In this document: positions 1-64,000 of the stretch, one piece after another
Numbering within the stretch: position 1 is the stretch's first letter
How the letters are laid out: every line of letters starts with the position of its first letter
Source of the DNA: an uncultured bacterium
GTDB taxonomy: Bacteria; Krumholzibacteriota; Krumholzibacteriia; Krumholzibacteriales; Krumholzibacteriaceae
Reading direction: 5' to 3'
Assembly: GCA_963813815.1 (NCBI GenBank)
Contig: CAWFAD010000008.1
Coordinates: 96,001 to 160,000 of the forward strand
Length of the DNA stretch: 64,000 nucleotides
Position numbers and translations under genes: made by a program
Notes under the pieces: generated by a model
Databases searched by the model: none
Seen by the model: the letters and a program-made list of their open reading frames with translations, nothing else
Told to the model about the DNA's origin: nothing

Positions 1-240
1 GACCTCGTCCTCGAGGCTCCGCCCCGCGGGGACCTCGCGCGTCTCGGTCGCGAACCCGTCCCCCCCCGATCGGCCGAAGTAGAGCGTCGCGCTGCGGGTC
101 TCGCCGGACACCTTCTCGGCGTCGGCCGGCGGGCGTTCGCGCCCCGGACGGAGCCGGGGCACGAGATACACGACGGCGACGCCCGCGGCGAGCGCCACGA
201 GCGCGATCATGATCTTGCGTCCGATGTTCGTACCGATCAC
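1..240 (-). CDS. GerMN-domain-like membrane-anchored protein, truncated by the window edge
   Basis: My translation gives (M)IGTNIGRKIMIALVALAAGVAVVYLVP...SATLYFGRSGGDGFATETREV. The GTG start overlaps the amidase TGA. An N-terminal TM helix plus 'LYF...E.R.V' next to an amidase is typical of GerMN proteins. Confidence 0.6.
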   Translation of the reverse strand, partial: MIGTNIGRKIMIALVALAAGVAVVYLVPRLRPGRERPPADAEKVSGETRSATLYFGRSGGDGFATETREVPAGRSLEDEV

Positions 241-1850
241 CCTTTCGGGACCGCGTACCTGCTCTGGAACGTGCGCACCGCTCCGACGATCGCCTCGGCG
301 ACGCGGTCGCGGAAGGCCGCGCTCTGAAGCAGCCGCTCCTCTTTCGCATTCGAGAGGAAACCGGTTTCGATGAGAACGCCCGGCATCGCGAGCCCCCGCA
401 GCACGTAGAGCCCCGCCTGCTTGACGCCGCGGTTGCGGATATCGAGCGACTTCGCCATCTCGCGCTGGATCAGCTCGGCGAGATCGCTGCTTTCGTTGAT
501 GTACTCGTTCTGGACCATGTCCCAGAGGATGAAATCGATGTCCGTGTCGCTCGCCTCGGGCCGGGCCGCCGACGCGCCCGCGGGGGCGTTCTCCTCGCGG
601 GCGAGCCGCTCCTCGTCGGCCGTCCGCGGCGGAGCGAGGAAAAACACCTCGAACCCCTGCGCGTCGGAGGTGAACCAGCCGTTGCAGTGAATGCTGATGA
701 AGATCTGCGCTCCCGCCGTGTTGGCCGTCTCGACGCGATCCTCGAAGGAGACGTCGACATCCTCGGCGCGCGTCATGACGACGTCGACGCCGAGCTCCTG
801 CATGAGCCGGTCGCGAAGCGTGAGCGCGATCGCGAGGTTGACGTCTTTTTCCATGAAACCGGAAGGGCTCACCCGTCCGGCGTTCGCGCCGCCGTGTCCG
901 GGATCGATGGCGATCGTGCGCACCGGATCGATGATGGCCCGGCGCGCCCCCTCCTCCAGCATCTCGATCATCTTCCTCCCGGCGAATTCCGCCGGGGGTA
1001 TATCGGGAAGCGGTCCGCGCTCGAGAAAGAGCACGAGTCGCCGCGAGGCGCCGTCGCGCTCCCCGGTCCCCGCCGCCTCGAACTCCACCTTGTAGCGCTT
1101 CACGGTCTTCTTGACGTCGAAATAGAGGTAGGTGTCGTGCTCCATCTGTTCGGCGCGCACGCGATTGAGAAGGCCCTTTCCGTCCGGAATCGCGAACTGC
1201 GCCGGATCGAGCCTGCCGCCGTATATCTTGAGGCGGAGTATCCCCGGCGTTTCGCTGTCGATGTGGTAGAGCAGCTCCTCGGTGAGCGTGAGCGCGGCGC
1301 GGGTCCCCTCGCGGCCGTCGGAGATCTCGATGCCCGTCACGTTGTATTCGGGGACGCCGATCGAGAGCAGCAGCCGCTGCCGGTCGAGCGAGATCTTGAG
1401 AGCCGAGCGCGGCGCGAGAATGTCCGTGATGAACTCGAGCGGGACCATGACGGCGCCGTCCTCGTACCGGACCGGAACGCGCATGAGCACCGGCGTCTCG
1501 TCCACGAGGACCGCTCGGGTGTCGAGCGTGAAGAGATACCGGCGGCTGCCGATCCGCATCACGAGCTTCCGGTTGCCGGGGTTCCAGAACTTCGTCGCCT
1601 TGAAGATGCGCGCGAGATCGAACGCGGATATGAAGAGCTCGTCGCTCTCCCGCTCGAGCTCGGCGAGCGCCACGTCCTCGGTCGGCCGGCCGTCGCTGTA
1701 GACGACGCCGAGGCTCTCCGACGACGCCGCCGATACGGCGCCGCCCCGCGCGGCGAGTACCGCGGCCGCGGCGAGAAACAGAAGCGCCATGCCGACCTTC
1801 CGCCTCATGATCCCTCGCGGGGCGCCGCCCGGGGACGGGCGCCCGCTCAT
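237..1850 (-). CDS. N-acetylmuramoyl-L-alanine amidase (Amidase_3) with N-terminal accessory domains
   Basis: Motifs IAIDPGHGG, EKDVNL, FISIHCN, LIETGFLSN. Hydrophobic signal segment present. ATG at 1850 overlaps the smpB stop (ATGA). Confidence 0.9.
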   Translation of the reverse strand: MSGRPSPGGAPRGIMRRKVGMALLFLAAAAVLAARGGAVSAASSESLGVVYSDGRPTEDVALAELERESDELFISAFDLARIFKATKFWNPGNRKLVMRIGSRRYLFTLDTRAVLVDETPVLMRVPVRYEDGAVMVPLEFITDILAPRSALKISLDRQRLLLSIGVPEYNVTGIEISDGREGTRAALTLTEELLYHIDSETPGILRLKIYGGRLDPAQFAIPDGKGLLNRVRAEQMEHDTYLYFDVKKTVKRYKVEFEAAGTGERDGASRRLVLFLERGPLPDIPPAEFAGRKMIEMLEEGARRAIIDPVRTIAIDPGHGGANAGRVSPSGFMEKDVNLAIALTLRDRLMQELGVDVVMTRAEDVDVSFEDRVETANTAGAQIFISIHCNGWFTSDAQGFEVFFLAPPRTADEERLAREENAPAGASAARPEASDTDIDFILWDMVQNEYINESSDLAELIQREMAKSLDIRNRGVKQAGLYVLRGLAMPGVLIETGFLSNAKEERLLQSAAFRDRVAEAIVGAVRTFQSRYAVPKG

Positions 1851-2305
1851 TTCCTCCGTTCCCGTTCCTTGATTTCCCGCTGCATGTCGCGGTCGGCCTC
1901 GCGTTCGGCGATCGCGCGGCGCTTGTCGATGTCCTTCTTGCCGCGGGCGAGCCCGAGCTCGACCTTCACCTTGCCGGCATCGTTGAAATAGAGCCGCAGC
2001 GGCACGACGGTGAACCCCTTTTCCTGCAACTTTCCGTACAGCCGCTGGATTTCCTTTTCGTGCACGAGCAGCTTGCGCGTGCGCGTCGGCTCGTGATTGA
2101 AACGGTTGCCCTTCGAGTAGACGCTGATGTGCGCGTGGTGGAGCCACAGCTCGCCGGCCTCGATGGCCGCGTACGAGTCCTTGAGGTGAGCCGCGTTCTC
2201 GCGGAGCGATTTCACCTCGGTCCCCACGAGCGCGATGCCCGCCTCCATCGTCTCGACGATGTTGTAGTCGTGGCGGGCCTTTCTATTCGTGCAGATGACT
2301 TTCAT
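1847..2305 (-). CDS. smpB: SsrA-binding protein SmpB
   Basis: NRKARHDY, EAGIALVGTEVKSLR, RKLL, GKKDIDKR are characteristic SmpB motifs. Confidence 0.97.
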   Translation of the reverse strand: MKVICTNRKARHDYNIVETMEAGIALVGTEVKSLRENAAHLKDSYAAIEAGELWLHHAHISVYSKGNRFNHEPTRTRKLLVHEKEIQRLYGKLQEKGFTVVPLRLYFNDAGKVKVELGLARGKKDIDKRRAIAEREADRDMQREIKERERRK

Positions 2306-2535
2306 GGCGGCGCGCCGCGAGGGCGCATTCAACCTTTGCCGGGGCCGTGCGCGCGCGTAGCGCGAGCGCATTTCCCGGCTCGATTCACGCGTAACCTATC
2401 AGGAAGGCATCGGGCGCGCAAGCAAATTTGCCCCTTCCGGCGAAGGCTATCCCGATGGGCGCGCGTCAGTTTCGCTCTTGAACCGGAGCCGCCGATGTAC
2501 TATCTATGCGATATGCGCAATCACGGGAGCGACCT

Positions 2536-3159
2536 ATGACGAACGACGCGGCGCCATCCGGCGCGGGCGGCGCGAAGCCGAAGAGCACCTACCTTCCCCG
2601 CCTCATGCCCGTCGGCGCGGCCATCATACTGCTCATGATCCTCGTTCCCATGCTGCGGGAAGGACGGCGGAAGCCGTTCTCCCCGGCGGCCGTCGAGCCG
2701 CCGCTCGCGATGTCGCTGTACTCCACGGGGCATGCCCGGCTCGACTCGCTCGCGAACGAAGGGCTCCGGCACTTCGGGAGGCGCGAGTACGAGCGCGCAG
2801 CTCGATTCCTCGCCGAGGCGCATTTTCACTGGAACGTGAGGGTTCGCGAGGGCGTCGCGGAGCGGTACCCGGAGGACCTGCGGTTCTACCTCGGGCTCGC
2901 GCATTTCTATCGGGGCCGCCCGGAGCAGGGCGCGCCGCTCATCGAGGAAGAAGAGCTGGGCAATCCCTTCGGGGGAAAATACCCGTGGTTCCTCGCGAAC
3001 GTCTATTTCGCCCTCGGGCGGAAGGACGCGGGGAGGGCGAAGCTCGAACGCGCGGCGGCGCTCGGAGAGGCCTACGCCCCCGAGGCCCGAGCGGCGCTCG
3101 AGGCCCTCGGCGGCGTAACTCCAAGCGGCTCAAACGAGAAGGTCCCGCCCTCGCCTTGA
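2536..3159 (+). CDS. Membrane-anchored tetratricopeptide-repeat-like protein
   Basis: N-terminal TM segment (VGAAIILLMILVP) and TPR-like helices (FYLGLAHFYRG, WFLANVYFALG). Confidence 0.6.
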   Translation: MTNDAAPSGAGGAKPKSTYLPRLMPVGAAIILLMILVPMLREGRRKPFSPAAVEPPLAMSLYSTGHARLDSLANEGLRHFGRREYERAARFLAEAHFHWNVRVREGVAERYPEDLRFYLGLAHFYRGRPEQGAPLIEEEELGNPFGGKYPWFLANVYFALGRKDAGRAKLERAAALGEAYAPEARAALEALGGVTPSGSNEKVPPSP

Positions 3160-3184
3160 CAAGGCGGAGCGTTTCCGTTATCCT
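3156..3184 (+). promoter_or_regulatory. sigma70-type promoter of tRNA-Leu
   Basis: TTGACA-N17-TATCCT ending 26 nt upstream of the tRNA. Confidence 0.75.
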
Positions 3185-3210
3185 TTCGCTTTGCAGAGCG
3201 CGGTATCTAT

Positions 3211-3293
3211 GCCTGAGTGGTGGAACTGGTAGACGCGCTGCGTTCAGGGCGCAGTGGGGATTCCCCGTGGGGGTTCAAATCCCCCCTCAGGCA
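3211..3293 (+). tRNA. tRNA-Leu (anticodon CAG), CCA not encoded
   Basis: Acceptor stem GCCTGAG/CTCAGGC plus discriminator A. D-loop TGGTA. Anticodon arm CTGCG-TTCAGGG-CGCAG. Long variable arm. T-arm GGGGG-TTCAAAT-CCCCC. Confidence 0.97.
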
Positions 3294-3322
3294 TTTTCAT
3301 TTTCCGTAACCGGAGGGGGGCT

Positions 3323-3721
3323 ATGGAAATTACCGTTCGTTTTCCCGGCAACAAGAAGGTGGACGCCGAGCTTCGAGGCTTCACGATCATGACCGATCAG
3401 CCGAAGGCGGCCGGAGGGGACGACTCGGCGCCGACGCCGTTCGAGCACTTTCTCTCGTCCATCGCCACCTGCAGCGGCATCTACGTCCTCGATTTCTGCC
3501 GCAACCGCGGCATCCCGCTCGACAACGTGCGGCTCGTGGAGAAGATCGCGCGACACCCGGAGACTCACATGGTCACGGACATCACGGTCTCGATCGAGCT
3601 TCCCCCCGATTTTCCCGACAAGTACCGCGACTCGCTCATCCGCGCGGTGGATCTCTGCACGGTGAAGAAGCACATCATGAATCCTCCCCGCTTCGAGATC
3701 GAAGCGGTGAGGGCGAAGTAG
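3323..3721 (+). CDS. OsmC-family protein
   Basis: TDQP..AGGDDSAPTPFE.FLSSIATC and a second Cys in LCTVKK. GGAGG RBS. Confidence 0.9.
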   Translation: MEITVRFPGNKKVDAELRGFTIMTDQPKAAGGDDSAPTPFEHFLSSIATCSGIYVLDFCRNRGIPLDNVRLVEKIARHPETHMVTDITVSIELPPDFPDKYRDSLIRAVDLCTVKKHIMNPPRFEIEAVRAK

Positions 3722-3739
3722 CGGCGGCGCGCGACATCC

Positions 3740-4615
3740 GTGGCCGAATCGATATTCATAACGGGAGCGGCCGGCAAAACCGGCCGCTCGCTGCTCGCCC
3801 TTCTCGCGCGCGACCCGGAGCTCTCCTCCTCGCGGATCACCTGCCTCTCCCGGCCCGGCGGCCGCTGCGAAGCGCTTCTCCCCTACGGCGTGCGCATCGC
3901 CGGCGGAGACGCATCGAAGGGGCAAAGCCTCGCCGCGGTGTACGGCGGAGAGGAGATCGTCATCCACCTTTCATCGATATTTCACGCCGGGGCGGTGCTC
4001 GAGGGCTGCCGCGGCATGAAGCGGCTCGTCGCGGTGAGCTCGACGCGGATCTTCTCGCCGTCGTGGAAGCGCGCGAGGGAGATCGAGGCGGCCGAGCGGG
4101 CGATCGCGGAGTCCGGCGTGCCGTTCACGATCCTTCGCCCGACCATGATCTACGGGACGGCGGATGACCGGAACGTCTCGCAGCTCATCCGCCTCGTCGA
4201 GAAATGGCCCCTCCTGTTCCTCCCCGGGGGCGGCGGATCGATCTTTCAACCGGTGCACGTGGAGGATCTCGCCTCCTGCATCCTCGCCGCGATGAGATCT
4301 CCGGCGAGCCTCGGCAAAACATACGACGTCCCCGGCGGAAGCGCCCATTCCCTGCGGGAGATCGTGGAGATGATCGCCGGCGGGCTCGGGAAGAGGGTCT
4401 CGATCGTTCCCGTGCCGCTCCCCGTCGCGGAAGCCGGCGCCTCGCTCCTCCGCTTGGCCGGAGGCCGCTGGGCCCGGAGCGCCGAGCAGGTCCGGCGGCT
4501 TCGCGAGGGCAGGCCGTTCGATTACGCGGACGCGGCGCGGGATCTCTCCTACTCGCCGAGGACCTTTTCGGAAGGCCTCGCGCCGCAGATACGCTCGATG
4601 TCCGCGCCCCGCTGA
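3740..4615 (+). CDS. NAD(P)-dependent epimerase/dehydratase-like atypical SDR
   Basis: IFITGAAGKTG Rossmann motif, TILRPTMIYG, QPVHVEDLA. Confidence 0.85.
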   Translation: MAESIFITGAAGKTGRSLLALLARDPELSSSRITCLSRPGGRCEALLPYGVRIAGGDASKGQSLAAVYGGEEIVIHLSSIFHAGAVLEGCRGMKRLVAVSSTRIFSPSWKRAREIEAAERAIAESGVPFTILRPTMIYGTADDRNVSQLIRLVEKWPLLFLPGGGGSIFQPVHVEDLASCILAAMRSPASLGKTYDVPGGSAHSLREIVEMIAGGLGKRVSIVPVPLPVAEAGASLLRLAGGRWARSAEQVRRLREGRPFDYADAARDLSYSPRTFSEGLAPQIRSMSAPR

Positions 4616-4618
4616 TTC

Positions 4619-4680
4619 CGCGGCCCGGCGAACGCTTTTCCAGTTGATCGCGCGGCCCGGTGAACGCCTTTCCAAATGAT
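4619..4680. repeat. Imperfect tandem direct repeat, two 30-nt copies with period 32
   Basis: CGCGGCCCGGCGAACGCTTTTCCAGTTGAT (4619-4648) versus CGCGGCCCGGTGAACGCCTTTCCAAATGAT (4651-4680). Confidence 0.8.
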
Positions 4681-4735
4681 TATTCGGCCCCGTTGTGATA
4701 CAATTTATCCGTTCGCTTTTCACAGGGGGGTCGCC

Positions 4736-6148
4736 ATGAAATCTGCTATCGCTTCGGTCGTCGCGGGCCTCGCCGTTCTCGCGGCCGTCTCAACGGGACC
4801 GGCCTCGGCAGCGACGTACTTCGGACTCTACGCCGACGAGAACCGCTCGATCACGACCGTGAGCGGAACGCCCTATTACAGCGCCGAGATCTGGATCTGG
4901 GCGCTGCCGGACGAAGACGGGATGATGGCCGCCGAGTTCGGCATGGCATATCCGTCGAACGTCATACCATCGACCATCACCTGGAACAGCGCGATCTCCA
5001 TGAAGCTCGGGAGCCTTCCGGGAGGGATCAGCGTCGCCTTCAGCGCCTGTCAGGAAGGATGGACGTGGATCGCGCACCAGACGATCTGGGTGATGAACGA
5101 GGAGTACAGCGAGGTGAAACTCGTGCCGCCTTCGGGGGCAACCGCCATACAGATCGCGACATGCGGAATGGGGTACCCGATCGAGCCCGCGAGCGTGCTC
5201 TCCGGCACCATCAGCCTCAACTGCGAGTCCCTCCTCGAATCCCTCGAGCCCAAGCTCACCTCGGTCGAAGCGGTCGCTCCGAACGTCGTCCTCGCCACGT
5301 TCAGCGAATGGCTGGCCTCCGAGGCGTACTGGTTTCCGGAGCCGCACCACTTCCGCGTCATGAGCCTGACGAGCCCTCCGGAGACGCTCGCCGTTCTCGA
5401 GGCGTGGTTCAACGATGGCTATAACTACACCATCAGGCTCGTGCTGGGGGAGAATCTCGTCCCGAACACGAGCTACGTCCTCGAGGCGTACGAGATATGC
5501 CACAACATCTACTCGCTCTGCTGCGTTTGCTACTGCCTCGCCTGCGCCGACTCCGAGATGGAGTTCACCTCGGCGCCCATCGCGACGCTTCTCGCCGGAT
5601 CCTCCGTCGAGCTCGTCTCCGGGGGAATCCAGGTGAGCTGGAGCCTCGGCGCTCCGGCCGACGGGATTTCATTCCTCCCGGCGCGGCGCGAGAGCGGAGA
5701 CTCGGCGTTCGAGCCGCTCGCTGCCGACGTCATCGAGGACGGAACGCTCTCGTACCGCTTCGTCGACGCGAACGTTCGGCCGGGAACCACGGTCAAGTAC
5801 GCGATCGACTGCGTGATCGACGGCGAGCGGAGCGCGCTCTTCGAGACCGAATGGGTCGAGACGCCCGCGGCGAGGTTCGCTCTTCATCAGAACCTCCCGA
5901 ACCCGTTCAATCCGTCGACGCGCGTCGCCTTCGAGCTCGGGGAGCCCTGCCGGACGACGCTCTTTGTGTACGACGTCTCGGGAAAGCTCGTGCGGACGCT
6001 CATTGACGAGACGCTCCCCGCCGGCGCGCACGACGTCGAGTGGGACGGACGGGACGGCGCCGGGCGGCGGTGCGCGAGCGGCATCTACTTCTACCGGCTC
6101 CGGGCCGGATCCTTCGCGGAGACGAAAAAGATGGTGCTCCTGCGGTAG
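4736..6148 (+). CDS. Secreted protein with C-terminal FlgD-Ig/T9SS-type sorting domain
   Basis: Signal peptide ending ASA. C-terminus LHQNLPNPFNPSTRVAF...WDGRDGAG..CASGIYFYRL...TKKMVLLR. Confidence 0.85.
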   Translation: MKSAIASVVAGLAVLAAVSTGPASAATYFGLYADENRSITTVSGTPYYSAEIWIWALPDEDGMMAAEFGMAYPSNVIPSTITWNSAISMKLGSLPGGISVAFSACQEGWTWIAHQTIWVMNEEYSEVKLVPPSGATAIQIATCGMGYPIEPASVLSGTISLNCESLLESLEPKLTSVEAVAPNVVLATFSEWLASEAYWFPEPHHFRVMSLTSPPETLAVLEAWFNDGYNYTIRLVLGENLVPNTSYVLEAYEICHNIYSLCCVCYCLACADSEMEFTSAPIATLLAGSSVELVSGGIQVSWSLGAPADGISFLPARRESGDSAFEPLAADVIEDGTLSYRFVDANVRPGTTVKYAIDCVIDGERSALFETEWVETPAARFALHQNLPNPFNPSTRVAFELGEPCRTTLFVYDVSGKLVRTLIDETLPAGAHDVEWDGRDGAGRRCASGIYFYRLRAGSFAETKKMVLLR

Positions 6149-6179
6149 GCGCCTCCCGCCGCGACGGCCGAAAAACGGC

Positions 6180-6210
6180 GAGGGGCGGACATCGCGTCCG
6201 CCCCTCTTTT
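6180..6210 (+). terminator. Intrinsic terminator
   Basis: GAGGGGCGGAC-atcgc-GTCCGCCCCTC followed by TTTT, between convergent genes. Confidence 0.8.
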
Positions 6211-6236
6211 CTATCCGGCCCGGCCGCCCTTCGCGG

Positions 6237-7625
6237 CTATTCGATCGTGTCGATGTTCACGACCTCGATCGCGCCGAGCCCCTCAAGCTGCTCTTTCGTC
6301 TCGCCGTACTTCGTCATGAGGAACAAGAAGTTGCCGTCGAGCCAGTAGCGTTCCCGGGCCACCTTCAGGCAATCGTCCGCCGTCACGGCGTCGACCTTCG
6401 CGGAGTACTCCTCGACGTACGTGAGCGGTATGCCGTAATAGGTGAGCTCGACGAGCCAGTTCGCGAGATCGCGGTTCGTCTCGAGATCGAAGGGGAAAAG
6501 CCCCGTGACGTACTTCTTCGCGCTCGCGAGCTCCGCGTCGGTGAGCTTTTCGGTCCGCATCCGGCGCACCTGCTCGAGCGCGACGTCGACGCATTCGCGG
6601 AGCGACGCGTTCTTCGTGTACGTATAGACGCCGAAGAGGCCGCCGTGCTTGAGGTTCATGTTGACGCTCCGCGCCCCGTAGGAAAGCCCGCGGTTCACGC
6701 GGATCTCGTCCATGAGCCTCGACGTGAAGCCGCCACCGAGCACCGTGTTCGACACGACGAGCGGAAACTCCTCGCTCGTGCCTCGCGGAACGGTGACGTT
6801 TCCGAATCTGATCTGCGACTGCGTCGCGTCCGCCTTGTCGACGACGAGCACGCGGCGGCCGGCGCTCTCCCTCGGCTCGAGAGCCGGGATCGCCGATGCC
6901 TCGGCCTCTCCCTTCCAGCCGCCGAATCGCGCCTTGACGAGATCGAGAGCCTTCTTCGCGTCGACGTCTCCGACGACGGCGAGCACCGCGCCGCGCGGCA
7001 CGTAGTTCGCCCGGTAGAAGGCGAGCACCCCGTCGCGCGTTATCGCGCCCACGCTCTCCTCGCTCCCCTCGACCGGGTGCGCGTAGGGATGATCCCCGGC
7101 GAGCGAGCGCACGAACTCGCGCGTGGCGAGCGCCATGGGATTGTCTTTCGTGCCGGCTATCTCGGCCGCGATGAGACCCTTTTCGCGCGCGAGCTCTTCC
7201 TCGGGGAAGGCCGGGTCGAGCGTGATCTTGGCGAGCATGTCGACGGCGAGCGCGAGATCCTTGGCCATGAAGTTCGCGTACGCGCCCGAGTAATCGCGGC
7301 CCGTGAGACAGCGTATCGAGCCGCCGGCCGCCTCGATCATTTCGGCGATCTCGTCGGCGGTCAGGCCGCCCGCGCCCTTCATGAGGAGCCGGCCCGTCAG
7401 ATTGGCGACACCCTCGCCCCCCGCCCCGTCCATCGCGGACCCCGCCGGAACGAGGACGGCGACGGTGACGAGCGGCACCTCGCGCGTCTCCATGACGAAC
7501 ACCTTGAGGCCGTTCGCGAGCGTGCGTTCCGCGCGCGGCGGGAGCGTTACGGCGCCCGTGCCGGCGAGAGCGGCGGCGTGCATCGCGAAGGCGGCCGCGA
7601 GCGCGGCCAGAATGAGCTTCTTCAT
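6237..7625 (-). CDS. M16B peptidase, non-catalytic subunit
   Basis: LANGLKV, LGGGFTSRLMDEIRVNRGLSYG (R-Y substrate-binding motif). No HxxEH. Signal peptide. Confidence 0.9.
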   Translation of the reverse strand: MKKLILAALAAAFAMHAAALAGTGAVTLPPRAERTLANGLKVFVMETREVPLVTVAVLVPAGSAMDGAGGEGVANLTGRLLMKGAGGLTADEIAEMIEAAGGSIRCLTGRDYSGAYANFMAKDLALAVDMLAKITLDPAFPEEELAREKGLIAAEIAGTKDNPMALATREFVRSLAGDHPYAHPVEGSEESVGAITRDGVLAFYRANYVPRGAVLAVVGDVDAKKALDLVKARFGGWKGEAEASAIPALEPRESAGRRVLVVDKADATQSQIRFGNVTVPRGTSEEFPLVVSNTVLGGGFTSRLMDEIRVNRGLSYGARSVNMNLKHGGLFGVYTYTKNASLRECVDVALEQVRRMRTEKLTDAELASAKKYVTGLFPFDLETNRDLANWLVELTYYGIPLTYVEEYSAKVDAVTADDCLKVARERYWLDGNFLFLMTKYGETKEQLEGLGAIEVVNIDTIE

Positions 7626-7641
7626 AGATTCTTCCCTTCCC

Positions 7642-9018
7642 TTACGCTTCCGGAATGAGCGTCATGACGCTGCGGTTCGCCGGCTTGAAATACTGCCCCG
7701 CGACGCGCTTCACGTCCTCGATGGTGACCGCCTGATAGCGATCCTGAACTTTGTAGATCTCGTTGAAATCGCCGAAGAGGAGCTCGTAGCGGCCGATCTT
7801 GCCGGCCTTGCCGTTCACCGTCTGGATGCTGTTGTAGAACTGGGCGAGAACGCCGTTCTTCGCCTTTTCGAGCTCCTTCGCCGCGATGCCGTTCGCCGCT
7901 ATGGCCTCGAGCTCCGCGTAGAACGCCTTTTCGCCGTCGGCCGGATTCATCCCGGGCCTCATCTTGATGTCGACGGTGAAGAGCCCCGGATTGATCTTCC
8001 ATTCGGCCCCGCACTGGGCGTAGACGGCGACGCCGAGATCGCGCACGAGCTTCTTGTAGAGTCGCGAGCTCTCTCCGTCGCTCAGCACGATCTGAAGAAT
8101 GTCGAGCGCATAGATGTCGGAGGATCGCACGTCCGGAATGTGGTATCCCATGAGCACGCCGGGCATCTCGGCGCTCTTGCGCAGCTCGCCCCGGCGCTCC
8201 CCCGACTGCTCCGGCTCCACCGTCCGCACCGCGGGAACCGGGGGCTGCGCGGGAATGTCGTCGTAGTACCGGTGCACGAGCGCGAGCGCCTGCTTCGTGT
8301 CGAAATCGCCCACGATCACGAGCACGGCGTTGTTCGGAGCGTAGTAGCTCTTCCAGTAGCCCACCGCGTCGTCCCTCGTGATGCTCTCGAGATCGGACAT
8401 CCATCCGATGACGCCCCAGCCGTACGGGTGCGCCTTGTACGCGAGCGCGGCGAGCTCCTCGACCATCATGCCGTCGACCGAGTTATCGACGCCGAGGCGC
8501 CGCTCCTCGCGGATGACGCCGAGCTCGGTCTCGACGATCTCCGGCTTGAGCGCGAGCGACCTCATGCGATCGCTGTCGAGATCGAGGCAGAGCTCGAGAT
8601 TGTTGCTCGCGAAATCCTCGAAGTACGCCGTCATGTCCTCGGAGGTGTACGCGTTCGAGTATCCTCCGTTCGACTCGAGGATGCGGTCGAACTCCTTGGG
8701 ACCGTACTTTTCGGCGCCGTTGAACATCATATGCTCGATGAAATGCGAGATGCCGGTGATGCCGGGGCGCTCGTTCCGCGCGCCGACGCGATAGAAGGTC
8801 CAGCGGCTCGTGATCGGCACCGAGTGGTCCTCGACGAGAATCACCTTCATGCCGTTCCGCAGGGTTTCCACCGTCGCCGGAAACCTCGCGAGCTCGGCCC
8901 CTGCGGCGCCCTTTTTGGCGGCCGCGGCCGGCGGGACCGAGGCGAGCGCGGCGACCACGAAGAGCGCCGCGAGCGGCGCCGCGAGTCGGCGCGCGAAACG
9001 ATCGAGTGCGGGGGTCAT
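7642..9018 (-). CDS. M16B zinc peptidase, catalytic subunit
   Basis: GISHFIEHMMF (HxxEH), NAYTS, VIREERR. Signal peptide. Confidence 0.92.
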   Translation of the reverse strand: MTPALDRFARRLAAPLAALFVVAALASVPPAAAAKKGAAGAELARFPATVETLRNGMKVILVEDHSVPITSRWTFYRVGARNERPGITGISHFIEHMMFNGAEKYGPKEFDRILESNGGYSNAYTSEDMTAYFEDFASNNLELCLDLDSDRMRSLALKPEIVETELGVIREERRLGVDNSVDGMMVEELAALAYKAHPYGWGVIGWMSDLESITRDDAVGYWKSYYAPNNAVLVIVGDFDTKQALALVHRYYDDIPAQPPVPAVRTVEPEQSGERRGELRKSAEMPGVLMGYHIPDVRSSDIYALDILQIVLSDGESSRLYKKLVRDLGVAVYAQCGAEWKINPGLFTVDIKMRPGMNPADGEKAFYAELEAIAANGIAAKELEKAKNGVLAQFYNSIQTVNGKAGKIGRYELLFGDFNEIYKVQDRYQAVTIEDVKRVAGQYFKPANRSVMTLIPEA

Positions 9019-9158
9019 CGACAACCTCCTTTTCGAAGAGAGAAACCGAATCGATTCGATCTTGCCCGGGCGAAAAATACGCGGGCAGGCGCCGCGGCCT
9101 TTCGCCCGCGCGCCTCGATGCCGTTCCGGGGGGGCAACCACGTCCGCATCGCGACGCC

Positions 9159-10440
9159 TCAGGCCGCCTTTCGCCTGACCCGCTTCCTGGTCTTTTTACG
9201 AGAATAATTCCGCACGAGTTCCATGAAAATTCCGAGGTCGTTCTCGAGATCGACCTGCGTTCCGTCGAAATAGAAGGTCCGGATGGGAATATGCTCGCAT
9301 TCGCGGCTCACGCGCGGGTAGATCGACTCGCACACGATGCCGTTCATGCAGGTGAAGGGGCTGATATCGACGATGCCGTCGGCCCCCTTTTCGTAGAGGT
9401 AGATCGCCTTGCCGACGCTGAGAACCATCTCGCCGAGGGCGCCGCGGTACGGAAGGTAGGGCCGGCTGCGTTCGAGAACCTCCCTGATGTCGTGCGGCTC
9501 CTCGAGCCCGGCGAACTCCCCGCGGAGCGGCGCGAGCAGCCGGCGCTCGTGATCGCGCTGGACGCGCATCTTGAGCCGCACCCTGAGCATGTCGAGCGAC
9601 AGCGCCGCGCCCGAGCATCTGGAGATTCTTCACGTGCTCCCGGTCGGTGTACCAGACCCACTCGGTGATGTCCGAAAGCCACGCCTGCACGCCGAAGTCC
9701 TCGAGACGGCGGATGAGATCCTCGTTGCTGAAGGTCGAGAGCCGGCAGAAGATCTCGCCGACGACGCCGACGAGCATCGTCTCCTGTCCGAAATCGACCG
9801 GCACCGCGCGAAAGAGGTCGCGCCCGGCGGCGAGCGCGCCGGCGAGCTGCGCGATCTTCCTCGGACCCACGGGCACCGTCGAATCGGCCAGCGCGTCGCA
9901 GAAGATCGAGAGGGCCCGGTCGCAGGCGCGGTCGGCGGCCCCGCGCTCCGTCTCGTACGGGCGGTAGATGTGGAGCATCTTGCGGAGCGCGTCGCTCCCG
10001 ATGAGCCCCCACCAGCCGAGCCGCATGAGCGGCCCCGCGTATTCGCCGAGCCCCGCGTAGCCGTCGGCGCTCGAGGGCTCCACGACGAGCACGTCGTCGT
10101 ACCCGGCCTCGTGCATGATCTGTCTCAGGAACGGGGCGTACTGTCCGAACCGGCACGGCCCCCCCGCCGTCGGCATGAAGAAGGCGACCTTCGCCGGGTC
10201 GAAGCCCGGCTGTTCCGTGACCTTGAGAAAATCGCCGACCGTCACGCGCTCGGGAAGACACTCGTCCCCCGACGTGAAACGTCCCGCGAGCTCGTACGTC
10301 CTCGCGTCGCCGGCCGGAGACGGATGCGCGTCTATTCCGAGATAACGGAATGCGGCCGCGAAGGCGCGGCTTCCCTCGTCCGACATTCGCGGGATGTAGA
10401 GGGTGCGCCCGCGGAGCCCTCCCCGCCCTTTTTCCACCAC
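9159..10440 (-). pseudogene. 2-hydroxyacyl-CoA dehydratase-like partner of the CoA activase, interrupted by a single frameshift at about 9601-9612
   Basis: The N-part is in the 9196..11490 frame (TSGDECLP, GPCRFGQY, VGVVGEIFCR). The C-part is in the 9159..9590 frame (GEMVLSVG, ISPFTCMNG, FDG). AAGGAG lies 7 nt before GTG at 10440. The break may be a sequencing error. Confidence 0.75.
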
Positions 10441-13400
10441 CTGAGCACTCCTTTGCTGTCGAGATACGCCTCGCAGCGCGTCATCATGCCGGCGTCGTTG
10501 CTGTGCCCGTCGAACTGCAGCGTGAGGTAGGGACGGCCGGCCGCGCGGACCGCGTAGTGCTTGACGTAGGAATCGGGCCCGCACTTGAAATTCGTGATGT
10601 AAATGATGTGCAGGTTGTCCTTCTGCGCCGCGAGCCTGCATGCCTGAAGGATCTTGCGGCCGAAGTTCCAGAACATGTTGTCGTTGATGTCGCGAATGCC
10701 GATTCCATCGATCGGCAGAAAGAAAATCGGGATCACGCTCATGCCGTAGTAGTCGCGGAGCTTCCCCGGCACGTCGAGGTTCGTTTCCTTGTCCATCACG
10801 TTGTAGGGGCGCCCGACGAGGATGATCCCCGCCTCTCCCATGCGGTCGAGCGTGTCGAGGGCGCTTCTCCCGGCCTTCTCGCACTCCTCGCGGAAAAGCC
10901 GCTGCGCCTCGTAGGCGGCCCGGACGGCGAGACGATGGCGACGGCGGCCGACGCCGAGGCGCCTCGCGGCCTCCCACAGCTCGCGCTCGACGAACTGCGC
11001 GCCCTGGCGGAAATGCACGATCGGATCGAGCAGCTCCGTTCCCCCGTCCTCGAACATCGGCGTCTGCCGGAGGACGAAGGGCAGTGTCTGCCCCCACGGA
11101 CACAGGTACGATTTTACCTCGGGGCAATCCGTCTCGGCGTCGATGACGTTCGGCGCGAGGATGAAATCGACCTCCTGATCGAGGAGCGCGGCCAGATGTC
11201 CGTGGGCGATCTGGATCGGGAAGCACGGCTCCGCCACCGCCGCCTCGATTCCCCGGTGGGCGATCTTCTTGTTCGTGCGGGGGCTCAGCACGACGTCCAT
11301 GCCGAGCGCGCGGATATAGGTTCCCCAGAAGGGATGCCGGTCGTAGAAATACATCGACCGGGCGACCCCGATGCGCGGCCTGCGAGGCCCGGGGGCGCCG
11401 CCGTCCGCGCCCCCCTTCCGCCTCTTCCCGCCCCGGGGAGGGGCGAGATCGATCCGCGTTCCGAGCGAGCGCTCGACGAGCGGGATCCAATCGCGCTCGA
11501 CGAGCTCCTGATAGAGCTTCATGAGATCGGGTATCGCGGGCGTGCGCTCGACCTTCGCGCGCTTACGGTAGCGGTCGCTGCACTTGTCGCCCCAGAAGGT
11601 CTTGTTCCCCTCGACATTGAACTCCTGAATGTCGCAGTAGTTCGTGCAGCCCTGGCAGGTGAACTCGCGGAGCCGGTAGTCGATCGCGGTGAGGTCGTAG
11701 CCGCGGAACGCCGTTTCGATTCCGAGGGATTGGACCTTCTCGCGCACGAGCAGGGCGGCGCCGATCGCGCCGATGACGCCGTTATAGGGCGGCACGATGA
11801 TCTCCTGCCCGAGGACCTCGGCGAAGGCGGCGGCCACGGCGTCGTTGTAGGCGGTGCCGCCCTGGAAAAAGATGACGGATCCGATCCGGCGGCCCCGGAC
11901 GACCCGGTTCAGGTAGTTCTGGACGACCGAGTAGGCGAGCCCCGCGATGATGTCGCGCTTCGCGGCGCCCTTCTGCAGGTACGCCGACACGTCCTGCTCC
12001 ATGTACACGGTGCATCGCTCGCCGAGACGGAGCGGCCGCTCGCTCGAGAACGCGAGCTCGGCGAACTGGTTCACGATGCTCACGTCGAGCTTCTCGGCCT
12101 GCTCCTCGAGAAAGGATCCCGTGCCCGCGGCGCATGCCTCGTTCATCGTGAAGTCGACGACGATGCCGGAGTCGATGCTGATGTATTTCGCGTCCTGGCC
12201 GCCGATCTCGAAGATCGTGTCGACCTTTTTCCCGATCATATGCTCGGCGATGAAGGAAGCGCCCGTCTTGTGCGCCGTGATCTCGTCGACGATCACGTCG
12301 GCGCCGACGAGCTCGCCGATGAGCTCGCGCCCCGAGCCCGTCGTGCCGACTCCGCGCACGCGCACGCGTTCCCCGAGCTCGCGCTCGATCTCCTGAAGTC
12401 CCTGATGGACGATCTCGATCGGACGGGCCTGCGTGCGGAGGTAGATGTCCTTTATGACGCGCCCGTCCCCGTCGACGAGGGTGAGATTCGTGCTCACCGA
12501 GCCGATGTCGATGCCGAGGTAGGCGTCGACCGGCCGCGCGCGTCTTTCGAAGGAGTAGCTCTCGACCCGGTCGCGGAGAAAACGCACCTTGTCGAGGGAA
12601 AGCGGCCGCCACGAGGGAAACTCGCCCGCGCCCTGCGGAGCCATTCGCGCGAGGCGCTCCCGGAGAACGCCGGCGTCGAACCTCGCCTCTCCCCGCCTGC
12701 GGCGGCCCGCGGAGACGTCGGCCCCCTCCGCGGCGCCCCCGCCTCCGCTCGCAATGAGGGCCGCCCCGATCGCCGAGAGGTGGACGCACTCGGCCGGCAC
12801 GAAGAAGTCCTCCTCCGCGAGCTCGAAGATGCGCCGCAGCGAGCCGTCGACGCCCTTGTTGAGCGCCATGCCGCCGATGAAGGCCGTCTTGCCGCGCACC
12901 GACTTGCCCTTCGCTATGTTGCTCTTGAAGTTGCGGGCGACGGACTCGCAGAGGCCCTTGAGCACCTCCTCTGGCTCGTACCCCTTCTGCTGGGCGTGGA
13001 TCATGTCCGATTTTGCGAAAACACTGCAGCGGCCCGCGATCTTCGGAGTGCGGCCGGCCCAGCCGACGATGTCCCCGACTTCCTCGATCCGGAAACGCAG
13101 CCGGCTCGCCTGCTGGTCCATGAAGGATCCCGTGCCCGCGGCGCAGTCGCCGTTTGTCTGGTAGTCGACGATGCCGCTCGAGCCCCCCTCGGTCGACAGG
13201 CGGATGTACTTGGAGTTCTCGCCCCCCATTTCAAAGATATTTTGCACGTCGGGGTAGAGCGCGGCGGTGCCGGTCGCCGCCGTCTTGAACTCGTTCTCGA
13301 CGGGAATGCCGAGAGCTCCTCCCACGAGCTTCGCGGCCGAGCCGGTGACGACGGCGCCGCCCACGTCCTCGACGCTCACGCGCTCGAAAAGCTCGCCGAG

Positions 13401-13607
13401 GAGCCCCGCCGCGGCCTCGAGCGGGCGCCCCTGAATGCGCCGGTAGGCCGAGAGCGCGACGGCCGTCGTCCGTTCGGCGGGGTGCGGCACGATCGCGCTC
13501 ACGAGACCGGGCGCGTTCGCCCCGATCGCCTCGATCCTGTCGCGCGGGCCGACGATCGCGAGCTTCGCGCTCACCGTCCCGACATCCATTCCGAGAAAGA
13601 GTTTCAT
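10332..13607 (-). CDS. CoA-substrate-specific enzyme activase (two BcrAD/BadFG ATPase domains plus DUF2229-like domain)
   Basis: Two ASKHA modules: GMDVGTVS..EMGGENSK..CAAGTGSF..RCSVFA and GIDIGSVST..EIGGQDAK..CAAGTGSF..RCTVY. Also C.GC.N.C and FKCGPDS. Confidence 0.92.
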   Translation of the reverse strand: MKLFLGMDVGTVSAKLAIVGPRDRIEAIGANAPGLVSAIVPHPAERTTAVALSAYRRIQGRPLEAAAGLLGELFERVSVEDVGGAVVTGSAAKLVGGALGIPVENEFKTAATGTAALYPDVQNIFEMGGENSKYIRLSTEGGSSGIVDYQTNGDCAAGTGSFMDQQASRLRFRIEEVGDIVGWAGRTPKIAGRCSVFAKSDMIHAQQKGYEPEEVLKGLCESVARNFKSNIAKGKSVRGKTAFIGGMALNKGVDGSLRRIFELAEEDFFVPAECVHLSAIGAALIASGGGGAAEGADVSAGRRRRGEARFDAGVLRERLARMAPQGAGEFPSWRPLSLDKVRFLRDRVESYSFERRARPVDAYLGIDIGSVSTNLTLVDGDGRVIKDIYLRTQARPIEIVHQGLQEIERELGERVRVRGVGTTGSGRELIGELVGADVIVDEITAHKTGASFIAEHMIGKKVDTIFEIGGQDAKYISIDSGIVVDFTMNEACAAGTGSFLEEQAEKLDVSIVNQFAELAFSSERPLRLGERCTVYMEQDVSAYLQKGAAKRDIIAGLAYSVVQNYLNRVVRGRRIGSVIFFQGGTAYNDAVAAAFAEVLGQEIIVPPYNGVIGAIGAALLVREKVQSLGIETAFRGYDLTAIDYRLREFTCQGCTNYCDIQEFNVEGNKTFWGDKCSDRYRKRAKVERTPAIPDLMKLYQELVERDWIPLVERSLGTRIDLAPPRGGKRRKGGADGGAPGPRRPRIGVARSMYFYDRHPFWGTYIRALGMDVVLSPRTNKKIAHRGIEAAVAEPCFPIQIAHGHLAALLDQEVDFILAPNVIDAETDCPEVKSYLCPWGQTLPFVLRQTPMFEDGGTELLDPIVHFRQGAQFVERELWEAARRLGVGRRRHRLAVRAAYEAQRLFREECEKAGRSALDTLDRMGEAGIILVGRPYNVMDKETNLDVPGKLRDYYGMSVIPIFFLPIDGIGIRDINDNMFWNFGRKILQACRLAAQKDNLHIIYITNFKCGPDSYVKHYAVRAAGRPYLTLQFDGHSNDAGMMTRCEAYLDSKGVLRWWKKGGEGSAGAPSTSRECRTREAAPSRPHSVISE

Positions 13608-13799
13608 GGACCCAGCCTCTCCGACGCATTCGTCCGAGCGAGTGCGCAACGGCGACCCGTCGATGCTCGAGCGGCGATATGAGCTTGTGGATTGGCCATG
13701 AATTGTACGTGCGCCGGCGCCGGAAACAAGATTTAGACAGGATTCGGTCGAAAATCGGGGGCGATCGGCCGCCGCGAGGACCTCACCGGCGCGCGGGAA

Positions 13800-14567
13800 T
13801 CACCACTTGAGCACCTTGCGGAGCTCGCGGGCCTGCGCGCGGCTCAGCGGAATCTCGGGACCGCTCTTTCCGCCCATCCTGAGGCGGAAGCTCCCGCTGA
13901 ACCACGGCGTGATTTCGTGGATGCGTTTGATGTTGGCGAGATACGACTTGTGCACCCGCATGAACTGCCTCGATCCGAGCTCCCGCTCGAGCTCCTCGAG
14001 CGAGCGAAAGCTCGCGATCCCCTCGGCGAGTTGGGCCACGACTCGCACGCTTCCCGATTCGATCGTGGCGTAGAGCACGTCCGCGGCGTCGACCATGACG
14101 AGCGACTCCCCCTGGCGGACGGCGAGTCGCTTCGCGCCCGCCCCGACGGCGTCGAGAAGCGCCTCGAGATCGGGACCGGGCTCGCCGCCCCGGCGGATGC
14201 GCCGGACCCGCTCGATCGCCTGAGCGAGTCGCCGCTCCTCGACGGGCTTCAGAACGTAATCGACGGCGTGGACCTCGAACGCCCTGATGGCGTACTCGTC
14301 GTACGCGGTGACGAAGATGATCGCCGGCATCATTTCCGCGCCGGAGATCTTCCCGACCACCTGAAAGCCGTCGAGGCCCGGCATCTGGATGTCGAGGAGC
14401 AGGGCGTCCGGCTCGAGCTTGCGGACGAGCCTCACCGCCTCGGGGCCGTCGGAGGCCTCCCCGGCGATCTCGACTCCCTCGAGCTTGCCGAGCAAGCGGC
14501 GCAGATCGCGCCGGGCATGGCTCTCGTCGTCGACGACGAGAACGCGCAGCTTCTCGCTCTTGGTCAC
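13800..14567 (-). CDS. LytTR-family response regulator
   Basis: REC domain (VVDDE, LDIQMP, FVTAY, DYVLKP) followed by LytTR (FMRVHKSY, IPLSR). Confidence 0.93.
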   Translation of the reverse strand: MTKSEKLRVLVVDDESHARRDLRRLLGKLEGVEIAGEASDGPEAVRLVRKLEPDALLLDIQMPGLDGFQVVGKISGAEMMPAIIFVTAYDEYAIRAFEVHAVDYVLKPVEERRLAQAIERVRRIRRGGEPGPDLEALLDAVGAGAKRLAVRQGESLVMVDAADVLYATIESGSVRVVAQLAEGIASFRSLEELERELGSRQFMRVHKSYLANIKRIHEITPWFSGSFRLRMGGKSGPEIPLSRAQARELRKVLKW

Positions 14568-14619
14568 GCCGCGCCCCCTTCCGGCGGGAACGCCGTCCCG
14601 CGGGCTCTTGCGAACGCCA

Positions 14620-15918
14620 TCATTCTCCCCCCGGTCCGCGCTCGACCGGAATATCGATTATAATCGAAGTCCCCTCTTCGCGCGCCGATTTGATTTCGAG
14701 GAAGGCCTGCTCCCCGTAAGCCGCCTTGAGCCGCTCGCGCACGTTGCGGAGTCCGATCCCCTCGCGCGCGTTCTCCCTGAAGCCGAGCCCGTTGTCGCGC
14801 ACGGCGACCGTGAGGCGGCGTCCCTCGCGGGAGGCCTCGACGCGGACGATTCCGCCTCCCACCTTCGGCGAGAGCCCGTGCCGAACCGCGTTCTCGACGA
14901 GCGGCTGGAGCATCATGGAAGGCACCGGCACGTCGAGCGATCGGGGATCGAGGTTCTTCTCGACGCGCAGCTTCTCGGCGCCGAACCGCGCCACCTCGAG
15001 GCTCAGGTAATCGTCGACGAACTCGATCTCGCGGGAGAGCGGCACGAAATCCTCCGAACCGCGGAGCAGCCGCCGGAGGATCCCCGAGAGCTTGACGAGG
15101 ATCCATCGCGCCTTCTCCGGCTCGCTCCAGATGAGCGAGGTCGCCGCGTTCATCGTGTTGAAGAGAAAGTGCGGGTTGATCTGGCTCCGCAAGGCGTCGA
15201 AGCGCGCCTGCATGGCGGCGGAGCGCTGCTCCTCGAGAAGCGCCTCGACCCGCGTGTTGTTCCAGATCTTGAGCGGTATGCCGACGCACGCGATCGTCGT
15301 GAGCCAGATGCAGATCGTCACCCAGAAATGCCCCGGATGAAAGGCGAAGAGCGCGCCGGGATACCGGCGGCTCGCGACGTAGCGAACCGTCTCGAGCCCC
15401 ACGAGCGCGATCGTGATCCACGCGCGCGAGTCGATTCTCCGCTCCCGGGCGAAGATCCGCCAGGAACGCGCGACGTTGTTCAGGATGAGCGGCGAGAAAT
15501 CCCAAAGCTCCTCCCGCCGCTCCGCCCGCGAGCGAATGAGCCCGCCGAGCGACCCGCAGAGGACCGTGAAGGGAAGCGCGAGCCATTCTCCCCGCAGGAG
15601 TGGCGGGAGGCCGACGAAAAATCCCACGAACGCGCCCGGCACCATCCCGCCGACGAGCCCGACGAGCAGGCTGCCCGAGAGGGAGAGATCCATCCCCTCG
15701 TAACCGACGAGCACGCGCACCGACGTTCCCGCCGCGAGCAGCGCGCCGAAGAGGGCGGCGAACTGCCAGTTCTGCTTCGCGCCGCGCCGGTCCAGAAATA
15801 TGAGCCGCTTGAAGAAGCTCGAGGTGATGAGCGCCCCCGCCATGGCCGCCATGATGCCGAGCTTGAGCAGCAGAACGAAGAGTATGAAGTTGTCGCCCGC
15901 CAGCGTGATGTGGGTCAC
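14620..15918 (-). CDS. LytS/YehU-type sensor histidine kinase
   Basis: Multiple TM helices, ALRSQINPHFLFN, LQPLVENAVRHG, DNGLG, GIGLRNV. GTG overlaps the upstream TGA. Confidence 0.92.
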   Translation of the reverse strand: MTHITLAGDNFILFVLLLKLGIMAAMAGALITSSFFKRLIFLDRRGAKQNWQFAALFGALLAAGTSVRVLVGYEGMDLSLSGSLLVGLVGGMVPGAFVGFFVGLPPLLRGEWLALPFTVLCGSLGGLIRSRAERREELWDFSPLILNNVARSWRIFARERRIDSRAWITIALVGLETVRYVASRRYPGALFAFHPGHFWVTICIWLTTIACVGIPLKIWNNTRVEALLEEQRSAAMQARFDALRSQINPHFLFNTMNAATSLIWSEPEKARWILVKLSGILRRLLRGSEDFVPLSREIEFVDDYLSLEVARFGAEKLRVEKNLDPRSLDVPVPSMMLQPLVENAVRHGLSPKVGGGIVRVEASREGRRLTVAVRDNGLGFRENAREGIGLRNVRERLKAAYGEQAFLEIKSAREEGTSIIIDIPVERGPGGE

Positions 15919-16493
15919 CGCCGAGCCTCCCGCGCCCGCGGCGGCGGGACTCCCTGCCGCTGGGCCGCCTTGTACAGGGCGCGAACCGCCGCGAGATCGT
16001 CCCCGTAGGTTCCCGCCCCGAAGTCGGGGAACGTCCACACGAGGGGCCGAAACGCCCCCTCGTGGAACATGAGCACGGGGTCGGCGTAGACCCCCTCGCC
16101 GAGGTATATCTTCTGCGGCCCATCCTTGAACGAGGCGAGCACCACCTTGAAAAAATCCAGGTAGCCGACGTCGACGTTGACGCGCCGGTTGCCGCCCTCG
16201 GCGAGCAGCCCCTCGACGCGGGCGGAGGCGAGCTTGGCCTCGACGAGGCCGGCCGCGCTCGCGAGCGGCTCGAACGAGACGATCGTCCGGTGGAGATCCG
16301 GTCCCATCTCCCCGCTATAGTAATCGGTCACGGTGAAAGGATGCGCCTCTCCCCGAAAATCGATCCGCCCGAACCGCTCCTCGAGCGGCGGAAAGAGGCT
16401 CCGCTCGAGATCGAAGCCGCGCGGCGCGAGCAGGGCCGCGAGATATTTGACGGACGCCGCCTCGCGGGGCCGGCCCGCCTTTGGATGAGCCAT
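15915..16493 (-). CDS. DUF4416-family protein
   Basis: F..TDYY..EMG, RRVNVDVGY, LASFKD..KIYLGEGVYA, WTFPD. Confidence 0.75.
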   Translation of the reverse strand: MAHPKAGRPREAASVKYLAALLAPRGFDLERSLFPPLEERFGRIDFRGEAHPFTVTDYYSGEMGPDLHRTIVSFEPLASAAGLVEAKLASARVEGLLAEGGNRRVNVDVGYLDFFKVVLASFKDGPQKIYLGEGVYADPVLMFHEGAFRPLVWTFPDFGAGTYGDDLAAVRALYKAAQRQGVPPPRAREARR

Positions 16494-16535
16494 GCCGCAC
16501 CTCGATCGTGCCCGCGCCGGACGCCGGGCGCGCCC

Positions 16536-17462
16536 TTACCCCGTGACGATCTTGAGACCCTTTGCGCCGCTTCTGCGCCAGGAGCTCCTCAGCCGCTCGA
16601 TATGCTCCCTCGCCTCGGCCGTCACGCCGGGCGGGATGCCGAAGTCGGCGGCGATCCGCGCCTCGAAGTCGCCCCTGATGTTTTCGTTCGCCTTTCCCTC
16701 GCGACCGCGCTTTCGCAGATGGTGATTCTTGACGTAGAGGTGCCCCTCGGGCGTGAGACGCGTCAGCAGCAGATTGTTCATCATCGGAAGAGCGAACGAG
16801 TCCTGCCAGTGCTTCATGAAATCGGCGTGCGAAACGCCCGCCGTTCGAACGGTGTACCGCCATTTGCGCTCGCCGCCCCTCGCGGCGACGGACGGGGAGC
16901 GCTCGCTCCTTCCGATGCCGGAGAGCTCGTCCCACCCGCCCTCGAGGGTGAACAGATCGTAGCTGTCGCCCCGGCGCGGCCGAAGCTCGACCGTGCCGAA
17001 GGTCGTCGCGACCCGCACGGGGACTCCCGCGAGCTCGACGGGCTCGCCGACGAGGTACCCCGGATCGACGAGGTAGCGCTTTCCCGCCGTCTCGACCACG
17101 AGCGCGCAGTGGATGTTCGGACGCTTCATGTCGGCCATGACGGGGAAGCAGCGGAACCCCGCGTTCGAGAGGATCGAGCCGAGGCAGTAGGTCAGCGAAA
17201 AGCACGTCCCGCCCGTCTGCCGCTCGATGAATCCCGAGACGACCTCGACCGGACCGCGAAGCCGCTCCTCCGGTGAACGCGCCGTGAACTTCTTGATGAT
17301 CTTCGTCAGGTTTTCGTACGGGAGATTCGAATATGCCGCGATCACGCGCCGCAGCAGCGCGAGGTCCGCGCCGCCGGACGGGATGCCGAAATGGCCCGCA
17401 AAGAGCTCCCGGGCCTCGCGGGCGCTCGAACTCAGCGGATCGTTCCATATCTCGAAGCTCAT
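16536..17462 (-). CDS. Arylamine N-acetyltransferase family protein
   Basis: PYENL, GGTCFS (catalytic Cys), IHCALVV (His), YLVDPG (Asp). Confidence 0.85.
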   Translation of the reverse strand: MSFEIWNDPLSSSAREARELFAGHFGIPSGGADLALLRRVIAAYSNLPYENLTKIIKKFTARSPEERLRGPVEVVSGFIERQTGGTCFSLTYCLGSILSNAGFRCFPVMADMKRPNIHCALVVETAGKRYLVDPGYLVGEPVELAGVPVRVATTFGTVELRPRRGDSYDLFTLEGGWDELSGIGRSERSPSVAARGGERKWRYTVRTAGVSHADFMKHWQDSFALPMMNNLLLTRLTPEGHLYVKNHHLRKRGREGKANENIRGDFEARIAADFGIPPGVTAEAREHIERLRSSWRRSGAKGLKIVTG

Positions 17463-17557
17463 GCGGCGCTCTCCCGTACGTTTCCTGTTTGCCGGGAAAA
17501 TATCATACCATATACTGGCCCCGCGCGATAACGGACGAATGCGCCGCGGGAGATCGA

Positions 17558-18649
17558 ATGGAAGAGGTCCTTCAAACGCTTCGCGTCTCGTCGCCGGGGC
17601 GGCTCTGCCTCTTCGGCGAGCACCAGGATTATCTCGGACTTCCCGTCGTCCCGCTCGCGATCTCGCTGCGCGTCTCCGTCGAAGGCAAACGTCGCGCCGA
17701 CCGGCTCGTCAGGGTCGATCTTCCGGACGTCGCCTCCTCAATCGAGTTCTCCCTCGAGGGGCCGCTCCGCTACGCGGGCCCGGCGGATTACCTGCGGGGC
17801 GCCGTCAACGTTCTGCGGCGCGAGGGGTTCTCCTTTCCCTCCGGTTTCGACTGCTCGGTGCGAGGCGGGATACCTATCGCGGCCGGCGCGTCGAGCTCCT
17901 CGGCGATGATCGTGAGCTGGATCGTCTTTCTCGCGCGCATGAGCGGCGAGCGGCGGACCCTTTCGCCCGCCGAGGCGGCCCGCCTCGCCCACGCCGCCGA
18001 GGTGCTCGAGTTCGATGGGGCGGGAGGCATGATGGACCATTGCGCCTCCTCCTTCGGCGGGGCCTCGGAGATCTCGTTTCATCCGGCGCTCTCCGTCGCG
18101 CCCCTCGACGCGCCGCGGGGAACCTTCGTCCTCGGCGATTCGCGCGAGCCCAAAGACACGCAGGCCGTGCTGTCGCGCGTGAGAAACGCCGTCGTCGACG
18201 TCGCGCGGCGCGTCTCGGCGAGGCATCCGGACTTCTCGCTCCGCGAGGCGCGATTCGAGGAGCACGGCCGCTACGCGGCGGGGCTCGCAGCCCCGGAGCT
18301 CGACCTTCTCGGCGCGACGCTCCTCAACCGCGACATCACGCGCAGGGGGGCGGCGCTCCTCCGGGAGGGCCGCTTCGACGACCGCGCCTTCGGCGCGATG
18401 CTCGACGAGCAACAGATACTGCTCCGCGAGGTGCTCGCGATATCGACCCCCAAAATCGATCGCATGCTCGATGCGGCGTTGCGGGCCGGGGCGCTCGGCG
18501 GTAAGATAAATGGCTCGGGCGGAGGCGGCTCTATGTTCGCCTACGCGCCGTCGAACGCGCCGGCCGTCACCGAGGCGATCGAGAGGGCCGGCGGCGTCGC
18601 GCACGTCGTGCGCGCCGACGAGGGCGTTCGAATCGAACGGGAAGGCTGA
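17558..18649 (+). CDS. GHMP-family sugar kinase (galactokinase-like)
   Basis: PGRLCLFGEHQDY, PIAAGASSSSA, GGMMD, GGKINGSGGGG. Confidence 0.88.
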   Translation: MEEVLQTLRVSSPGRLCLFGEHQDYLGLPVVPLAISLRVSVEGKRRADRLVRVDLPDVASSIEFSLEGPLRYAGPADYLRGAVNVLRREGFSFPSGFDCSVRGGIPIAAGASSSSAMIVSWIVFLARMSGERRTLSPAEAARLAHAAEVLEFDGAGGMMDHCASSFGGASEISFHPALSVAPLDAPRGTFVLGDSREPKDTQAVLSRVRNAVVDVARRVSARHPDFSLREARFEEHGRYAAGLAAPELDLLGATLLNRDITRRGAALLREGRFDDRAFGAMLDEQQILLREVLAISTPKIDRMLDAALRAGALGGKINGSGGGGSMFAYAPSNAPAVTEAIERAGGVAHVVRADEGVRIEREG

Positions 18650-18689
18650 TCGAGGCTGCGCCGAAGCGGCGCGCCGCGGAGGAAATCGA

Positions 18690-19547
18690 ATGGCGGACGC
18701 GAACATCGTGATACTCGCGGGGGGGGTCTCCTCGCGCATGAAAAAGGCCCTCGCCGAGGCGGCGAATCTCGACTCATCCCTCCGGCGGGACGCCGCGGAG
18801 AAGCCAAAGGCCATGATCGGCGTGGGAGGCTCCGGGCGCCCCTTCATGGACTATCTGCTCGACAACGTGGCGGCGGCGGGCTACCGCGACGTCTGCATCG
18901 TCGTCGGCGAGCGCGACGGCTCGATCCGGGAATATTACGAGAATCCGGCCAACGCGGGGCGGTACGCGGGCCTCGCGATCCGGTACGCGACGCAGCCCAT
19001 CCCAGAGGGACGCGCGAAACCCCTCGGCACGGCGGACGCGGTGCACCGCGCGCTCGCCGCGAGCCCCTCGTGGCGGGGGCAGCGCCTCTCCGTCTGCAAC
19101 AGCGACAACCTCTATTCCGTCGAAGCGCTTCGGGCGCTGCTCGAGGACGGGCATCCGAACGCCCTCATCGACTACGACCGCTCGGCCCTGCGCTTTTCCG
19201 CCGAGCGGATCGCGGCCTTCGCCGTCATCAAGAAGGACGCGGAGGGATTTCTCGTCGACATTCTCGAAAAGCCTTCGCCGGAGGAGATCAACGCGGCGGC
19301 GGATGCGCGCGGCAGGATCGGCGTCAGCATGAACATGTTCCGCTTCTCGTACGACCTGCTCCTGCCGTGCGTCGAGCGCGTGCCGCTCCATCCCGTCCGC
19401 CAGGAAAAGGAGCTCCCCGAAGCGGTGAGGATGATGATCGCCGGCCGTCCGCGATCGATGTTCACGATCCCCGTCTCCGAGCACGTTCCCGATCTCACCT
19501 CCCCGGCCGACATCATGCGGGTCAAAGGGGAGATCGAGGGGCAATAG
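18690..19547 (+). CDS. Sugar-phosphate nucleotidyltransferase
   Basis: ILAGGVSSRM, PKAMIGV, KPLGTADAV, NSDNLY, EKP. Confidence 0.88.
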   Translation: MADANIVILAGGVSSRMKKALAEAANLDSSLRRDAAEKPKAMIGVGGSGRPFMDYLLDNVAAAGYRDVCIVVGERDGSIREYYENPANAGRYAGLAIRYATQPIPEGRAKPLGTADAVHRALAASPSWRGQRLSVCNSDNLYSVEALRALLEDGHPNALIDYDRSALRFSAERIAAFAVIKKDAEGFLVDILEKPSPEEINAAADARGRIGVSMNMFRFSYDLLLPCVERVPLHPVRQEKELPEAVRMMIAGRPRSMFTIPVSEHVPDLTSPADIMRVKGEIEGQ

Positions 19548-19565
19548 AAAATTTGGTTATTTTTC

Positions 19566-19594
19566 TTGACCCGAAACTCCATGCGTGATAGCTT
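19566..19594 (+). promoter_or_regulatory. Candidate sigma70 promoter of the radical SAM gene
   Basis: TTGACC-N17-TAGCTT with an extended -10 TG, in an AT-rich intergenic region. Confidence 0.55.
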
Positions 19595-19697
19595 AAGCCA
19601 TCGGCAAATAGCTGATGGCAATAGGAGTTGGGCTTACCTTGAAGAATTATTTCCAAATAAATAATCACTCCGAGGTAACTAATTGAAAGAGCCTTGA

Positions 19698-21059
19698 ATG
19701 AAAATATTACTCGTCAACCCGCCCGTCGGCTTCGGGTACTACAGCATGGGCCTCAGCCGGCCGCCCCTCGGCCTCGCCTACCTCGCCGCCCTTCTCACTG
19801 ATAAGCACCACGTCGAGATTGTCGATTTCAACATCGAATCGAAGAGCTGGAAGCGATATCCCTTCGAGGGATTCGACGTCGTCGGCATCTCCGCCGACAC
19901 GGCGCGGTACACCGTCGCCATGAAGATCGCCAGGCGCGCCAAGACCGCCGGCGCCACGACCGTCATGGGAGGACCCCACGTGAGCTTCTTCGACGAGGAC
20001 GCCCTGCGGAGCCTCTCCGTCGATTACATCATTCGGAACGAGGGCGAATACTCGTTCCTCTCGCTCGTGAGACATCTCATGGGAGAGATTCCGCTGGAGG
20101 AGGTCGCGGGCCTCTCCTGCCTCTCCGGCGACGGCATTCTCCGAACGCCGCCGGCCCCGTTCATCACCGACCTCGACTCGCTCCCCATGCCGGCGCGCGA
20201 GCTTCTGCCGCTTCGCCGCTACAAGGAAAAGATCGACGGGCGTCCCATGACCACGATGATCACCTCCCGCGGCTGCCCCTTCAACTGCAACTTCTGCTCC
20301 TCATCGCAGTTCTCCGGCGTCCGCTGGCGCCCCCGCTCGGTCGACGGGATCATGGCCGAGATCGATCTCATCTACCGGAAACACAACTACCGCGCGATCA
20401 ACTTCATCGACGACAACTTCACGCTCAATCCGAAGCGGGCGATGGAGATATCCGAGAGGATCATCGCGGGCGGATACGACCTCCACTGGGAGGCGATGTC
20501 GCACGTCGAGACGGTCGTGAAGCACCCCGAAATGGTCGAGACGATGGCCCGCTCGGGGCTCCGGTGGATGTTCCTCGGCTTCGAGAGCGGAAGCCAGGAG
20601 ATACTGAACGAGTACGGAAAGAAATCGAGCCTCGAGGACGCGCGGCGCGCGGTCGACATTCTCCACGCGAACGGCGTGAAGATCATCGGCGCCTTCATCC
20701 TCGGCGCGCTCGGCGACAGCGACCGGACGATGCGCGAGACGATCGAGCTCGCCAAGTCGCTCAATCCGAGCAGGGCGCAGTTCTCGCTGCTCACGCCCTA
20801 CCCCGGCACGAAGCTCTTCGAGCGGGTCAAGGGAAAGCTCCTCACGAGCAACTGGGAGATGTACTCGGGTCTCCACCCGACGATCAGACTCGACAAGATC
20901 ACGCCGCAGAGACTCAACCGGTTTCTCTTCAAGGCGTACGCGGGCTTCTACCTGCGCCCGCCGAAGGCGATCGAAAACTTCCAGTACATTTACCGGACGC
21001 TGCCGAGCGCCATCACGCTCATCGCGACGAATCTCTTCTCGCGAGGCTACCGGGTCTGA
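19698..21059 (+). CDS. Cobalamin-dependent radical SAM protein
   Basis: B12-binding N-terminus (PPLGLAYLAA, GGPH), SRGCPFNCNFC (CxxxCxxC), DDNF, GFESG, TPYPGT. Confidence 0.92.
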   Translation: MKILLVNPPVGFGYYSMGLSRPPLGLAYLAALLTDKHHVEIVDFNIESKSWKRYPFEGFDVVGISADTARYTVAMKIARRAKTAGATTVMGGPHVSFFDEDALRSLSVDYIIRNEGEYSFLSLVRHLMGEIPLEEVAGLSCLSGDGILRTPPAPFITDLDSLPMPARELLPLRRYKEKIDGRPMTTMITSRGCPFNCNFCSSSQFSGVRWRPRSVDGIMAEIDLIYRKHNYRAINFIDDNFTLNPKRAMEISERIIAGGYDLHWEAMSHVETVVKHPEMVETMARSGLRWMFLGFESGSQEILNEYGKKSSLEDARRAVDILHANGVKIIGAFILGALGDSDRTMRETIELAKSLNPSRAQFSLLTPYPGTKLFERVKGKLLTSNWEMYSGLHPTIRLDKITPQRLNRFLFKAYAGFYLRPPKAIENFQYIYRTLPSAITLIATNLFSRGYRV

Positions 21060-21100
21060 GCCGGCCGCGTAACGTCTCTTCGCGCATCGAGTTTCGGGCG

Positions 21101-21130
21101 TTGACACGCCCGCCTCATTTGCTATAGACT
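21101..21130 (+). promoter_or_regulatory. Candidate sigma70 promoter of the transketolase-like gene
   Basis: TTGACA at 21101 followed by TATAGA/TAGACT at 16-18 nt spacing. Confidence 0.6.
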
Positions 21131-21225
21131 AAACATTCAGTTATTCTGGAAATTCACGGCTTCAGGCCGTCTCGACTTCTGTGAAATCCGGGGTCCCTCA
21201 ATTCAACGCGGGAGGATCGGCGAGC

Positions 21226-23604
21226 ATGGCGCAGGAATCGGTCACCATGAAGAAGCTCGATTTCGGACCGCGGCGCGGCGTGTACATCGACATCGCGCCC
21301 GAGATCGGCAAATTCGACATTCCCGAGCTGACGATCAAGATGTACGAGGATTACGATCTCGTCTACCGCACGCTCTGCGGAATCCTCTACAACTTCGTTC
21401 CGACGTCGGGCCATCCGGGCGGGAGCATCTCCTCGGGACGCCACGTCGCCGCCGTGCTCTTTCACGCGCTCGACTACGACATCGGCGACCCCGAACGGGC
21501 CGACGCGGATCTCTTTTCGTATGCCGCCGGGCACAAGGCCATGGGGCTCTACGCCATGTGGGCGCTCCGGAACGAGGTCGCGCGAATCGGCCGTCCGGCG
21601 CTCCTCCCGAAGAGCGCCAAGATGCAGCTCCGCATCGAGGATCTCCTCGGCTTCCGCCGCAACCCGACGCAGGAGACACCGCTCTTCGCGAAATTCAAGG
21701 CGAAGCCCCTCGACGGGCACCCGACCCCCGCGACCCCCTTCGTCAAGCTTTCGACCGGCGCCTCCGGCGTGGGCGTTCCCGCGAGCTTCGGGCTCGCGTT
21801 CGGCGCACTCGACACCTACGGCGCCCGCGCGCCGCTCGTCCAGATCACCGAGGGAGAGGGCGGCATGACCCCGGGGCGCGTCGCCGAGGCGTTCGCGACG
21901 GCCTCCGCGGCGCAGATGTGGAACGTCAAGCTCCACATCGACTGGAACCAGGCGTCGATCGACTCGAACAAGGTCTGCCGCGAGGGAGACAAGCCGGGCG
22001 ATTACGTGCAATGGGATCCGGTCGAGTTCGCGTATCTCCACGACTGGAACGTCATATTCGCGGCGAAGGGGCACGACTTCCGGCACGTTCTCGCGGCCGT
22101 CGCCGTCGCCAAGGAGCGCCTGAACGACCAGCCCACGGCGATCGTGTATCGCACGACGAAGGGCTGGCAGTACGGGATCGAGGGGCGCAAATCGCACGGA
22201 GCCGGCCACAAGTTCTGCTCCCCCGAGTACTACAAGACGCTCGAGCCATTTGAAAAGCGCTTCGGCGCCGCCTTCCCGCGCTTCGCGGGCAAGCCGGAAG
22301 CGGTGGCGGTCGAGAAGAACTTCTGGGAGACCCTCCTCGTCGTGAGGGACGCCCTCGAAAAAAATCGCGAGATCGCGGAGTTCTTCGGCGGCCGCCTCGA
22401 GGACGCGAAGAAGCGCCTCGATGACGCCCGGCGCGCGAAACGCGAGGGTTGCCCGAACCTCGGCGCCGTGTATGGAGCGAAGGTCAAGAGCGAGGTCGTC
22501 CCGAGCGAGTGCACGTACCAGATCGGATCGCAGGTGACGCTCCGCGGTGCGCTCGGCGACGCCCTGAACTATCTCAACAAGGTCTCGGACGGCGCCTTCA
22601 TCGGAGCGTCGGCCGATCTGCTCGATTCGACGAGCATATCGAACCTCGCCAAGGGATTTCCCGAGGGGCTCTGGAACGCAATCGCGAATCCCAAGGCGCG
22701 CCTCGTCGCGACGGGAGGCATCTGCGAGGACTGCATGGGGGCGTTTATGGCCGGGATGTCCGCGTACGGAACGAACGTCGGAGCGGGCTCTTCCTACGGC
22801 GCCTTCATCGCGGCCCTCGAGCACATCGCCGCCCGGCTCCACGGCATCGGCCAGCAGGCGCGCCACGAGCTCCTCGGCGTTCCGTACAATCCGTTCTTCA
22901 TCGTCTGCGGCCACGCGGGGCTCAAGACCGGCGAGGACGGACCGACGCACGCCGATCCACAGCCGCTGCAGCTCCTCCAGGAGAACTTCCCGGCGGGAAT
23001 CATGATCACGCTCACCCCGTGGGATCCGCAGGAGCTCTACCCGGTGACGGTCGAGGCCCTGAAAAAGCGCCCGGCCGTGATCGCCCCCTTCGTCACCCGC
23101 CCGAACGAGCAGGTTCCGGATAGGGCCAAGCTCCGGCTCCCGCCCGCGACGGCCGCGGTCAAGGGAGTCTATGCGCTCCGCAAGGCCGTGAAGTCGGCGA
23201 AGAAACCCTACCACGGCACGCTCGTTCTTCAGGGAAGCGGGACGACGTGCGCGTTCATCGCCGAGGTGCTCCCGAAGATCGACGAAGCCCATCTCAACAT
23301 GAACATCTTCTACGTTGCGAGCGCCGAGCTCTTCTCGATGCTTCCCGCCGCCGAGCAGGAGCGGATCTATCCGGCGAGATTCGCCTCCGAGGCGATGGGC
23401 ATCACCGGATTCACGCTCCCGACGATGTATCGGTGGGTCACCTCGAAGGAGGGGCGCGCCCGCACGCTGCACGCGTTCGGCAAGGGCCACTTCCTCGGAA
23501 GCGGCCAGGCGCACAAGGTGCTCGAGGAGGCGGGGCTCGACGGCGCCGGACAGTGGGAGGCGGTGCGGTCCTACGCGAGGGCTGCCGCCCGGAAGGCGAA
23601 GTAG
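21226..23604 (+). CDS. Transketolase-like TPP enzyme (long, divergent type)
   Basis: SGHPGGSIS, AAGH, LDGHP, STGASGVG, GGICED, GEDGPTH. GGAGG RBS. Confidence 0.85.
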   Translation: MAQESVTMKKLDFGPRRGVYIDIAPEIGKFDIPELTIKMYEDYDLVYRTLCGILYNFVPTSGHPGGSISSGRHVAAVLFHALDYDIGDPERADADLFSYAAGHKAMGLYAMWALRNEVARIGRPALLPKSAKMQLRIEDLLGFRRNPTQETPLFAKFKAKPLDGHPTPATPFVKLSTGASGVGVPASFGLAFGALDTYGARAPLVQITEGEGGMTPGRVAEAFATASAAQMWNVKLHIDWNQASIDSNKVCREGDKPGDYVQWDPVEFAYLHDWNVIFAAKGHDFRHVLAAVAVAKERLNDQPTAIVYRTTKGWQYGIEGRKSHGAGHKFCSPEYYKTLEPFEKRFGAAFPRFAGKPEAVAVEKNFWETLLVVRDALEKNREIAEFFGGRLEDAKKRLDDARRAKREGCPNLGAVYGAKVKSEVVPSECTYQIGSQVTLRGALGDALNYLNKVSDGAFIGASADLLDSTSISNLAKGFPEGLWNAIANPKARLVATGGICEDCMGAFMAGMSAYGTNVGAGSSYGAFIAALEHIAARLHGIGQQARHELLGVPYNPFFIVCGHAGLKTGEDGPTHADPQPLQLLQENFPAGIMITLTPWDPQELYPVTVEALKKRPAVIAPFVTRPNEQVPDRAKLRLPPATAAVKGVYALRKAVKSAKKPYHGTLVLQGSGTTCAFIAEVLPKIDEAHLNMNIFYVASAELFSMLPAAEQERIYPARFASEAMGITGFTLPTMYRWVTSKEGRARTLHAFGKGHFLGSGQAHKVLEEAGLDGAGQWEAVRSYARAAARKAK

Positions 23605-23668
23605 CGGGGCCGAACGCTCCCCCGGGAAGCGCCGCGCCCCCGGCGGACGCCGCCCGGCCGCGCGAGAG

Positions 23669-23706
23669 AAAAAAAGAGGCTGCCGGTTTCGCCGGCAGCC
23701 TCTTTC
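23669..23706. terminator. Bidirectional intrinsic terminator
   Basis: AAAGAGGCTGCCGG-tttcg-CCGGCAGCCTCTTT with an A-run upstream, between convergent genes. Confidence 0.85.
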
Positions 23707-23727
23707 ATGTTTCCCGTAGAAGGGGCG

Positions 23728-26700
23728 TCAGCGCTTCTCGATCTTCGGTTCGTGATCGAAGATCTTTCCCTTGCCGCTGATCTTTCCGCTCAGGAACTCG
23801 ATCGCCTTCTCGAGCTGCACGTCGCGTCCCTGCTTCTCCATCTCGGGCGGGCTCTCGACGAATATGTCGGGAATGGCGCCCCGGCTCTCGAGCTGGGCGC
23901 CCGTGCTGACCTCCCAGATGCCGATGAAGGTTTTGCGGATCTGGCCGCCGTCGATGAGCGGATGCCCGGTCACGGCGATCACGAATCCGAGAGTCGGCGT
24001 TCCGATGAGCGTGCCGAGGCCGCGCTCCTTCATGGCGCTCGGGAACACCTCGGCGTCGGAGTACGAGTACTCGTTGATGAGCACGACGATCTCCCCCATG
24101 AAAACCTCGGTCGGCCGCGGCTCGGGGGACTGGTTGCGCGTCTTCTCGACGTGGTAGGGACGGCGCTCGAGGTAGTCGATGATCCGCTCGTCGATGCTCC
24201 CGCCGCCGTTGTAGCGGACGTCGATGATGATCGCGTCCTTGTAGCGGTACTTCTCGAACTTTTCGCGGAACTCGCCGAGCCCCGCCGTCTCCATGTCGGC
24301 GAGGTGCATGTAGCCGATGCGTCCTTCGCTCCGCTCGTCGACGAACCGCTCGTTCCGCCACGCCCAGTCGCCGTACCGAACCCGCGCCTCGTAGAAGAGC
24401 GGCATGAAGCGCGTCTTCACGGCGCCCTTCATTTCCGGCGCGCCGTTGGTCGTTATCGTGATCCTGTTCGAGGTCTTGTCGACGAGATACTGGTGAAAGT
24501 TCTCGAACGGCCGGATCTCCCGCCCGTCGATCGCGAGGAGGTAATCCCCCTCCTTCACCTTGACGTAGTCGTTGTTGAGCGGGGATTGCTCCATGCTCGA
24601 CGTCGACGCCTTCTCCCCGCGGAAAATCCGCGCGATGCGCGCGAAGCCCGTCTTCTCGTCGAGCTCGAGGGAGGCGCCGAGGTGCGCCATCGAGGCCGTG
24701 GGGGTCTCGCGTTCGTCCCCTCCGCTCGCCCCCTGGTGCGAGGCGTTGAGCTCGCCGACCATCTCGTTGAGGAGGATGTTGAGCTCGCCGCGGGTCTGGA
24801 CGTACGGCAGGAGGTTCCCGTAGTACTCCTTGACGCCGTCCCAATCCACGCCGTGGAGGTTCGGATCGTAGAAATGGTACTTCACCATTCGCCACGATTC
24901 GTCGAAGATCTGCCGCCACTCGGCCCGGCGATCGAGCTTCATGCGCGTGCGCTTCGCGAAATCGTACTTCTCCTTCGTGTCCGCGGCGTCGTCCTTCTTC
25001 GCAGCGGGCGCCTTGGAGCCGACCTTGACGAAGCTGAAAACGCTGCCGTCGTAGATGACGAGCTTTTCCTTGTTCGCCGCGATACCGTACGTGACGATGG
25101 ACGAGGCGATTTTCTCGCTCTTCAGCTTATCGACGCTGAACATGTAGAGATCGAAGGAGGGCCGGAAGAGAAACATCCGCGCGCCCTGCACGAGGTAGTA
25201 GTAGTGCTTCTCCGCGGCCTGGATGTTGTGCAGGCTGAGGCCGACGGCCTTCGGGAGCCGCCGGATGCGGTTCTCGATGCCGGCGAAGTCGATCTTCACC
25301 TCGACCTTTTTCTGGACCTTTTTCGCGGCCTTCCCCTTCTTGCCCGGTTTCCCGTCGGCGTCCTCCTCCTCGCCGTCTTCCTCCTCCGCCTCGCCGTTTT
25401 CGTCGTCCGAGCTCTCGTCCGGGGCGACGCCCGTTTCCTCGTCGTCCTTGAACTCGAAGGGCGCCTTTTCCTCGGGGAGGAGGCTCAGCCGCGCGAGCGC
25501 CGGCGAATCGCTGATGCGGGCCGTCATGAGAAGGAGATACTTGCCGTCGGGAGTGAACACGGGCTCCCAGTCGTCGCCGAGGTCGCGCGTGATCTGATGG
25601 TTCTCGCCCGTTTTCACGTGGTAGATGAAGATGTCGCGGTTGCGGTTCCGCGCGGAGAAGTCGTAAGCGATCCACTGTCCGTCCGGGGACCACGAGTAGC
25701 TCGTGATCTCGCGATGCTCGTTCTTGGCGACGAGCTTCGGCTCGCCCCCCTCGCGACCGAGCAGGTAGAGCGCGTTTTCCTCGGTCGTGAAGAGCAGCTG
25801 GTCGCTCCCCGGCGACCAGCCGAGATCGCTCTTGAAGTGCCCGCTCGAGGTGAGCTTCTTCTCCGTCTCCTCGCCCATCTGGTCGACGAGGTAGACCTCG
25901 TCCTCGCCCGACTTGTCGCTCACGTAGGCGATCCATTTCCCGTCGGGGGACCATGCGGGGCTCCCGTCGCGCGCCCCGGACGACTGCGTGAGGTTGCGCA
26001 CGTCGCCGTGCTCCGCGGGCATCGTGTAGATCTCGCCGCGCGCTTCGTAGACGATGCGCTTGGCCGAGGGAGACACGTCGAAGCCGCTCAAATGCTCGAT
26101 GGGGCTCACGTAGCTCACCATGTCGTTCCGCGCGTCGAGCGGCGCCCGGACGACCACCTCGCGGCTCTCCTCCGTCGCCGTGTCGAGAACGTAGAGGCGC
26201 GCGTCGCGCTCGAAGACGATCTTCGCGCCGTCCGCGCTCATCGAGGGCCACGTGACGCCGTGCTTCTCAAAGCGCGTCACCTGCTTCGCTTTCTTCGTCG
26301 CGAGATCGTAGCAGTAGATGTTGTTCACGCCGCCCTCGCGGTCCGAGGCGAAGTAGATCCGCTCCCCGGCCCACATCGGCCAGGCGTCGTTTCCCTCCCA
26401 GTCCGTGATCTTCGCGAAGGTGCCGGCCTTGAAGTCGTAGATCCAGACGTCCTGGTTGGCGCTCCCCTTGTAGCGCTTCCACCACCAAAAGGAATCGGAG
26501 CTCCGGTTGAAGGCGAGCTTCGCGCCGTCCGGGGAGTAGCACGCGAAGCTTCCCTTGCCGAGGGGGAGCTCCACGGGAAGGCCGCCGGCCGCCGGCACCC
26601 GGAAAAATTTCTTGAAGAAGCGCACGAACGACTCCTGCGTCGAGGAGTAGACGATCTCCTTGCCGTCGCGGGTCCAGCACACCGGCGAGCCCCCCGCGGC

Positions 26701-27045
26701 GTGCCACGTGAGCTGCACCGGCCCGCGCGTTCCGTCCGCGGACATCACGCAGACGCTGTTCGAACGCCCGTTGTAATCGCCCGAAAAGGCGATCCACTTC
26801 CCGTCGGGGGAGAATTTCGGATAATCCTCGCCCCCTTCGTGAACGGTGACGCGCCGCGCCTCGCCGCCCTCCTCGGGCACGAGCCAGAGGTCGCCCGCCC
26901 ACGTGAAGACGATTGTCCCGCCGTTGATGTCGGGACGGCGCATGAGCCGAATCGGCTCGGCGCCGGCGCTCGAGACGACCTCGCCCACCGAGGCCGCGAG
27001 GAACACGAACGTCGCCGCGAGCGCGAAGAGAACGGTCCGTTTCAT
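23728..27045 (-). CDS. Tricorn-type S41 peptidase with beta-propellers and PDZ-like domain
   Basis: PD40 repeats (FSPDGKWIAF), GELNASH, IIDVRYNGGG, SYSDAEVF, GTPTLG. Signal peptide. Confidence 0.93.
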   Translation of the reverse strand: MKRTVLFALAATFVFLAASVGEVVSSAGAEPIRLMRRPDINGGTIVFTWAGDLWLVPEEGGEARRVTVHEGGEDYPKFSPDGKWIAFSGDYNGRSNSVCVMSADGTRGPVQLTWHAAGGSPVCWTRDGKEIVYSSTQESFVRFFKKFFRVPAAGGLPVELPLGKGSFACYSPDGAKLAFNRSSDSFWWWKRYKGSANQDVWIYDFKAGTFAKITDWEGNDAWPMWAGERIYFASDREGGVNNIYCYDLATKKAKQVTRFEKHGVTWPSMSADGAKIVFERDARLYVLDTATEESREVVVRAPLDARNDMVSYVSPIEHLSGFDVSPSAKRIVYEARGEIYTMPAEHGDVRNLTQSSGARDGSPAWSPDGKWIAYVSDKSGEDEVYLVDQMGEETEKKLTSSGHFKSDLGWSPGSDQLLFTTEENALYLLGREGGEPKLVAKNEHREITSYSWSPDGQWIAYDFSARNRNRDIFIYHVKTGENHQITRDLGDDWEPVFTPDGKYLLLMTARISDSPALARLSLLPEEKAPFEFKDDEETGVAPDESSDDENGEAEEEDGEEEDADGKPGKKGKAAKKVQKKVEVKIDFAGIENRIRRLPKAVGLSLHNIQAAEKHYYYLVQGARMFLFRPSFDLYMFSVDKLKSEKIASSIVTYGIAANKEKLVIYDGSVFSFVKVGSKAPAAKKDDAADTKEKYDFAKRTRMKLDRRAEWRQIFDESWRMVKYHFYDPNLHGVDWDGVKEYYGNLLPYVQTRGELNILLNEMVGELNASHQGASGGDERETPTASMAHLGASLELDEKTGFARIARIFRGEKASTSSMEQSPLNNDYVKVKEGDYLLAIDGREIRPFENFHQYLVDKTSNRITITTNGAPEMKGAVKTRFMPLFYEARVRYGDWAWRNERFVDERSEGRIGYMHLADMETAGLGEFREKFEKYRYKDAIIIDVRYNGGGSIDERIIDYLERRPYHVEKTRNQSPEPRPTEVFMGEIVVLINEYSYSDAEVFPSAMKERGLGTLIGTPTLGFVIAVTGHPLIDGGQIRKTFIGIWEVSTGAQLESRGAIPDIFVESPPEMEKQGRDVQLEKAIEFLSGKISGKGKIFDHEPKIEKR

Positions 27046-27244
27046 CGGATTCCTTTCTGTCCGGGACACGAAACTGACGCTTGCGTGCATATGCGAATAC
27101 ACTATAGCTTTTTTTGCGCGGCGCCCGAAATGCCCATGGCCGCGTGCGGCCCGCGGCGGGGGTTTCCGGCCGTTCGGGGAAGGAGAGGCGGCGCCCGCAG
27201 GAGCCGCCTCTCCCGTCACTTTCATTCAGCCGTCCGGCGCCTCG

Positions 27245-29545
27245 CTACCGGAGCAGCACCATCTTGCGCGTCTGCTCTCCCGTGCTCGTCGAGAGCTGGT
27301 AGAAATACACGCCCGTGGCGAGACCGTCGGCCCGGAAGGCCACGGTGTAGTCCCCGGCCTCGAGGTCGCGGTTCATCACGGTCGCGACGAGCTTCCCGGC
27401 CGCGTCGAACACGTTGATGGTCACGTGATCGTCCGTCGCGAGCGTGAACGCGATCGTCGTCGACGGGTTGAACGGGTTCGGGAAGTTCTGATTGAGGACG
27501 AAGGGCAGGCTCTTCGGCGTGCCCGCGTCGGCGACCGCGTCGGCGCGGCTGAGGACGTTCGCGTAGTGGCAGCCGACCCAGAGGACGCCGGCGGCGCCCT
27601 GATAGTGAACCGCCATGACGTCGTACGTCGTGACGATCGGCGTCACGTTCGCGTTCGTCCAGCTGGCGCCGCTATCGATGCTGTAATAGAGAAGCTGATC
27701 GGCGCCGGCGACCCACAGCCGGTTCGGCGTGTTGAACGCGATGTACGTGAGGTTCACCGTGCCCCAGGGAACGGCCTGCACGGCCCACGTCGCGCCGCCG
27801 TCAACGGTCTTGACGAGCGTTCCGCCGTCGCCCGCCGCGAAGCCGGTGGTCGCGTTGATCATGACGACCTCTTCGAGATCGAGCGTGCTCGTCGCGATGT
27901 TCTCCGTGGCGTACGGCCACGTGACGCCGCCGTCCGCCGTGTAGCGGATGCGGTTGTCGTCGCCGACCGCGGCGCCGACCATCACGCTGCCGGGGGCGAA
28001 GGAGACGCCGTTCCACTGCATGCTCGTCGTGATGGCGGCATCCGGCCCGACGACCTCGACGAGCGTGACGCCTCCGTCGACGGTCTTCCAGATGACTTCG
28101 TCGCGCGAGGTGCCGTTGGCCTTGTGGCCGACGACGATGCCGTTCATCGTGTCGAACCAGTGCATGCCGAGATATCCATCCTGCAGGGCGAGCGTGTGGT
28201 AGAGCTCCGTCCACGTTCTGCCCTTGTCGAACGACTTGCAGAGGTATCCCGTGCCGCCGCTCGCGTACATGACGTCGTTGTAGCTCGGATCCCACGCGCC
28301 CGCGGGCGGGTCGTTGAGGTTCACGACGTACTCGAGCTCCCCGACCGTCGTCGGACCCCAGTTGTTGGGGGCGCACATGCCGTACGCGTAGGTTCCGGCC
28401 AGGCGGTTCCAGTAGAGCAGCGCCCCGCCGGCGCCGAAGCCCCAGATCTCGTCCTTGCCGCTGTTCGCGAAGGCCTGAACGCCCTGATACGGCATGCCGC
28501 CGTCGTACGAGAACGTCCACGTGGCGCCGCGGTCGCTCGAAATCGCGATGAGGCCGGACGCCCCGACGGCGACGACCTTGTTCGTTCCGGGCAGGGCGCA
28601 CGCATCGGAGATTTCATCGCCGTAGAAGGCCGGATACCGCGTCCACGTCGCGTAGCTCGGGCCCGTCCCGTGGATGGAAATGCCGGCCGACTGCGTTCCG
28701 CCGCCCACGATCATGACCTCTCCGTCGTCGAACGCGCCGATGCCGTTGCCGTACGAATAGGTCGCCCACGAATACAGAGGATCCGGGCTGTTGAACGTCG
28801 CGCCGCCGTCCGCCGAAACGAGAATAACGGTCGGCTGCGCGCCGACGTTCGATCCCCAGCCGGTGGCGACCCAGGTCGTCGCGCTCACCGGGAGGACGGC
28901 CTCTACGTCAAAACGCGAATAGGGATACATCCCGTAGTTCATGGTGGACCGGACCCAGTTCGCGCCGCCGTCCGTCGTGTACATGCAGCCGTTGCCGTCG
29001 ATGCCGGCGACGCCGACGGTCGCGCTCGCGAACTTGATGTCGGTGCACTGGTCGGTGGAGGGATTCGTGACGACGGCGTTGGCCCACGTCGCGCCGCCGT
29101 TCGTCGTCGAGTAGATCTGGCAGACCACGTTGTCGGCCCCGCCGCCGATCCACCCGTTCGCGCCGACCAACGACACGCCGTAGATGGCGGCGGTCGTGAG
29201 AACGCCGCTCTGCGCGTGAAGGGCCCAGTTCGTGCCGTCCGTCGTGTAGATGATCGTTCCGGCCGCGCCGACGGCGAAACCGTTCAGCGCGTCGGTGAAG
29301 AAGACGTCGTTCAAGCCGTTCGTCGTCGGCGACGTCTGCTGATTCCACGTGGCGCCGCCGTCGATCGTCTTGAAAATCGATCCGCTCGTGCCGACGATGT
29401 ATCCGACGGTCGCCGTCGGAAAGTGCACGGCGGTGAAGCTGTAGCTCAAATCCGGCTTGTATTCATATTGCCACTGCGCGAAGGCCGATCCTGCGAGAAG
29501 CAGCAGCAGCGCGACACACAGGCCAGCGATTCTGAATCTCCTCAT
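27245..29545 (-). CDS. Secreted BNR/YCF48-like beta-propeller protein with C-terminal sorting domain
   Basis: About 11 Asp-box motifs (T.DGG.TW). C-terminus LNQNFPNPFNPSTTIAF...GVYFYQL...TRKMVLLR. GGAGG RBS. Confidence 0.88.
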   Translation of the reverse strand: MRRFRIAGLCVALLLLLAGSAFAQWQYEYKPDLSYSFTAVHFPTATVGYIVGTSGSIFKTIDGGATWNQQTSPTTNGLNDVFFTDALNGFAVGAAGTIIYTTDGTNWALHAQSGVLTTAAIYGVSLVGANGWIGGGADNVVCQIYSTTNGGATWANAVVTNPSTDQCTDIKFASATVGVAGIDGNGCMYTTDGGANWVRSTMNYGMYPYSRFDVEAVLPVSATTWVATGWGSNVGAQPTVILVSADGGATFNSPDPLYSWATYSYGNGIGAFDDGEVMIVGGGTQSAGISIHGTGPSYATWTRYPAFYGDEISDACALPGTNKVVAVGASGLIAISSDRGATWTFSYDGGMPYQGVQAFANSGKDEIWGFGAGGALLYWNRLAGTYAYGMCAPNNWGPTTVGELEYVVNLNDPPAGAWDPSYNDVMYASGGTGYLCKSFDKGRTWTELYHTLALQDGYLGMHWFDTMNGIVVGHKANGTSRDEVIWKTVDGGVTLVEVVGPDAAITTSMQWNGVSFAPGSVMVGAAVGDDNRIRYTADGGVTWPYATENIATSTLDLEEVVMINATTGFAAGDGGTLVKTVDGGATWAVQAVPWGTVNLTYIAFNTPNRLWVAGADQLLYYSIDSGASWTNANVTPIVTTYDVMAVHYQGAAGVLWVGCHYANVLSRADAVADAGTPKSLPFVLNQNFPNPFNPSTTIAFTLATDDHVTINVFDAAGKLVATVMNRDLEAGDYTVAFRADGLATGVYFYQLSTSTGEQTRKMVLLR

Positions 29546-29684
29546 GTTGTAACCTCCCCTGGCGCTGTATCAGGAAGGCCGGTTCCCGAACGAGTGCATT
29601 GATCTTTCCCCCCATCGAACGCTCGGGAACGCAGAGTCACTGATTTAGACGTTACGGCTGACGGCGCGGCACCACCTCCTTCTG

Positions 29685-31175
29685 TCATCGTTCGAGACGA
29701 GTGAACCAGAGAATTCCGCCGAGATCCTGTCTCTGGAGATCTTCGTACCCCGCGTCTTCGGTCACGTTGCGGGCGTAGAGCACCTGAGCCTCGACCCGCC
29801 ACCAGTGCCACTGATACGACGCGCCGGCGGTGAAGCGATAGCGATCGGTGTTGACGGGAAGCTTGAGCCAGCGGTCGGCGAGGTAGTCGGTGACCTCGAC
29901 GCCGCCGCGGACGGAGAACACCTGATAGGCCGCGTACTCGATCCCGAGCCGGCCGACGTTCTGCGCGAACTCCTGCGTCCGGAAGCTGTTCGCGCCGTAA
30001 TCCTCCGCGGAAATCTCCCAGCTGTTGAGAACGTACTCGCCCGACACGATGAGGTGCAGCGGCTCGTACGCGTAGCTCGCCCCCGCCCCGACCGAGCGCA
30101 GCCGCATCGGGTTGTTGTAGAGAAGCACGTCGTCGTAGCGGGGACGCATCGCCCAGCCGGTCTGATCGAGCGACCGCGCGCTGAGCCCCAGCACGAACGG
30201 CAGGCCGCGCGGCGTGTACCGGGCGAGGATCCGGGCGTCGACCGCCTCGTCCTCCCAGTAGCCGACTTCCTCGGGGTTCGACACGTTGTACCGGATCGAG
30301 TTGTCCGCGAAACGGTACGAGAGCTCGGCGCCCACCGTCACGGGGCCCCCCGAGACGAAGTTCTGCGCGACGAGCTCCGCGCCGCGCGATATCTCCCGGA
30401 GGCTGTAGGACGAGAACGAGCGGATCTCGTAGATCTCGTCTCCCGAATACCGGTAGATGATGTTGTCGAACCCTTCGTCCGTCTTCTCGAAGTTCGTGCG
30501 GTTCTGGAGCCGGAGCGGCCGCACGACGAAGCCGAGGCTCCACGATCGCCGCGGCGAGAAGAGGAGCCCGAAGTTGCCTCTCACGTAGTTGTGCACGATC
30601 TCGGGCCTCGTGTAGAAATCCTTGAGCCCCGTCGAGATTTCGTAGTCGAAGCCGAGGCCGACCGCGACCTTATCGGAGAGCCGGAGCGAGTAATCGGCCC
30701 CCATGACGGGGCCCCAGTGCGTGATGTCCCCCGTCGTGAGATCGGTGAGATAGAACGGATCGTTGTACTGATCGATCTCGAGGGAGCGCTCCTGCTCGTG
30801 CTGCAGGATACGCTCGTAGCGGAAAGATCCCGACGCGGCGTGGCGGTCGCCGAGGCGCTTCCGGCCCGCGAAGGCGGCGTACCCGTCGCTCAGGGTGCGC
30901 GGGTCGTACGGCCGCTTGAGATCCCCCTGCGATTCGGCGTACTCCACGGCGAGGCGGATCCACGAATCCTCGAAATCGTACACGAGGTAGGCGGGGTTCC
31001 GCCCGAAATCGTAGGGGTTGAGCTGGTTGTCGCGGTCGACGAGCGCTATCGAGCAGTTGCCCATCGTCGAGACCCTGATTCCGCCGGCCGACGCCGCCGC
31101 CGCGGCGAGAGCGATCGCGCCGAGCGCGAGCGCCGCCGCGCGGACTGTCGTTCGCATGACTGACGTCCCGTTCAT
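29685..31175 (-). CDS. Outer-membrane beta-barrel protein (DUF6850-like)
   Basis: Signal peptide, N-terminal NPA motif, alternating aromatic strands, YTRPE. Lies in the TBDR/DUF4876 operon. Confidence 0.65.
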   Translation of the reverse strand: MNGTSVMRTTVRAAALALGAIALAAAAASAGGIRVSTMGNCSIALVDRDNQLNPYDFGRNPAYLVYDFEDSWIRLAVEYAESQGDLKRPYDPRTLSDGYAAFAGRKRLGDRHAASGSFRYERILQHEQERSLEIDQYNDPFYLTDLTTGDITHWGPVMGADYSLRLSDKVAVGLGFDYEISTGLKDFYTRPEIVHNYVRGNFGLLFSPRRSWSLGFVVRPLRLQNRTNFEKTDEGFDNIIYRYSGDEIYEIRSFSSYSLREISRGAELVAQNFVSGGPVTVGAELSYRFADNSIRYNVSNPEEVGYWEDEAVDARILARYTPRGLPFVLGLSARSLDQTGWAMRPRYDDVLLYNNPMRLRSVGAGASYAYEPLHLIVSGEYVLNSWEISAEDYGANSFRTQEFAQNVGRLGIEYAAYQVFSVRGGVEVTDYLADRWLKLPVNTDRYRFTAGASYQWHWWRVEAQVLYARNVTEDAGYEDLQRQDLGGILWFTRLER

Positions 31176-31190
31176 CGAACTCCTCTTCCT

Positions 31191-32318
31191 CTACCGTGCG
31201 TGACTGTACCCGGGCGTCGGTCTCGTCGGCTCGAAGTCGAACGCGCTGTTGTCGGAATCGAGCCCGGGGGTTTTTCGTTCCATCGATATACCGCTGTATT
31301 TCACGATCCCGTTGCCGCCGAGGGCGCCGTCGAGACGTTTCGTAATGTACCGCGGAGAGTCGGGATTGGCGGAGTACTCGACGGCGTCGAGGATCGTGTA
31401 GAGCGGCACCTCGACGTACTGGGAGCAGACGAGGCCGCCCGAGGTCGAGGTGTAGCAGTGCTCCGCGTGCCGGTACTCTTCGCCCGTCGCGAGCCAGAGC
31501 GCGCAATGCCCGATGTTGTAGCTGAAATCGCTCCCCAGCATCGAGATCGGCGTGAGATCGGGAACGGCGCGGTTATCGTAGTCGTTCGCGAGCGCGTTGA
31601 AGAACTCCCAGTCGGCCCCCAAGAGGTTGATGCACAGCGAGCCGTAGAGGTTGTGGTTCACCGCGTCGGAAGCGATCACGAGGTAATCGTACGGCGCGAT
31701 CGGGCACTCGCGCGTCACGCCTCTCACGCCGGGGAACCGGTAGACGTAGTAGCCGAGCGCGAAATCGACCGTTTCCCAATCCATAATATAGTCGACCTGC
31801 GTGCTCCGGCACACGATGTGTCCGTCGAGGTAGATCGTGTCGGCGGTCGAGTTGTAGAGCTCGACGAACTGGTCGTAGTAGTAAAAGATGGAGCCGTTGC
31901 AGCCGCAGAAGTAGACCTCGTTCAGGACGACCGGGGAAAGCTTCACGAACGAGAGGAGCAGGCTGTCCCTGAGCTCGGCCTCGTACCGGATGTTCATCTG
32001 CTTTTGCCCGACGAGGAGGCCGTACTGCACGTCGGCGCGCTTCGTCGCCCGCACGTAGTAGTTGCCGGCGGCGAGGTCCTCGATCGCGACTCGGCCCGAG
32101 TCGTCCGTCGTGAACGTCCGCTGGTACACCTGGCTCGAGCTCGACACCTCGACCGAGGCGCCGGGGACCGGCGCCCGCGCCACGCCCGAGGAGCCGCTCG
32201 TGTCGATCGCCTCGAGGATGAGAACGATGCTGCCGTCGGGATCGCCCGGCCGGTCGAGCCCGCAGGAGCCGGCGAGGGCCGCGAGCGCGCAGATCGCCGC
32301 GATGACCGCCCGTTTCAT
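31191..32318 (-). CDS. DUF4876-like lipoprotein (paralogue 2)
   Basis: Lipobox LAGSC. LNEVYFCG...YYDQFVELYN, DAVNH, DAVEY, DSDNSAFDF. Confidence 0.75.
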   Translation of the reverse strand: MKRAVIAAICALAALAGSCGLDRPGDPDGSIVLILEAIDTSGSSGVARAPVPGASVEVSSSSQVYQRTFTTDDSGRVAIEDLAAGNYYVRATKRADVQYGLLVGQKQMNIRYEAELRDSLLLSFVKLSPVVLNEVYFCGCNGSIFYYYDQFVELYNSTADTIYLDGHIVCRSTQVDYIMDWETVDFALGYYVYRFPGVRGVTRECPIAPYDYLVIASDAVNHNLYGSLCINLLGADWEFFNALANDYDNRAVPDLTPISMLGSDFSYNIGHCALWLATGEEYRHAEHCYTSTSGGLVCSQYVEVPLYTILDAVEYSANPDSPRYITKRLDGALGGNGIVKYSGISMERKTPGLDSDNSAFDFEPTRPTPGYSHAR

Positions 32319-33448
32319 TGGAACCACCTCGCGAGCGACGTCGTCGCGTGAAAGTACCCCGGCGTCGCCGGGTAGATATTGACGAAATCGAACGTCGAGT
32401 TGTTCGTGTCGAGACCCGGCTCGCGCCGCTCGACGGATATGGCGCTGTACCGGGTGACGCCCACTCCGGCGAACCCCGCGTCGACGCGCACGGTGAGCTC
32501 CTTCGCCTTCGTCGGGTCGGCGCTGTACTCGACCCCGTCGATCACCGTGTAGATCGGAATGTGCATGTAGTCGTTTTCGTCGATCGTGTACTCCTCGCCC
32601 GTCGCGATCACGACCGCGTTGTGCGCGAGATTGATGAGGTAATCGGTCGTCCGCCCCGGGATGATGTTCACGAAGTTCGCCGCCGTGCGCACGTCGTAGT
32701 CGTTCCCGAACGGGTTGAAGCACTCGTATTCGGCGCTCGAGAGATCGGGCGAGTTGACGCAGTAGAGGCTGTGGTTCACCGCGTCGGCCGCGACGACGAC
32801 GTAGCGCCCGGGCCCGATCGGCCACTGCGTTCCCGTTCCCTGAAGCTGGAAGGCGTAGAGCGCCGTCACGTAGTCCTTGGTCTCCATGTCCGGGTCGATC
32901 GTTCCGAGCTGGCGGGTGAGGATGATGTTGTCGAGATAGAGGGTGTCGTCAGAGGCGTTGTAGAGCTCCACGAACTGGTCGTAGAAGTAGTACGTGCTCG
33001 CGCAGGAGCCCGCGTAGAGGATCTCGTTGATCATGAGGTTGCTCACCGTGACGGTCCCGACGAGAATCGTGTCGGCGATCGTCGCGTCCCCCACGGGCCG
33101 AAGCTCGCCGAAGCCCGTAAAGACGACCCGGTTCGGTCCCACCTCCACCTCGCGCCGCACGAAGACCGAATAAGCGCCGGAGGCGACGGACTCGAACACC
33201 GCCACGCCGCTCTCGCCGGTCGTCACGGTCTCCGTGAACAGGTGCGTGCGGGACTGAATGCTCACCTCGGCGCTGTCCACGAAGAACGGCTCGCCGAGCA
33301 CGCTGCCGGAAAAGAATCCCGACGTGTCCGCCACCGCGACGGCGATCGTCGCGGAGCCTTCCGGATACTCGGGAAGATCCTTGCCGCAACCGCCGGCGAG
33401 GGCGGCGGCGAGGATGAGCGCCGCCGCGGAGATTCGATTCGAGATCAT
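32315..33448 (-). CDS. DUF4876-like lipoprotein (paralogue 1)
   Basis: Lipobox LAGGC. INEILYAG...FYDQFVELYN, DAVNH, DGVEY, DTNNSTFDF. Confidence 0.75.
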   Translation of the reverse strand: MISNRISAAALILAAALAGGCGKDLPEYPEGSATIAVAVADTSGFFSGSVLGEPFFVDSAEVSIQSRTHLFTETVTTGESGVAVFESVASGAYSVFVRREVEVGPNRVVFTGFGELRPVGDATIADTILVGTVTVSNLMINEILYAGSCASTYYFYDQFVELYNASDDTLYLDNIILTRQLGTIDPDMETKDYVTALYAFQLQGTGTQWPIGPGRYVVVAADAVNHSLYCVNSPDLSSAEYECFNPFGNDYDVRTAANFVNIIPGRTTDYLINLAHNAVVIATGEEYTIDENDYMHIPIYTVIDGVEYSADPTKAKELTVRVDAGFAGVGVTRYSAISVERREPGLDTNNSTFDFVNIYPATPGYFHATTSLARWFQ

Positions 33449-36258
33449 TCCTCCGCCTCCGCGCTCGGACGCCGCCAGAGATCGTCGAGGATCATGCTGA
33501 ACTCGATGCCGTAGAAGATGGACGGATTGCGCACCTGATAGTAGCCGTAGCAGTCCTCGTACACCGCTTGGTCGTCGAACACGTTGTGGACGAAGAACGA
33601 GAGCTCCGCCCCGCGCCCGACCGATTTCGACACGTTGATGTTGAAGAGGTAGCGGTCGTTCGGACGCTTCGTGACCTGGAGATCGCACGTCGGATTGTCG
33701 TACGTCCGCGTGAGCCCGAGCGCGTCCGATTCGGCCGGCGTGATGCTGACGGTGCGTCCGTCGACGGGATCGTAGTACATCGGCGAATAGACGATGGGAT
33801 CGAGGTAGTTGACGTCGGAATCCCACAGCGTCTGCTGGACGAAGAAGGTGACCCACATGCCGAGCTTCTTGATGAGCCAGTCGGCGCTGTAGTCGACGAT
33901 CATCTTCTTGCCCCACCCCTCCGTGTAGTAATAGTAAGGGTAGACGGTGCGCCCGAGCGTCTGGTTGTATTTCGGCGTCGACATGTTGATTCCCTCGGCG
34001 CCCGATTGCGATTTGACGTAAGACGAGGCGATGCGGAAGGTGGTCGAGAGCTTCTCGATGCGCTTCGTCACGATCGTGAACTCGATGCCCTGCTTGCGAT
34101 ACTTCCCCGCCGGGCGGAAGAAGGCCGTTTTCGGCGTCTGCTGATAGAAGGTGTCGGCGACGCTCCGGCTCTCCTCGTTCGGCCAATCCGTCCAATCGTA
34201 GCGGTAGAGGGTGACGGGCATCTCCTCTTCCCTCGCGATGCCGTCCGCCCGCGAGAACCACCCGGTGAGGATGAACGCGACGGGGCCGATTTTTTGATCG
34301 AACGAGAGCTCCCCCTTCTCCTCTTGATACCCGAGGAGGCCGCTCGTGTCGAGGTTCCACACGTAGGTCGAGATGAGGGAGGTCGTGTCCTCCGGCGTCG
34401 AGTTCTGCTCGACGATGTCGATGTACTGCGGCCCGATGAATATGTCCCGGGCGGAGGGCATCTTCGAGCTCTTCCCCCAGCTGAGACGCAGCTGCGTGCC
34501 GTCGAGCGGCTCGTACTTGAGGCGGATGCGGGGGTTGAGGAACGTGCCGTTCCGCGACTCGACGACGCCCTTCTCGTTGAAGATTCCGTCGAGGTGGAGC
34601 TTCTCCGGCGTGTACATCTCGTAGCGCATGCCGAGCGTCACGTTGTACGGCCGCATGAGGAGAAAGCCGTTGATGTTGTCCTCGAAGTAGAGGTTCGCGC
34701 TCTGGAGCGAGGGAACGGCGTCGAAGGGGAGCGGGCGCTGGCCGAGGTTGCCGCTCGGCGGCTCGAGCGGGTTGAAGATCTTGCCCTCGCCTCTGTTGTC
34801 GTCGAAGCTGTACTCGCCGCCCGCGAGCAGCGCGTGGTTGAGGCGGAACGCGTTCACGTCGGCGCGCAGGTTGAGCTTTGCGTTGAGGCTCCACTCCTCG
34901 CCCCGGGTCCAAATCTTCGACAGGTACGCGCCGGCGTCGAACACGCCCTCGTACGTGCCCGGCTCGGTCGCGTCGGTGAGCACGCGCACGTCCGATCCCA
35001 CGAGGCTCTGGCTGAAGGCGTCGCGCTTCGTGTAGTTGACGTTCGCCGTCCACTCGACCTTCGTGTCCTTCGTCGGCTTGAAATCGACCGAATGGCCGTA
35101 AATGATGGTCTTGTCCTTGTTCGATTGGATGCGGGCGAGCGGATCGCGCCCCGTGAGGTCGTACTCGTCGGCGACGCCCGTGTACATGAACTTGTTGAGG
35201 ATGTTGAGCCGGTCCTCGAAGAGCTTGTTGCTGAAGTTGAGCTGGCCGCCGTACCGCGCGTACTCGTCTCCGTCGAGGCGGACGTCGCGGATGCTCCACG
35301 CGTAGTTGAGGTTGTAGGACACCCCCGTGTTGAAAGCGACTTTCCCCCCGCTCAGGTTGGCTTCCTTCGTATCCGGGTTCGTCTTGAGCTTGAGCCGCGT
35401 CGGCTGCGCGCCGATCTTCGTCCTGACCTTGACGAGCCCCGTCGTGAGATCGCCGTACTCGACCGAGGGCACCCCCGTGACGACCTCGACCCCCTGTATG
35501 TTGTCGGCGGGAATCGTTCGAAGATCGATCCCGCTCCCCGAGTAGCTACTGACAGTGGCCACGGCCGTGCCCGTGCCCGTCTGGAGGTTCGCGTTGTTCG
35601 AAATCGGGATGTCGTCGATGATGATCTTCGTGCCGAAGCGGGCGGCGGACTGCTCGTCGGTCGAGAGCTGCCCCGTGCCGCGCAGATCGAGCTGGTTCAT
35701 CTTCGAGAGGCCCGGGGCCTTCGTGCGTTCGACCCCCGGCACCATGTCCATGATGTCTCCGAGGCTCGTCGAGAGGTAGTGCTCGATTTCGGCGCTCGAT
35801 ATCTCGTGCGTCGTCTCGATCTTATCAGGGAGGATGTCGCGCTTGTCGAGAACGGTGATGCCGCCGATCGAGAAGAAGAACTGCTGGCGCGGATCCCCCG
35901 AGACGAGCTCGCACTTGTAGGTCGTGATCTTGCCGCCCTCGATCGAGACGTCCTGATAGCAGGTGGCGTAGTACTCGTCCTTGAGAATCGAGATGCCGTA
36001 TTTACCCTCGGGAAGCTCGATCTGGAAAACGCCGTTCTTGTCGGCGAGCACGCTCCGCGTCGTCCCCTGAATCGCGATGAGGGCGTTCGGCACGACCTTC
36101 CCCGTCGTGAAATCGAACACCTTGCCCTTGAGAACGCCGGTGCCGGCCGCCGCGGCGTCGCCCGGCGCCGACAGAGAAATGAAAACGGCGAAGAGACACG
36201 CCGCGACTACAGCGCCGATAGCCGGGCAAATCTCCCCCCACCGGATACTCGAGCTCAC
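33445..36258 (-). CDS. TonB-dependent receptor with N-terminal carboxypeptidase-regulatory-like domain
   Basis: Plug (GIDLRTIPADNI..VEVVTGVPSVEYGDLTTG), barrel strands, C-terminal FYGIEF. AGGAGG RBS before GTG at 36258. Confidence 0.9.
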   Translation of the reverse strand: MSSSIRWGEICPAIGAVVAACLFAVFISLSAPGDAAAAGTGVLKGKVFDFTTGKVVPNALIAIQGTTRSVLADKNGVFQIELPEGKYGISILKDEYYATCYQDVSIEGGKITTYKCELVSGDPRQQFFFSIGGITVLDKRDILPDKIETTHEISSAEIEHYLSTSLGDIMDMVPGVERTKAPGLSKMNQLDLRGTGQLSTDEQSAARFGTKIIIDDIPISNNANLQTGTGTAVATVSSYSGSGIDLRTIPADNIQGVEVVTGVPSVEYGDLTTGLVKVRTKIGAQPTRLKLKTNPDTKEANLSGGKVAFNTGVSYNLNYAWSIRDVRLDGDEYARYGGQLNFSNKLFEDRLNILNKFMYTGVADEYDLTGRDPLARIQSNKDKTIIYGHSVDFKPTKDTKVEWTANVNYTKRDAFSQSLVGSDVRVLTDATEPGTYEGVFDAGAYLSKIWTRGEEWSLNAKLNLRADVNAFRLNHALLAGGEYSFDDNRGEGKIFNPLEPPSGNLGQRPLPFDAVPSLQSANLYFEDNINGFLLMRPYNVTLGMRYEMYTPEKLHLDGIFNEKGVVESRNGTFLNPRIRLKYEPLDGTQLRLSWGKSSKMPSARDIFIGPQYIDIVEQNSTPEDTTSLISTYVWNLDTSGLLGYQEEKGELSFDQKIGPVAFILTGWFSRADGIAREEEMPVTLYRYDWTDWPNEESRSVADTFYQQTPKTAFFRPAGKYRKQGIEFTIVTKRIEKLSTTFRIASSYVKSQSGAEGINMSTPKYNQTLGRTVYPYYYYTEGWGKKMIVDYSADWLIKKLGMWVTFFVQQTLWDSDVNYLDPIVYSPMYYDPVDGRTVSITPAESDALGLTRTYDNPTCDLQVTKRPNDRYLFNINVSKSVGRGAELSFFVHNVFDDQAVYEDCYGYYQVRNPSIFYGIEFSMILDDLWRRPSAEAEE

Positions 36259-36318
36259 AGACCCTCCTATCCGCTGTGTAAACTTCCGACGACACCTAGT
36301 CGTAATTATTTTTGACCA

Positions 36319-36352
36319 AGAGAATTCTCTCACATTGAGACCTCCCAGTCAA
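36319..36352 (-). promoter_or_regulatory. Candidate promoter of the TBDR operon with an overlapping palindrome
   Basis: Minus strand TTGACT-N17-GAGAAT with TG extension. Perfect palindrome AGAGAATTCTCT at 36319-36330. Confidence 0.5.
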
Positions 36353-36601
36353 TAGGCTATATCCTTTATATTTAGAAGGTTGTACACCACTGGGGCCGGC
36401 TGGTTCCGCCCTATTCTCAAACCGGGGCGTCGAGCGCATTCCTTCCTGAGTCGGAACGATTCCGACCGCGGACTCGAACCTCGCGCTATACGAAAACGGG
36501 TGGCGCTGGTAACATGCGCGCCGTGGCCAGCCGGCGCGCGCCACGCGCGTCCCGGGCGGGCGCGATCGAATGACGTGAAAACGAACGCAAGGAGGTCCCG
36601 A

Positions 36602-39103
36602 ATGAAGGGGAATCGGCTGTTTGTCATGGGCGTCGCGGCGATCCTCGCCCTCCCCGCCTTCGCCGCGGCTGCGGCCGCCCAAACGACGGATGTTTCGGCG
36701 CCCGTCTCGCCGCTTCTGCGAAGCGAGCTCGAGGCGACCCGCTTCGTCGCGGACGCGGACGACGCGTCGGCGGTATACGTCAATCCCGCCGGGCTCGCCT
36801 GGAAACATTTCGCCACGTCGCTCCTGCAGGGCACGTACGAGTTCGACCGCGTCGCGGAGATCGACGCGGCGGCCGGGGCGCGCGGGCTCGGCCTCGGCTA
36901 CACGCGCATCGACGGCGCCGCGTACGCGTCGAACACGTATCTCGCCGGCGTCGCGGCGAAGCTCTCGCCCGCGGCGAGCCTCGGCGCGTCGTTCAAATGG
37001 CACCACACGGATTTTCCGTTCGAGAACCGCAGCCCCTTCGCGATCGATCTCGGCCTCATGATCCGTCCGGGGCGCTCGCTCTCGATCGCCGGTGTCTGGA
37101 AAAACGTGAACGAGCCGCGCTTTTCCTCGGGCGAGGCCGTCGATCCCTTTCTGGGGGCCGCGAAGGCGCTCGAGCGAACGTTCATCGGCGGTCTGTCGCT
37201 GCGTCCGCTGCGCGAGCGGCTCACGCTCTCAGCGCAGGCCGAGGTGTGGGACGGGAGGAGGCCCGGCTGGCTCTTCGGCGGACGGATGCGCGCGCTCCCG
37301 GGAGTGGAGATCTTCGGCTCGTATCGCAACGATCTCGCCTGCCGGAGCTGCGGCTCCTACGAGGAATACGCGGCGGGGATCGCCGTGAGCTTCGGCTCGT
37401 CGAGGGTCCGCGCTCAGGGACGCACCGCCGCCGGCGGGGATCTCGATCACGGGCGCTACACCCTCGGCTACGAGACCGCCCGCGCTCACGTCGAGGAATC
37501 GATCGCTCGTCCCGCGCGCTACGCCGAGATCGAGATCGACGGAAACTACCTCGACGAGGGAGGCGGGTTCTCCCTCATGGGCGGATCGAAGGACCTCCAC
37601 GCCCTGCTGCGCGAGCTCGAAAGCGCGCGCGCCGACGAGGACGTGAAGGGGCTGCTCCTGCGGATAGGCCGCATCGACCCCGCCTTCATCGGGCCCGTGA
37701 CCGGCAACCTCTGGGAGCTCCGCCGCGCGGTCGGGGCCGTCCGGGAAGCGGGCAAGCCCGTCGTGGCCTATCTCGTCGAGGGAGGCTCCTCGCCGGAGCT
37801 CTATCTCGCCTCGGCCGCCGACCGGATCGTCGCTCCCCGCACGAGCACGGTCGGGCTCATCGGCGTCTCGCTCGAGCTCATCCGGATGAAGCGCATGTTC
37901 GGCAAGCTCGGCGTCGACTTCGACCATTACACGGCGGGCGATTACAAATCGACCTTTCACACGATCTATACCGACACGACGACCGCCGCGCAGGCGGAGG
38001 AGCTCCGCTCGCTCGTCGACGAGAGCTACCGGCTCCTCGTCGAAACGATCGCCGAGGGCCGGAATATACCGCTGGAGCGCATGACGGAGCTCGCCGACGG
38101 CCGCGTGTATAGGCCGGAGGAGCTCGTCGCGGAGCGGCTCCTCGACGCCGTCGGCTGGGAGCGGGACGCGAAGACCGAGCTCGGGCGTCTCGTCTCGGCG
38201 AGACGGCCCGAGAGGCTCGAAACCTCCCGCATCGGACGGAGGGTGTACTGGACCGAGCGGTGGCGCGGCGCGCCGGCCGTGGCGATCGTCGGCGCGTACG
38301 GCGGCATCGAATCGGGAAAGAGCGGGCGGGGCCTCCGCAGCGGGTCGCGCACCATGGGCTCGGCGACGGTCGTCAAGCAGCTCGAGGCGGCCTCGAGGCA
38401 TCCGGGCGTGCGGGCGATCGTGCTTCGCGTCGACAGCGGAGGCGGCTCCGCGCTCGCGAGCGACGAGATCCTCGAGGAGATCCGCAGGATCCAGAAAGAG
38501 GAGAAGCTGCCCGTCGTCGTGTCGATGGGCAATGTCGCGGGCTCGGGCGGCTACTGGATCTCGATGTACGGCGATCGCGTCTTCGCCGATCCGTTCACCA
38601 TCACGGGGAGCATCGGCGTCGTGTGGTTCAAACCCGTGCTCGAGCGCCTGTACGAAAAGATCGGCGTCACGAACGAGACCTTCAAGCGCGGAGAGCACGT
38701 CGACGCCTCCTCGCCGAGCCGTCCGATGACGGGCGAGGAACGCGATATGCTCGACGCGCATATCGAGGGCCTGTACGATCTCTTCGTCGAGGGGGTCGCC
38801 GCGGGGCGCGGGCTCGCGCCCGAGCGCGTGCGCGAGATCGGCGGAGGGCGCGTCTACTTCGGCACGCAGGCGCTCGAGCTGCGGCTCGTCGACGAGCTCG
38901 GCGGATTGACGGACGCGGTCGCCGAGGCGGCGAGGCGCGCCGGCATCGAGAGCGATTACCGCACCGTGTACTTCAAGGCGTTTCCGGGGTTCTTCGGGAA
39001 CCTCGATCTCGACCCGAGCCCCGTCGGCGTGGCGCGCGCCATCATGAGACTGCTGCGGGAGAGGGGCGAAACGGCGTTCGACGAGACGCTGACCATGTTC
39101 TAG
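36602..39103 (+). CDS. sppA: Signal peptide peptidase SppA (S49, two domains) with an N-terminal beta-barrel-like extension
   Basis: YLASAAD, AGDYKS, LRVDSGGGSALAS, SMGNVAGSGGYWI, TITGSIGV, GGRVYFG. AGGAGG RBS. Confidence 0.88.
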   Translation: MKGNRLFVMGVAAILALPAFAAAAAAQTTDVSAPVSPLLRSELEATRFVADADDASAVYVNPAGLAWKHFATSLLQGTYEFDRVAEIDAAAGARGLGLGYTRIDGAAYASNTYLAGVAAKLSPAASLGASFKWHHTDFPFENRSPFAIDLGLMIRPGRSLSIAGVWKNVNEPRFSSGEAVDPFLGAAKALERTFIGGLSLRPLRERLTLSAQAEVWDGRRPGWLFGGRMRALPGVEIFGSYRNDLACRSCGSYEEYAAGIAVSFGSSRVRAQGRTAAGGDLDHGRYTLGYETARAHVEESIARPARYAEIEIDGNYLDEGGGFSLMGGSKDLHALLRELESARADEDVKGLLLRIGRIDPAFIGPVTGNLWELRRAVGAVREAGKPVVAYLVEGGSSPELYLASAADRIVAPRTSTVGLIGVSLELIRMKRMFGKLGVDFDHYTAGDYKSTFHTIYTDTTTAAQAEELRSLVDESYRLLVETIAEGRNIPLERMTELADGRVYRPEELVAERLLDAVGWERDAKTELGRLVSARRPERLETSRIGRRVYWTERWRGAPAVAIVGAYGGIESGKSGRGLRSGSRTMGSATVVKQLEAASRHPGVRAIVLRVDSGGGSALASDEILEEIRRIQKEEKLPVVVSMGNVAGSGGYWISMYGDRVFADPFTITGSIGVVWFKPVLERLYEKIGVTNETFKRGEHVDASSPSRPMTGEERDMLDAHIEGLYDLFVEGVAAGRGLAPERVREIGGGRVYFGTQALELRLVDELGGLTDAVAEAARRAGIESDYRTVYFKAFPGFFGNLDLDPSPVGVARAIMRLLRERGETAFDETLTMF

Positions 39104-39130
39104 CCAGCGCTTCCCGGGCCGGAAACGAAG

Positions 39131-39161
39131 GCGGGAGCCCCCGGGGCTCCCGCTTCATTTT
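39131..39161 (+). terminator. Intrinsic terminator between convergent sppA and dipeptidase genes
   Basis: GCGGGAGCCC-ccg-GGGCTCCCGC followed by TTCATTTT. Confidence 0.65.
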
Positions 39162-39182
39162 CGGGCGAGGCCTCTCGTCCGC

Positions 39183-40373
39183 CTAGCGCATCGCCTTCTC
39201 GACGACGCGCAGCAGGTTGCCGCCGAGTATCTTCTTGATGTCCCGCTCGGAGTACCCGCGGGCGGCGAGCTCCGCCGTGATCGCGGGCAGCTTCGACGCG
39301 TCCTCGAGCCCGACCGGGGTCGTCGAGATGCCGTCGAAATCCGATCCGAGCCCCACGTGATCGACGCCCGCGACCGCCACCGCGTGATCGATGTGATCGA
39401 CGAGACGCGAAAGGGGTATCGGCGGTATCGCGGCGGTCTCCCTCTCGAGCTCGGGGTGCATCGACCGCCACGCGCGCTCGTAGTCTCCGTCGAACTGCGG
39501 CGCGAGCTCGCGCGCGCGCTCCCGGTACTTCTTCCAGAGAACGCTGACGCGGTCGTTGTACTCCTTGTCGAGAAAACCGGAGAAGAAATTGACGCAGACG
39601 ACCCCTCCCTCCGCGGCGACGGCACGGAGCAGATCGTCGCTCACGTTGCGGGGGATGTCGCAGAGGGCGCGCATGCACGAGTGCGATACGATCACGGGGC
39701 GCTTCGTGATCGCGAGAACGTCCCGCACGGCCTCCTCCGAGGCGTGCGCGCAATCGACGATCATACCGAGCCGATCCATCTCCCGGACGATCTCGCGGCC
39801 GCGATCGTTCAGGCCGTGCCACGCCGCCGTGTCGTCGGAAGAGTCGGCGAACTTGTTCGTGTTCATCCAGGTCAGCGTCAGGCACCGCACGCCGCGCTCG
39901 TAGAATTCCCGTATCGAGGCGGGATCGTCGCCGACCACGTGTCCGCCCTCGATGCCGATGATCGCGGCGAGCTTTCCGCGCCGCGCGATGCGCTTCACGT
40001 CCCGCCCGTCGAGGGCGATCTCCATGCGGTCGCCGTGGCGGCGGGCCTGCTCCCGCATCGCGTCGATCATCGCGATCGCGCGGCGCGCGTACAGGCTCTC
40101 GGGCAGCTGCGGGGGCACCCAAACGGCGAATATCTGGGCGTCGAGCCCGCCCTCGAGCGCGCGCGGCAGATCGATGTGCCCGTCGGAAAGGCGCTCCCCG
40201 AGATCGACCGCCTCCTCGCCGATGAGCCGCATCGCCGTATCGCAGTGCGCGTCGAACACGATCGCTTCGCGGTGAATCTCCGTCACGCGCTCCATGCCGC
40301 CTCCCCCGGCCGCAGCCGCCGCCGGGACCATCGTCGAAGCGACAAGCATCGCGATCATTGCCAGGGTTCTCAT
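39183..40373 (-). CDS. Membrane dipeptidase (M19)
   Basis: DAHCD, GIEGGH, TLTW, VSHS, RNVSDD, GLGSDFDG. Signal peptide. Confidence 0.92.
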   Translation of the reverse strand: MRTLAMIAMLVASTMVPAAAAAGGGGMERVTEIHREAIVFDAHCDTAMRLIGEEAVDLGERLSDGHIDLPRALEGGLDAQIFAVWVPPQLPESLYARRAIAMIDAMREQARRHGDRMEIALDGRDVKRIARRGKLAAIIGIEGGHVVGDDPASIREFYERGVRCLTLTWMNTNKFADSSDDTAAWHGLNDRGREIVREMDRLGMIVDCAHASEEAVRDVLAITKRPVIVSHSCMRALCDIPRNVSDDLLRAVAAEGGVVCVNFFSGFLDKEYNDRVSVLWKKYRERARELAPQFDGDYERAWRSMHPELERETAAIPPIPLSRLVDHIDHAVAVAGVDHVGLGSDFDGISTTPVGLEDASKLPAITAELAARGYSERDIKKILGGNLLRVVEKAMR

Positions 40374-40378
40374 ACCGC

Positions 40379-40603
40379 TCAAACCGGTTCGACCTTCTTG
40401 ATTTCGGGAATCTTTTCTTTCAGGACGCGCTCGATTCCGAAGGCGAGCGTCATCTGCGACATCGGACATCCCGCGCACGCGCCCTTGAGCCGAAGCTTCA
40501 CGACGCCGTTCGCCGCGTCGACATCCACGAGCTCGACGTCCCCGCCGTCCGCCTGAAGGCTCGGCCGGATCTGATTCAGTATCTCCTCGACTTTTTCACG
40601 CAT
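40379..40603 (-). CDS. NifU-C/Nfu-type Fe-S carrier protein
   Basis: IRPSLQADGGDVELV...L.GACAGCPMS.MTL..GIE. GGAGG RBS. Confidence 0.93.
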   Translation of the reverse strand: MREKVEEILNQIRPSLQADGGDVELVDVDAANGVVKLRLKGACAGCPMSQMTLAFGIERVLKEKIPEIKKVEPV

Positions 40604-40733
40604 CAATTGCACCTCCGCAGGGGAACCGGGAAAAGATAACAGGTTCCTCCCGCCCTGCCAAGCGCGCATTTCGCCGCCGCGCGGGCGCCGCGGCCCGATG
40701 CTCCGGACTGCGGCGCTCGCGATTCTCTCTGGA

Positions 40734-42215
40734 TTACGGACGCTCGATCCACGAGTCGAGCGAGCTCTCGAGATCGTACTCGCGGACGAGCGCACGCACG
40801 CCTTCCTCGTCGAGCGGCTCGACGACGCGGCGCTCGGGCCACGCGAGCTCCATGACGAGGATCGAAACGAACGCCGCCGAGCCGGACACGGGGCCGAGCG
40901 CGGCCTTGTCGTACGTATCGGCGACGGTGTGGTAGTAGCGTCCGCTCTCCCCTTCGAGACGCGACATCGGCACGACGACCGGCACGCCCGCGAGCAGGAA
41001 TGCCTGCTGATCGCCGTGGATGCCGGGGCGCACGGACACGCCCGAGGGGAGATCGAACGAGGGGAGCGCCCTCGCGAGCTGCTCGAACCACGGGCGCGCT
41101 TCCTCGTGCCCCATGACGCGGATGCCGCTGGGCGTCCCCGTCATGTCGCAGTTCGTCATCGAGCGGCAGCGGCCGAGCTCGACCCGGTGCGATTCGACGT
41201 AGGCGGCCGATCCATAGAGCCCCGACTCCTCCCCCGTGAAGAGAACGACGCGGATCGTCGCGGCGGGCGCGAGTTTCGAAGCGGCGATGGCGCGGGCGGC
41301 CTCGAGAGCGATCGCGGTTCCCAGCGCGTTGTCCACGGCCCCCGGCGAAAGGTCCCACGAATCGAGGTGCGCGCCGAGCACGACGAACTCGTCGCTCGTT
41401 CCCGCGATCTCCCCCACCACGTTGGCGCACGTCGCTTTCCGGTTGTCGTTCGCCATGGCCACGCGGACGACGACTTCCTCCCCCCGCGCGAGCCGCCGGC
41501 GCATCCATTCTCCGTCTTCCTTCGAGAGGCCGATCCCGGGCACCGGGCTCGGTCCGCCGTGCCAGCAGGTGCCCGTCACGGGAAGCTGCCCGGCCTCGGT
41601 CGTCTGAAAGAGCATCCCCGCGGCCCCGCGCTTCCACACGTCCCGCATGATCTCGGAGCGATGGCGCCATCTGCCGCCGGGCATGACGTCGTCGATGACG
41701 AGCGCCCATTTTCCCTCGAGAGCGTCGCCCAGACGATCGAGCTCGACGGGATCGCCGTGGGCGGCGTCGATCACCGCGGCCTCGATCCCCTCCGGCGGCG
41801 TCGAAGGCGTGTTGCCGAGGGCGAGCGCGTGGAGGGCGAATCGCCGCGGGGCGACGACCTCCCCGGCGAACGCTCCGCGGAACCACCCGGGAAACTCGTA
41901 CTCCTCCTCGTGGACGTTCGAAAGCCCGTAGCGGCGCATGAGATCCATGGCGAAGGCGCGCGCTCGCCCCGCGCCCTCGCTTCCCGAGAGGCGGGGGCCG
42001 ATGTCATCGCAGAGGGCGCGCAGCGTCTCCCGCGCCTCGCACGCGGAGGCCACCTCGCCGGCGAGACGCGCGACGCGGACCTTCCGGTCGCCGGCGTCGC
42101 GAGCTCCTCCGGAACGCGGCGCGCCGGCCGCGGCCGCGGAAGCGGCGAGCGAGAGAGAAAGGGCGCACGCGGCGATCCTCAAGGGCAGCGGATGCATCGT
42201 CGACGGATGTTTCAT
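40734..42215 (-). CDS. M28 metallopeptidase (carboxypeptidase Q-like, PA domain)
   Basis: IGPRLSGS, GAHLDSWD, GAVDN, FTGEESGL, YYHT..DT. Signal peptide. Confidence 0.9.
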   Translation of the reverse strand: MKHPSTMHPLPLRIAACALSLSLAASAAAAGAPRSGGARDAGDRKVRVARLAGEVASACEARETLRALCDDIGPRLSGSEGAGRARAFAMDLMRRYGLSNVHEEEYEFPGWFRGAFAGEVVAPRRFALHALALGNTPSTPPEGIEAAVIDAAHGDPVELDRLGDALEGKWALVIDDVMPGGRWRHRSEIMRDVWKRGAAGMLFQTTEAGQLPVTGTCWHGGPSPVPGIGLSKEDGEWMRRRLARGEEVVVRVAMANDNRKATCANVVGEIAGTSDEFVVLGAHLDSWDLSPGAVDNALGTAIALEAARAIAASKLAPAATIRVVLFTGEESGLYGSAAYVESHRVELGRCRSMTNCDMTGTPSGIRVMGHEEARPWFEQLARALPSFDLPSGVSVRPGIHGDQQAFLLAGVPVVVPMSRLEGESGRYYHTVADTYDKAALGPVSGSAAFVSILVMELAWPERRVVEPLDEEGVRALVREYDLESSLDSWIERP

Positions 42216-42398
42216 GCGTATATCCTCCGGTTCGGGGCGGTTTCCGCGTCACGAGACGGAGATGCATTGTAGCCGAAACCTTCCCCGTCCGCAATGCGCG
42301 GCGGGCGCGAGATTCCTCAATTGTTTCACGCGCCGAAATGAGGTATAATAGAATTATTATTTGTTATCGGACGGCCCTGTCGAAGGAGATTGCATCGC

Positions 42399-45300
42399 AT
42401 GAGACCATCGATTTTCACGAGGATCGCGGCCATCGCGTTCATCCTGTCGGGGGTCGCTCTCGCCTCCGCCCCGCTCCTCGCCGAGGAGAGCGCGGAGCAG
42501 CGCATCGAGCGCATCAACAAGGAGAACGCCGAGAAGGGGTACCACTGGACGGCGGGCATCACTTCGATGTCGCGGCTCACCCCCGAGGAGAAAAGGCTTC
42601 GTCTCGGATTCATCCCTCCGACCGAGGATCTCATTTCGACGACCTCGACGATCACCGAGCCGGCCGCCGTCCTCTTCGACGCGGTCTTCGACTGGAGGCC
42701 TCTCGGCGGGGTCACCGCCGTGAAGGACCAGGGATCGTGCGGCTCGTGCTGGGCCTTCGCCGGCATCGGGCAGGTCGAGTCCCACATGCGGATTTTCGAC
42801 CAACGGATCGAGGATCTCTCGGAGCAGGCGATCATCGACTGCAATCCCTACGATCAGAGCTGCGACGGCGGCAACGCGATCGGCGTGTACGTGACGGTGA
42901 GGGACTCCGGGGCCGTTCTCGAGACCTGCGTTCCGTACCAGGCGCGCGACGACCTGCCGTGCACGGAAAGCCTGTGCGAGGTCATGGCGCGCATCGCCAC
43001 GTACTCGTCCGTTTCGAACAACATCAATGCGATCAAGACGGCGCTCGCGACGGGGCCGGTCTACACGAGCATGACCGTCATCGACAACTTTTTCGATTAC
43101 TCGGGCGGTTGCTACAACTCGACGACGACCGAGTCGACGAACCACGCGGTGCTCATCGTGGGCTGGGACGACACGGCGTGCTACGGCTCGGGCGCCTGGA
43201 TCTGCAAGAACAGCTGGGGCGAGGATTGGGGCGAGGACGGGTTCTTTCACATACAGTACGGCGTCTGCAACATCGGCTCGTGGAGCTATCAGATCAGCTA
43301 CATTCCGAGCGTCGTCTTCGTCAGAGTCGATTCGCCGGACGGCGGCGAGGTCTGGAACGTCGGCGAGCATCGTCTCATCACGTGGACGTTGGCGCGGCAG
43401 ACGCCCGACTCGATCAGCGTCTACCTTAGCCTCAACGGAGGCGACAGCTACGATTACACGATCGCGAGCGGCATGGAAAACGTCACCACGTACGACTGGA
43501 TCGTTCCCGAGCTTCCGGTGACGACGGCGCGGATCAAGGTCGTCGCGTACTACGGTGGAGAGATCGGCGGATGGGACGCGAGCGACACCGACTTCGAGAT
43601 CAAGGGCAAGCCGTATCGCTACGTGTCGACGACGGGCGGCAACGTCTATCCGTACAGCACCGCCGCATGGGCGGCCCGGGCGATACAGGACGCGGTCGAC
43701 GCGGCGGTTCCGGGCGATTCCATTCTCGTCGCGGCGGGGATCTACACCCGGCCCATCATGGTCGACAGGGCCGCGTACCTCTTCGGCGGCTGGAACGCCG
43801 ATTTCACCGCGCGCGATCCCGAGGCGTACCCGACCTGGATAAAATCCTCGGGGAGCAACGTGTCCTTCGTGGGCGTGGCCTCGGGCACGTGCGGCGTCGA
43901 GGGGTTCCGTCTCAAGGGCGGAGTCGGCACCTATGCCCTGCTGCCGACGGGCGCGGCCTACGGCGGCGCGATCTTCAGCTATCTCGCCTCTCCGGTGATT
44001 CGGTGGAACGTGATCGACTCGTGCGGAGTGGCGAGCGTGCTCAACTACAGCGCCGGGGGCGGCATCGCCTGCTACGGCGGCACGCCGGTCATCGAGGACA
44101 ACGTCATCACGAGGTGCATGGCCCAGAGCGGCGGGGGCATTTATCTCTACGAGACGAGCGCCGCGATCCGCCGCAACACGATCTCTGGGTGCGCGCCGAA
44201 CGTCGAGTTCAACGGCACGAAAAACGGCGGCGGCGTCCACGCGTACCACGCGACGATGACGCTCGAGGGGAACACGATCACCGATAACGACGGATACCGG
44301 AAGGGGGGCGGGATCTACGGATACTTGAGCCCCTGCGAGATGTCGGGCGACACGATCGCGCTGAACGACAGCAAGGACGCGGGCGGCGGCGTGTTCGCCG
44401 AGCGGTCGGCCCTCTCGATCTCGGGCGCCCTGATCCGCGCCAACACTTCGCTCTCGATGGGAGGCGGCGTCTACCACCGGGCCGGCGCCCTCAACGTCTC
44501 GAACTCGATCATCGCGCAGAACCGCTCCTCGATCATCGGGGGCGGCGTCTACGCCGACAGCTCCTACGGCTCGTTCTCGAACAACGTCGCCGACCGCAAC
44601 GCCGGGCTCTACGGCGGCGGCAACGTCTTCTTCGGCAATCTGCCCTCGATGGCGGTCGAGAACAACTGCGTCACGTACGGGTCGGTGAACGGCGTGCAGG
44701 TCATCTCGGCGGCGAACATCGCGTTCCGCTACAACGATTGCTTCGGCAACACGCCGGCCAACGTCGTGACGCTCGTTCCCGACGCGACGAACGCGAGCTT
44801 CGATCCCCTCTACGCCGACACCGCCGCGGGCGACTATCGCCTCCTCGTGCACTCGCCCGCCATCGACGCCGCCGATCCGGCCGATCTCGATCCGGACGGC
44901 TCGCGGGCGGATATCGGCGCCTTCGGCGGCCCAGGCGCCGTCATGGCGGCTCCCGAGTACGTCCGCAACCTCGCCGCCGCCCCGTACAACGCCTCGACCA
45001 TCAGGCTCACCTGGGACGCCGCCGCGGGCGGCGCGAGCTGGTACGCCGTTTACGGAAGCGACGCATCGGGCCTCGTCCCCTCGCTCGCCTCGTTCATCGC
45101 GAGCGTCCCGGCTCCGGCGACCACCTTCGACCACACGCCGGTCTCGGGCTGCCGCTACTATCGCGTCTCCGCGGTGAGCGCGGACGGATACGGCGGCGGC
45201 TACGCCGCCGAGGCGGGCGCCTGCGCGGCGGACGTCGATCTCATCGCGCCGACCGTGAGCGTGACGTATCCCAACGGCGGCGAGGTGCTCGAATCGGGCG

Positions 45301-45860
45301 ATACGATCGCGATCGACTGGGAGGCGAGCGACAACCGCTGGGTCGACTCTGTGAGCGTCTACTTCTCGCACGACGCCGGAGCCACTTTCGAGCTCGTCGC
45401 CGGCGGGCACGCTCCCGACCTGCCGTGCTCCTGGGTCGTTCCGCCGCTGCTCTCCGACTCGTGCCTCGTCCGGGTCGTCGCCTACGATCCGGGGCTCCTC
45501 GAAGGGACCGACTCGAGCGACTCGCTCTTCGCCATCCGCAACTACACCGGCGTCGACGGGGACGATCCCGAGACGCCGCGCTGGACGACCTCGCTCGAGC
45601 AGAACTTCCCGAACCCCTTCAACGGCACGACCACCATCGCCTATTCGGTCGGGGAGCGCTCGGATATCGAGCTCGGGATCTTCGATCCGGCCGGGCGGTC
45701 CGTCCGCGTCCTCGTCCGAGCGGCGCGCGAGCCGGGACGCTATCACGCGGTCTGGGACGGCAGGGACGACGCAGGCCGGGACGTCGCCTCGGGCGTCTAC
45801 TTCTGCCGCATCAAGACCGGAAGCTACAGCCAGACCCGAAAGGTCGTCTACGTGCGCTGA
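42399..45860 (+). CDS. Secreted C1A (papain-family) cysteine protease with beta-helix, FN3-like and C-terminal sorting domains
   Basis: DQGSCGSCWAF, NHAVLIVGW, KNSWG. GGGI repeats of a right-handed beta-helix. LEQNFPNPFN...WDGRD..GVYF..RKVVYVR. Confidence 0.9.
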   Translation: MRPSIFTRIAAIAFILSGVALASAPLLAEESAEQRIERINKENAEKGYHWTAGITSMSRLTPEEKRLRLGFIPPTEDLISTTSTITEPAAVLFDAVFDWRPLGGVTAVKDQGSCGSCWAFAGIGQVESHMRIFDQRIEDLSEQAIIDCNPYDQSCDGGNAIGVYVTVRDSGAVLETCVPYQARDDLPCTESLCEVMARIATYSSVSNNINAIKTALATGPVYTSMTVIDNFFDYSGGCYNSTTTESTNHAVLIVGWDDTACYGSGAWICKNSWGEDWGEDGFFHIQYGVCNIGSWSYQISYIPSVVFVRVDSPDGGEVWNVGEHRLITWTLARQTPDSISVYLSLNGGDSYDYTIASGMENVTTYDWIVPELPVTTARIKVVAYYGGEIGGWDASDTDFEIKGKPYRYVSTTGGNVYPYSTAAWAARAIQDAVDAAVPGDSILVAAGIYTRPIMVDRAAYLFGGWNADFTARDPEAYPTWIKSSGSNVSFVGVASGTCGVEGFRLKGGVGTYALLPTGAAYGGAIFSYLASPVIRWNVIDSCGVASVLNYSAGGGIACYGGTPVIEDNVITRCMAQSGGGIYLYETSAAIRRNTISGCAPNVEFNGTKNGGGVHAYHATMTLEGNTITDNDGYRKGGGIYGYLSPCEMSGDTIALNDSKDAGGGVFAERSALSISGALIRANTSLSMGGGVYHRAGALNVSNSIIAQNRSSIIGGGVYADSSYGSFSNNVADRNAGLYGGGNVFFGNLPSMAVENNCVTYGSVNGVQVISAANIAFRYNDCFGNTPANVVTLVPDATNASFDPLYADTAAGDYRLLVHSPAIDAADPADLDPDGSRADIGAFGGPGAVMAAPEYVRNLAAAPYNASTIRLTWDAAAGGASWYAVYGSDASGLVPSLASFIASVPAPATTFDHTPVSGCRYYRVSAVSADGYGGGYAAEAGACAADVDLIAPTVSVTYPNGGEVLESGDTIAIDWEASDNRWVDSVSVYFSHDAGATFELVAGGHAPDLPCSWVVPPLLSDSCLVRVVAYDPGLLEGTDSSDSLFAIRNYTGVDGDDPETPRWTTSLEQNFPNPFNGTTTIAYSVGERSDIELGIFDPAGRSVRVLVRAAREPGRYHAVWDGRDDAGRDVASGVYFCRIKTGSYSQTRKVVYVR

Positions 45861-45945
45861 GCGCCGCGGAGACCTCGGTCGATACACGGCGAGCGCCGCA
45901 GCCCGATACTCCGGACCGCGGCGCTCGCGGCAAGGATGACGCCGC

Positions 45946-47079
45946 GTGAAAAAGAGGATCGAGTACTGCAAACACAATCTCGGGGCCGAGGAGCTCGGCC
46001 GCATCGAACGCGTCTTCGGCTCCCTCTTTCTCACCACGGGAGACGAGGTCGCCGAGTTCGAGCGCGCTCTCGCCTCCTATCTCGGGCTCCCGAGCGCGAT
46101 CGCCGTGACGAGCTGCACGGCGGCCATGCATCTCGCCCTCCTCGCCGGGGGCGTCCGCGAGGGCGACGAGGTCGTGACGAGCCCCCTCACCTTCATCGGC
46201 ACGCCGAACAGCATCGTCATGGCCGGCGCGACGCCGGTCTTCGCCGACGTCGACCGCGCGACGGGGAACATCGACCCTCGGGCGATCGAGGCGGCGCTCA
46301 CCGGGCGCACGAGGGCCATCCTACCCGTGCATCTGTACGGCCAGATGGCCGACATGACCGCGATCTCGGAGATCGCGCGGCGGCGGGGCCTCGCCGTCGT
46401 CGAGGACGCCGCCCATTCGCTCGAAGCGGAGTGGAACGGCGGGAAGCCGGGAATGCTCGGCGATTACGCCTGCTTCAGCTTCTACGCCACGAAGAACATC
46501 TCATCGGGCGAGGGAGGAGCGATCTCGGCGAAGACGGAAGACGCGGCCGAGCTCCTGCGGAAGCTGCGCCTGCACGGGTTCGACAAGAGCGCCTCGGAAC
46601 GGTACACGAACCATTTCGAGCGGTACGACGTCGACATCCTCGGCTGGAAGTACAACATGGACAACATCCACGCGGCGATCCTCGTCGAGCAGATGAAAAA
46701 GGTGGAGGGGCTTCTCGCGCGACGGGGCGAGATCTACCGGCGGTACGCCGAGGGATTCAGCGGCGTCGATGGGATCGAGCTGCACGCCGTTCGGCCGGAG
46801 ACGCGCCACGCGTGCCATCTCTTTACCATTCTCGTCGACGCCTCGCGCCGCGAAGCCGTTCTCGAGGAGCTTCAGAACCGAGGGATCGGCGTCTCGGTGA
46901 ACTTTTACCCCGCCCACCTCATGACCTACTACCGCGAGCGGTTCGGCTGCCGGCCGGGCATGTACCCGGCGGCGGAGGAGATCGGCTCGCGGACCATCAG
47001 CCTTCCCCTCTATCCCAAGCTCGCCGAGGACGAGATCGATTTCGTCATCGACACGGTGATCGACGTCGTTCGGGGCTGA
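45946..47079 (+). CDS. DegT/DnrJ/EryC1/StrS PLP-dependent aminotransferase
   Basis: SCTAAMHLAL, PVHLYG, EDAAHS, SFYATKN, GEGG, SLPLYP. Confidence 0.93.
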   Translation: MKKRIEYCKHNLGAEELGRIERVFGSLFLTTGDEVAEFERALASYLGLPSAIAVTSCTAAMHLALLAGGVREGDEVVTSPLTFIGTPNSIVMAGATPVFADVDRATGNIDPRAIEAALTGRTRAILPVHLYGQMADMTAISEIARRRGLAVVEDAAHSLEAEWNGGKPGMLGDYACFSFYATKNISSGEGGAISAKTEDAAELLRKLRLHGFDKSASERYTNHFERYDVDILGWKYNMDNIHAAILVEQMKKVEGLLARRGEIYRRYAEGFSGVDGIELHAVRPETRHACHLFTILVDASRREAVLEELQNRGIGVSVNFYPAHLMTYYRERFGCRPGMYPAAEEIGSRTISLPLYPKLAEDEIDFVIDTVIDVVRG

Positions 47080-47087
47080 CGCGGGAC

Positions 47088-50000
47088 TCAGCGCACGCGC
47101 ACGCGATAGACGATGCTCCCGGAAGCGCCGCTCTCGAGCGGATAGGGCGCCTGGCGCGAGAGAAGGACGCTGAGCGTCCCTCCCGCGGCGTCGAACATCG
47201 CCTCGTCCGGGTCGAGGGGATCGGCCGTGAGGTACACGGGCACGCCGTCGCGCAGCCACTCCACGTCGAATCCCGGGCCGAAGGCGTCGAGCACGAGCTC
47301 GACCGCCGGCGGTAGGAGATCGATGATTTCGATCTCTTGCACCGCCTCGACGCCCGGGTTCGCGAACGTGATCGTGTACGTCAATACGTCCCCGGGCCGC
47401 GCCTCGGCGAGATCGACGGATTTGGCGAGGGAGAGTAGCCCGCTCGAGCTCGCGAGCACGAGCACCCGGTCCATGGCCGACGCCTCCGCCGTGATCGCCG
47501 TGCCGGCGAGCGTCTGGGAGAGCGTCACCGTGATCGCGCCGATCGTTCCGGCCGGAGCTTGCGGCGGAACGAACACGCGCATGACGATCGGAACGACGTC
47601 CTTCCCCGGAACGTCCGGATCGAGCGCCAGATCGGCCGCCGTGATGAGCGAATCGCCCGGACCGCACGCTCCGTCGCCGTCGTTGTCCCGATAGAAGGCC
47701 GCGACCCATCCCGGCGGCAGCGTCGCGGAGAGGGTCGCCTGTCCCGCCGTGCCCGCGACAACGAGATGCGGCGCGTCGACGAATCCGCCGGCGACGCAGG
47801 TGAGATCGTTCGACGGCGTGATCGCGGGGCCGCGGACGTCCGCGAAATCGACGCGCAGCGTCTCCCCCGCCGCGGCGGCCGCGATCATGACCGTATCGGG
47901 CGAGAGCGATATCATCCCCGCCGGCGTGAGCTCGACGAGCGTGCGCGGCGTTCCGGAGGCGGCCTCGAAGGAATACGACCCGTCGCCGCCGGTGAGCTGC
48001 GCGAGGGTTCCGTCCGGGCCGGCGAGCGTGACGGAAACGCCCGTCCATCCTTCCTCGCACGCGTCCCGCACGCCGTCGTGATCCCGGTCGTCGAACGCGA
48101 CGCCGGCCACGAAAGCGCCCGTGCCGATCTCGAGCGTGACGCTGTCCTCGAGGTCGCGCGAGAGCGCGATGCCGTCGATGATGATCGGCGTGCGGAGCGC
48201 GGCGAACGCCGGAATGTACACCTTGACGGTGAAGATCCGGACGTCTCCGGGAACGATGACGCCGACGTCGTACGGCGACGAGTGATCCCCCGAGCCGTCG
48301 GAAATGACGACCGATCCGGCCGGCCAGCCCGCCGGGGCGGACCAGGACACCCGGAACGAGTCGGGATATCCGCCGCGATTCCAGAGCTCGAGCGTCGCGG
48401 TCGCCATCGCGCCCGGATCGCCGAAGACGAGCGCCAGGCCGCCGTCGCCCGAGCCGGGCGGCGCCGACACGAAAGCGCCGTCACCCTCGATCACGAGATC
48501 GGCGCGCGGCGGCATGCTCACCTGAACGCGGGCGCATACGCTTTCGCCGTTCGTGGAATCGAGCGTCGACACGGCGTCGATGATATAGTCGTAGTCGCCG
48601 GCGAGGGCCGAGAGCGGCACGCTGACGGTGAAGGCGAGGAGCAGCGCGTCGCCCGGCGCCACGGAGGCCGTCGTGTAGGGCGAAGCCGAGCCTTCGAGCC
48701 TCGCCGTCATGCCCGGGACGGCGTTCCAGGAAACGCGGTAGCTCTCCGCTTCGGCGCCCTCGTTCTGGAGCTCCACGGTAAAGGCGATCGTCCTTCCGGC
48801 GACCGTGCTCTGGAGCGACGAGCCTCCCGCGCCGGTCCCCGGATCGCCGAATATCCCGTCTCCGTACCCGTCGATGAGCCCGTCGACGACGCGCGGCGGC
48901 GTCACGCGGACGCGGCCGAGCACGCTGTCGACGAAATAGCGCTTGTTCGTTTTGCATCCGTCGATGACGACGTCGAACGTGCCGCCCGCGCAATCGGCGG
49001 GAACCGACACGGTCATCGTGTAGGCGCCGGCGGGAACGCGGCGCATCGTGGAGGTCGAATCGCCGATGCGGACGTCCCACCCCGGCGGAGTGTTCCACCA
49101 GACGTCGAAGAGATTCTCGCCCGACTCGTTCTGGATCGTGACGGCGAAGGTGACGGTGCTTCCCGGAGTCGCCGTCTTGACCGACGAGCCGCCGAGGCCG
49201 GTGCCGGGCGAGGCGTACGCGTTGTCGCCGTTCCCGTCGATGAGAATATCGATCTCGTTCCCCGTCGCGACCGAAATCGACGCCTTGACGCTCTCGCGCA
49301 CCGTGCCCGACACCGAGGACAAGAAGTTGAATATCGAGGTAAACGTGTCGTAGGCCCCGTTCAGGGGAATCCCCACGGCGAGGACGCAGGGGCGCTCGCT
49401 CCGCGGCGCCATGGTCGGCGTCCTCCACGGAAGCGCGTACGTCGTTCCGTTGTCGATGATGGAGACCGTCCAGCCGCTTGCCGGCGGGACCCAGGACACG
49501 GTGAAGGAGTCGGCGACCCCGCCCTCGTTCTGGATAACGATCGGGAAATACACGGTCGTTCCGCGCGTGCCCGCGACGGAAACGCTCCCGCCGAGCCCCG
49601 CCCCGGTCGGATCGATGATGCCGTCCCCGCTCCCGCAGATGACGACGTCCACCTTCGGGGCGAGCACGCGCGTCACGGCCCTCACCGCGTCCTTCTTCAA
49701 GGTGTCGGTGAGGGAGGTCGCGCGGACGAGGCTCGTATAGTCGCCTCCGAGGAGCGACGCGGGCACGTACACGCGATAGGAATACGACTCCGAGCCGCCC
49801 GACGGAACGAGCCCCGAGCTGAAGGCGCCCGTCCGGACGATCGCTCCGTCGAGAACGTCAGCCGTGAGCGGCGAGGGCGTGGCCCAGTCGACCCGGAACG
49901 AATCGGCGTTCGCCCCTTCGTTATAGAGCGCGATCGTATAGGCCACCATGGCGTTCGGCGCCGTCTCGCGATACGATATCCCGCCTCCGCCCGAGGGATC

Positions 50001-51050
50001 GATCACGCCGTACCCGTTCGCGTCGATGACGAGATCGGCGAGGTAGTCCGCGGGAACGACGTTCGTCGCGAGGCGCACGCTGTCGTAGCGGTTCGCGTAG
50101 ACGGTCGAGACGGCGTCGACGATGGTCGAGTAGCCGCCGACCGCGGCGCCGGGCGGCACGATCGCGACGACCTCGGCGCTGATCGTGGAGCCCGCCGGGA
50201 CGGCGGGCGTGGTCCACGGAAACGCGTACGTCGCGCCTCCGTACCGGACCGACACGCTCCAGCCGGCGGGGGGCGTCGCGCTGAGGCGATAGGTGTCCGC
50301 GGCCGGCCCCTCGTTCTCGACGTCGAGGAAATACGCTATCGTATCGCCCGCCTCGCCGCTCCGGACCGAGTACCCGCCGCTCCCCGTCCCCGCGGCGCCG
50401 AAGAGATCGTCGCCGTCGCCGTCGACCGCGAGATCGACCCATCGGCGATAGACGAGCGACACGTTGTCGACATAGGACCACGTTTCGTAGGAGTTGTTGA
50501 CGCTGTTCTCCTGAAGAAAGTACAGCCGCACGGTCTGCCCCGCGTAGGCGCTCATATCGTATCCCACGGGCGCCGCGGCGTTGTCGTCGAGCCAGCCCGA
50601 ATCCTTGAAGAGGTTGTTCGCCTCCGAGAAGGAGTAGCTGATGACCGTGGCGAGCACGGCGTTCGCCGTGTTGCGGATCTGCATTCGGAACGGATCGCGG
50701 TTCGAGCCGTCGTACCCCTGCTGGCGGAACGCGAAATAGAGAGTCGCCTGCGAGAAGTTCGTCGGAATCGCGACGTCCTGATAGATGTATCCATAATAGT
50801 TGGCGCGGGGCTGCGCGTACTTGAAGCCGATGAGGGCCGAGTAATCGCCGCTGCGCGGCAGATCGAGCACGACGATATGATCGGCGAAGCTCTGATCGGT
50901 GGAGCCCCCTACGATGCTCCCCGCGCCGTGCACCCACCCGCCCGAGAAGCTGCCCGTCTCGAATCCCCCGTTTTGCACGAGCTCTCCCGCGTTCGCGCGC
51001 GTCGCCGCGATCGCGGCGAGAAGATATATGCCGGCGACAAACCGTCTCAT
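47088..51050 (-). CDS. Large secreted repeat protein: CBM-like N-terminus, six Ig-like repeats, SdrD-B-like domain, C-terminal DUF11-like domain (putative tip adhesin)
   Basis: Signal peptide, ELVQNGGFETG, repeated D..IDG.G...G.G.GG, F.D.D.DG..D..E.G..GV.V.L, and LAKSVD...PGDVLTYTITFAN...IIDLLP...YRVRVR-stop. ATGA overlap with the upstream gene. Confidence 0.8.
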   Translation of the reverse strand: MRRFVAGIYLLAAIAATRANAGELVQNGGFETGSFSGGWVHGAGSIVGGSTDQSFADHIVVLDLPRSGDYSALIGFKYAQPRANYYGYIYQDVAIPTNFSQATLYFAFRQQGYDGSNRDPFRMQIRNTANAVLATVISYSFSEANNLFKDSGWLDDNAAAPVGYDMSAYAGQTVRLYFLQENSVNNSYETWSYVDNVSLVYRRWVDLAVDGDGDDLFGAAGTGSGGYSVRSGEAGDTIAYFLDVENEGPAADTYRLSATPPAGWSVSVRYGGATYAFPWTTPAVPAGSTISAEVVAIVPPGAAVGGYSTIVDAVSTVYANRYDSVRLATNVVPADYLADLVIDANGYGVIDPSGGGGISYRETAPNAMVAYTIALYNEGANADSFRVDWATPSPLTADVLDGAIVRTGAFSSGLVPSGGSESYSYRVYVPASLLGGDYTSLVRATSLTDTLKKDAVRAVTRVLAPKVDVVICGSGDGIIDPTGAGLGGSVSVAGTRGTTVYFPIVIQNEGGVADSFTVSWVPPASGWTVSIIDNGTTYALPWRTPTMAPRSERPCVLAVGIPLNGAYDTFTSIFNFLSSVSGTVRESVKASISVATGNEIDILIDGNGDNAYASPGTGLGGSSVKTATPGSTVTFAVTIQNESGENLFDVWWNTPPGWDVRIGDSTSTMRRVPAGAYTMTVSVPADCAGGTFDVVIDGCKTNKRYFVDSVLGRVRVTPPRVVDGLIDGYGDGIFGDPGTGAGGSSLQSTVAGRTIAFTVELQNEGAEAESYRVSWNAVPGMTARLEGSASPYTTASVAPGDALLLAFTVSVPLSALAGDYDYIIDAVSTLDSTNGESVCARVQVSMPPRADLVIEGDGAFVSAPPGSGDGGLALVFGDPGAMATATLELWNRGGYPDSFRVSWSAPAGWPAGSVVISDGSGDHSSPYDVGVIVPGDVRIFTVKVYIPAFAALRTPIIIDGIALSRDLEDSVTLEIGTGAFVAGVAFDDRDHDGVRDACEEGWTGVSVTLAGPDGTLAQLTGGDGSYSFEAASGTPRTLVELTPAGMISLSPDTVMIAAAAAGETLRVDFADVRGPAITPSNDLTCVAGGFVDAPHLVVAGTAGQATLSATLPPGWVAAFYRDNDGDGACGPGDSLITAADLALDPDVPGKDVVPIVMRVFVPPQAPAGTIGAITVTLSQTLAGTAITAEASAMDRVLVLASSSGLLSLAKSVDLAEARPGDVLTYTITFANPGVEAVQEIEIIDLLPPAVELVLDAFGPGFDVEWLRDGVPVYLTADPLDPDEAMFDAAGGTLSVLLSRQAPYPLESGASGSIVYRVRVR

Positions 51051-54000
51051 GGCCGCTCGTTCACCCCCGCCCCGTGAAAGTAGCTCAGGATTTTCTCGTT
51101 GAACTTGAGCCGCATGCCGACGTGAAATCCCCGGCGCGAGTAACAGTTATCGGCCGTGTCCGTGTCCTCGCGCCCTCCGAAATCGTATCCGGCGCCGACC
51201 CACACGTTCCCGGCGACGACCCGTCCGGCCTCCACGCCGCCGCCGTAGCTCGTCGTATGAGTCTCGAGCTGGCTCACGACGCGAGCCGCGAGGCTCACGT
51301 CCCACCGTCCGCCGAACGTCCGTATGACCTGCGTCTGATACAGCACGGCCGACGCGGCGGCGGAGTATTCGCGGAAGGTGTTCTCGACGCGGCGCCCCGC
51401 GATCTTTCCCTCGATCTCCCAGTCGGCCGCCGGCCGCCAGTTCGCCTCGAGGGAGGCGAGGTTCTCGCGATCGATCCCCTCGGGATGCGCGGGGCTTCGC
51501 TCCTCGTAGCTCGAGCGGAGGAGCGAGAGAACCGTGAGCGCGTCGCCGCCGCCCGGCCTGACGGAGACGCCGAGCAGGCCTCCTCCCTTGACGTGATCGG
51601 CCTCGCGCTTCTCGTCGGAGAACCAGAGGTCTCCCCGGAGCAGCACGGCCAAGCGCTCGCCGATGCGCCGGAGCCCGGCGAGCTCGGCGAGATGCTTGCG
51701 GCGATCGGGCTCGAGGCGGAGCTCGTAGCTTCCCTTGAGCCGGTAGTCCCCGGCCGCGGGCGTGTAGGCCGCGTTCGTCGACCAGGAGAAATGATCGTCG
51801 ACCGCCTCGCCGCTCACCGTGGCGACCTTCTCGATCGCGACGACCGCCGAGAGCTCGTCGGAGAGCGCGAGGCGCTCCTTGACGCCGAATATCGCCTGCG
51901 CGCGCTCGCCGCTCATCGCCCCCTCGAGCTGGTACCGCGTGTACGCCTGGAGACGCTCCGATACGTTCGACTCGAGACCGAGCTGCGTGAGATGCCTCGT
52001 GCCGGTATGGCTTCCCGTCCGGTACTCGTGCTTGAGCACGGCCGAGACGCGGCGCCAGAGCCGCTGCGAGAGCTTCGCCTGTATGCGGTTCGGATACTCC
52101 TCGACTTCCTCGCCGTCGAGAATCTGGTCCCACTCGATCGCTCCGGCCGTCCGCTCTCCGCCGAGGCCGAGGCCCGTGCGCAGGAGGACGCTCCGGGCGT
52201 TTCCGTCGCGAGCGTCGTTCCGGGCGGCGGCGGCGAAACCCACCGTGCAATCGAGGCGCCCGGCCGTGTACCGCGCGGTGAGATCGCCGTAGCTCTTTTC
52301 CTCGTCCCGCTCCCGGAGCTCGTGCCGGAAGCCCCGCGCGCCGAGCGCGAGCGTCGGCGCGACCCGCCAACTCGCTTCCGCGCCGAGCTTGCGGCTCCCG
52401 AGCTCCGTCTTGCCGCCCGTGAAGGACGGATTGAAGAACGAGTCGTCGACGTCGCGGTAGTAGGCGCTCCACCGGAGGACGCGATCGCGTTCTCCCGCGA
52501 AGCGAATCCGGAAGGCGCTGCCGCCGCCGAGGACGAACTTGTCGCTGCGCGCGAGCTCGCTCTCGATCCGGACCCCGTCGGCGAGCCGGCCCGCGAGATC
52601 GACGCCGAAGAGCGTCGAATTTTCCACGCCCTCCTCCTCGAGCACCGCGGTCACACCGAAGGCGAGGCTGTCGGCGACCTCGAGCGAGCTGCGGACGCCG
52701 TAGATGAAATTGCGCTCCCCCGCGTCGCGGCATTCGTAGCTCACGACGATGGTCACGGGATCGAGGTTCTCGTCGAACCGGGGAATGGGCTCCTTGAAGA
52801 GAATGCTGCCGTCCTCGTAGTTGATGTCGTAGTCGCGGTTCACCTGCTGGTAATCCACGCGCAGGATCCGCTCGGAGAGGTAGCGGTCGCGAACCTCGAT
52901 GCGCACCTTTTCGCTCCCCTCGACGAGCGGGTAATGCTCGAGAAAATAGAATCCACTCGTTCCCTCGCCGGCGAGCTCTTCCTGATAGGTCGCCTGATCG
53001 GTGTTCGTGACGAACGCCCGGATCGAGCCCTGCGGCAGTCGCGCCTCTCCCGAGAGGCCGTTCATGGAGCGGTGGTATTTCGTGAACTCGGTGCTCGCGA
53101 ACTCCGTCCGAAAATCGCCGAGCATCGCCGAGTACCGGCGGTGATCGAGGCGCGCGAACACGCCGCTGCGGGAGGCGGTGTTGAACCGCAGCTCGCTCGC
53201 GTCGCCGTAGACCGGGTAGTACTTCTCCGGCTCGATGCGGCGGAAGAGCATGTCGTCCCGCACGGGCCGCGTGTTGATCGCCGCGGTGAGAACGTGTCCG
53301 GCGCGCACCTCGCCCTGCCCGTAGAGGGCGACCATCCCCTCGGCGTAGCCCCCGTCCGGATTGCGTTCGAGGGAGCGGTGCGCTCCGCCCGCCCCGCCGA
53401 GCGAGGAGTAGCCGAGCGCCCCCTCGCCGTACCCCATGAGGAACCAGCTTCTCTGCGGGCTCTCGTAGTCCACGCGGCAGGCGGCGGATGCCGTTCCGAG
53501 CGCGACGCGCACGAGCTCGCGCCGCGAGTCGCGCAGCGGGGGGAGCCTGAGCGTCACGCGCCCGCCGGCGGTCGCGGCCTGCACGCCGGCCTGCTGCGGA
53601 TTGACGTCGAGCGAGTCGACGAGATCGGCGGGGCCGGTCACCGCCACAAAAACGCCGTCCCGGACCGGGAGCCCGTTGCGGTCGCTCACGAGGAACACCG
53701 CCTCGGGACGAGAGACGCCGTCCGCCGGCGCCGATACGGTCTCGCGCTCGGCGACGATCGCGTGCGGCCGCCCCGCGAGATACACGTGCCGCACGCAGGT
53801 GCTCCGCCTGCCGCCGTACTCGCGGCACACCACGAGAATGTCGTTCCGGCCCTCCTCGATCTTGACCCCGTAGAAAACGGTGCCGAAGACGCCGGCGGCG
53901 ATGTCGATCTTCTTGAGCCCGATGCGGTCCCGTCCGATCGGAAGGCCGTTCACGTAGAGCTCGACGTCCGAGCCGAGCGGCGAGACGACGTCGACGTCGA

Positions 54001-56827
54001 TCTCTCCGCGGGAGTAGAATACCGCTCCCTCGGCGGGCCGGACGATATCGGCGCACAGGCCCGACGAGTCCGAAAGGGCGTACGTGCTCGTATCGGCGCG
54101 GGCGAGCTCTCCGGCGAGCCCCGGATCGCCGGCCGCCGAGCCGGCTGGGGGCACGACGCGGATCTCGACGCGCCGGTTCATCGCGCGCCCCGCCTCGGTG
54201 GCGTTCGTGGCGACCGGTTCGCGATCGCCTCTCCCCGTGTAGTCCATGCGATCCTCGGGAATGCCGTTCATTCTCAGCACCTGAAACACCGAGCGCGCGC
54301 GGGCGAGCGAGAGCTCGAGGTTCGAGGGGAACCGCGCGCTCGCGATCGGTATGCTGTCCGTGTGTCCCTCGACGAACACCGTCCAGCCCTCGTGCTCGCG
54401 GATCCAGAGCGAGAGGGCGGCGATTCGCGAAAGGGGAACGCCCTCGATCAGGGCCTCCCCCGCGCTGAAATGCGTGCCGGGAATCGTGATGGCGTCGAAG
54501 TCCGGCGTCCGCTGCGACGTGGCCGCGGCTCCCGCGGCGGCCGCCGGGATCGTCTCCGGGGCGTTTTCGGAAGGCCGCGCCGGCGGAGGACCGGCGAGCG
54601 CCGAGTCGGCGGCGGCTCCGGCGGCCGCTCCGCCCGCCGCCCGAACCACCGCGAAATCGACCCGCCGGTGGCCGCTCGGCGCGAGGTCGATGAGCGCTTC
54701 GCCCTTCTCCCCGTAGCCGAAATGGCCCGCGTCCCCGGCCGCGAGCGAGTCGGCGAGGGAGGAGGGATCGAGGCGCACGGCGTGCCGCCCCTCGACGACG
54801 CCCGGGATCGAGTAACGTCCGGCCGCGTCCGTCACGGCGTAGGTGCCGTCTTCGATGAACACGGACGCCCCCGGGACGCCCCGCTCCCCCTCGTCCCACG
54901 CGCCGTCCCGGTCGTCGTCGGCGAAAACGGCCCCCGAGATGACGCCGCGCCGCGTGAAGATTCCCTCGACGATGAGCACCGAGGCGCGCGCGGGGCCGTC
55001 GCTCGCGCGCTCGCCGGCGCTCGTCACGCAGTGCGCCCACGCGCTTCCCGTGAGCCTTCCCGTCTCCTGCCCCGAACCCACGCGGGCGCGGAAAACGATT
55101 TCCCGCTTCTCCCCCGGCGCGAGCGAGCCGAGGCTCCACGAGAGGGCGCCGCCGTCGATCGCGGGCGCCATGCTGCCGGTCGCGTACTCGAGACCGGCGC
55201 ACAGACGCTCGACGACCTCGACGCTGTCGAGCGTCGTTTCGTCCGCGACGTTCTCGACCGTCACGATGAAGCTGACGACGTCGCCGACCATGGCGACCGG
55301 CTCGCGGATCGACTGCGAGACGGAAACGAGAGGAATGAACGACTTGAGCAGAACGTCCTCGACCCGGTCGCTCGAGCCCGCGACCGAGAGGGAGGCGGCC
55401 TCGAGATCGAAAACGAGCTCCCTCCCGTCGAAGAGCCGGAATCCCTCCGGAGTCGATTCGAGCCGCAGCCCGACGACGACGGAGGCGCCGCGCGGAACGA
55501 CGCCGGCGAAGGCCCGATACCGCGAGAGGCTCTCGAGCGGCGCGCCGGTCGAATCGACGAACGCGATCCCCCATTCGGGGGGAATCGCCGCCGAATCGGC
55601 CACGGCCACCGAGATGCTGTCGTCGAAATTGCCGCCGTTCAGAATCTCGTGCCAGAGAACGTAGGAGCCGTCGGTGCCGTTGAGCGCCGCGACCACGCGG
55701 TCGGCGGGGGTTTCCGCCGGCGCGTCGGGGTCGCCGCGCGGGCCGATGGCGACGAGGCTCACGCGGCCCACGAGTACGAGGACCTCGTTCGAGACGGCCT
55801 CGCGGTCGGCGCCGGCACCGTCGAGATACGCGCACGACGCCCGGTCGAGAATCCATCCCTCGGGGTGATCGTCCCGCACCCGCGTCCGGTACGAGAAGGC
55901 GCCCGACTCTCCCGCCGAAAGGCTGTCGAGAAGGAGGCGCACGCCCTTCACGCGCTCGGCCGGAGGCTCCGTGGAGGTCCAGACGGATGCCGCCGCGTCG
56001 AAAAATTCGATCCGCCCGCCGAGGGACGAAGCGGCGGATCCCGCGGCGAACTCCGCGCCCGTCAGCACGCCGCCGTCGTCGATTCGCGACTCCAGCGCGA
56101 CGAGCGTCGCGGCCCGCTCTCCCGAATTCTCGAAGTCGATCGCGAAGCCGATCGTATCGCCCGGCAGCGCCGCCGCGGCGTCCGCCGAGAGCGAAAGGGC
56201 GACCGAGGCTTCCGCCCGCGCCGTGACGCGCACGACGTTGCCGCGATCGTACAATGATGTGTCCTCCGACGATCGCGCGACGAGATCGATGTGCGCCGTC
56301 TCTCCTCCGGCGAGGCCCGGCGGCAGAACCGCCTCGAGCAGCAGGAAAACCGATTCGCCCGGATCGAGCGGTCCCACGCTCGTGACCTCGGGCTCTCCCG
56401 CGTCGAGTGCCCCGTCTCCGTCGGCGTCGATGTACACGGCCGTCCGCGCCGGGACGAAGCTCGACGGTGCGGGATACGCGATCGCGAGCGCGAAGGCGTC
56501 CTCGACGTTCCCCGCGTTTTCCAGCCGGAACGGGAAGCGCACCGTCTCCCCAGTGAAGGCGAGCGCCGTCGCCGCGGGACTCGAAACGGTTCCGTCGGGG
56601 GTCAAGAGGGGGCCGTAAGCGGCGAGAACGCTCACGAAAACGGTGTTCGAAAAGATCGAGAGCCGCGCTCCATCGCGGTCGTAAACCGCCTCCGACCGGC
56701 TCGAGATGACCTGTCCGGCCGGCGGAGCTTGGCCGCGGACGAGCGAAGGAAACAGGGCGAGCCCCGCAACCACAAGCAAGAAAAGGGCTTGCCCCCTTCT
56801 CGATCGTATGGCCAACGGTCCGCTCAC
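51047..56827 (-). CDS. Very large outer-membrane protein: DUF11/Ig domains, SdrD-B-like domain, OmpA-like peptidoglycan-binding domain, C-terminal beta-barrel
   Basis: GHTDS...NLELSLARA..V...G.G...P.A.N...GRAMNRRVEI. The C-terminal ~800 aa are amphipathic strands ending FHVGMRLKF plus a short tail. GGAGG RBS before GTG at 56827. Confidence 0.85.
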   Translation of the reverse strand: MSGPLAIRSRRGQALFLLVVAGLALFPSLVRGQAPPAGQVISSRSEAVYDRDGARLSIFSNTVFVSVLAAYGPLLTPDGTVSSPAATALAFTGETVRFPFRLENAGNVEDAFALAIAYPAPSSFVPARTAVYIDADGDGALDAGEPEVTSVGPLDPGESVFLLLEAVLPPGLAGGETAHIDLVARSSEDTSLYDRGNVVRVTARAEASVALSLSADAAAALPGDTIGFAIDFENSGERAATLVALESRIDDGGVLTGAEFAAGSAASSLGGRIEFFDAAASVWTSTEPPAERVKGVRLLLDSLSAGESGAFSYRTRVRDDHPEGWILDRASCAYLDGAGADREAVSNEVLVLVGRVSLVAIGPRGDPDAPAETPADRVVAALNGTDGSYVLWHEILNGGNFDDSISVAVADSAAIPPEWGIAFVDSTGAPLESLSRYRAFAGVVPRGASVVVGLRLESTPEGFRLFDGRELVFDLEAASLSVAGSSDRVEDVLLKSFIPLVSVSQSIREPVAMVGDVVSFIVTVENVADETTLDSVEVVERLCAGLEYATGSMAPAIDGGALSWSLGSLAPGEKREIVFRARVGSGQETGRLTGSAWAHCVTSAGERASDGPARASVLIVEGIFTRRGVISGAVFADDDRDGAWDEGERGVPGASVFIEDGTYAVTDAAGRYSIPGVVEGRHAVRLDPSSLADSLAAGDAGHFGYGEKGEALIDLAPSGHRRVDFAVVRAAGGAAAGAAADSALAGPPPARPSENAPETIPAAAAGAAATSQRTPDFDAITIPGTHFSAGEALIEGVPLSRIAALSLWIREHEGWTVFVEGHTDSIPIASARFPSNLELSLARARSVFQVLRMNGIPEDRMDYTGRGDREPVATNATEAGRAMNRRVEIRVVPPAGSAAGDPGLAGELARADTSTYALSDSSGLCADIVRPAEGAVFYSRGEIDVDVVSPLGSDVELYVNGLPIGRDRIGLKKIDIAAGVFGTVFYGVKIEEGRNDILVVCREYGGRRSTCVRHVYLAGRPHAIVAERETVSAPADGVSRPEAVFLVSDRNGLPVRDGVFVAVTGPADLVDSLDVNPQQAGVQAATAGGRVTLRLPPLRDSRRELVRVALGTASAACRVDYESPQRSWFLMGYGEGALGYSSLGGAGGAHRSLERNPDGGYAEGMVALYGQGEVRAGHVLTAAINTRPVRDDMLFRRIEPEKYYPVYGDASELRFNTASRSGVFARLDHRRYSAMLGDFRTEFASTEFTKYHRSMNGLSGEARLPQGSIRAFVTNTDQATYQEELAGEGTSGFYFLEHYPLVEGSEKVRIEVRDRYLSERILRVDYQQVNRDYDINYEDGSILFKEPIPRFDENLDPVTIVVSYECRDAGERNFIYGVRSSLEVADSLAFGVTAVLEEEGVENSTLFGVDLAGRLADGVRIESELARSDKFVLGGGSAFRIRFAGERDRVLRWSAYYRDVDDSFFNPSFTGGKTELGSRKLGAEASWRVAPTLALGARGFRHELRERDEEKSYGDLTARYTAGRLDCTVGFAAAARNDARDGNARSVLLRTGLGLGGERTAGAIEWDQILDGEEVEEYPNRIQAKLSQRLWRRVSAVLKHEYRTGSHTGTRHLTQLGLESNVSERLQAYTRYQLEGAMSGERAQAIFGVKERLALSDELSAVVAIEKVATVSGEAVDDHFSWSTNAAYTPAAGDYRLKGSYELRLEPDRRKHLAELAGLRRIGERLAVLLRGDLWFSDEKREADHVKGGGLLGVSVRPGGGDALTVLSLLRSSYEERSPAHPEGIDRENLASLEANWRPAADWEIEGKIAGRRVENTFREYSAAASAVLYQTQVIRTFGGRWDVSLAARVVSQLETHTTSYGGGVEAGRVVAGNVWVGAGYDFGGREDTDTADNCYSRRGFHVGMRLKFNEKILSYFHGAGVNERP

Positions 56828-56972
56828 ACTGTTTCCTCCAGAAACGAAACGAGAGGTTGGCCCTTTCTCGGAAGCCAACCTCCAGTTCGGCGTTTTCACG
56901 CCCGATACGCTGGATGGTGCCGACTCATCGCTGCTCGCTTCTCGCTATCCTACCGCCCGTTTCTTGAAAGTC

Positions 56973-57002
56973 GTTGCGGGGCGCCTTTCGGCGCCCCGCA
57001 AC
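56973..57002 (-). terminator. Intra-operon hairpin (partial terminator or mRNA stabiliser)
   Basis: Perfect 13-bp stem GTTGCGGGGCGCC/GGCGCCCCGCAAC with a GAAA loop on the minus strand, 12 nt after the stop of the DUF11 shaft candidate. Confidence 0.7.
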
Positions 57003-57014
57003 TCGCCGCGCCGA

Positions 57015-59711
57015 TTATTCCGCTATGATGCGAACGATAAAGGCCGCGCCGTCGGCCGTGCCCGCGCCGCCGGCGAGGGATCCCGCGAGCACCCAGCGAA
57101 CGTTCGTCACGCTCGCGTCGAAGCCCGCCGGAGCGCCGCCGCCGCCGCTCACGGGTGTGTAGGCCCACGTGGCGCCACCGTCATCCGAGAACTCGATCGT
57201 GATGCCCGTGATGCCCGGGGCGAGCGTTCCCGTGACGGCCGAGCCGACCCGGTACTGCGTCCACGCCGGGATCGCGTCATAGATTTCGATCGCCGCGAGA
57301 TCGGCGGTGCCCACGTTCGAGTAGTCGGTCCGGTAGGTGAGCTCCGTTCCCGGAAGCTGCGAACCCGACGGATTGACGGATTTCACGAGAACGAGATTGC
57401 CGGCGACGATCGTCGTGACGTCCGTCGCCGTGTCGGTCGCGCCGGTCGCCTGGCCCGTCGCGCTGATCGTCCCCGTCTCGACCGTGCCGAGCGGCACGCC
57501 CGACGGAATCGAGAGCTGGACGATGACGTTCGTCGAAGCGCCCGGGGCGAGCGTGACGGCCGCGATCGGGTTGTTCGCGAGATCGAAGTACGCGTACGAC
57601 CAGCCGTTCGAGCTCACCGCCGCGAACAGGAACGTGTCGCCGACGTTGCCGGTGTTCGTCACGGCGTGCTGGTAGCGCACCGTTCCGCCGCTCGTGCCGG
57701 TGCCGGCGCGATCGGGGTCGATGGTGACGGAGGCCGCCTGCAGAATCGTGACGGTGTCGGCGATCTCGTCGAAGACGGAGCCGTTATTGGCCGAGGTCGC
57801 CCGGAAGGTCACGGGATTGACGCCGGGAACGGCGCCGAGCGGCACGGCGACGCGCGCTATGACGTTCACCTCGTTGCCGCCCGCGATGGGGCCCACGCCC
57901 GTGATCGGGGTGAGCTCCGGCAGGTCGAGAAGGCCGTTGGCGTTCACGTCGAAATAGTACGTGGCGACCCAGCCCGCGGGAACGGAAGCGGAGAGGTTGA
58001 AGTTGTCGGTCGAGCCGCCCGTGTTGATCACGTCGAGCGCGAAGTCGACGTTCACGCCCGGATTGGCGTTCTGGTTGACCGCGACGTTGTTCGTGCCGGG
58101 AACGCCGTCGTAGTTGCCGATGTCGACCGAGGCCGGCGCGACGAGCGCGATCCGGTCGGTCGTGATGTTCGACTCGGCGGGATCGTTCGCCGAGACGGCC
58201 TGGATGACGGCGTCATACGGACCGCCGGCGCCGGCCGTGCCCGGGATGATGATCCGCACGATGAAATCGCGCGTGTCGCCGGGGTTGAGCGTTCCCACGT
58301 CGGGAATGCCGTCCGTGCCCGTGTCGCCGAGCGGCGTGACGCCGTCGCTGCGGAAGAAGAGCACGCTCCAGCCGGCGGGGATCGTCGAAGCGCCGTCGAG
58401 GACGATGTTGATCTCGTCGGCCGCGTTGCCGTCGTTCCGCACGGTGTTCGTGAAGGAGACGGTCGAGTTGGCGTACGCGAGCGGAATCGACTGCACGTCG
58501 TCGGCGTAGTTCGGCGGCGTGCCGGCGGCCGGCTGGCCGACGGGACCGACGAGCACGTCGGCGAGAACGTTCACGTTGATCTGCGTGTTGTTCGTCGGAA
58601 CGATCGTCGGATCGGGAGAACCGGGGTTGTTGTCCGTGAACGCGACGGCGCCGCTGTTGTTGATGATGCCGGCGCGCATCGTGACCGGAACGACGAGATC
58701 GTAGCCGAAGCTGTAGTTCTGTCCGACCGGGAGCGCGCCGTTCGTGAGATACGCCACGGCGATATCCCCGGCGCCCGCGATCGCGGACCATGCCCACGTC
58801 TCGGGCGAACCCGCCATCGGGCTTCCGGCGGGCAGGTACAACACCGATCCGCCCGCGGGGGCTCCGGCGGGGGCGCCGGAGAGCGCGAGCGGAAGACCCG
58901 TCGTCGGGTCGGTCGGCAGGGCGTCGTACATGAGGACGCCCGTGAGGCCGACGGAGGGAACGGTGACGCCGTTCGCGGGCTGGGTGCCCACGTTGGCGCC
59001 CGTGATCGTGTAGGTGATGACGTTGCCCGGATCGACGTTCGCGGGCACGCCCGACATCACGGCGGTGAGCACGGCGTCGCTCACGACGTCCGTCAGATGG
59101 TAGTTCCGTGTGTCGATGCGGGTCGGATCGCCCGCGGAGGCGCCCTCAACGCCGACGTAGGCGACCTCGCCGACGAGCGAGCCGGGAGGCACCTGATAGG
59201 TGACGAGGATGCCGACCGTCGTTCCCGCGGCGATCGGTCCGAGGTTGCCCGGAACGCCGCCCGAGGAAATCGCCGGTTCGCCGCCGTCGAGAACGCCGTT
59301 GCCGTTCGCGTCATAGTAGATCGTGATGTCGCCGAGCCCGAGCGTCATCGTCGTGTTGGCGGCGTCGAGCAGCGGCTCGATCGAGTATATGTCGGCGTCG
59401 TTGCCGGTGTTCGTGAGGCTGTAGCTGTAGTAAACGGTCTGCCCCGGTATGGCGGTCTGCGTCAGAGCCGGCGTCACGGGCGGGGTCTCGCCCGAATCGT
59501 CCGGAAGGATCGACAGCCCGTACACGGGGAGCACGATCGTCGTGACCTCGTTCGAGGTCGCGGTGTACGTGTTGCCCGAGAGGTCCTGGAACCTCGCCGA
59601 GGCTTGGTTCCGGATCGTCGTGCCGGCGGGGGTCTGCGCCTGCGCCGCCGAAACGACGCAGAGCACGACCGCCAGCATGGCGACGCCGGAGAATAGACGC
59701 GCCTTGAACAT
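57015..59711 (-). CDS. Secreted multi-Ig/DUF11 repeat protein (putative major fibre subunit)
   Basis: Signal peptide ending AQA, then TPAGTTIRNQA. Repeats N.GN..D. C-terminal LVKSV..PGTELTY..YSNVG..IYDAIP. Thr/Asn/Gly-rich. AAGGAG RBS. Confidence 0.85.
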   Translation of the reverse strand: MFKARLFSGVAMLAVVLCVVSAAQAQTPAGTTIRNQASARFQDLSGNTYTATSNEVTTIVLPVYGLSILPDDSGETPPVTPALTQTAIPGQTVYYSYSLTNTGNDADIYSIEPLLDAANTTMTLGLGDITIYYDANGNGVLDGGEPAISSGGVPGNLGPIAAGTTVGILVTYQVPPGSLVGEVAYVGVEGASAGDPTRIDTRNYHLTDVVSDAVLTAVMSGVPANVDPGNVITYTITGANVGTQPANGVTVPSVGLTGVLMYDALPTDPTTGLPLALSGAPAGAPAGGSVLYLPAGSPMAGSPETWAWSAIAGAGDIAVAYLTNGALPVGQNYSFGYDLVVPVTMRAGIINNSGAVAFTDNNPGSPDPTIVPTNNTQINVNVLADVLVGPVGQPAAGTPPNYADDVQSIPLAYANSTVSFTNTVRNDGNAADEINIVLDGASTIPAGWSVLFFRSDGVTPLGDTGTDGIPDVGTLNPGDTRDFIVRIIIPGTAGAGGPYDAVIQAVSANDPAESNITTDRIALVAPASVDIGNYDGVPGTNNVAVNQNANPGVNVDFALDVINTGGSTDNFNLSASVPAGWVATYYFDVNANGLLDLPELTPITGVGPIAGGNEVNVIARVAVPLGAVPGVNPVTFRATSANNGSVFDEIADTVTILQAASVTIDPDRAGTGTSGGTVRYQHAVTNTGNVGDTFLFAAVSSNGWSYAYFDLANNPIAAVTLAPGASTNVIVQLSIPSGVPLGTVETGTISATGQATGATDTATDVTTIVAGNLVLVKSVNPSGSQLPGTELTYRTDYSNVGTADLAAIEIYDAIPAWTQYRVGSAVTGTLAPGITGITIEFSDDGGATWAYTPVSGGGGAPAGFDASVTNVRWVLAGSLAGGAGTADGAAFIVRIIAE

Positions 59712-59767
59712 TTGAAACCACACTCCTTCGTGAAGCTCCCGCGAACGGCCGCGCGCGGCCGAACGGG

Positions 59768-60259
59768 TTACTTCACCTGCACGCGATAGGAGACCGAAAC
59801 TTCCTTGCCGACCTCGAGAACGCTCGAGATGTCCCACATGATGTGCGTATACATATCGGGTGTCGCGACGCGCGGCTCCTCGATGCCCCGTTCGTTTACG
59901 ACGTTGTAGCGAACGGGAGCTTCGTGGAACGACTTGCCGCCGTCGATGCTGTAGCTGGTCTTCGCGGCGCCGCTCTCGGTCGCGGTCTTCTCCAGGTACT
60001 CGGTCCCCGCGGGGATCGGCCCCACGAGGCTCACCCCGGAGGCCGGAGCGTCGCCGACGTTGCGGTAGCGCAGCGTGTACTCGAGACGGTCGCTCGGAAA
60101 GACCTTCTCCGCGGAAACCGCGGTCTCGCGGTTTTCCGCGTCAACGACGATCTTCCGGGCTTCCATCGTGCCGGCGAGGGTCGGCCCCTTGCCGTACGCT
60201 GATGCGGAGAGCGATGCGACGATGAGGAAAATGGTCGCAACGACGAAACTCGCTCTCAT
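59768..60259 (-). CDS. Small exported single DUF11-like domain protein
   Basis: Signal peptide. PSDRLEYTLRYRNVG, PIPAGTEY, YSIDGG, THIMW, VSYRVQVK-stop. Confidence 0.8.
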   Translation of the reverse strand: MRASFVVATIFLIVASLSASAYGKGPTLAGTMEARKIVVDAENRETAVSAEKVFPSDRLEYTLRYRNVGDAPASGVSLVGPIPAGTEYLEKTATESGAAKTSYSIDGGKSFHEAPVRYNVVNERGIEEPRVATPDMYTHIMWDISSVLEVGKEVSVSYRVQVK

Positions 60260-60373
60260 TCCCTCTCCCTCCTTTTTGCGCTCCTCCCGGGGAGGAGCCG
60301 GTGAAACGAACCATAGCCGCCCCCTGCTCGATGAGCGGGACGGCGCTCGCAAATTTTCCCATCCGAGACAAAG

Positions 60374-60388
60374 GCAATCAGCATTCCA
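60374..60388 (-). promoter_or_regulatory. sigma54 (-24/-12) promoter of the DUF11 operon
   Basis: Minus strand TGGAATGCTGATTGC has GG-N10-GC spacing and matches TGGCAC-N5-TTGC closely, about 115 nt upstream of the first ATG. Confidence 0.7.
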
Positions 60389-60556
60389 AACTTCAGGAAG
60401 AGCCCGAGGTTACGAGGTCCGGAGGGGGGCGCGGGCGGGCCCTCTGGAGCCGCCGCGTCGAACGTATCTCTCTGCGGGACAATACGTTGAGTGCGAGGAA
60501 GAGGCGCGCGGACGAACGGGAAAGAATGGGGAATCGGCGGGAATCATGCGCCCATG

Positions 60557-60583
60557 AAAAAGCCCCCCCGTGCGGGAGGGCTT
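60557..60583 (-). terminator. Intrinsic terminator of the YHS lipoprotein gene
   Basis: Minus strand GCCCTCCCG-ca-CGGGGGGGC followed by TTTTT. Confidence 0.7.
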
Positions 60584-60657
60584 CTCATAGAGCGGGCAAT
60601 CTCCGCCGCCTCGGCTGCAAGAAAGATTGCCAGGGGGAAGAGCCTCGAAAGGGCCCT

Positions 60658-60972
60658 TTACTTGTCCCCGCTCTCTTTCTCGCCGATGTACTTCTGCGGA
60701 TCCGCCTTGAAGGCTTCCATGTTCTCCGCGCTCGCGAAATAGTAAATCACGCCGTCGAGCTCGAACGAGTACGGCGTGCTCATCACGTCGATCTCTTCCT
60801 TGCTCACCAGATCGTAAGACGGGCTCACCTTGCCGGCCCGCTCCGATGCGTCCGCCGCCGGGGTCGCGGTCTGCGTGGTCTCGTTCGCCGGGGCCTGCTC
60901 CGTCTTCTTCGAGCATCCGAACGAAAGCGCGATGAAAAGGGCGAGGCTCAGGACGACAATCATTCTCATCAT
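60658..60972 (-). CDS. Small lipoprotein with a YHS-like domain
   Basis: Lipobox LSFGC, low-complexity linker, DLVS...Y..DG..YYFAS..N...F.ADP.KY. GGAGG RBS. Confidence 0.75.
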   Translation of the reverse strand: MMRMIVVLSLALFIALSFGCSKKTEQAPANETTQTATPAADASERAGKVSPSYDLVSKEEIDVMSTPYSFELDGVIYYFASAENMEAFKADPQKYIGEKESGDK

Positions 60973-61186
60973 GGTTGTGTGCACCTCCCTTCGATCGATA
61001 GCAGCGATGCGGGTGTTTCGTGTTTCGAAGCACGTTGTCCGTGTCGCCTTTTTGAAGGTCGGAAAATAGCAGATTCCCCGGGAAAGTCAAGAAAACAGTG
61101 GCGGCGGCGGCGGCGGGTGGCGTAGTACTGTCAATCGAATGGGCGGCGCCGGACGGGGTCCCGCCGCCGAACCGAGAGGAGTCGAC

Positions 61187-62344
61187 GTGAAGCGAAACAA
61201 TATCCGGCGCACGTCCCCCCGAGCCCGCGGGAGGGGCGCGGGAGCGGACCCGATACGGCGCATCGCGATACTCACCGGCGGCGGCGACTGTCCGGGCCTC
61301 AACGCCGTCATACGCGGCGTCGTGCGCGCGGCGATCCTCGAGCACGGTTGGGAGGTGTACGGCATTCTCGACGGGTACGACGGGCTGCTCTCGACCGATC
61401 GGTGCCGCCGCCTCTTCCCCCACGACGTTCGCGGGCTCCAGACGCGCGGCGGCACGATCCTCGGCACCTCGAACCGCGGCAACCCACTCCACTACCCCGT
61501 GAAGAAAAACGGCGCGACGCGCTACCGGAACGTCACCGGTGAAATCGTCCGGAACATCCGCGCGATGGGCATCGACGTTCTCATCGCGGTCGGCGGCGAC
61601 GGAACGATGAAGATCACGCAGGCCCTCTCCGAGAAGGGCGTCCGCGTGGTCGGCGTGCCGAAAACGATCGACAACGATCTCGAGGCCACCGACGTCACCT
61701 TCGGGTTCAACAGCGCCGTGTCGACGGCGACGGAGGCGATCGACCGGCTCCACACGACCGCCGAGAGTCACCACCGCATTCTCGTCATCGAGCTCATGGG
61801 CCGCGACTGCGGCTGGATCGCCCTCGAAGCGGGCATCGCCGGCGGCGCCGACGTCATCCTCATCCCCGAGATTCCCTTCGAGCTCGAAGAAGTGTGCGCG
61901 CACATCGAGGCGCGCAAGCTGCGCGGCAGCCGCTTCAGCATCGTCGTGGTCGCGGAGGGAGCCTTCCCCGCCGGGGGCGAGAAGGTGTACGAGCAGGAGC
62001 CCGGCGCCGCGGGCGCGCCCGGCCGCCTCGGGGGCATGGGGCGGTGGGTGGCCGAGAGGATCTCGCTCTGCACGAGCTTCGAGACCCGCGTCGTCGTGCT
62101 CGGGCACCTGCAGCGCGGCGGCGCGCCGACGACCTTCGACCGCATCCTCGCGACGCGATTCGGGGTCGAGGCCGTGAACCTCGTCGCGTGGAAGAAGTTC
62201 GGCTACATGGTGTGCCTGCGGGGCCGGAGCATCGAATCGGCTCCCATCTCCCGCGCCATCAAGCGGATCAAGCGCGTGAGCCCGCGCGGGCAGCTCGTGC
62301 GCGCGGCCGAGGCGCTCGGGATCTCGCTCGGCCGCGCACGATAG
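61187..62344 (+). CDS. pfkA: 6-phosphofructokinase (PfkA family)
   Basis: LTGGGDCPGLN, GGTILGTS, GGDGT, PKTIDND, ELMGR, LGHLQRGG. Confidence 0.93.
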   Translation: MKRNNIRRTSPRARGRGAGADPIRRIAILTGGGDCPGLNAVIRGVVRAAILEHGWEVYGILDGYDGLLSTDRCRRLFPHDVRGLQTRGGTILGTSNRGNPLHYPVKKNGATRYRNVTGEIVRNIRAMGIDVLIAVGGDGTMKITQALSEKGVRVVGVPKTIDNDLEATDVTFGFNSAVSTATEAIDRLHTTAESHHRILVIELMGRDCGWIALEAGIAGGADVILIPEIPFELEEVCAHIEARKLRGSRFSIVVVAEGAFPAGGEKVYEQEPGAAGAPGRLGGMGRWVAERISLCTSFETRVVVLGHLQRGGAPTTFDRILATRFGVEAVNLVAWKKFGYMVCLRGRSIESAPISRAIKRIKRVSPRGQLVRAAEALGISLGRAR

Positions 62345-62368
62345 GGAACGCTCCGCGGGGCGAAGCCG

Positions 62369-62866
62369 CTAGAACACGTAGCGGATGCCGAGCCCGCCGT
62401 TGATGTCCGCCTCCGTCTCCGGCGCGAAGTCGATGATCGGGGCGATCTCGAAGAATACGCTCATGGGATACGCGTCGGTGAGATACTCGGCGCCGAGAAC
62501 GAGCCGCAGACCGATCCGCACTCCATCGTTGTCCTCGTGGTTGTCCTCGTCGAGCCTCAGGCGCCCGCCGATCCCGAAGTATATCGGAAAGCTCCCCTGA
62601 TCCACCTTGAAGAACTCGTAGTTGTGAAACAGGTAATCGCAGTGGAAATGGAACTGCCCATCCCCCTCGAACGACCACGCCGCCCCGAAGTCGACGGCGT
62701 TGTCCCGGGACGTCCAGTACTTCGCGCTGAGCCCCGTCGGCTCGCCAAGAATGACGCCGAGCTCCCAGATACCGCTCGAGGGCTCGACCGCCGCCGCGGG
62801 TCCGGCCGCGATCCCGGCGAAGCAGGCTGCGAGAACGAGTCCCAGCACGAAAGAGTTGCGTCTCAC
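62369..62866 (-). CDS. Small outer-membrane beta-barrel protein
   Basis: Signal peptide, LGVILGEPTGLSAKYW, C-terminal GIRYVF (terminal Phe). AGGAGG RBS. Confidence 0.75.
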   Translation of the reverse strand: MRRNSFVLGLVLAACFAGIAAGPAAAVEPSSGIWELGVILGEPTGLSAKYWTSRDNAVDFGAAWSFEGDGQFHFHCDYLFHNYEFFKVDQGSFPIYFGIGGRLRLDEDNHEDNDGVRIGLRLVLGAEYLTDAYPMSVFFEIAPIIDFAPETEADINGGLGIRYVF

Positions 62867-63390
62867 GACGACCTCCTTTTGAAAGAGAGAACGAACCGAT
62901 GGACCGGCGCGGCGAGCAGCACGAGCGAGGCGGCGACAAGAAGGGTGTCCTCGATGAGCTTCTTCCACGCGTAGGTCGCTCCGAAACCGCAGCCGCAATC
63001 GAAGTACACGCCGAGAAAGGGCGTTCCCGACCGCACCATGCTCGCCGAGCGAAACGCGATCACGGCGATGAAAACGGCGTTCAGGACGAGCAGCGCGAGC
63101 GCCGAGCCGCGGATCATGACTCCCGCCGCGAGGGCCGCGCCGCAGAGGATCTCGAGCCATGGAAGGACGATCGCTCCGAGATAGACCGGCGGCCCGTAAT
63201 CGATCACGCCGTACGCGTGGATCTCGTCGGCGAAAAGAAGCGGCTTGCCGACTTTCTGGGCCCCCGCGTAGATGAAGACGGCGGCGAGGACGAGACGCAG
63301 GACGAGCAGCGTCCCCGGGTGAAAAATCCACGCGCCCCGGCGCGCCGCGCCCGGGGCGGCGGAGACGCCGCGCTCCTCGCGAGCGCTCAT
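62863..63390 (-). CDS. MauE/DoxX-family membrane protein
   Basis: RLVLAAVFIYAG..K, LPWLE, DCGCG. Four TM segments. Confidence 0.85.
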   Translation of the reverse strand: MSAREERGVSAAPGAARRGAWIFHPGTLLVLRLVLAAVFIYAGAQKVGKPLLFADEIHAYGVIDYGPPVYLGAIVLPWLEILCGAALAAGVMIRGSALALLVLNAVFIAVIAFRSASMVRSGTPFLGVYFDCGCGFGATYAWKKLIEDTLLVAASLVLLAAPVHRFVLSFKRRSS

Positions 63391-63887
63391 TCGCCGACCT
63401 CCACCGGCATACCCGCCCCCAGCCATTCCGCGTACCCTCCCTTGAACAGCAGCAGATTCCGGTATCCGAGGGAGTAGAGCTCCTTGGCGAGCAGCTCCGA
63501 ATCCTCGCAGGAAAGCTCCGAGCAGTAGATCATGATGAGCTCGTCGGGAGAGAGGAGGGGAAGCACGAGGTCGCAGTAGGTCCCGAGCTGATAGTAATCG
63601 AGGAGGATGGCTCCCGGGATGTGCCCCTCGGCGTAGACCTCCTCCGTGCGCGCGTCGATCACGCGGCCTCCGCTCTCGACGAACCGGCGAGCCTCGTCGA
63701 GATCCACGATTCGGATCGCCTGCGCGTGAAGCGAATCCACGACCGAGCCGTTGACCACCGGGACCCTCGCCGGCCGTTTCAGCGGGTCGATCCCGTCGCG
63801 ATTCATCGCGTTGTGCGCGAGGCCGGCGACGAGGGCGGCGCCCGCGAGAACGAGCGCCTGCGACACGGGATGTTTCGGCAGCTTCAT
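63387..63887 (-). CDS. Membrane-anchored rhodanese-domain protein
   Basis: IDAR...Y.EGHIPGA, YCSELSC..S, GGYAEW...G.P. Confidence 0.88.
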   Translation of the reverse strand: MKLPKHPVSQALVLAGAALVAGLAHNAMNRDGIDPLKRPARVPVVNGSVVDSLHAQAIRIVDLDEARRFVESGGRVIDARTEEVYAEGHIPGAILLDYYQLGTYCDLVLPLLSPDELIMIYCSELSCEDSELLAKELYSLGYRNLLLFKGGYAEWLGAGMPVEVGE

Positions 63888-63896
63888 ATCGGGCCC

Positions 63897-63959
63897 ACTA
63901 TACCGGCGAAACGCCGGAAATGCAAGACGGTTGACCCTTCACGCGCGCGCGTCTACAAT
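63897..63959. promoter_or_regulatory. Back-to-back divergent sigma70 promoters
   Basis: Minus strand: TTGCAT-N17-TATAGT. Plus strand: TTGACC-N17-TACAAT. Confidence 0.7.
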
Positions 63960-63968
63960 TCGTACGCC

Positions 63969-64000
63969 ATGGCGAAGAAAAAGTTCGACGCGAAAACGGC
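63969..64000 (+). CDS. Start of an unidentified CDS (MAKKKFDAKT...), truncated by the window edge
   Basis: ATG 9 nt after a consensus -10 element, open to the window end. Confidence 0.45.
   Translation, partial: MAKKKFDAKT

Follow-up and report, generated by a model that had tools for sequence, protein, structure and literature searches.

A naturally split CLIPPER domain in a four-gene operon suggests a self-locking surface fibre

A four-gene operon encoding DUF11-like secreted proteins

Four genes on the minus strand of the window, a 64,000-nucleotide stretch of DNA from an uncultured member of the Krumholzibacteriaceae, encode proteins that match the body of the DUF11 domain. We name them here by their proposed roles.

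59768..60259, minus: small secreted protein gene (163 aa)
57015..59711, minus: shaft gene (898 aa)
56973..57002, minus: 13-bp G+C-rich RNA hairpin directly 3' of the shaft stop codon, without a U-tract
51047..56827, minus: anchor/platform gene (1926 aa)
47088..51050, minus: tip-candidate gene (1320 aa)

All four reading frames lie where the preliminary description placed them, each with a ribosome-binding site and a signal-peptide-like N-terminus. The anchor stop and the tip start overlap by 4 nt. Heuristic gene calling gave 1443 genes for the genome, and DUF11-body matches occur in these four only. A search for a sigma-70-like promoter found none, and codon bias is only modestly higher in the shaft gene (91st percentile versus 71st and 82nd).

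The split domain described below is also present in Thermus, Deinococcus, cyanobacteria and proteobacteria. All 20 relative loci keep the gene order, and homologous operons retain the donor/acceptor pattern on which the preliminary proposal was built. The Thermus thermophilus HB8 locus runs from TTH_RS10905 to TTH_RS10925 on pTT27. The barrels of Thermus thermophilus and Deinococcus escaped our barrel profile and were assigned by BLASTP (E 4.8e-8 and 4.8e-15). A locus search with a single small-protein query returned 3 loci only.

One domain divided between the ends of subunits

The shaft contains the CLIPPER/DUF11 domain twice, once intact and once divided between its termini. It comprises a signal peptide, a donor hairpin, an Ig domain, an intact CLIPPER, three Ig domains and a C-terminal acceptor.

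59526..59636, minus: shaft donor hairpin, residues 26–62; Asn35 at 59607–59609
58569..59084, minus: shaft internal intact CLIPPER, residues 210–381
57018..57404, minus: shaft C-terminal acceptor, residues 770–898; Lys777 at 57381–57383, Asp812 at 57276–57278
47091..47444, minus: tip acceptor with Lys1210 and Asp1244
56618..56731, minus: anchor donor hairpin, residues 33–70; Ser43 at the Asn position

We located the split with a profile that is independent of the operon. A control set of 147 unrelated giants, the repeat proteins that filled the 50%-representative search, contributed its 441 intact DUF11 repeats. The internal shaft domain (residues 209–377) spans profile positions 10–127. The C-terminal domain (762–869) covers positions 5–95, and residues 24–59 supply positions 95–130 (iE 5.5e-4). 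The last strands that the preliminary description found missing from the C-terminus are indeed at the mature N-terminus, and the donor they form is a two-strand hairpin, which corrects that account. Profile–profile alignment gave the same division against the anchor's intact internal domain, with the shaft C-domain on positions 14–113 (E 4.9e-7) and the N-peptide on 120–151 (E 4.6e-6). Aligned directly with the shaft's own internal domain, the N-peptide gave no significant match (E 0.12), and a tail-only profile recovered homologous shafts while missing the shaft and anchor N-termini of the window.

The halves are distributed over the four genes as first proposed: both in the shaft, an acceptor in the tip and in the small protein, a donor in the anchor. 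The anchor N-peptide resembles that of the shaft (E 2.9e-14), and the tip N-terminus does not match it (E 0.22). The tip acceptor aligns to profile positions 11–70 and ends on the same terminal strand as the other acceptors. With the acceptor half only in the tip and the donor half only in the anchor, neither is able to complete itself.

By fold, the internal shaft domain is CnaA-like, matching 9IFR (VIA Z 11.3, rmsd 2.5, 122 of 123 residues) and BcpA (Z 13.1). CLIPPER/DUF11 belongs to the CnaA-like type, and the earlier CnaB-type assignment was wrong. The C-terminal domain, searched only as part of the shaft, was not among the shaft's top fold matches, and Foldseek with the whole shaft returned generic Ig-chain matches. 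Single-sequence and profile searches of the PDB gave no meaningful match for the shaft and small protein, an FtsH match (E 0.012–0.02) being dismissed as chance. PDB sequence searches with the tip acceptor and tip N-terminal domain gave none either. ESM Atlas matches were hypothetical or DUF11 clusters only.

Predicted pairing and a divided isopeptide triad

Complex modelling placed the shaft donor in the shaft acceptor at a score of 0.85, against 0.01 for the best control, although likeness to solved CnaA folds may help this score. The mark it reached was passed by 116 of 157 solved pairs and 2 of 215 mismatched pairs in the benchmark. Runs shared at least 98% of contacts with partner pLDDT of at least 89; donor residues 37–42 adjoin 808–812 and residues 51–56 adjoin 773–779. 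Alignment of the first shaft Ig domain as a complete fold begins no earlier than residue 63–65, so the N-peptide is no part of it. The prediction is of an incomplete Ig fold filled by an N-terminal extension, in an Ig family different from that of chaperone-usher pili and with a two-stranded donor. The model is itself blind to inter- versus intramolecular pairing. Taken with the Ig boundary and the conserved operon pattern, it agrees with the earlier proposal that a split DUF11 domain lets one subunit complete another by donor-strand complementation, a mechanism we regard as very probable.

The residues of the CLIPPER triad are divided in the same way. They lie not inside one continuous domain but at opposite termini, Lys777 and Asp812 in the C-terminal acceptor and Asn35 in the N-terminal donor. 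Lys777 and Asp812 are each kept in 120 of 120 homologs and Asn35 in 119 of 120, with one gap. Lys777 is the sole lysine of the mature shaft, and 97 of 120 shaft homologs also have a single one in the mature chain. The shaft has 57 Asp and 60 Asn columns, of which 31 and 24 respectively are just as conserved, and Asp or Asn invariance by itself says little. The internal CLIPPER has Lys at the isopeptide position in 13 of 120 homologs; the shaft of the window has Met there. Across diverse lineages, 27 of 30 shaft and tip acceptors keep both Lys and Asp, the three exceptions all being tips. In the complex model both Lys777 and Asn35 lie within the interface, and the pair is absent from the best 25 lowest-error pairs. 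Donor–acceptor covariation had an effective depth of 23, with its top pairs outside the acceptor.

The isopeptide bond is predicted to be intermolecular, a point on which we revise the preliminary description. Since complementary domain halves sit at subunit ends, head-to-tail plugging followed by covalent locking is probable, and CLIPPER chemistry together with residue conservation makes covalent links between shafts a strong expectation. In this lineage the Asn position of anchor donors holds Ser in 12 of 14 cases and otherwise Ala or Gly, so the shaft–anchor link would be non-covalent.

Anchor, tip candidate and small protein

The anchor combines the donor hairpin with Ig and CLIPPER domains, SdrD_B, an OmpA domain, further Ig domains and a large beta-barrel.

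54638..55339, minus: anchor CLIPPER and SdrD_B module
54152..54460, minus: OmpA-family domain of peptidoglycan-binding type (PF00691, E 1.5e-11)
51095..53455, minus: predicted outer-membrane beta-barrel, residues ~1125–1911 (AF2 mean pLDDT 61)
50436..50987, minus: tip N-terminal domain, putative adhesin

The OmpA domain of the donor-only protein had been called correctly, and a low-confidence AF2 model predicts the barrel. That model has at least 31 consecutive strands and three or more N-terminal strands. Its matches to known folds, in Foldseek too, are generic barrels about equal to one another (best Z 16.5), FimD (Z 13.8, rmsd 5.3, 285 aligned) and PapC (Z 13.2) among them. SprA gives the longest alignment (398 residues, Z 15.9, rmsd 12.3), tied with other barrels, and the anchor has no SprA Pfam match. 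We think it fairly likely that the barrel is an export channel, and it may serve as an usher.

The tip candidate has an N-terminal jelly-roll-like domain, Ig repeats, SdrD_B and the C-terminal acceptor, without a donor. The earlier 'CBM-like' label is weakly supported, with a MAM-like match in 3 of 21 homologs. Other lineages have other domains at this position.

The small protein is the lone acceptor that the preliminary description proposed.

59768..60259, minus: small lone acceptor, a truncated CLIPPER body with Gly80 where the catalytic Asp would be; a candidate for a cap or chaperone

Its body match (residues 46–162) ends at profile position 94, and its N-terminus does not match the donor (E 0.71). 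Gly80 is present in 120 of 120 homologs, none of which runs beyond the terminal strand. Lys or Asp is missing in 12 of 14 small proteins, and in the other two both are present in one register. We put even chances on a role as a transient cap for donors, and the earlier chaperone label may also fit. Somewhat less probably, the protein is a strand-donating chaperone that inserts one of its extra hairpins into the acceptor groove, or a periplasmic factor that serves the barrel on its own. It does carry two inserted charged hairpin-like segments, and the Deinococcus gobiensis locus lacks its gene, but its sequence stops on the strand where the other acceptors stop, and profile comparison shows nothing donor-like in it. 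This alternative touches an accessory step only.

A proposed covalent fibre and its alternatives

We favour the reading that a naturally split CLIPPER lets the operon build a covalent surface fibre, with an anchor and a barrel at its base. Sec export and signal cleavage would bare the N-terminal two-strand hairpin of each shaft, which in the model completes the truncated C-terminal domain of a more distal subunit. Asn35 of one chain would then meet Lys777 and Asp812 of another and form an autocatalytic intermolecular isopeptide bond. By polarity, the acceptor-only tip would begin the chain, excess shafts would be added at its periplasmic end, and the chain would be closed by the donor-only anchor, which would tie it to the barrel and, via OmpA, to peptidoglycan. 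The barrel would act as exit pore and holder. Least certainly, the Asp-less small acceptor might cap donor hairpins for a time or otherwise aid assembly.

A fibre with many shaft copies is likely in our judgement. It is improbable that anchor, tip and one or a few shafts instead join once into a fixed short chain, a three-gene form of the single-chain giant adhesins with no long pilus. The shafts are large and multi-domain, and some loci encode a pair of unlike short shafts, suggesting adaptors in a set order. The giants, moreover, share the barrel, which adjoins single-chain CLIPPER giants in 6 loci, and 5 of 6 have the same CLIPPER and SdrD_B module near their C-terminus. In favour of the fibre reading, however, the fetched DNA of these 6 loci contains no truncated acceptor gene. 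The shaft donor also fits the shaft's own acceptor type, so repetition is unhindered by sequence, and the hairpin after the shaft together with the anchor–tip overlap points to shaft excess. That hairpin, likely a transcript stabiliser or leaky terminator, has a stability z of -3.66 (0 of 200 shuffles). A structured hairpin follows the shaft in 30 of 31 loci, versus 1 of 23 for the anchor, 1 of 21 for the tip and 5 of 31 for the small protein; it is missing after shafts in several short-shaft loci and in Deinococcus.

More improbable still is an envelope scaffold, in which a periplasmic chain or S-layer-like surface lattice tethers outer membrane and wall and the barrel merely anchors. The anchor donor is N-terminal of OmpA and therefore topologically periplasmic unless threaded, the shaft has weak NCBIfam matches, below cut-off, to archaeal surface proteins, and its conservation near 0.8 over the whole length suggests lateral contacts; the swappable adhesin-like domains of the terminal subunit and a barrel far bigger than anchoring requires argue the other way. 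Very unlikely, finally, is a ring-like monomer covalently closed by its own hairpin, which would explain why residues 31–60 are confident in the AF2 monomer (block pLDDT 82–90) but leaves a donor-only anchor and an acceptor-only tip unexplained and must bridge the five Ig domains between the halves, in a model with pTM 0.38.

We lean slightly towards a pilus and secretion system that is widespread among two-membrane bacteria and so far undescribed: an enzyme-free covalent fibre of large subunits joined head to tail by a split isopeptide domain, passed through and held by its own barrel of more than 30 strands, which bears the terminating donor and whose family also displays single-chain CLIPPER giants. 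This would be a new pilus class whose parts have no relation to ushers, sortases or the type IV/V machines, a covalently linked fibre made without an enzyme in two-membrane bacteria. A large family of giant barrels, unannotated and spread from Thermus to proteobacteria, would gain a role, and engineered split isopeptide tags would gain a natural counterpart, thermostable versions included. Such a system may have escaped notice because trypsin finds few sites in the shaft (19 in 873 residues), which would also stay out of gels if cross-linked.

Comparison with known systems

Our literature searches turned up no description of such a split-domain pilus. The shaft resembles CLIPPER/DUF11 (PF01345; PDB 9IFR) in fold and in Lys-Asp-Asn order, but the published CLIPPER repeats are intact, stand in tandem in a stalk and bond intramolecularly, and here the domain is split over protein termini (Costa et al., 10.1101/2025.04.25.650565; PMC12617251). 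In the accessible text, the preprint does not use the word 'donor' and the journal version uses neither 'barrel' nor 'operon'. The DUF11-built GhlA grappling-hook filament of Litorilinea is one 6596-aa chain of intact repeats, with no signal peptide and no split domain reported in the available part of that paper (10.1101/2025.08.19.671072).

Sortase pili use a sortase, an LPxTG-type sorting signal and a C-terminal membrane anchor; the subunits here have no such sorting tail and end on a beta-strand. Sulfolobus threads are reportedly donor-strand filaments bearing isopeptide bonds. Haloarchaeal tafi are donor-strand filaments with a predicted tip-adaptor-shaft-anchor order (PMC11821415). Threads and tafi are unlike the operon in being archaeal, with unrelated subunit families and no outer membrane. 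Tafi were considered as DUF11 relatives and rejected, the DUF matches in the accessible text being to DUF1102 (PMC11821415). Pam pili of CPR bacteria likewise have Ig-like subunits with a truncated C-terminal domain, donor-strand assembly, a tip and a terminator-anchor, but use PapD-like membrane-anchored chaperones, are stated to be CPR-specific and, as far as the available text goes, have no outer-membrane platform (PMC13278184). Type V pili of Bacteroidota are assembled from lipoprotein precursors with a protease-freed C-terminal donor strand (PMC7616799 and general knowledge); here the donor is N-terminal, and no mature N-terminus has a Cys.

BsaA fibres of Clostridium perfringens (TasA family) share the predicted steps: mutants established there that subunits exchange donor strands and are then locked by an Asn-Lys bond that forms autocatalytically between molecules (10.1101/2024.11.04.621531). 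BsaA differs in its TasA fold, Glu catalyst, monoderm host and SipW processing, and the accessible text describes neither a barrel nor a tip, shaft and anchor set from one split domain (10.1101/2024.11.04.621531). The four genes of the operon give no TasA-family or peptidase match.

In logic the operon is like chaperone-usher pili, with an acceptor-only tip, a donor-plus-acceptor shaft, a donor-only terminator, an outer-membrane barrel and a small periplasmic helper, as in FimH-FimA-FimI with FimC and FimD or PapG-PapA-PapH with PapD and PapC (PMC7616799 and general knowledge). It nevertheless appears distinct from them, as first suggested. The usher family PF00577 is absent from the anchor and 13 homologs and has 0 candidates in the genome (91% complete; positive control in E. 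coli), and no PapD (PF00345) was found in the genome, the small protein being DUF11-like instead. Against the chaperone-usher plan the operon sets a two-strand donor, a multi-domain shaft of 900 aa, a predicted covalent link and a terminator that forms one protein with OmpA and a larger barrel.

Results

The operon and its genes

All four open reading frames of the preliminary description are present on the minus strand, each with a signal-peptide-like start.

59768-60259, minus strand: small protein, signal-peptide-like start
57015-59711, minus strand: shaft, signal-peptide-like start
51047-56827, minus strand: anchor, signal-peptide-like start
47088-51050, minus strand: tip, signal-peptide-like start
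60563-60580: terminator-like hairpin with a U-run, 3' of the upstream YHS-domain gene (60658-60984)

The terminator-like hairpin sets the operon apart from the YHS-domain gene, and the anchor and tip genes overlap by 4 nt. Pfam and NCBIfam matched DUF11/DUF7507, NEW3 and SdrD_B in the operon proteins and OmpA in the anchor. Homologs bearing a name are from Candidatus Krumholzibacteriota or Latescibacterota. Repeated Asp/Asn/Gly-rich Dx[DN]xDG-type loops in shaft, anchor and tip (window 47088-59711), with several invariant residues, may be calcium sites. Positions 42390-45860 encode a papain-family protease; it also contains beta-helix-like and Ig regions, with a FlgD_ig/Por_Secre_tail-like domain at its C-terminus.

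A domain divided between subunit ends

In sequence, the two shaft ends are complementary halves of one DUF11-type isopeptide (CLIPPER) domain. To avoid circularity, we took a repeat profile from giant repeat proteins (147 proteins; 2572 repeats cut, 441 kept, at most three per protein). Lys, Asp and Asn are conserved in it at 82%, 83% and 90%, in the same order as in the CLIPPER triad Lys715, Asp748 and Asn806 (10.1101/2025.04.25.650565). On this 441-repeat profile the shaft C-terminus covers positions 5-95, the N-terminus 95-130 and the internal domain 10-127, bearing out the proposal that the shaft carries an acceptor C-terminally and its missing strands, the donor, N-terminally. Profile-profile comparison tiled the two ends along the anchor's intact internal domain; on the other side, the N-peptide did not match the shaft's own internal domain significantly (E 0.12), and both window donors, shaft and anchor, escaped a tail-only profile. 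The sequences show complementary halves, a split triad, a tip and an anchor with one half only, and a conserved order.

Lysine is the strong sequence signal of a kept triad, comprising Lys777, Asp812 and Asn35 in the shaft. The search found 443 shaft homologs. Of the 120 listed, all 120 keep Lys777 and Asp812, 119 keep Asn35, 97 have a single Lys and 13 carry Lys at the internal domain's triad position; none runs on for more than three residues beyond Ile895. Lys777 is the mature shaft's sole lysine. Asp/Asn conservation alone is a weak signal because roughly half of the shaft's Asp and Asn columns are just as conserved. In the tip acceptor the corresponding residues are Lys1210 and Asp1244. 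Gly replaces Asp in 120/120 homologs of the small protein, whose Lys register is ambiguous (Met32 or Lys36). The Asn position of the anchor donor is Ser, Ala or Gly in 14/14 close anchors; in most distant lineages the donor carries Asn. Lysine content of the shaft (57015-59711) is second-lowest among 363 genome proteins of at least 500 aa, and it has only 19 trypsin sites.

Structure prediction models the donor hairpin as completing the acceptor. The AF2 shaft model (pLDDT 85.8, pTM 0.38) folds the N-peptide into a hairpin whose strands are patterned like the last strands of the internal domain. That internal domain resembles the CLIPPER structure 9IFR (Z 11.3, rmsd 2.5, 122 aligned) and CnaA domains of Gram-positive pilins; structural alignments of the first Ig domain begin at 63-65. 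As separate chains the shaft ends scored 0.85, against 0.01 for the best of three controls, where the mark is attained by 116/157 solved complexes and 2/215 mismatched pairs. Contacts agreed between runs to at least 98%, with partner pLDDT at least 89; donor 37-42 adjoins 808-812 and 51-56 adjoins 773-779. Because the chains are halves of one domain, the pass may be owed to likeness to solved folds. The complex fits inter- and intramolecular pairing alike.

The anchor's last 1005 residues gave a low-quality AF2 model (pLDDT 61) of two Ig-like domains and a putative barrel with 31 or more strands in an unbroken run and at least three more before an insert. At this confidence it matches many barrels equally well, FimD and SprA among them; family searches assigned it to no family.

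Conservation and variants

The donor/acceptor pattern persists in homologous operons, a check that the preliminary description had named. With the duplicates L002 and L024 counted once, there are 20 distinct relative loci, and all 20 keep the order small-shaft-anchor; the tip is reached in 15, the contig ending inside the anchor in the other five, and L024 and L037 are frameshifted. In a hand-picked diverse set, Lys and Asp are kept in 27/30 shaft and tip acceptors (the three exceptions all tips), and 12/14 small proteins lack one triad residue (Lys or Asp). The locus counts in this section show conservation only and carry no statistics, since kin are not independent. Among 181 phylum genomes, 81, counted from the listing, have a near-full-length small gene (E 2e-14 or better) and 102 any match. 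Tip N-termini differ between loci (DUF3344, beta-helix, MAM-like), and in one family each locus carries a pair of short shafts. The split also occurs on plasmid records of Thermus thermophilus HB8, Picosynechococcus, Kovacikia, Novosphingobium, Acinetobacter, Deinococcus gobiensis (small gene missing from the locus) and Pacificitalea (no tip gene seen).

Barrel loci vary in layout. The barrel lies on 27 plasmid records, nine inspected directly; in six of these a single giant CLIPPER-repeat gene precedes it. None of the six has a gene with a truncated acceptor end in the DNA fetched (two are cut upstream), and the anchor's CLIPPER+SdrD_B module ends five of the six giants. Giant adhesin genes (1800-4400+ aa) with the barrel family 3' (L070, L073-L077) span alpha-, beta- and gammaproteobacteria, a two-gene form which suggests that CLIPPER adhesins have their own route of display or secretion. 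A five-gene variant (L049-L056, L067, L068, L072) has two short shafts of about 330-370 aa. There, Ser at the donor Asn position of one shaft (L051, L052, L054) and tips without Lys and Asp (L051, L054) hint that the tip joint is ordered and in part non-covalent. Thermus (L044:17725-25802) and Picosynechococcus (L047:15451-21608) encode the anchor as two genes, a donor-bearing Ig part and a barrel part. On Sinorhizobium meliloti pSymB (L048:13800-21500) the shaft is frameshifted and only the anchor's N-terminal half is present; no barrel match lies within 31 kb, and the end of the next ORF resembles a trimeric autotransporter anchor.

In 30/31 phylum loci a strong hairpin lies just 3' of the shaft stop codon (mononucleotide shuffles, z at most -2), against 1/23 after anchors, 1/21 after tips and 5/31 after small genes. 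The hairpin's stem persists although its sequence diverges, and the window copy has z -3.66 with dinucleotide shuffles. It recurs in Thermus, Pacificitalea, Acinetobacter and after one Novosphingobium shaft; we did not find it in Deinococcus or most short-shaft loci. A similar hairpin follows papA. This hairpin and the 4-nt overlap of anchor and tip hint at shaft excess, as codon bias does faintly.

Discussion

The split-domain feature is computationally well supported, and a split-CLIPPER surface fibre with its own barrel, predicted from genes and models, is its best explanation and a fairly probable one. The fibre would grow tip-first from the periplasm and be exported through the anchor's barrel, with a Lys-Asn bond forming between subunits; the anchor's donor would terminate and tether the chain, and the small protein may act as a cap. 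The split ends could instead build a fixed short chain, close on themselves within each shaft, or form an envelope scaffold.

A search of the open literature found no paper on the split DUF11 operon or its barrel; either may be described in subscription papers or supplements. By its four genes, the operon falls outside the TasA, sortase and type V systems, and outside the chaperone-usher system too, in keeping with the earlier view that it is distinct from classical chaperone-usher pili. Judged from its genes, it would nonetheless work like a chaperone-usher pilus, with predicted BsaA-like locking.

Follow-up and report, generated by a model that had tools for sequence, protein, structure and literature searches.

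One CLIPPER domain of the shaft protein, a candidate major subunit of 898 aa (57015..59711, minus strand, counted from the ATG at 59711), lies in two parts, one at each end of the chain; these parts are complementary, and the Lys, Asp and Asn divided between them are conserved. Positions are those of the window, the whole 64,000-nucleotide stretch of DNA that was analysed. The shaft gene is part of a four-gene minus-strand cluster with a small protein (59768-60352), a giant protein (51047-56899) and a tip candidate (47088-51050). Complementation between subunits by the N-terminal hairpin is very probable, and covalent locking of the shaft subunits, for which a bond between Lys777 and Asn35 is predicted, is probable; we infer that the partner of the hairpin is another molecule. 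A preliminary description had proposed an isopeptide triad with its Lys and Asp in the C-terminal domain and its Asn in the N-terminal peptide. Profiles, folds, a two-chain model and conservation support this core reading: the triad is of the CnaA type (CLIPPER), is shared by the C-terminal domain and the N-terminal hairpin, and is most simply joined between subunits.

The divided CLIPPER domain of the shaft

From its N-terminus, the shaft comprised a Sec signal peptide, a donor beta-hairpin, five complete Ig-like domains (one of them CLIPPER) and a C-terminal acceptor. The signal peptide (residues 1-25; 59637..59711, minus) was recognised by eye from its hydrophobic core and Ala-x-Ala motif, and AlphaFold2 modelled the region as a helix at 7-17 with low pLDDT; mean pLDDT of the single-chain shaft model was 92.1. 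The hairpin (residues 26-62; 59526..59636, minus) corresponded to the final strand pair of a CLIPPER domain according to hhalign and the two-chain interface, and the acceptor (residues 769-898; 57018..57407, minus) to a CLIPPER_2/DUF7507 fold lacking those two strands, according to Pfam, hhalign and comparison with PDB entry 9IFR. Codon reading and conservation identified Lys777 (AAA; 57381..57383, minus) as the predicted isopeptide Lys and Asp812 (GAC; 57276..57278, minus) as the predicted catalytic acid, both in the acceptor, and the predicted isopeptide Asn was Asn35 (AAC; 59607..59609, minus), which aligned with Asn352 of the internal CLIPPER domain. These three codons, and those of the tip Lys (47421-47423) and tip Asp (47319-47321), lay on the minus strand exactly where the preliminary description had placed them. 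Asn35 lies 742 residues upstream of Lys777, and the acceptor reaches the stop codon before any Asn strand. Lys777 was the sole Lys of the 873-residue mature chain, Lys3 being in the signal peptide. A sortase-type LPxTG signal and membrane anchor were absent from shaft and tip, both of which end on a beta-strand at the stop codon without a hydrophobic tail.

CLIPPER is DUF11 (PF01345) and CLIPPER_2 is the renamed DUF7507 (PF24346) (PMC12617251). The acceptor matched Pfam DUF7507 at 40.2 bits, against a cut-off of 27. With profiles built from 105 aligned shaft proteins, hhalign matched the C-terminal profile to the shaft's own internal domain at 213-343 (P 99.1) and the hairpin to the same domain at 348-381 (P 93.7, E 1.9e-7), acceptor and hairpin thus tiling one complete domain with no overlap. 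The remaining four shaft domains matched less well (best P 74.9 with the C-terminal profile and 3.2 with the hairpin). Residues were paired as Lys777 with Met219, Asp812 with Asp263 and Asn35 with Asn352; the absence of the Lys from the internal domain (VLTAVMS), remarked on earlier, is therefore real, with Met219 (59055-59057, minus) in its place and Asp263 and Asn352 kept.

Structural comparison agreed with this tiling. In 9IFR, a CLIPPER structure, a Lys715-Asn806 bond is seen crystallographically with Asp748 nearby, and the bond is missing from some DUF11 domains (PMC12617251). The internal domain (residues 212-382; 58566..59078, minus) matched the whole of 9IFR (Z 11.7, rmsd 2.3, 122/123 residues, chain 18-140), and the acceptor alone matched chain 18-111 only (Z 8.1, rmsd 2.3, 93 aligned), with a Lys-to-Asp spacing of 35 residues versus 33 in 9IFR. 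If entry residue 140 is residue 828 (the construct being 708-828), Asn806 would be entry residue 118, in the part absent from the acceptor, and Asn35 would be its equivalent. The three residues did not lie in one contiguous domain, and the intramolecular arrangement of CLIPPER was accordingly not found here. Among 48,161 structures, 9IFR tied for first as fold match of the acceptor with two others within 1 Z unit; a hypothetical protein of T. thermophilus, TTHA1873 (PDB 7WRK), also resembled the modelled acceptor, with Z 8.0. When the mature shaft, the acceptor, the tip end and the small protein were each compared by sequence with solved structures, no relevant match came back. Foldseek returned generic Ig arrays for the whole shaft model and no match at E <= 0.001 for the acceptor, for which 9IFR ranked 7, and an atlas search gave DUF11 clusters only. 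Against solved structures, the shaft profile matched AbpX alone (E 1e-4), and this for a middle domain: the third shaft domain (58134-58565, minus) has a profile likeness to this archaeal bundling protein. By eye, several shaft domains have Asp/Asn/Gly-rich loops resembling calcium sites. Asn54, conserved in 79/83 distant homologues and touching residue 777 in the model, was considered as the bonding Asn and rejected, as it is Asn35 that aligns with the Asn of a complete Lys-Asp-Asn triad and, by the presumed numbering, with 9IFR Asn806.

Insertion of the hairpin into the acceptor cleft was modelled with two chains, the acceptor (766-898) and a partner (27-212), using our own alignment and three controls. 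The model scored 0.87 (best control 0.31); the mark for such models was reached by 116/157 solved complexes and 2/215 mismatched pairs, counts that apply only roughly to an alignment of our own. The two parts of a known fold, once split, may reach the mark through resemblance to solved CnaA/CLIPPER structures, and separate chains do not distinguish cis from trans. Runs shared at least 93% of contacts, with partner pLDDT of at least 90. On the partner side the interface consisted of the hairpin (27-63) plus residue 104, and residues 777, 812 and 35 were all included. Strand 35-41 paired with 808-813 and strand 53-61 with 775-786, and residue 775 contacted 37, a register that would place Lys777 near Asn35; the pair itself was absent from the 25 lowest-error pairs of the model, which reports contacts and not side-chain geometry. 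The invariant Tyr793 lay within the modelled interface and might, as a guess, be an aromatic cap.

Conservation of the junction and internal triads

Conservation of the triad was found in both close and distant relatives. In the close set (the best 120 of 601 matches, 62-100% identity, query included), Lys777 and Asp812 were each present in 120/120 and Asn35 in 119/120, the remaining one being a gap; as 27% of positions in this set show conservation of 98% or more and invariant Asn residues are common, invariance of an Asn is not diagnostic by itself. A distant set was drawn from 150 representatives, of which 99 were 750-1250 aa long and 83 were kept after 16 fragments or other architectures were removed by eye. 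Asn, Lys and Asp or Glu were present in 79/99, and after the removal the full junction triad was found in 74/83 and missing in 9/83. By position, Lys777 was kept in 76/83, Asn35 in 79/83, and residue 812 was Asp in 74 and Glu in 7 of 83. Median Lys content of the distant homologues was 1.7%, and the alignment columns richest in Lys were 777 and 219; because Lys occupies position 777 in 76/83 proteins of such low Lys content, its retention exceeds chance.

The preliminary description had also held that the Lys is retained only where subunits would join. This is so in the present clade, with an internal Lys in just 13/120 close homologues, but not family-wide, since 61/83 distant homologues have a complete internal Lys-Asp-Asn triad. 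A weaker form holds, the junction triad being kept more often than the internal one (74/83 versus 61/83). The internal Asp was retained in 64/64 distant homologues with the internal Lys and in 2/19 without it (kin are not independent in these counts), and 13 of those 19 still had the full junction triad. This dependence of the Asp on the Lys indicates that the triad behaves as a unit. Where the bond is dropped, Lys is replaced by Met, Leu or Ile. On a FastTree tree the internal Lys changed about 10 times and the junction Lys 6 times. Two sister homologues had neither triad and were nearly without Lys. A specific co-loss of Lys777 and Asn35 was not supported, as its p of 0.034 compared with 0.036 for the control pair Lys219/Asn35 and it rests on the two sister sequences.

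Partner proteins and proposed assembly

When the 2.5-Mb genome was searched with hairpin, acceptor and internal-domain profiles, matches were confined to the four cluster genes. The tip candidate ended in an acceptor (47091-47444, minus) that matched the acceptor profile at E 1.6e-14 and had both Lys and Asp, and profile search found no donor hairpin at its N-terminus. In the giant, Pfam/NCBIfam matches and profiles gave an N-terminal donor hairpin (at about 56624-56731, minus), Ig/DUF11 domains, an SdrD-B domain, an OmpA domain and a long C-terminal region that may be a barrel, and profile search found no terminal acceptor. A Ser (56699-56701) stood at the Asn position of the giant hairpin. 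Of 43 giant proteins, the 25 from close relatives of this genome, counting the one in the window, all had Ser at this position, and 16 of the other 18 had Asn (8 rows resolved by eye); the anchor joint is presumably non-covalent in this clade. The covalent chain envisaged in the preliminary description needs qualifying: with Ser for Asn in the giant donor of this clade, covalent bonding cannot extend to every joint. The small protein is secreted and acceptor-only (hhalign P 99.7 to the acceptor), with Gly (60020-60022, minus) in place of the catalytic Asp, which was kept in 4/34 loci; its Lys position is ambiguous, being skipped by local alignments and aligned by a global one, and our claim is limited to the loss of Asp. 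Judged from its sequence, it is a candidate non-covalent holder of the hairpin, a decoy or chaperone.

Among related loci, the terminal acceptors had Lys and Asp in 31/31 shafts and Lys with Asp or Glu in 16/16 tips (Lys 16/16, Asp or Glu 16/16). In eleven relatives of 329-376 aa, hairpin and acceptor were separated by one Ig domain; the Lys (by eye) and the Asp were present in all eleven, and the donor residue was Asn in seven and Ser in four. A second form of the cluster occurs in the same phylum (L050-L053, L055), in which two 329-376-aa subunits flank the small gene, four of the five loci having one Ser donor and one Asn donor. An Opitutaceae genome (L056:503-15340) encodes a 4946-aa protein with a terminal acceptor, a very long tip candidate, and in loci L005, L009, L021 and L042 the giant, tip or shaft lies in two frames, which may be due to sequencing errors. 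Elsewhere in the window, a gene at 42390-45860 (minus) encodes a secreted 1156-aa protein that, by eye, begins with a papain-type cysteine peptidase region and ends in a sorting-like domain, and that has beta-helix-like repeats.

Directly 3' of the shaft stop codon was a 13-bp RNA stem-loop (56973..57002, minus; z -3.04). Hairpins of -24 kcal/mol or stronger followed 22/27 shaft genes, 0/23 small genes and 4/19 giant genes; a scan for consensus terminators did not pick up the stem-loop after the shaft gene. Hairpins after a gene whose subunit is made in excess are a feature of major pilin genes. The distribution suggests that the stem-loop is a candidate signal for an excess of shaft over giant and tip, and it may set the subunit ratio.

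In the assembly that we propose, a surface fibre is built from repeated shaft subunits. Once a subunit has been exported and its signal peptide removed, its N-terminal hairpin would slot into the incomplete C-terminal CLIPPER domain of the following subunit and finish that fold, burying the acceptor Lys777 beside the donor Asn35 and Asp812; a Lys-Asn isopeptide bond would then form spontaneously, releasing ammonia, as happens in intact CLIPPER. The chain would begin with the acceptor-only tip, the donor-only giant would end and anchor it, and the fibre would presumably reach the surface through the giant.

Head-to-tail complementation could also occur without a covalent bond, the Lys, Asp and Asn being kept for packing or as relics. 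Strand exchange alone suffices in chaperone-usher pili (PMC13721041), Ser donors occur in the giants of this clade (25/25) and in 4/11 short subunits, two sister homologues have lost the whole triad, and oligomers of the N35A mutant of BsaA, a TasA-family protein of Clostridium perfringens, resist SDS unless heated (bioRxiv 10.1101/2024.11.04.621531). Packing, however, hardly explains a buried Lys in 76/83 proteins at 1.7% Lys or the dependence of the internal Asp on Lys, and the substitution of Lys by Met, Leu or Ile where the bond is dropped argues the same way; we consider a purely non-covalent joint unlikely. Alternatively, the hairpin might close the C-terminal domain of its own chain, giving a cyclised monomer with an intramolecular bond across a discontinuous domain, as in RrgA/GBS104. 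GBS104-like_Ig, tabulated with a discontinuous intramolecular triad of Lys188, Asp597 and Asn692 (PMC12617251), is a precedent, and the single-chain model was confident at both hairpin and acceptor with pLDDT <50 at 769-771, just ahead of the acceptor; this pattern may reflect self-closure, yet the weak stretch itself speaks against it. Intermolecular joining is favoured because an acceptor-only tip and a donor-only giant require partners in trans and because two-domain subunits exist: between hairpin and acceptor lie one (in the 329-376-aa proteins) to five rigid domains with short linkers, a range that a ring of fixed geometry would presumably not tolerate. Self-closure is accordingly very unlikely.

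The joints might be real and the product a short fixed complex of tip, shaft and giant, a periplasmic or envelope strut rather than a long fibre. The OmpA peptidoglycan-binding domain of the giant would suit a strut, as would the absence of any separate usher or chaperone family from the listed matches; the shaft, however, has both donor and acceptor and can therefore self-extend, and the stem-loop after 22/27 shaft genes suggests that shaft is made in excess, which leaves a strut slightly more improbable even than self-closure. Beyond the fibre itself, we tentatively suggest, with somewhat less than even confidence, that the cluster represents an undescribed and widespread class of pilus in outer-membrane bacteria, with multi-domain subunits, split-CLIPPER hairpin complementation and a sortase-free covalent lock. 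Its joints would be programmed: the Asp-less decoy chaperone would hold the hairpin unreacted, Ser donors would leave chosen joints (here the anchor) reversible, and the fibre could be shed from the giant OmpA-bearing barrel, which would serve as secretion channel and terminator.

Known systems and distribution

The shaft shares with CLIPPER and CLIPPER_2 the CnaA-like beta-sandwich fold and the positions of Lys (first strand), Asp and Asn (late strand). Their bond is described as intramolecular, within one domain, the main text of PMC12617251 not containing the term "donor", whereas here the triad is split over the two ends of the protein; the covalent Lys-Asn bond in a hydrophobic core with an aromatic cap that characterises them is here predicted only. 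BsaA resembles the assembly proposed here in its mechanism: donor strands are exchanged, and an Asn-Lys bond between subunits then forms by self-catalysis, the acid lying in the receiving subunit and the triad N35-K74-E56 having been tested with Ala mutants (bioRxiv 10.1101/2024.11.04.621531). Its layout, Asn on the N-terminal donor with Lys and acid on the acceptor, was found here too. Features of its own are a TasA-type fold, a single donor strand (28-38), a Glu catalyst, SipW processing, a Gram-positive host and no giant outer-membrane partner (bioRxiv 10.1101/2024.11.04.621531). No TasA or SipW family appeared among the listed matches of the four proteins or the 50 listed fold matches of the acceptor, whose best match was CLIPPER.

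In chaperone-usher pili (type 1, P), as proposed here, an N-terminal extension completes the Ig fold of a neighbour, the tip adhesin lacks the extension and the gene cluster includes a large outer-membrane candidate, but their joints are non-covalent, with a single donor strand and single-domain pilins (PMC13721041); the donor here has two strands. Neither a PapC/FimD usher nor a PapD/FimC chaperone was among the Pfam matches of the four proteins or the 25 of 40 NCBIfam matches listed for the giant. The archaeal thread of Saci_0406 likewise combines donor strand complementation with a proposed intermolecular isopeptide bond, but from Asn57 to the N-terminal amine of subunit n+2 and not between Lys and Asn with a catalytic Asp (PMC9715654). 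A-ENA fibres are auto-crosslinked helical hairpins (PMC13111695). TLP-1 fibrils (PMC11494351), Pam pili (PMC13278184) and tafi (PMC11821415) were considered as prior descriptions of the cluster and, as far as these sources describe them, are different systems.

The likeness to SpyTag/SpyCatcher drawn in the preliminary description stands in that a split Ig-like domain would be resealed by an isopeptide bond; the donor, however, spans about 36 residues and corresponds to two strands, a hairpin, of a CnaA fold and not to a single strand of a CnaB fold. SpyTag/SpyCatcher was engineered from a CnaB domain and joins Lys to Asp through one strand with loss of water, whereas the proposed system would be natural, CnaA-type and two-stranded, joining Lys to Asn with loss of ammonia. 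Exchange-then-lock Asn-Lys chemistry is known from BsaA; neither split-CLIPPER assembly nor the cluster was found in the literature searched, outside which most subscription papers lay, and a search under old-style Thermus locus tags guessed from gene order, a weak test, was blank. If correct, our reading would provide outer-membrane bacteria with a sortase-free covalent fibre, built from a domain so far described as intramolecular only, as well as natural CnaA-type tag/catcher pairs, a thermophile version included. Split triads of this kind are invisible to single-chain surveys of isopeptide bonds.

The closest named relatives were labelled Krumholzibacteriota or Latescibacterota, and matches at E 1e-20 or better were obtained in 96 of the 201 genomes sampled from the phylum, in some via partial or paralogous genes only; the phylum of the Polaromonas locus gave 3/301 genomes at E 1e-40. 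A metagenome scan with one distant homologue gave 82 pattern matches, none confirmed, and no RNA holder was listed. The system was also present in Deinococcota, Pseudomonadota, Verrucomicrobiota and Marinimicrobia records. Two records titled Micrarchaeota and Patescibacteria (L004, L014) carried the cluster, with a shaft 76% identical to the present one, and are possibly mis-binned contigs. Relatives occurred on plasmids of Thermus, Deinococcus, Pacificitalea and Sinorhizobium (13 records). Plasmid pTT27 of Thermus thermophilus HB8, a cultured and tractable host, carries a testable copy of the cluster (TTH_RS10905-10925; L040:11433-25789), in which Asn, Lys and Asp are intact across the shaft, the tip end and the giant donor, and the giant is split into two annotated genes.
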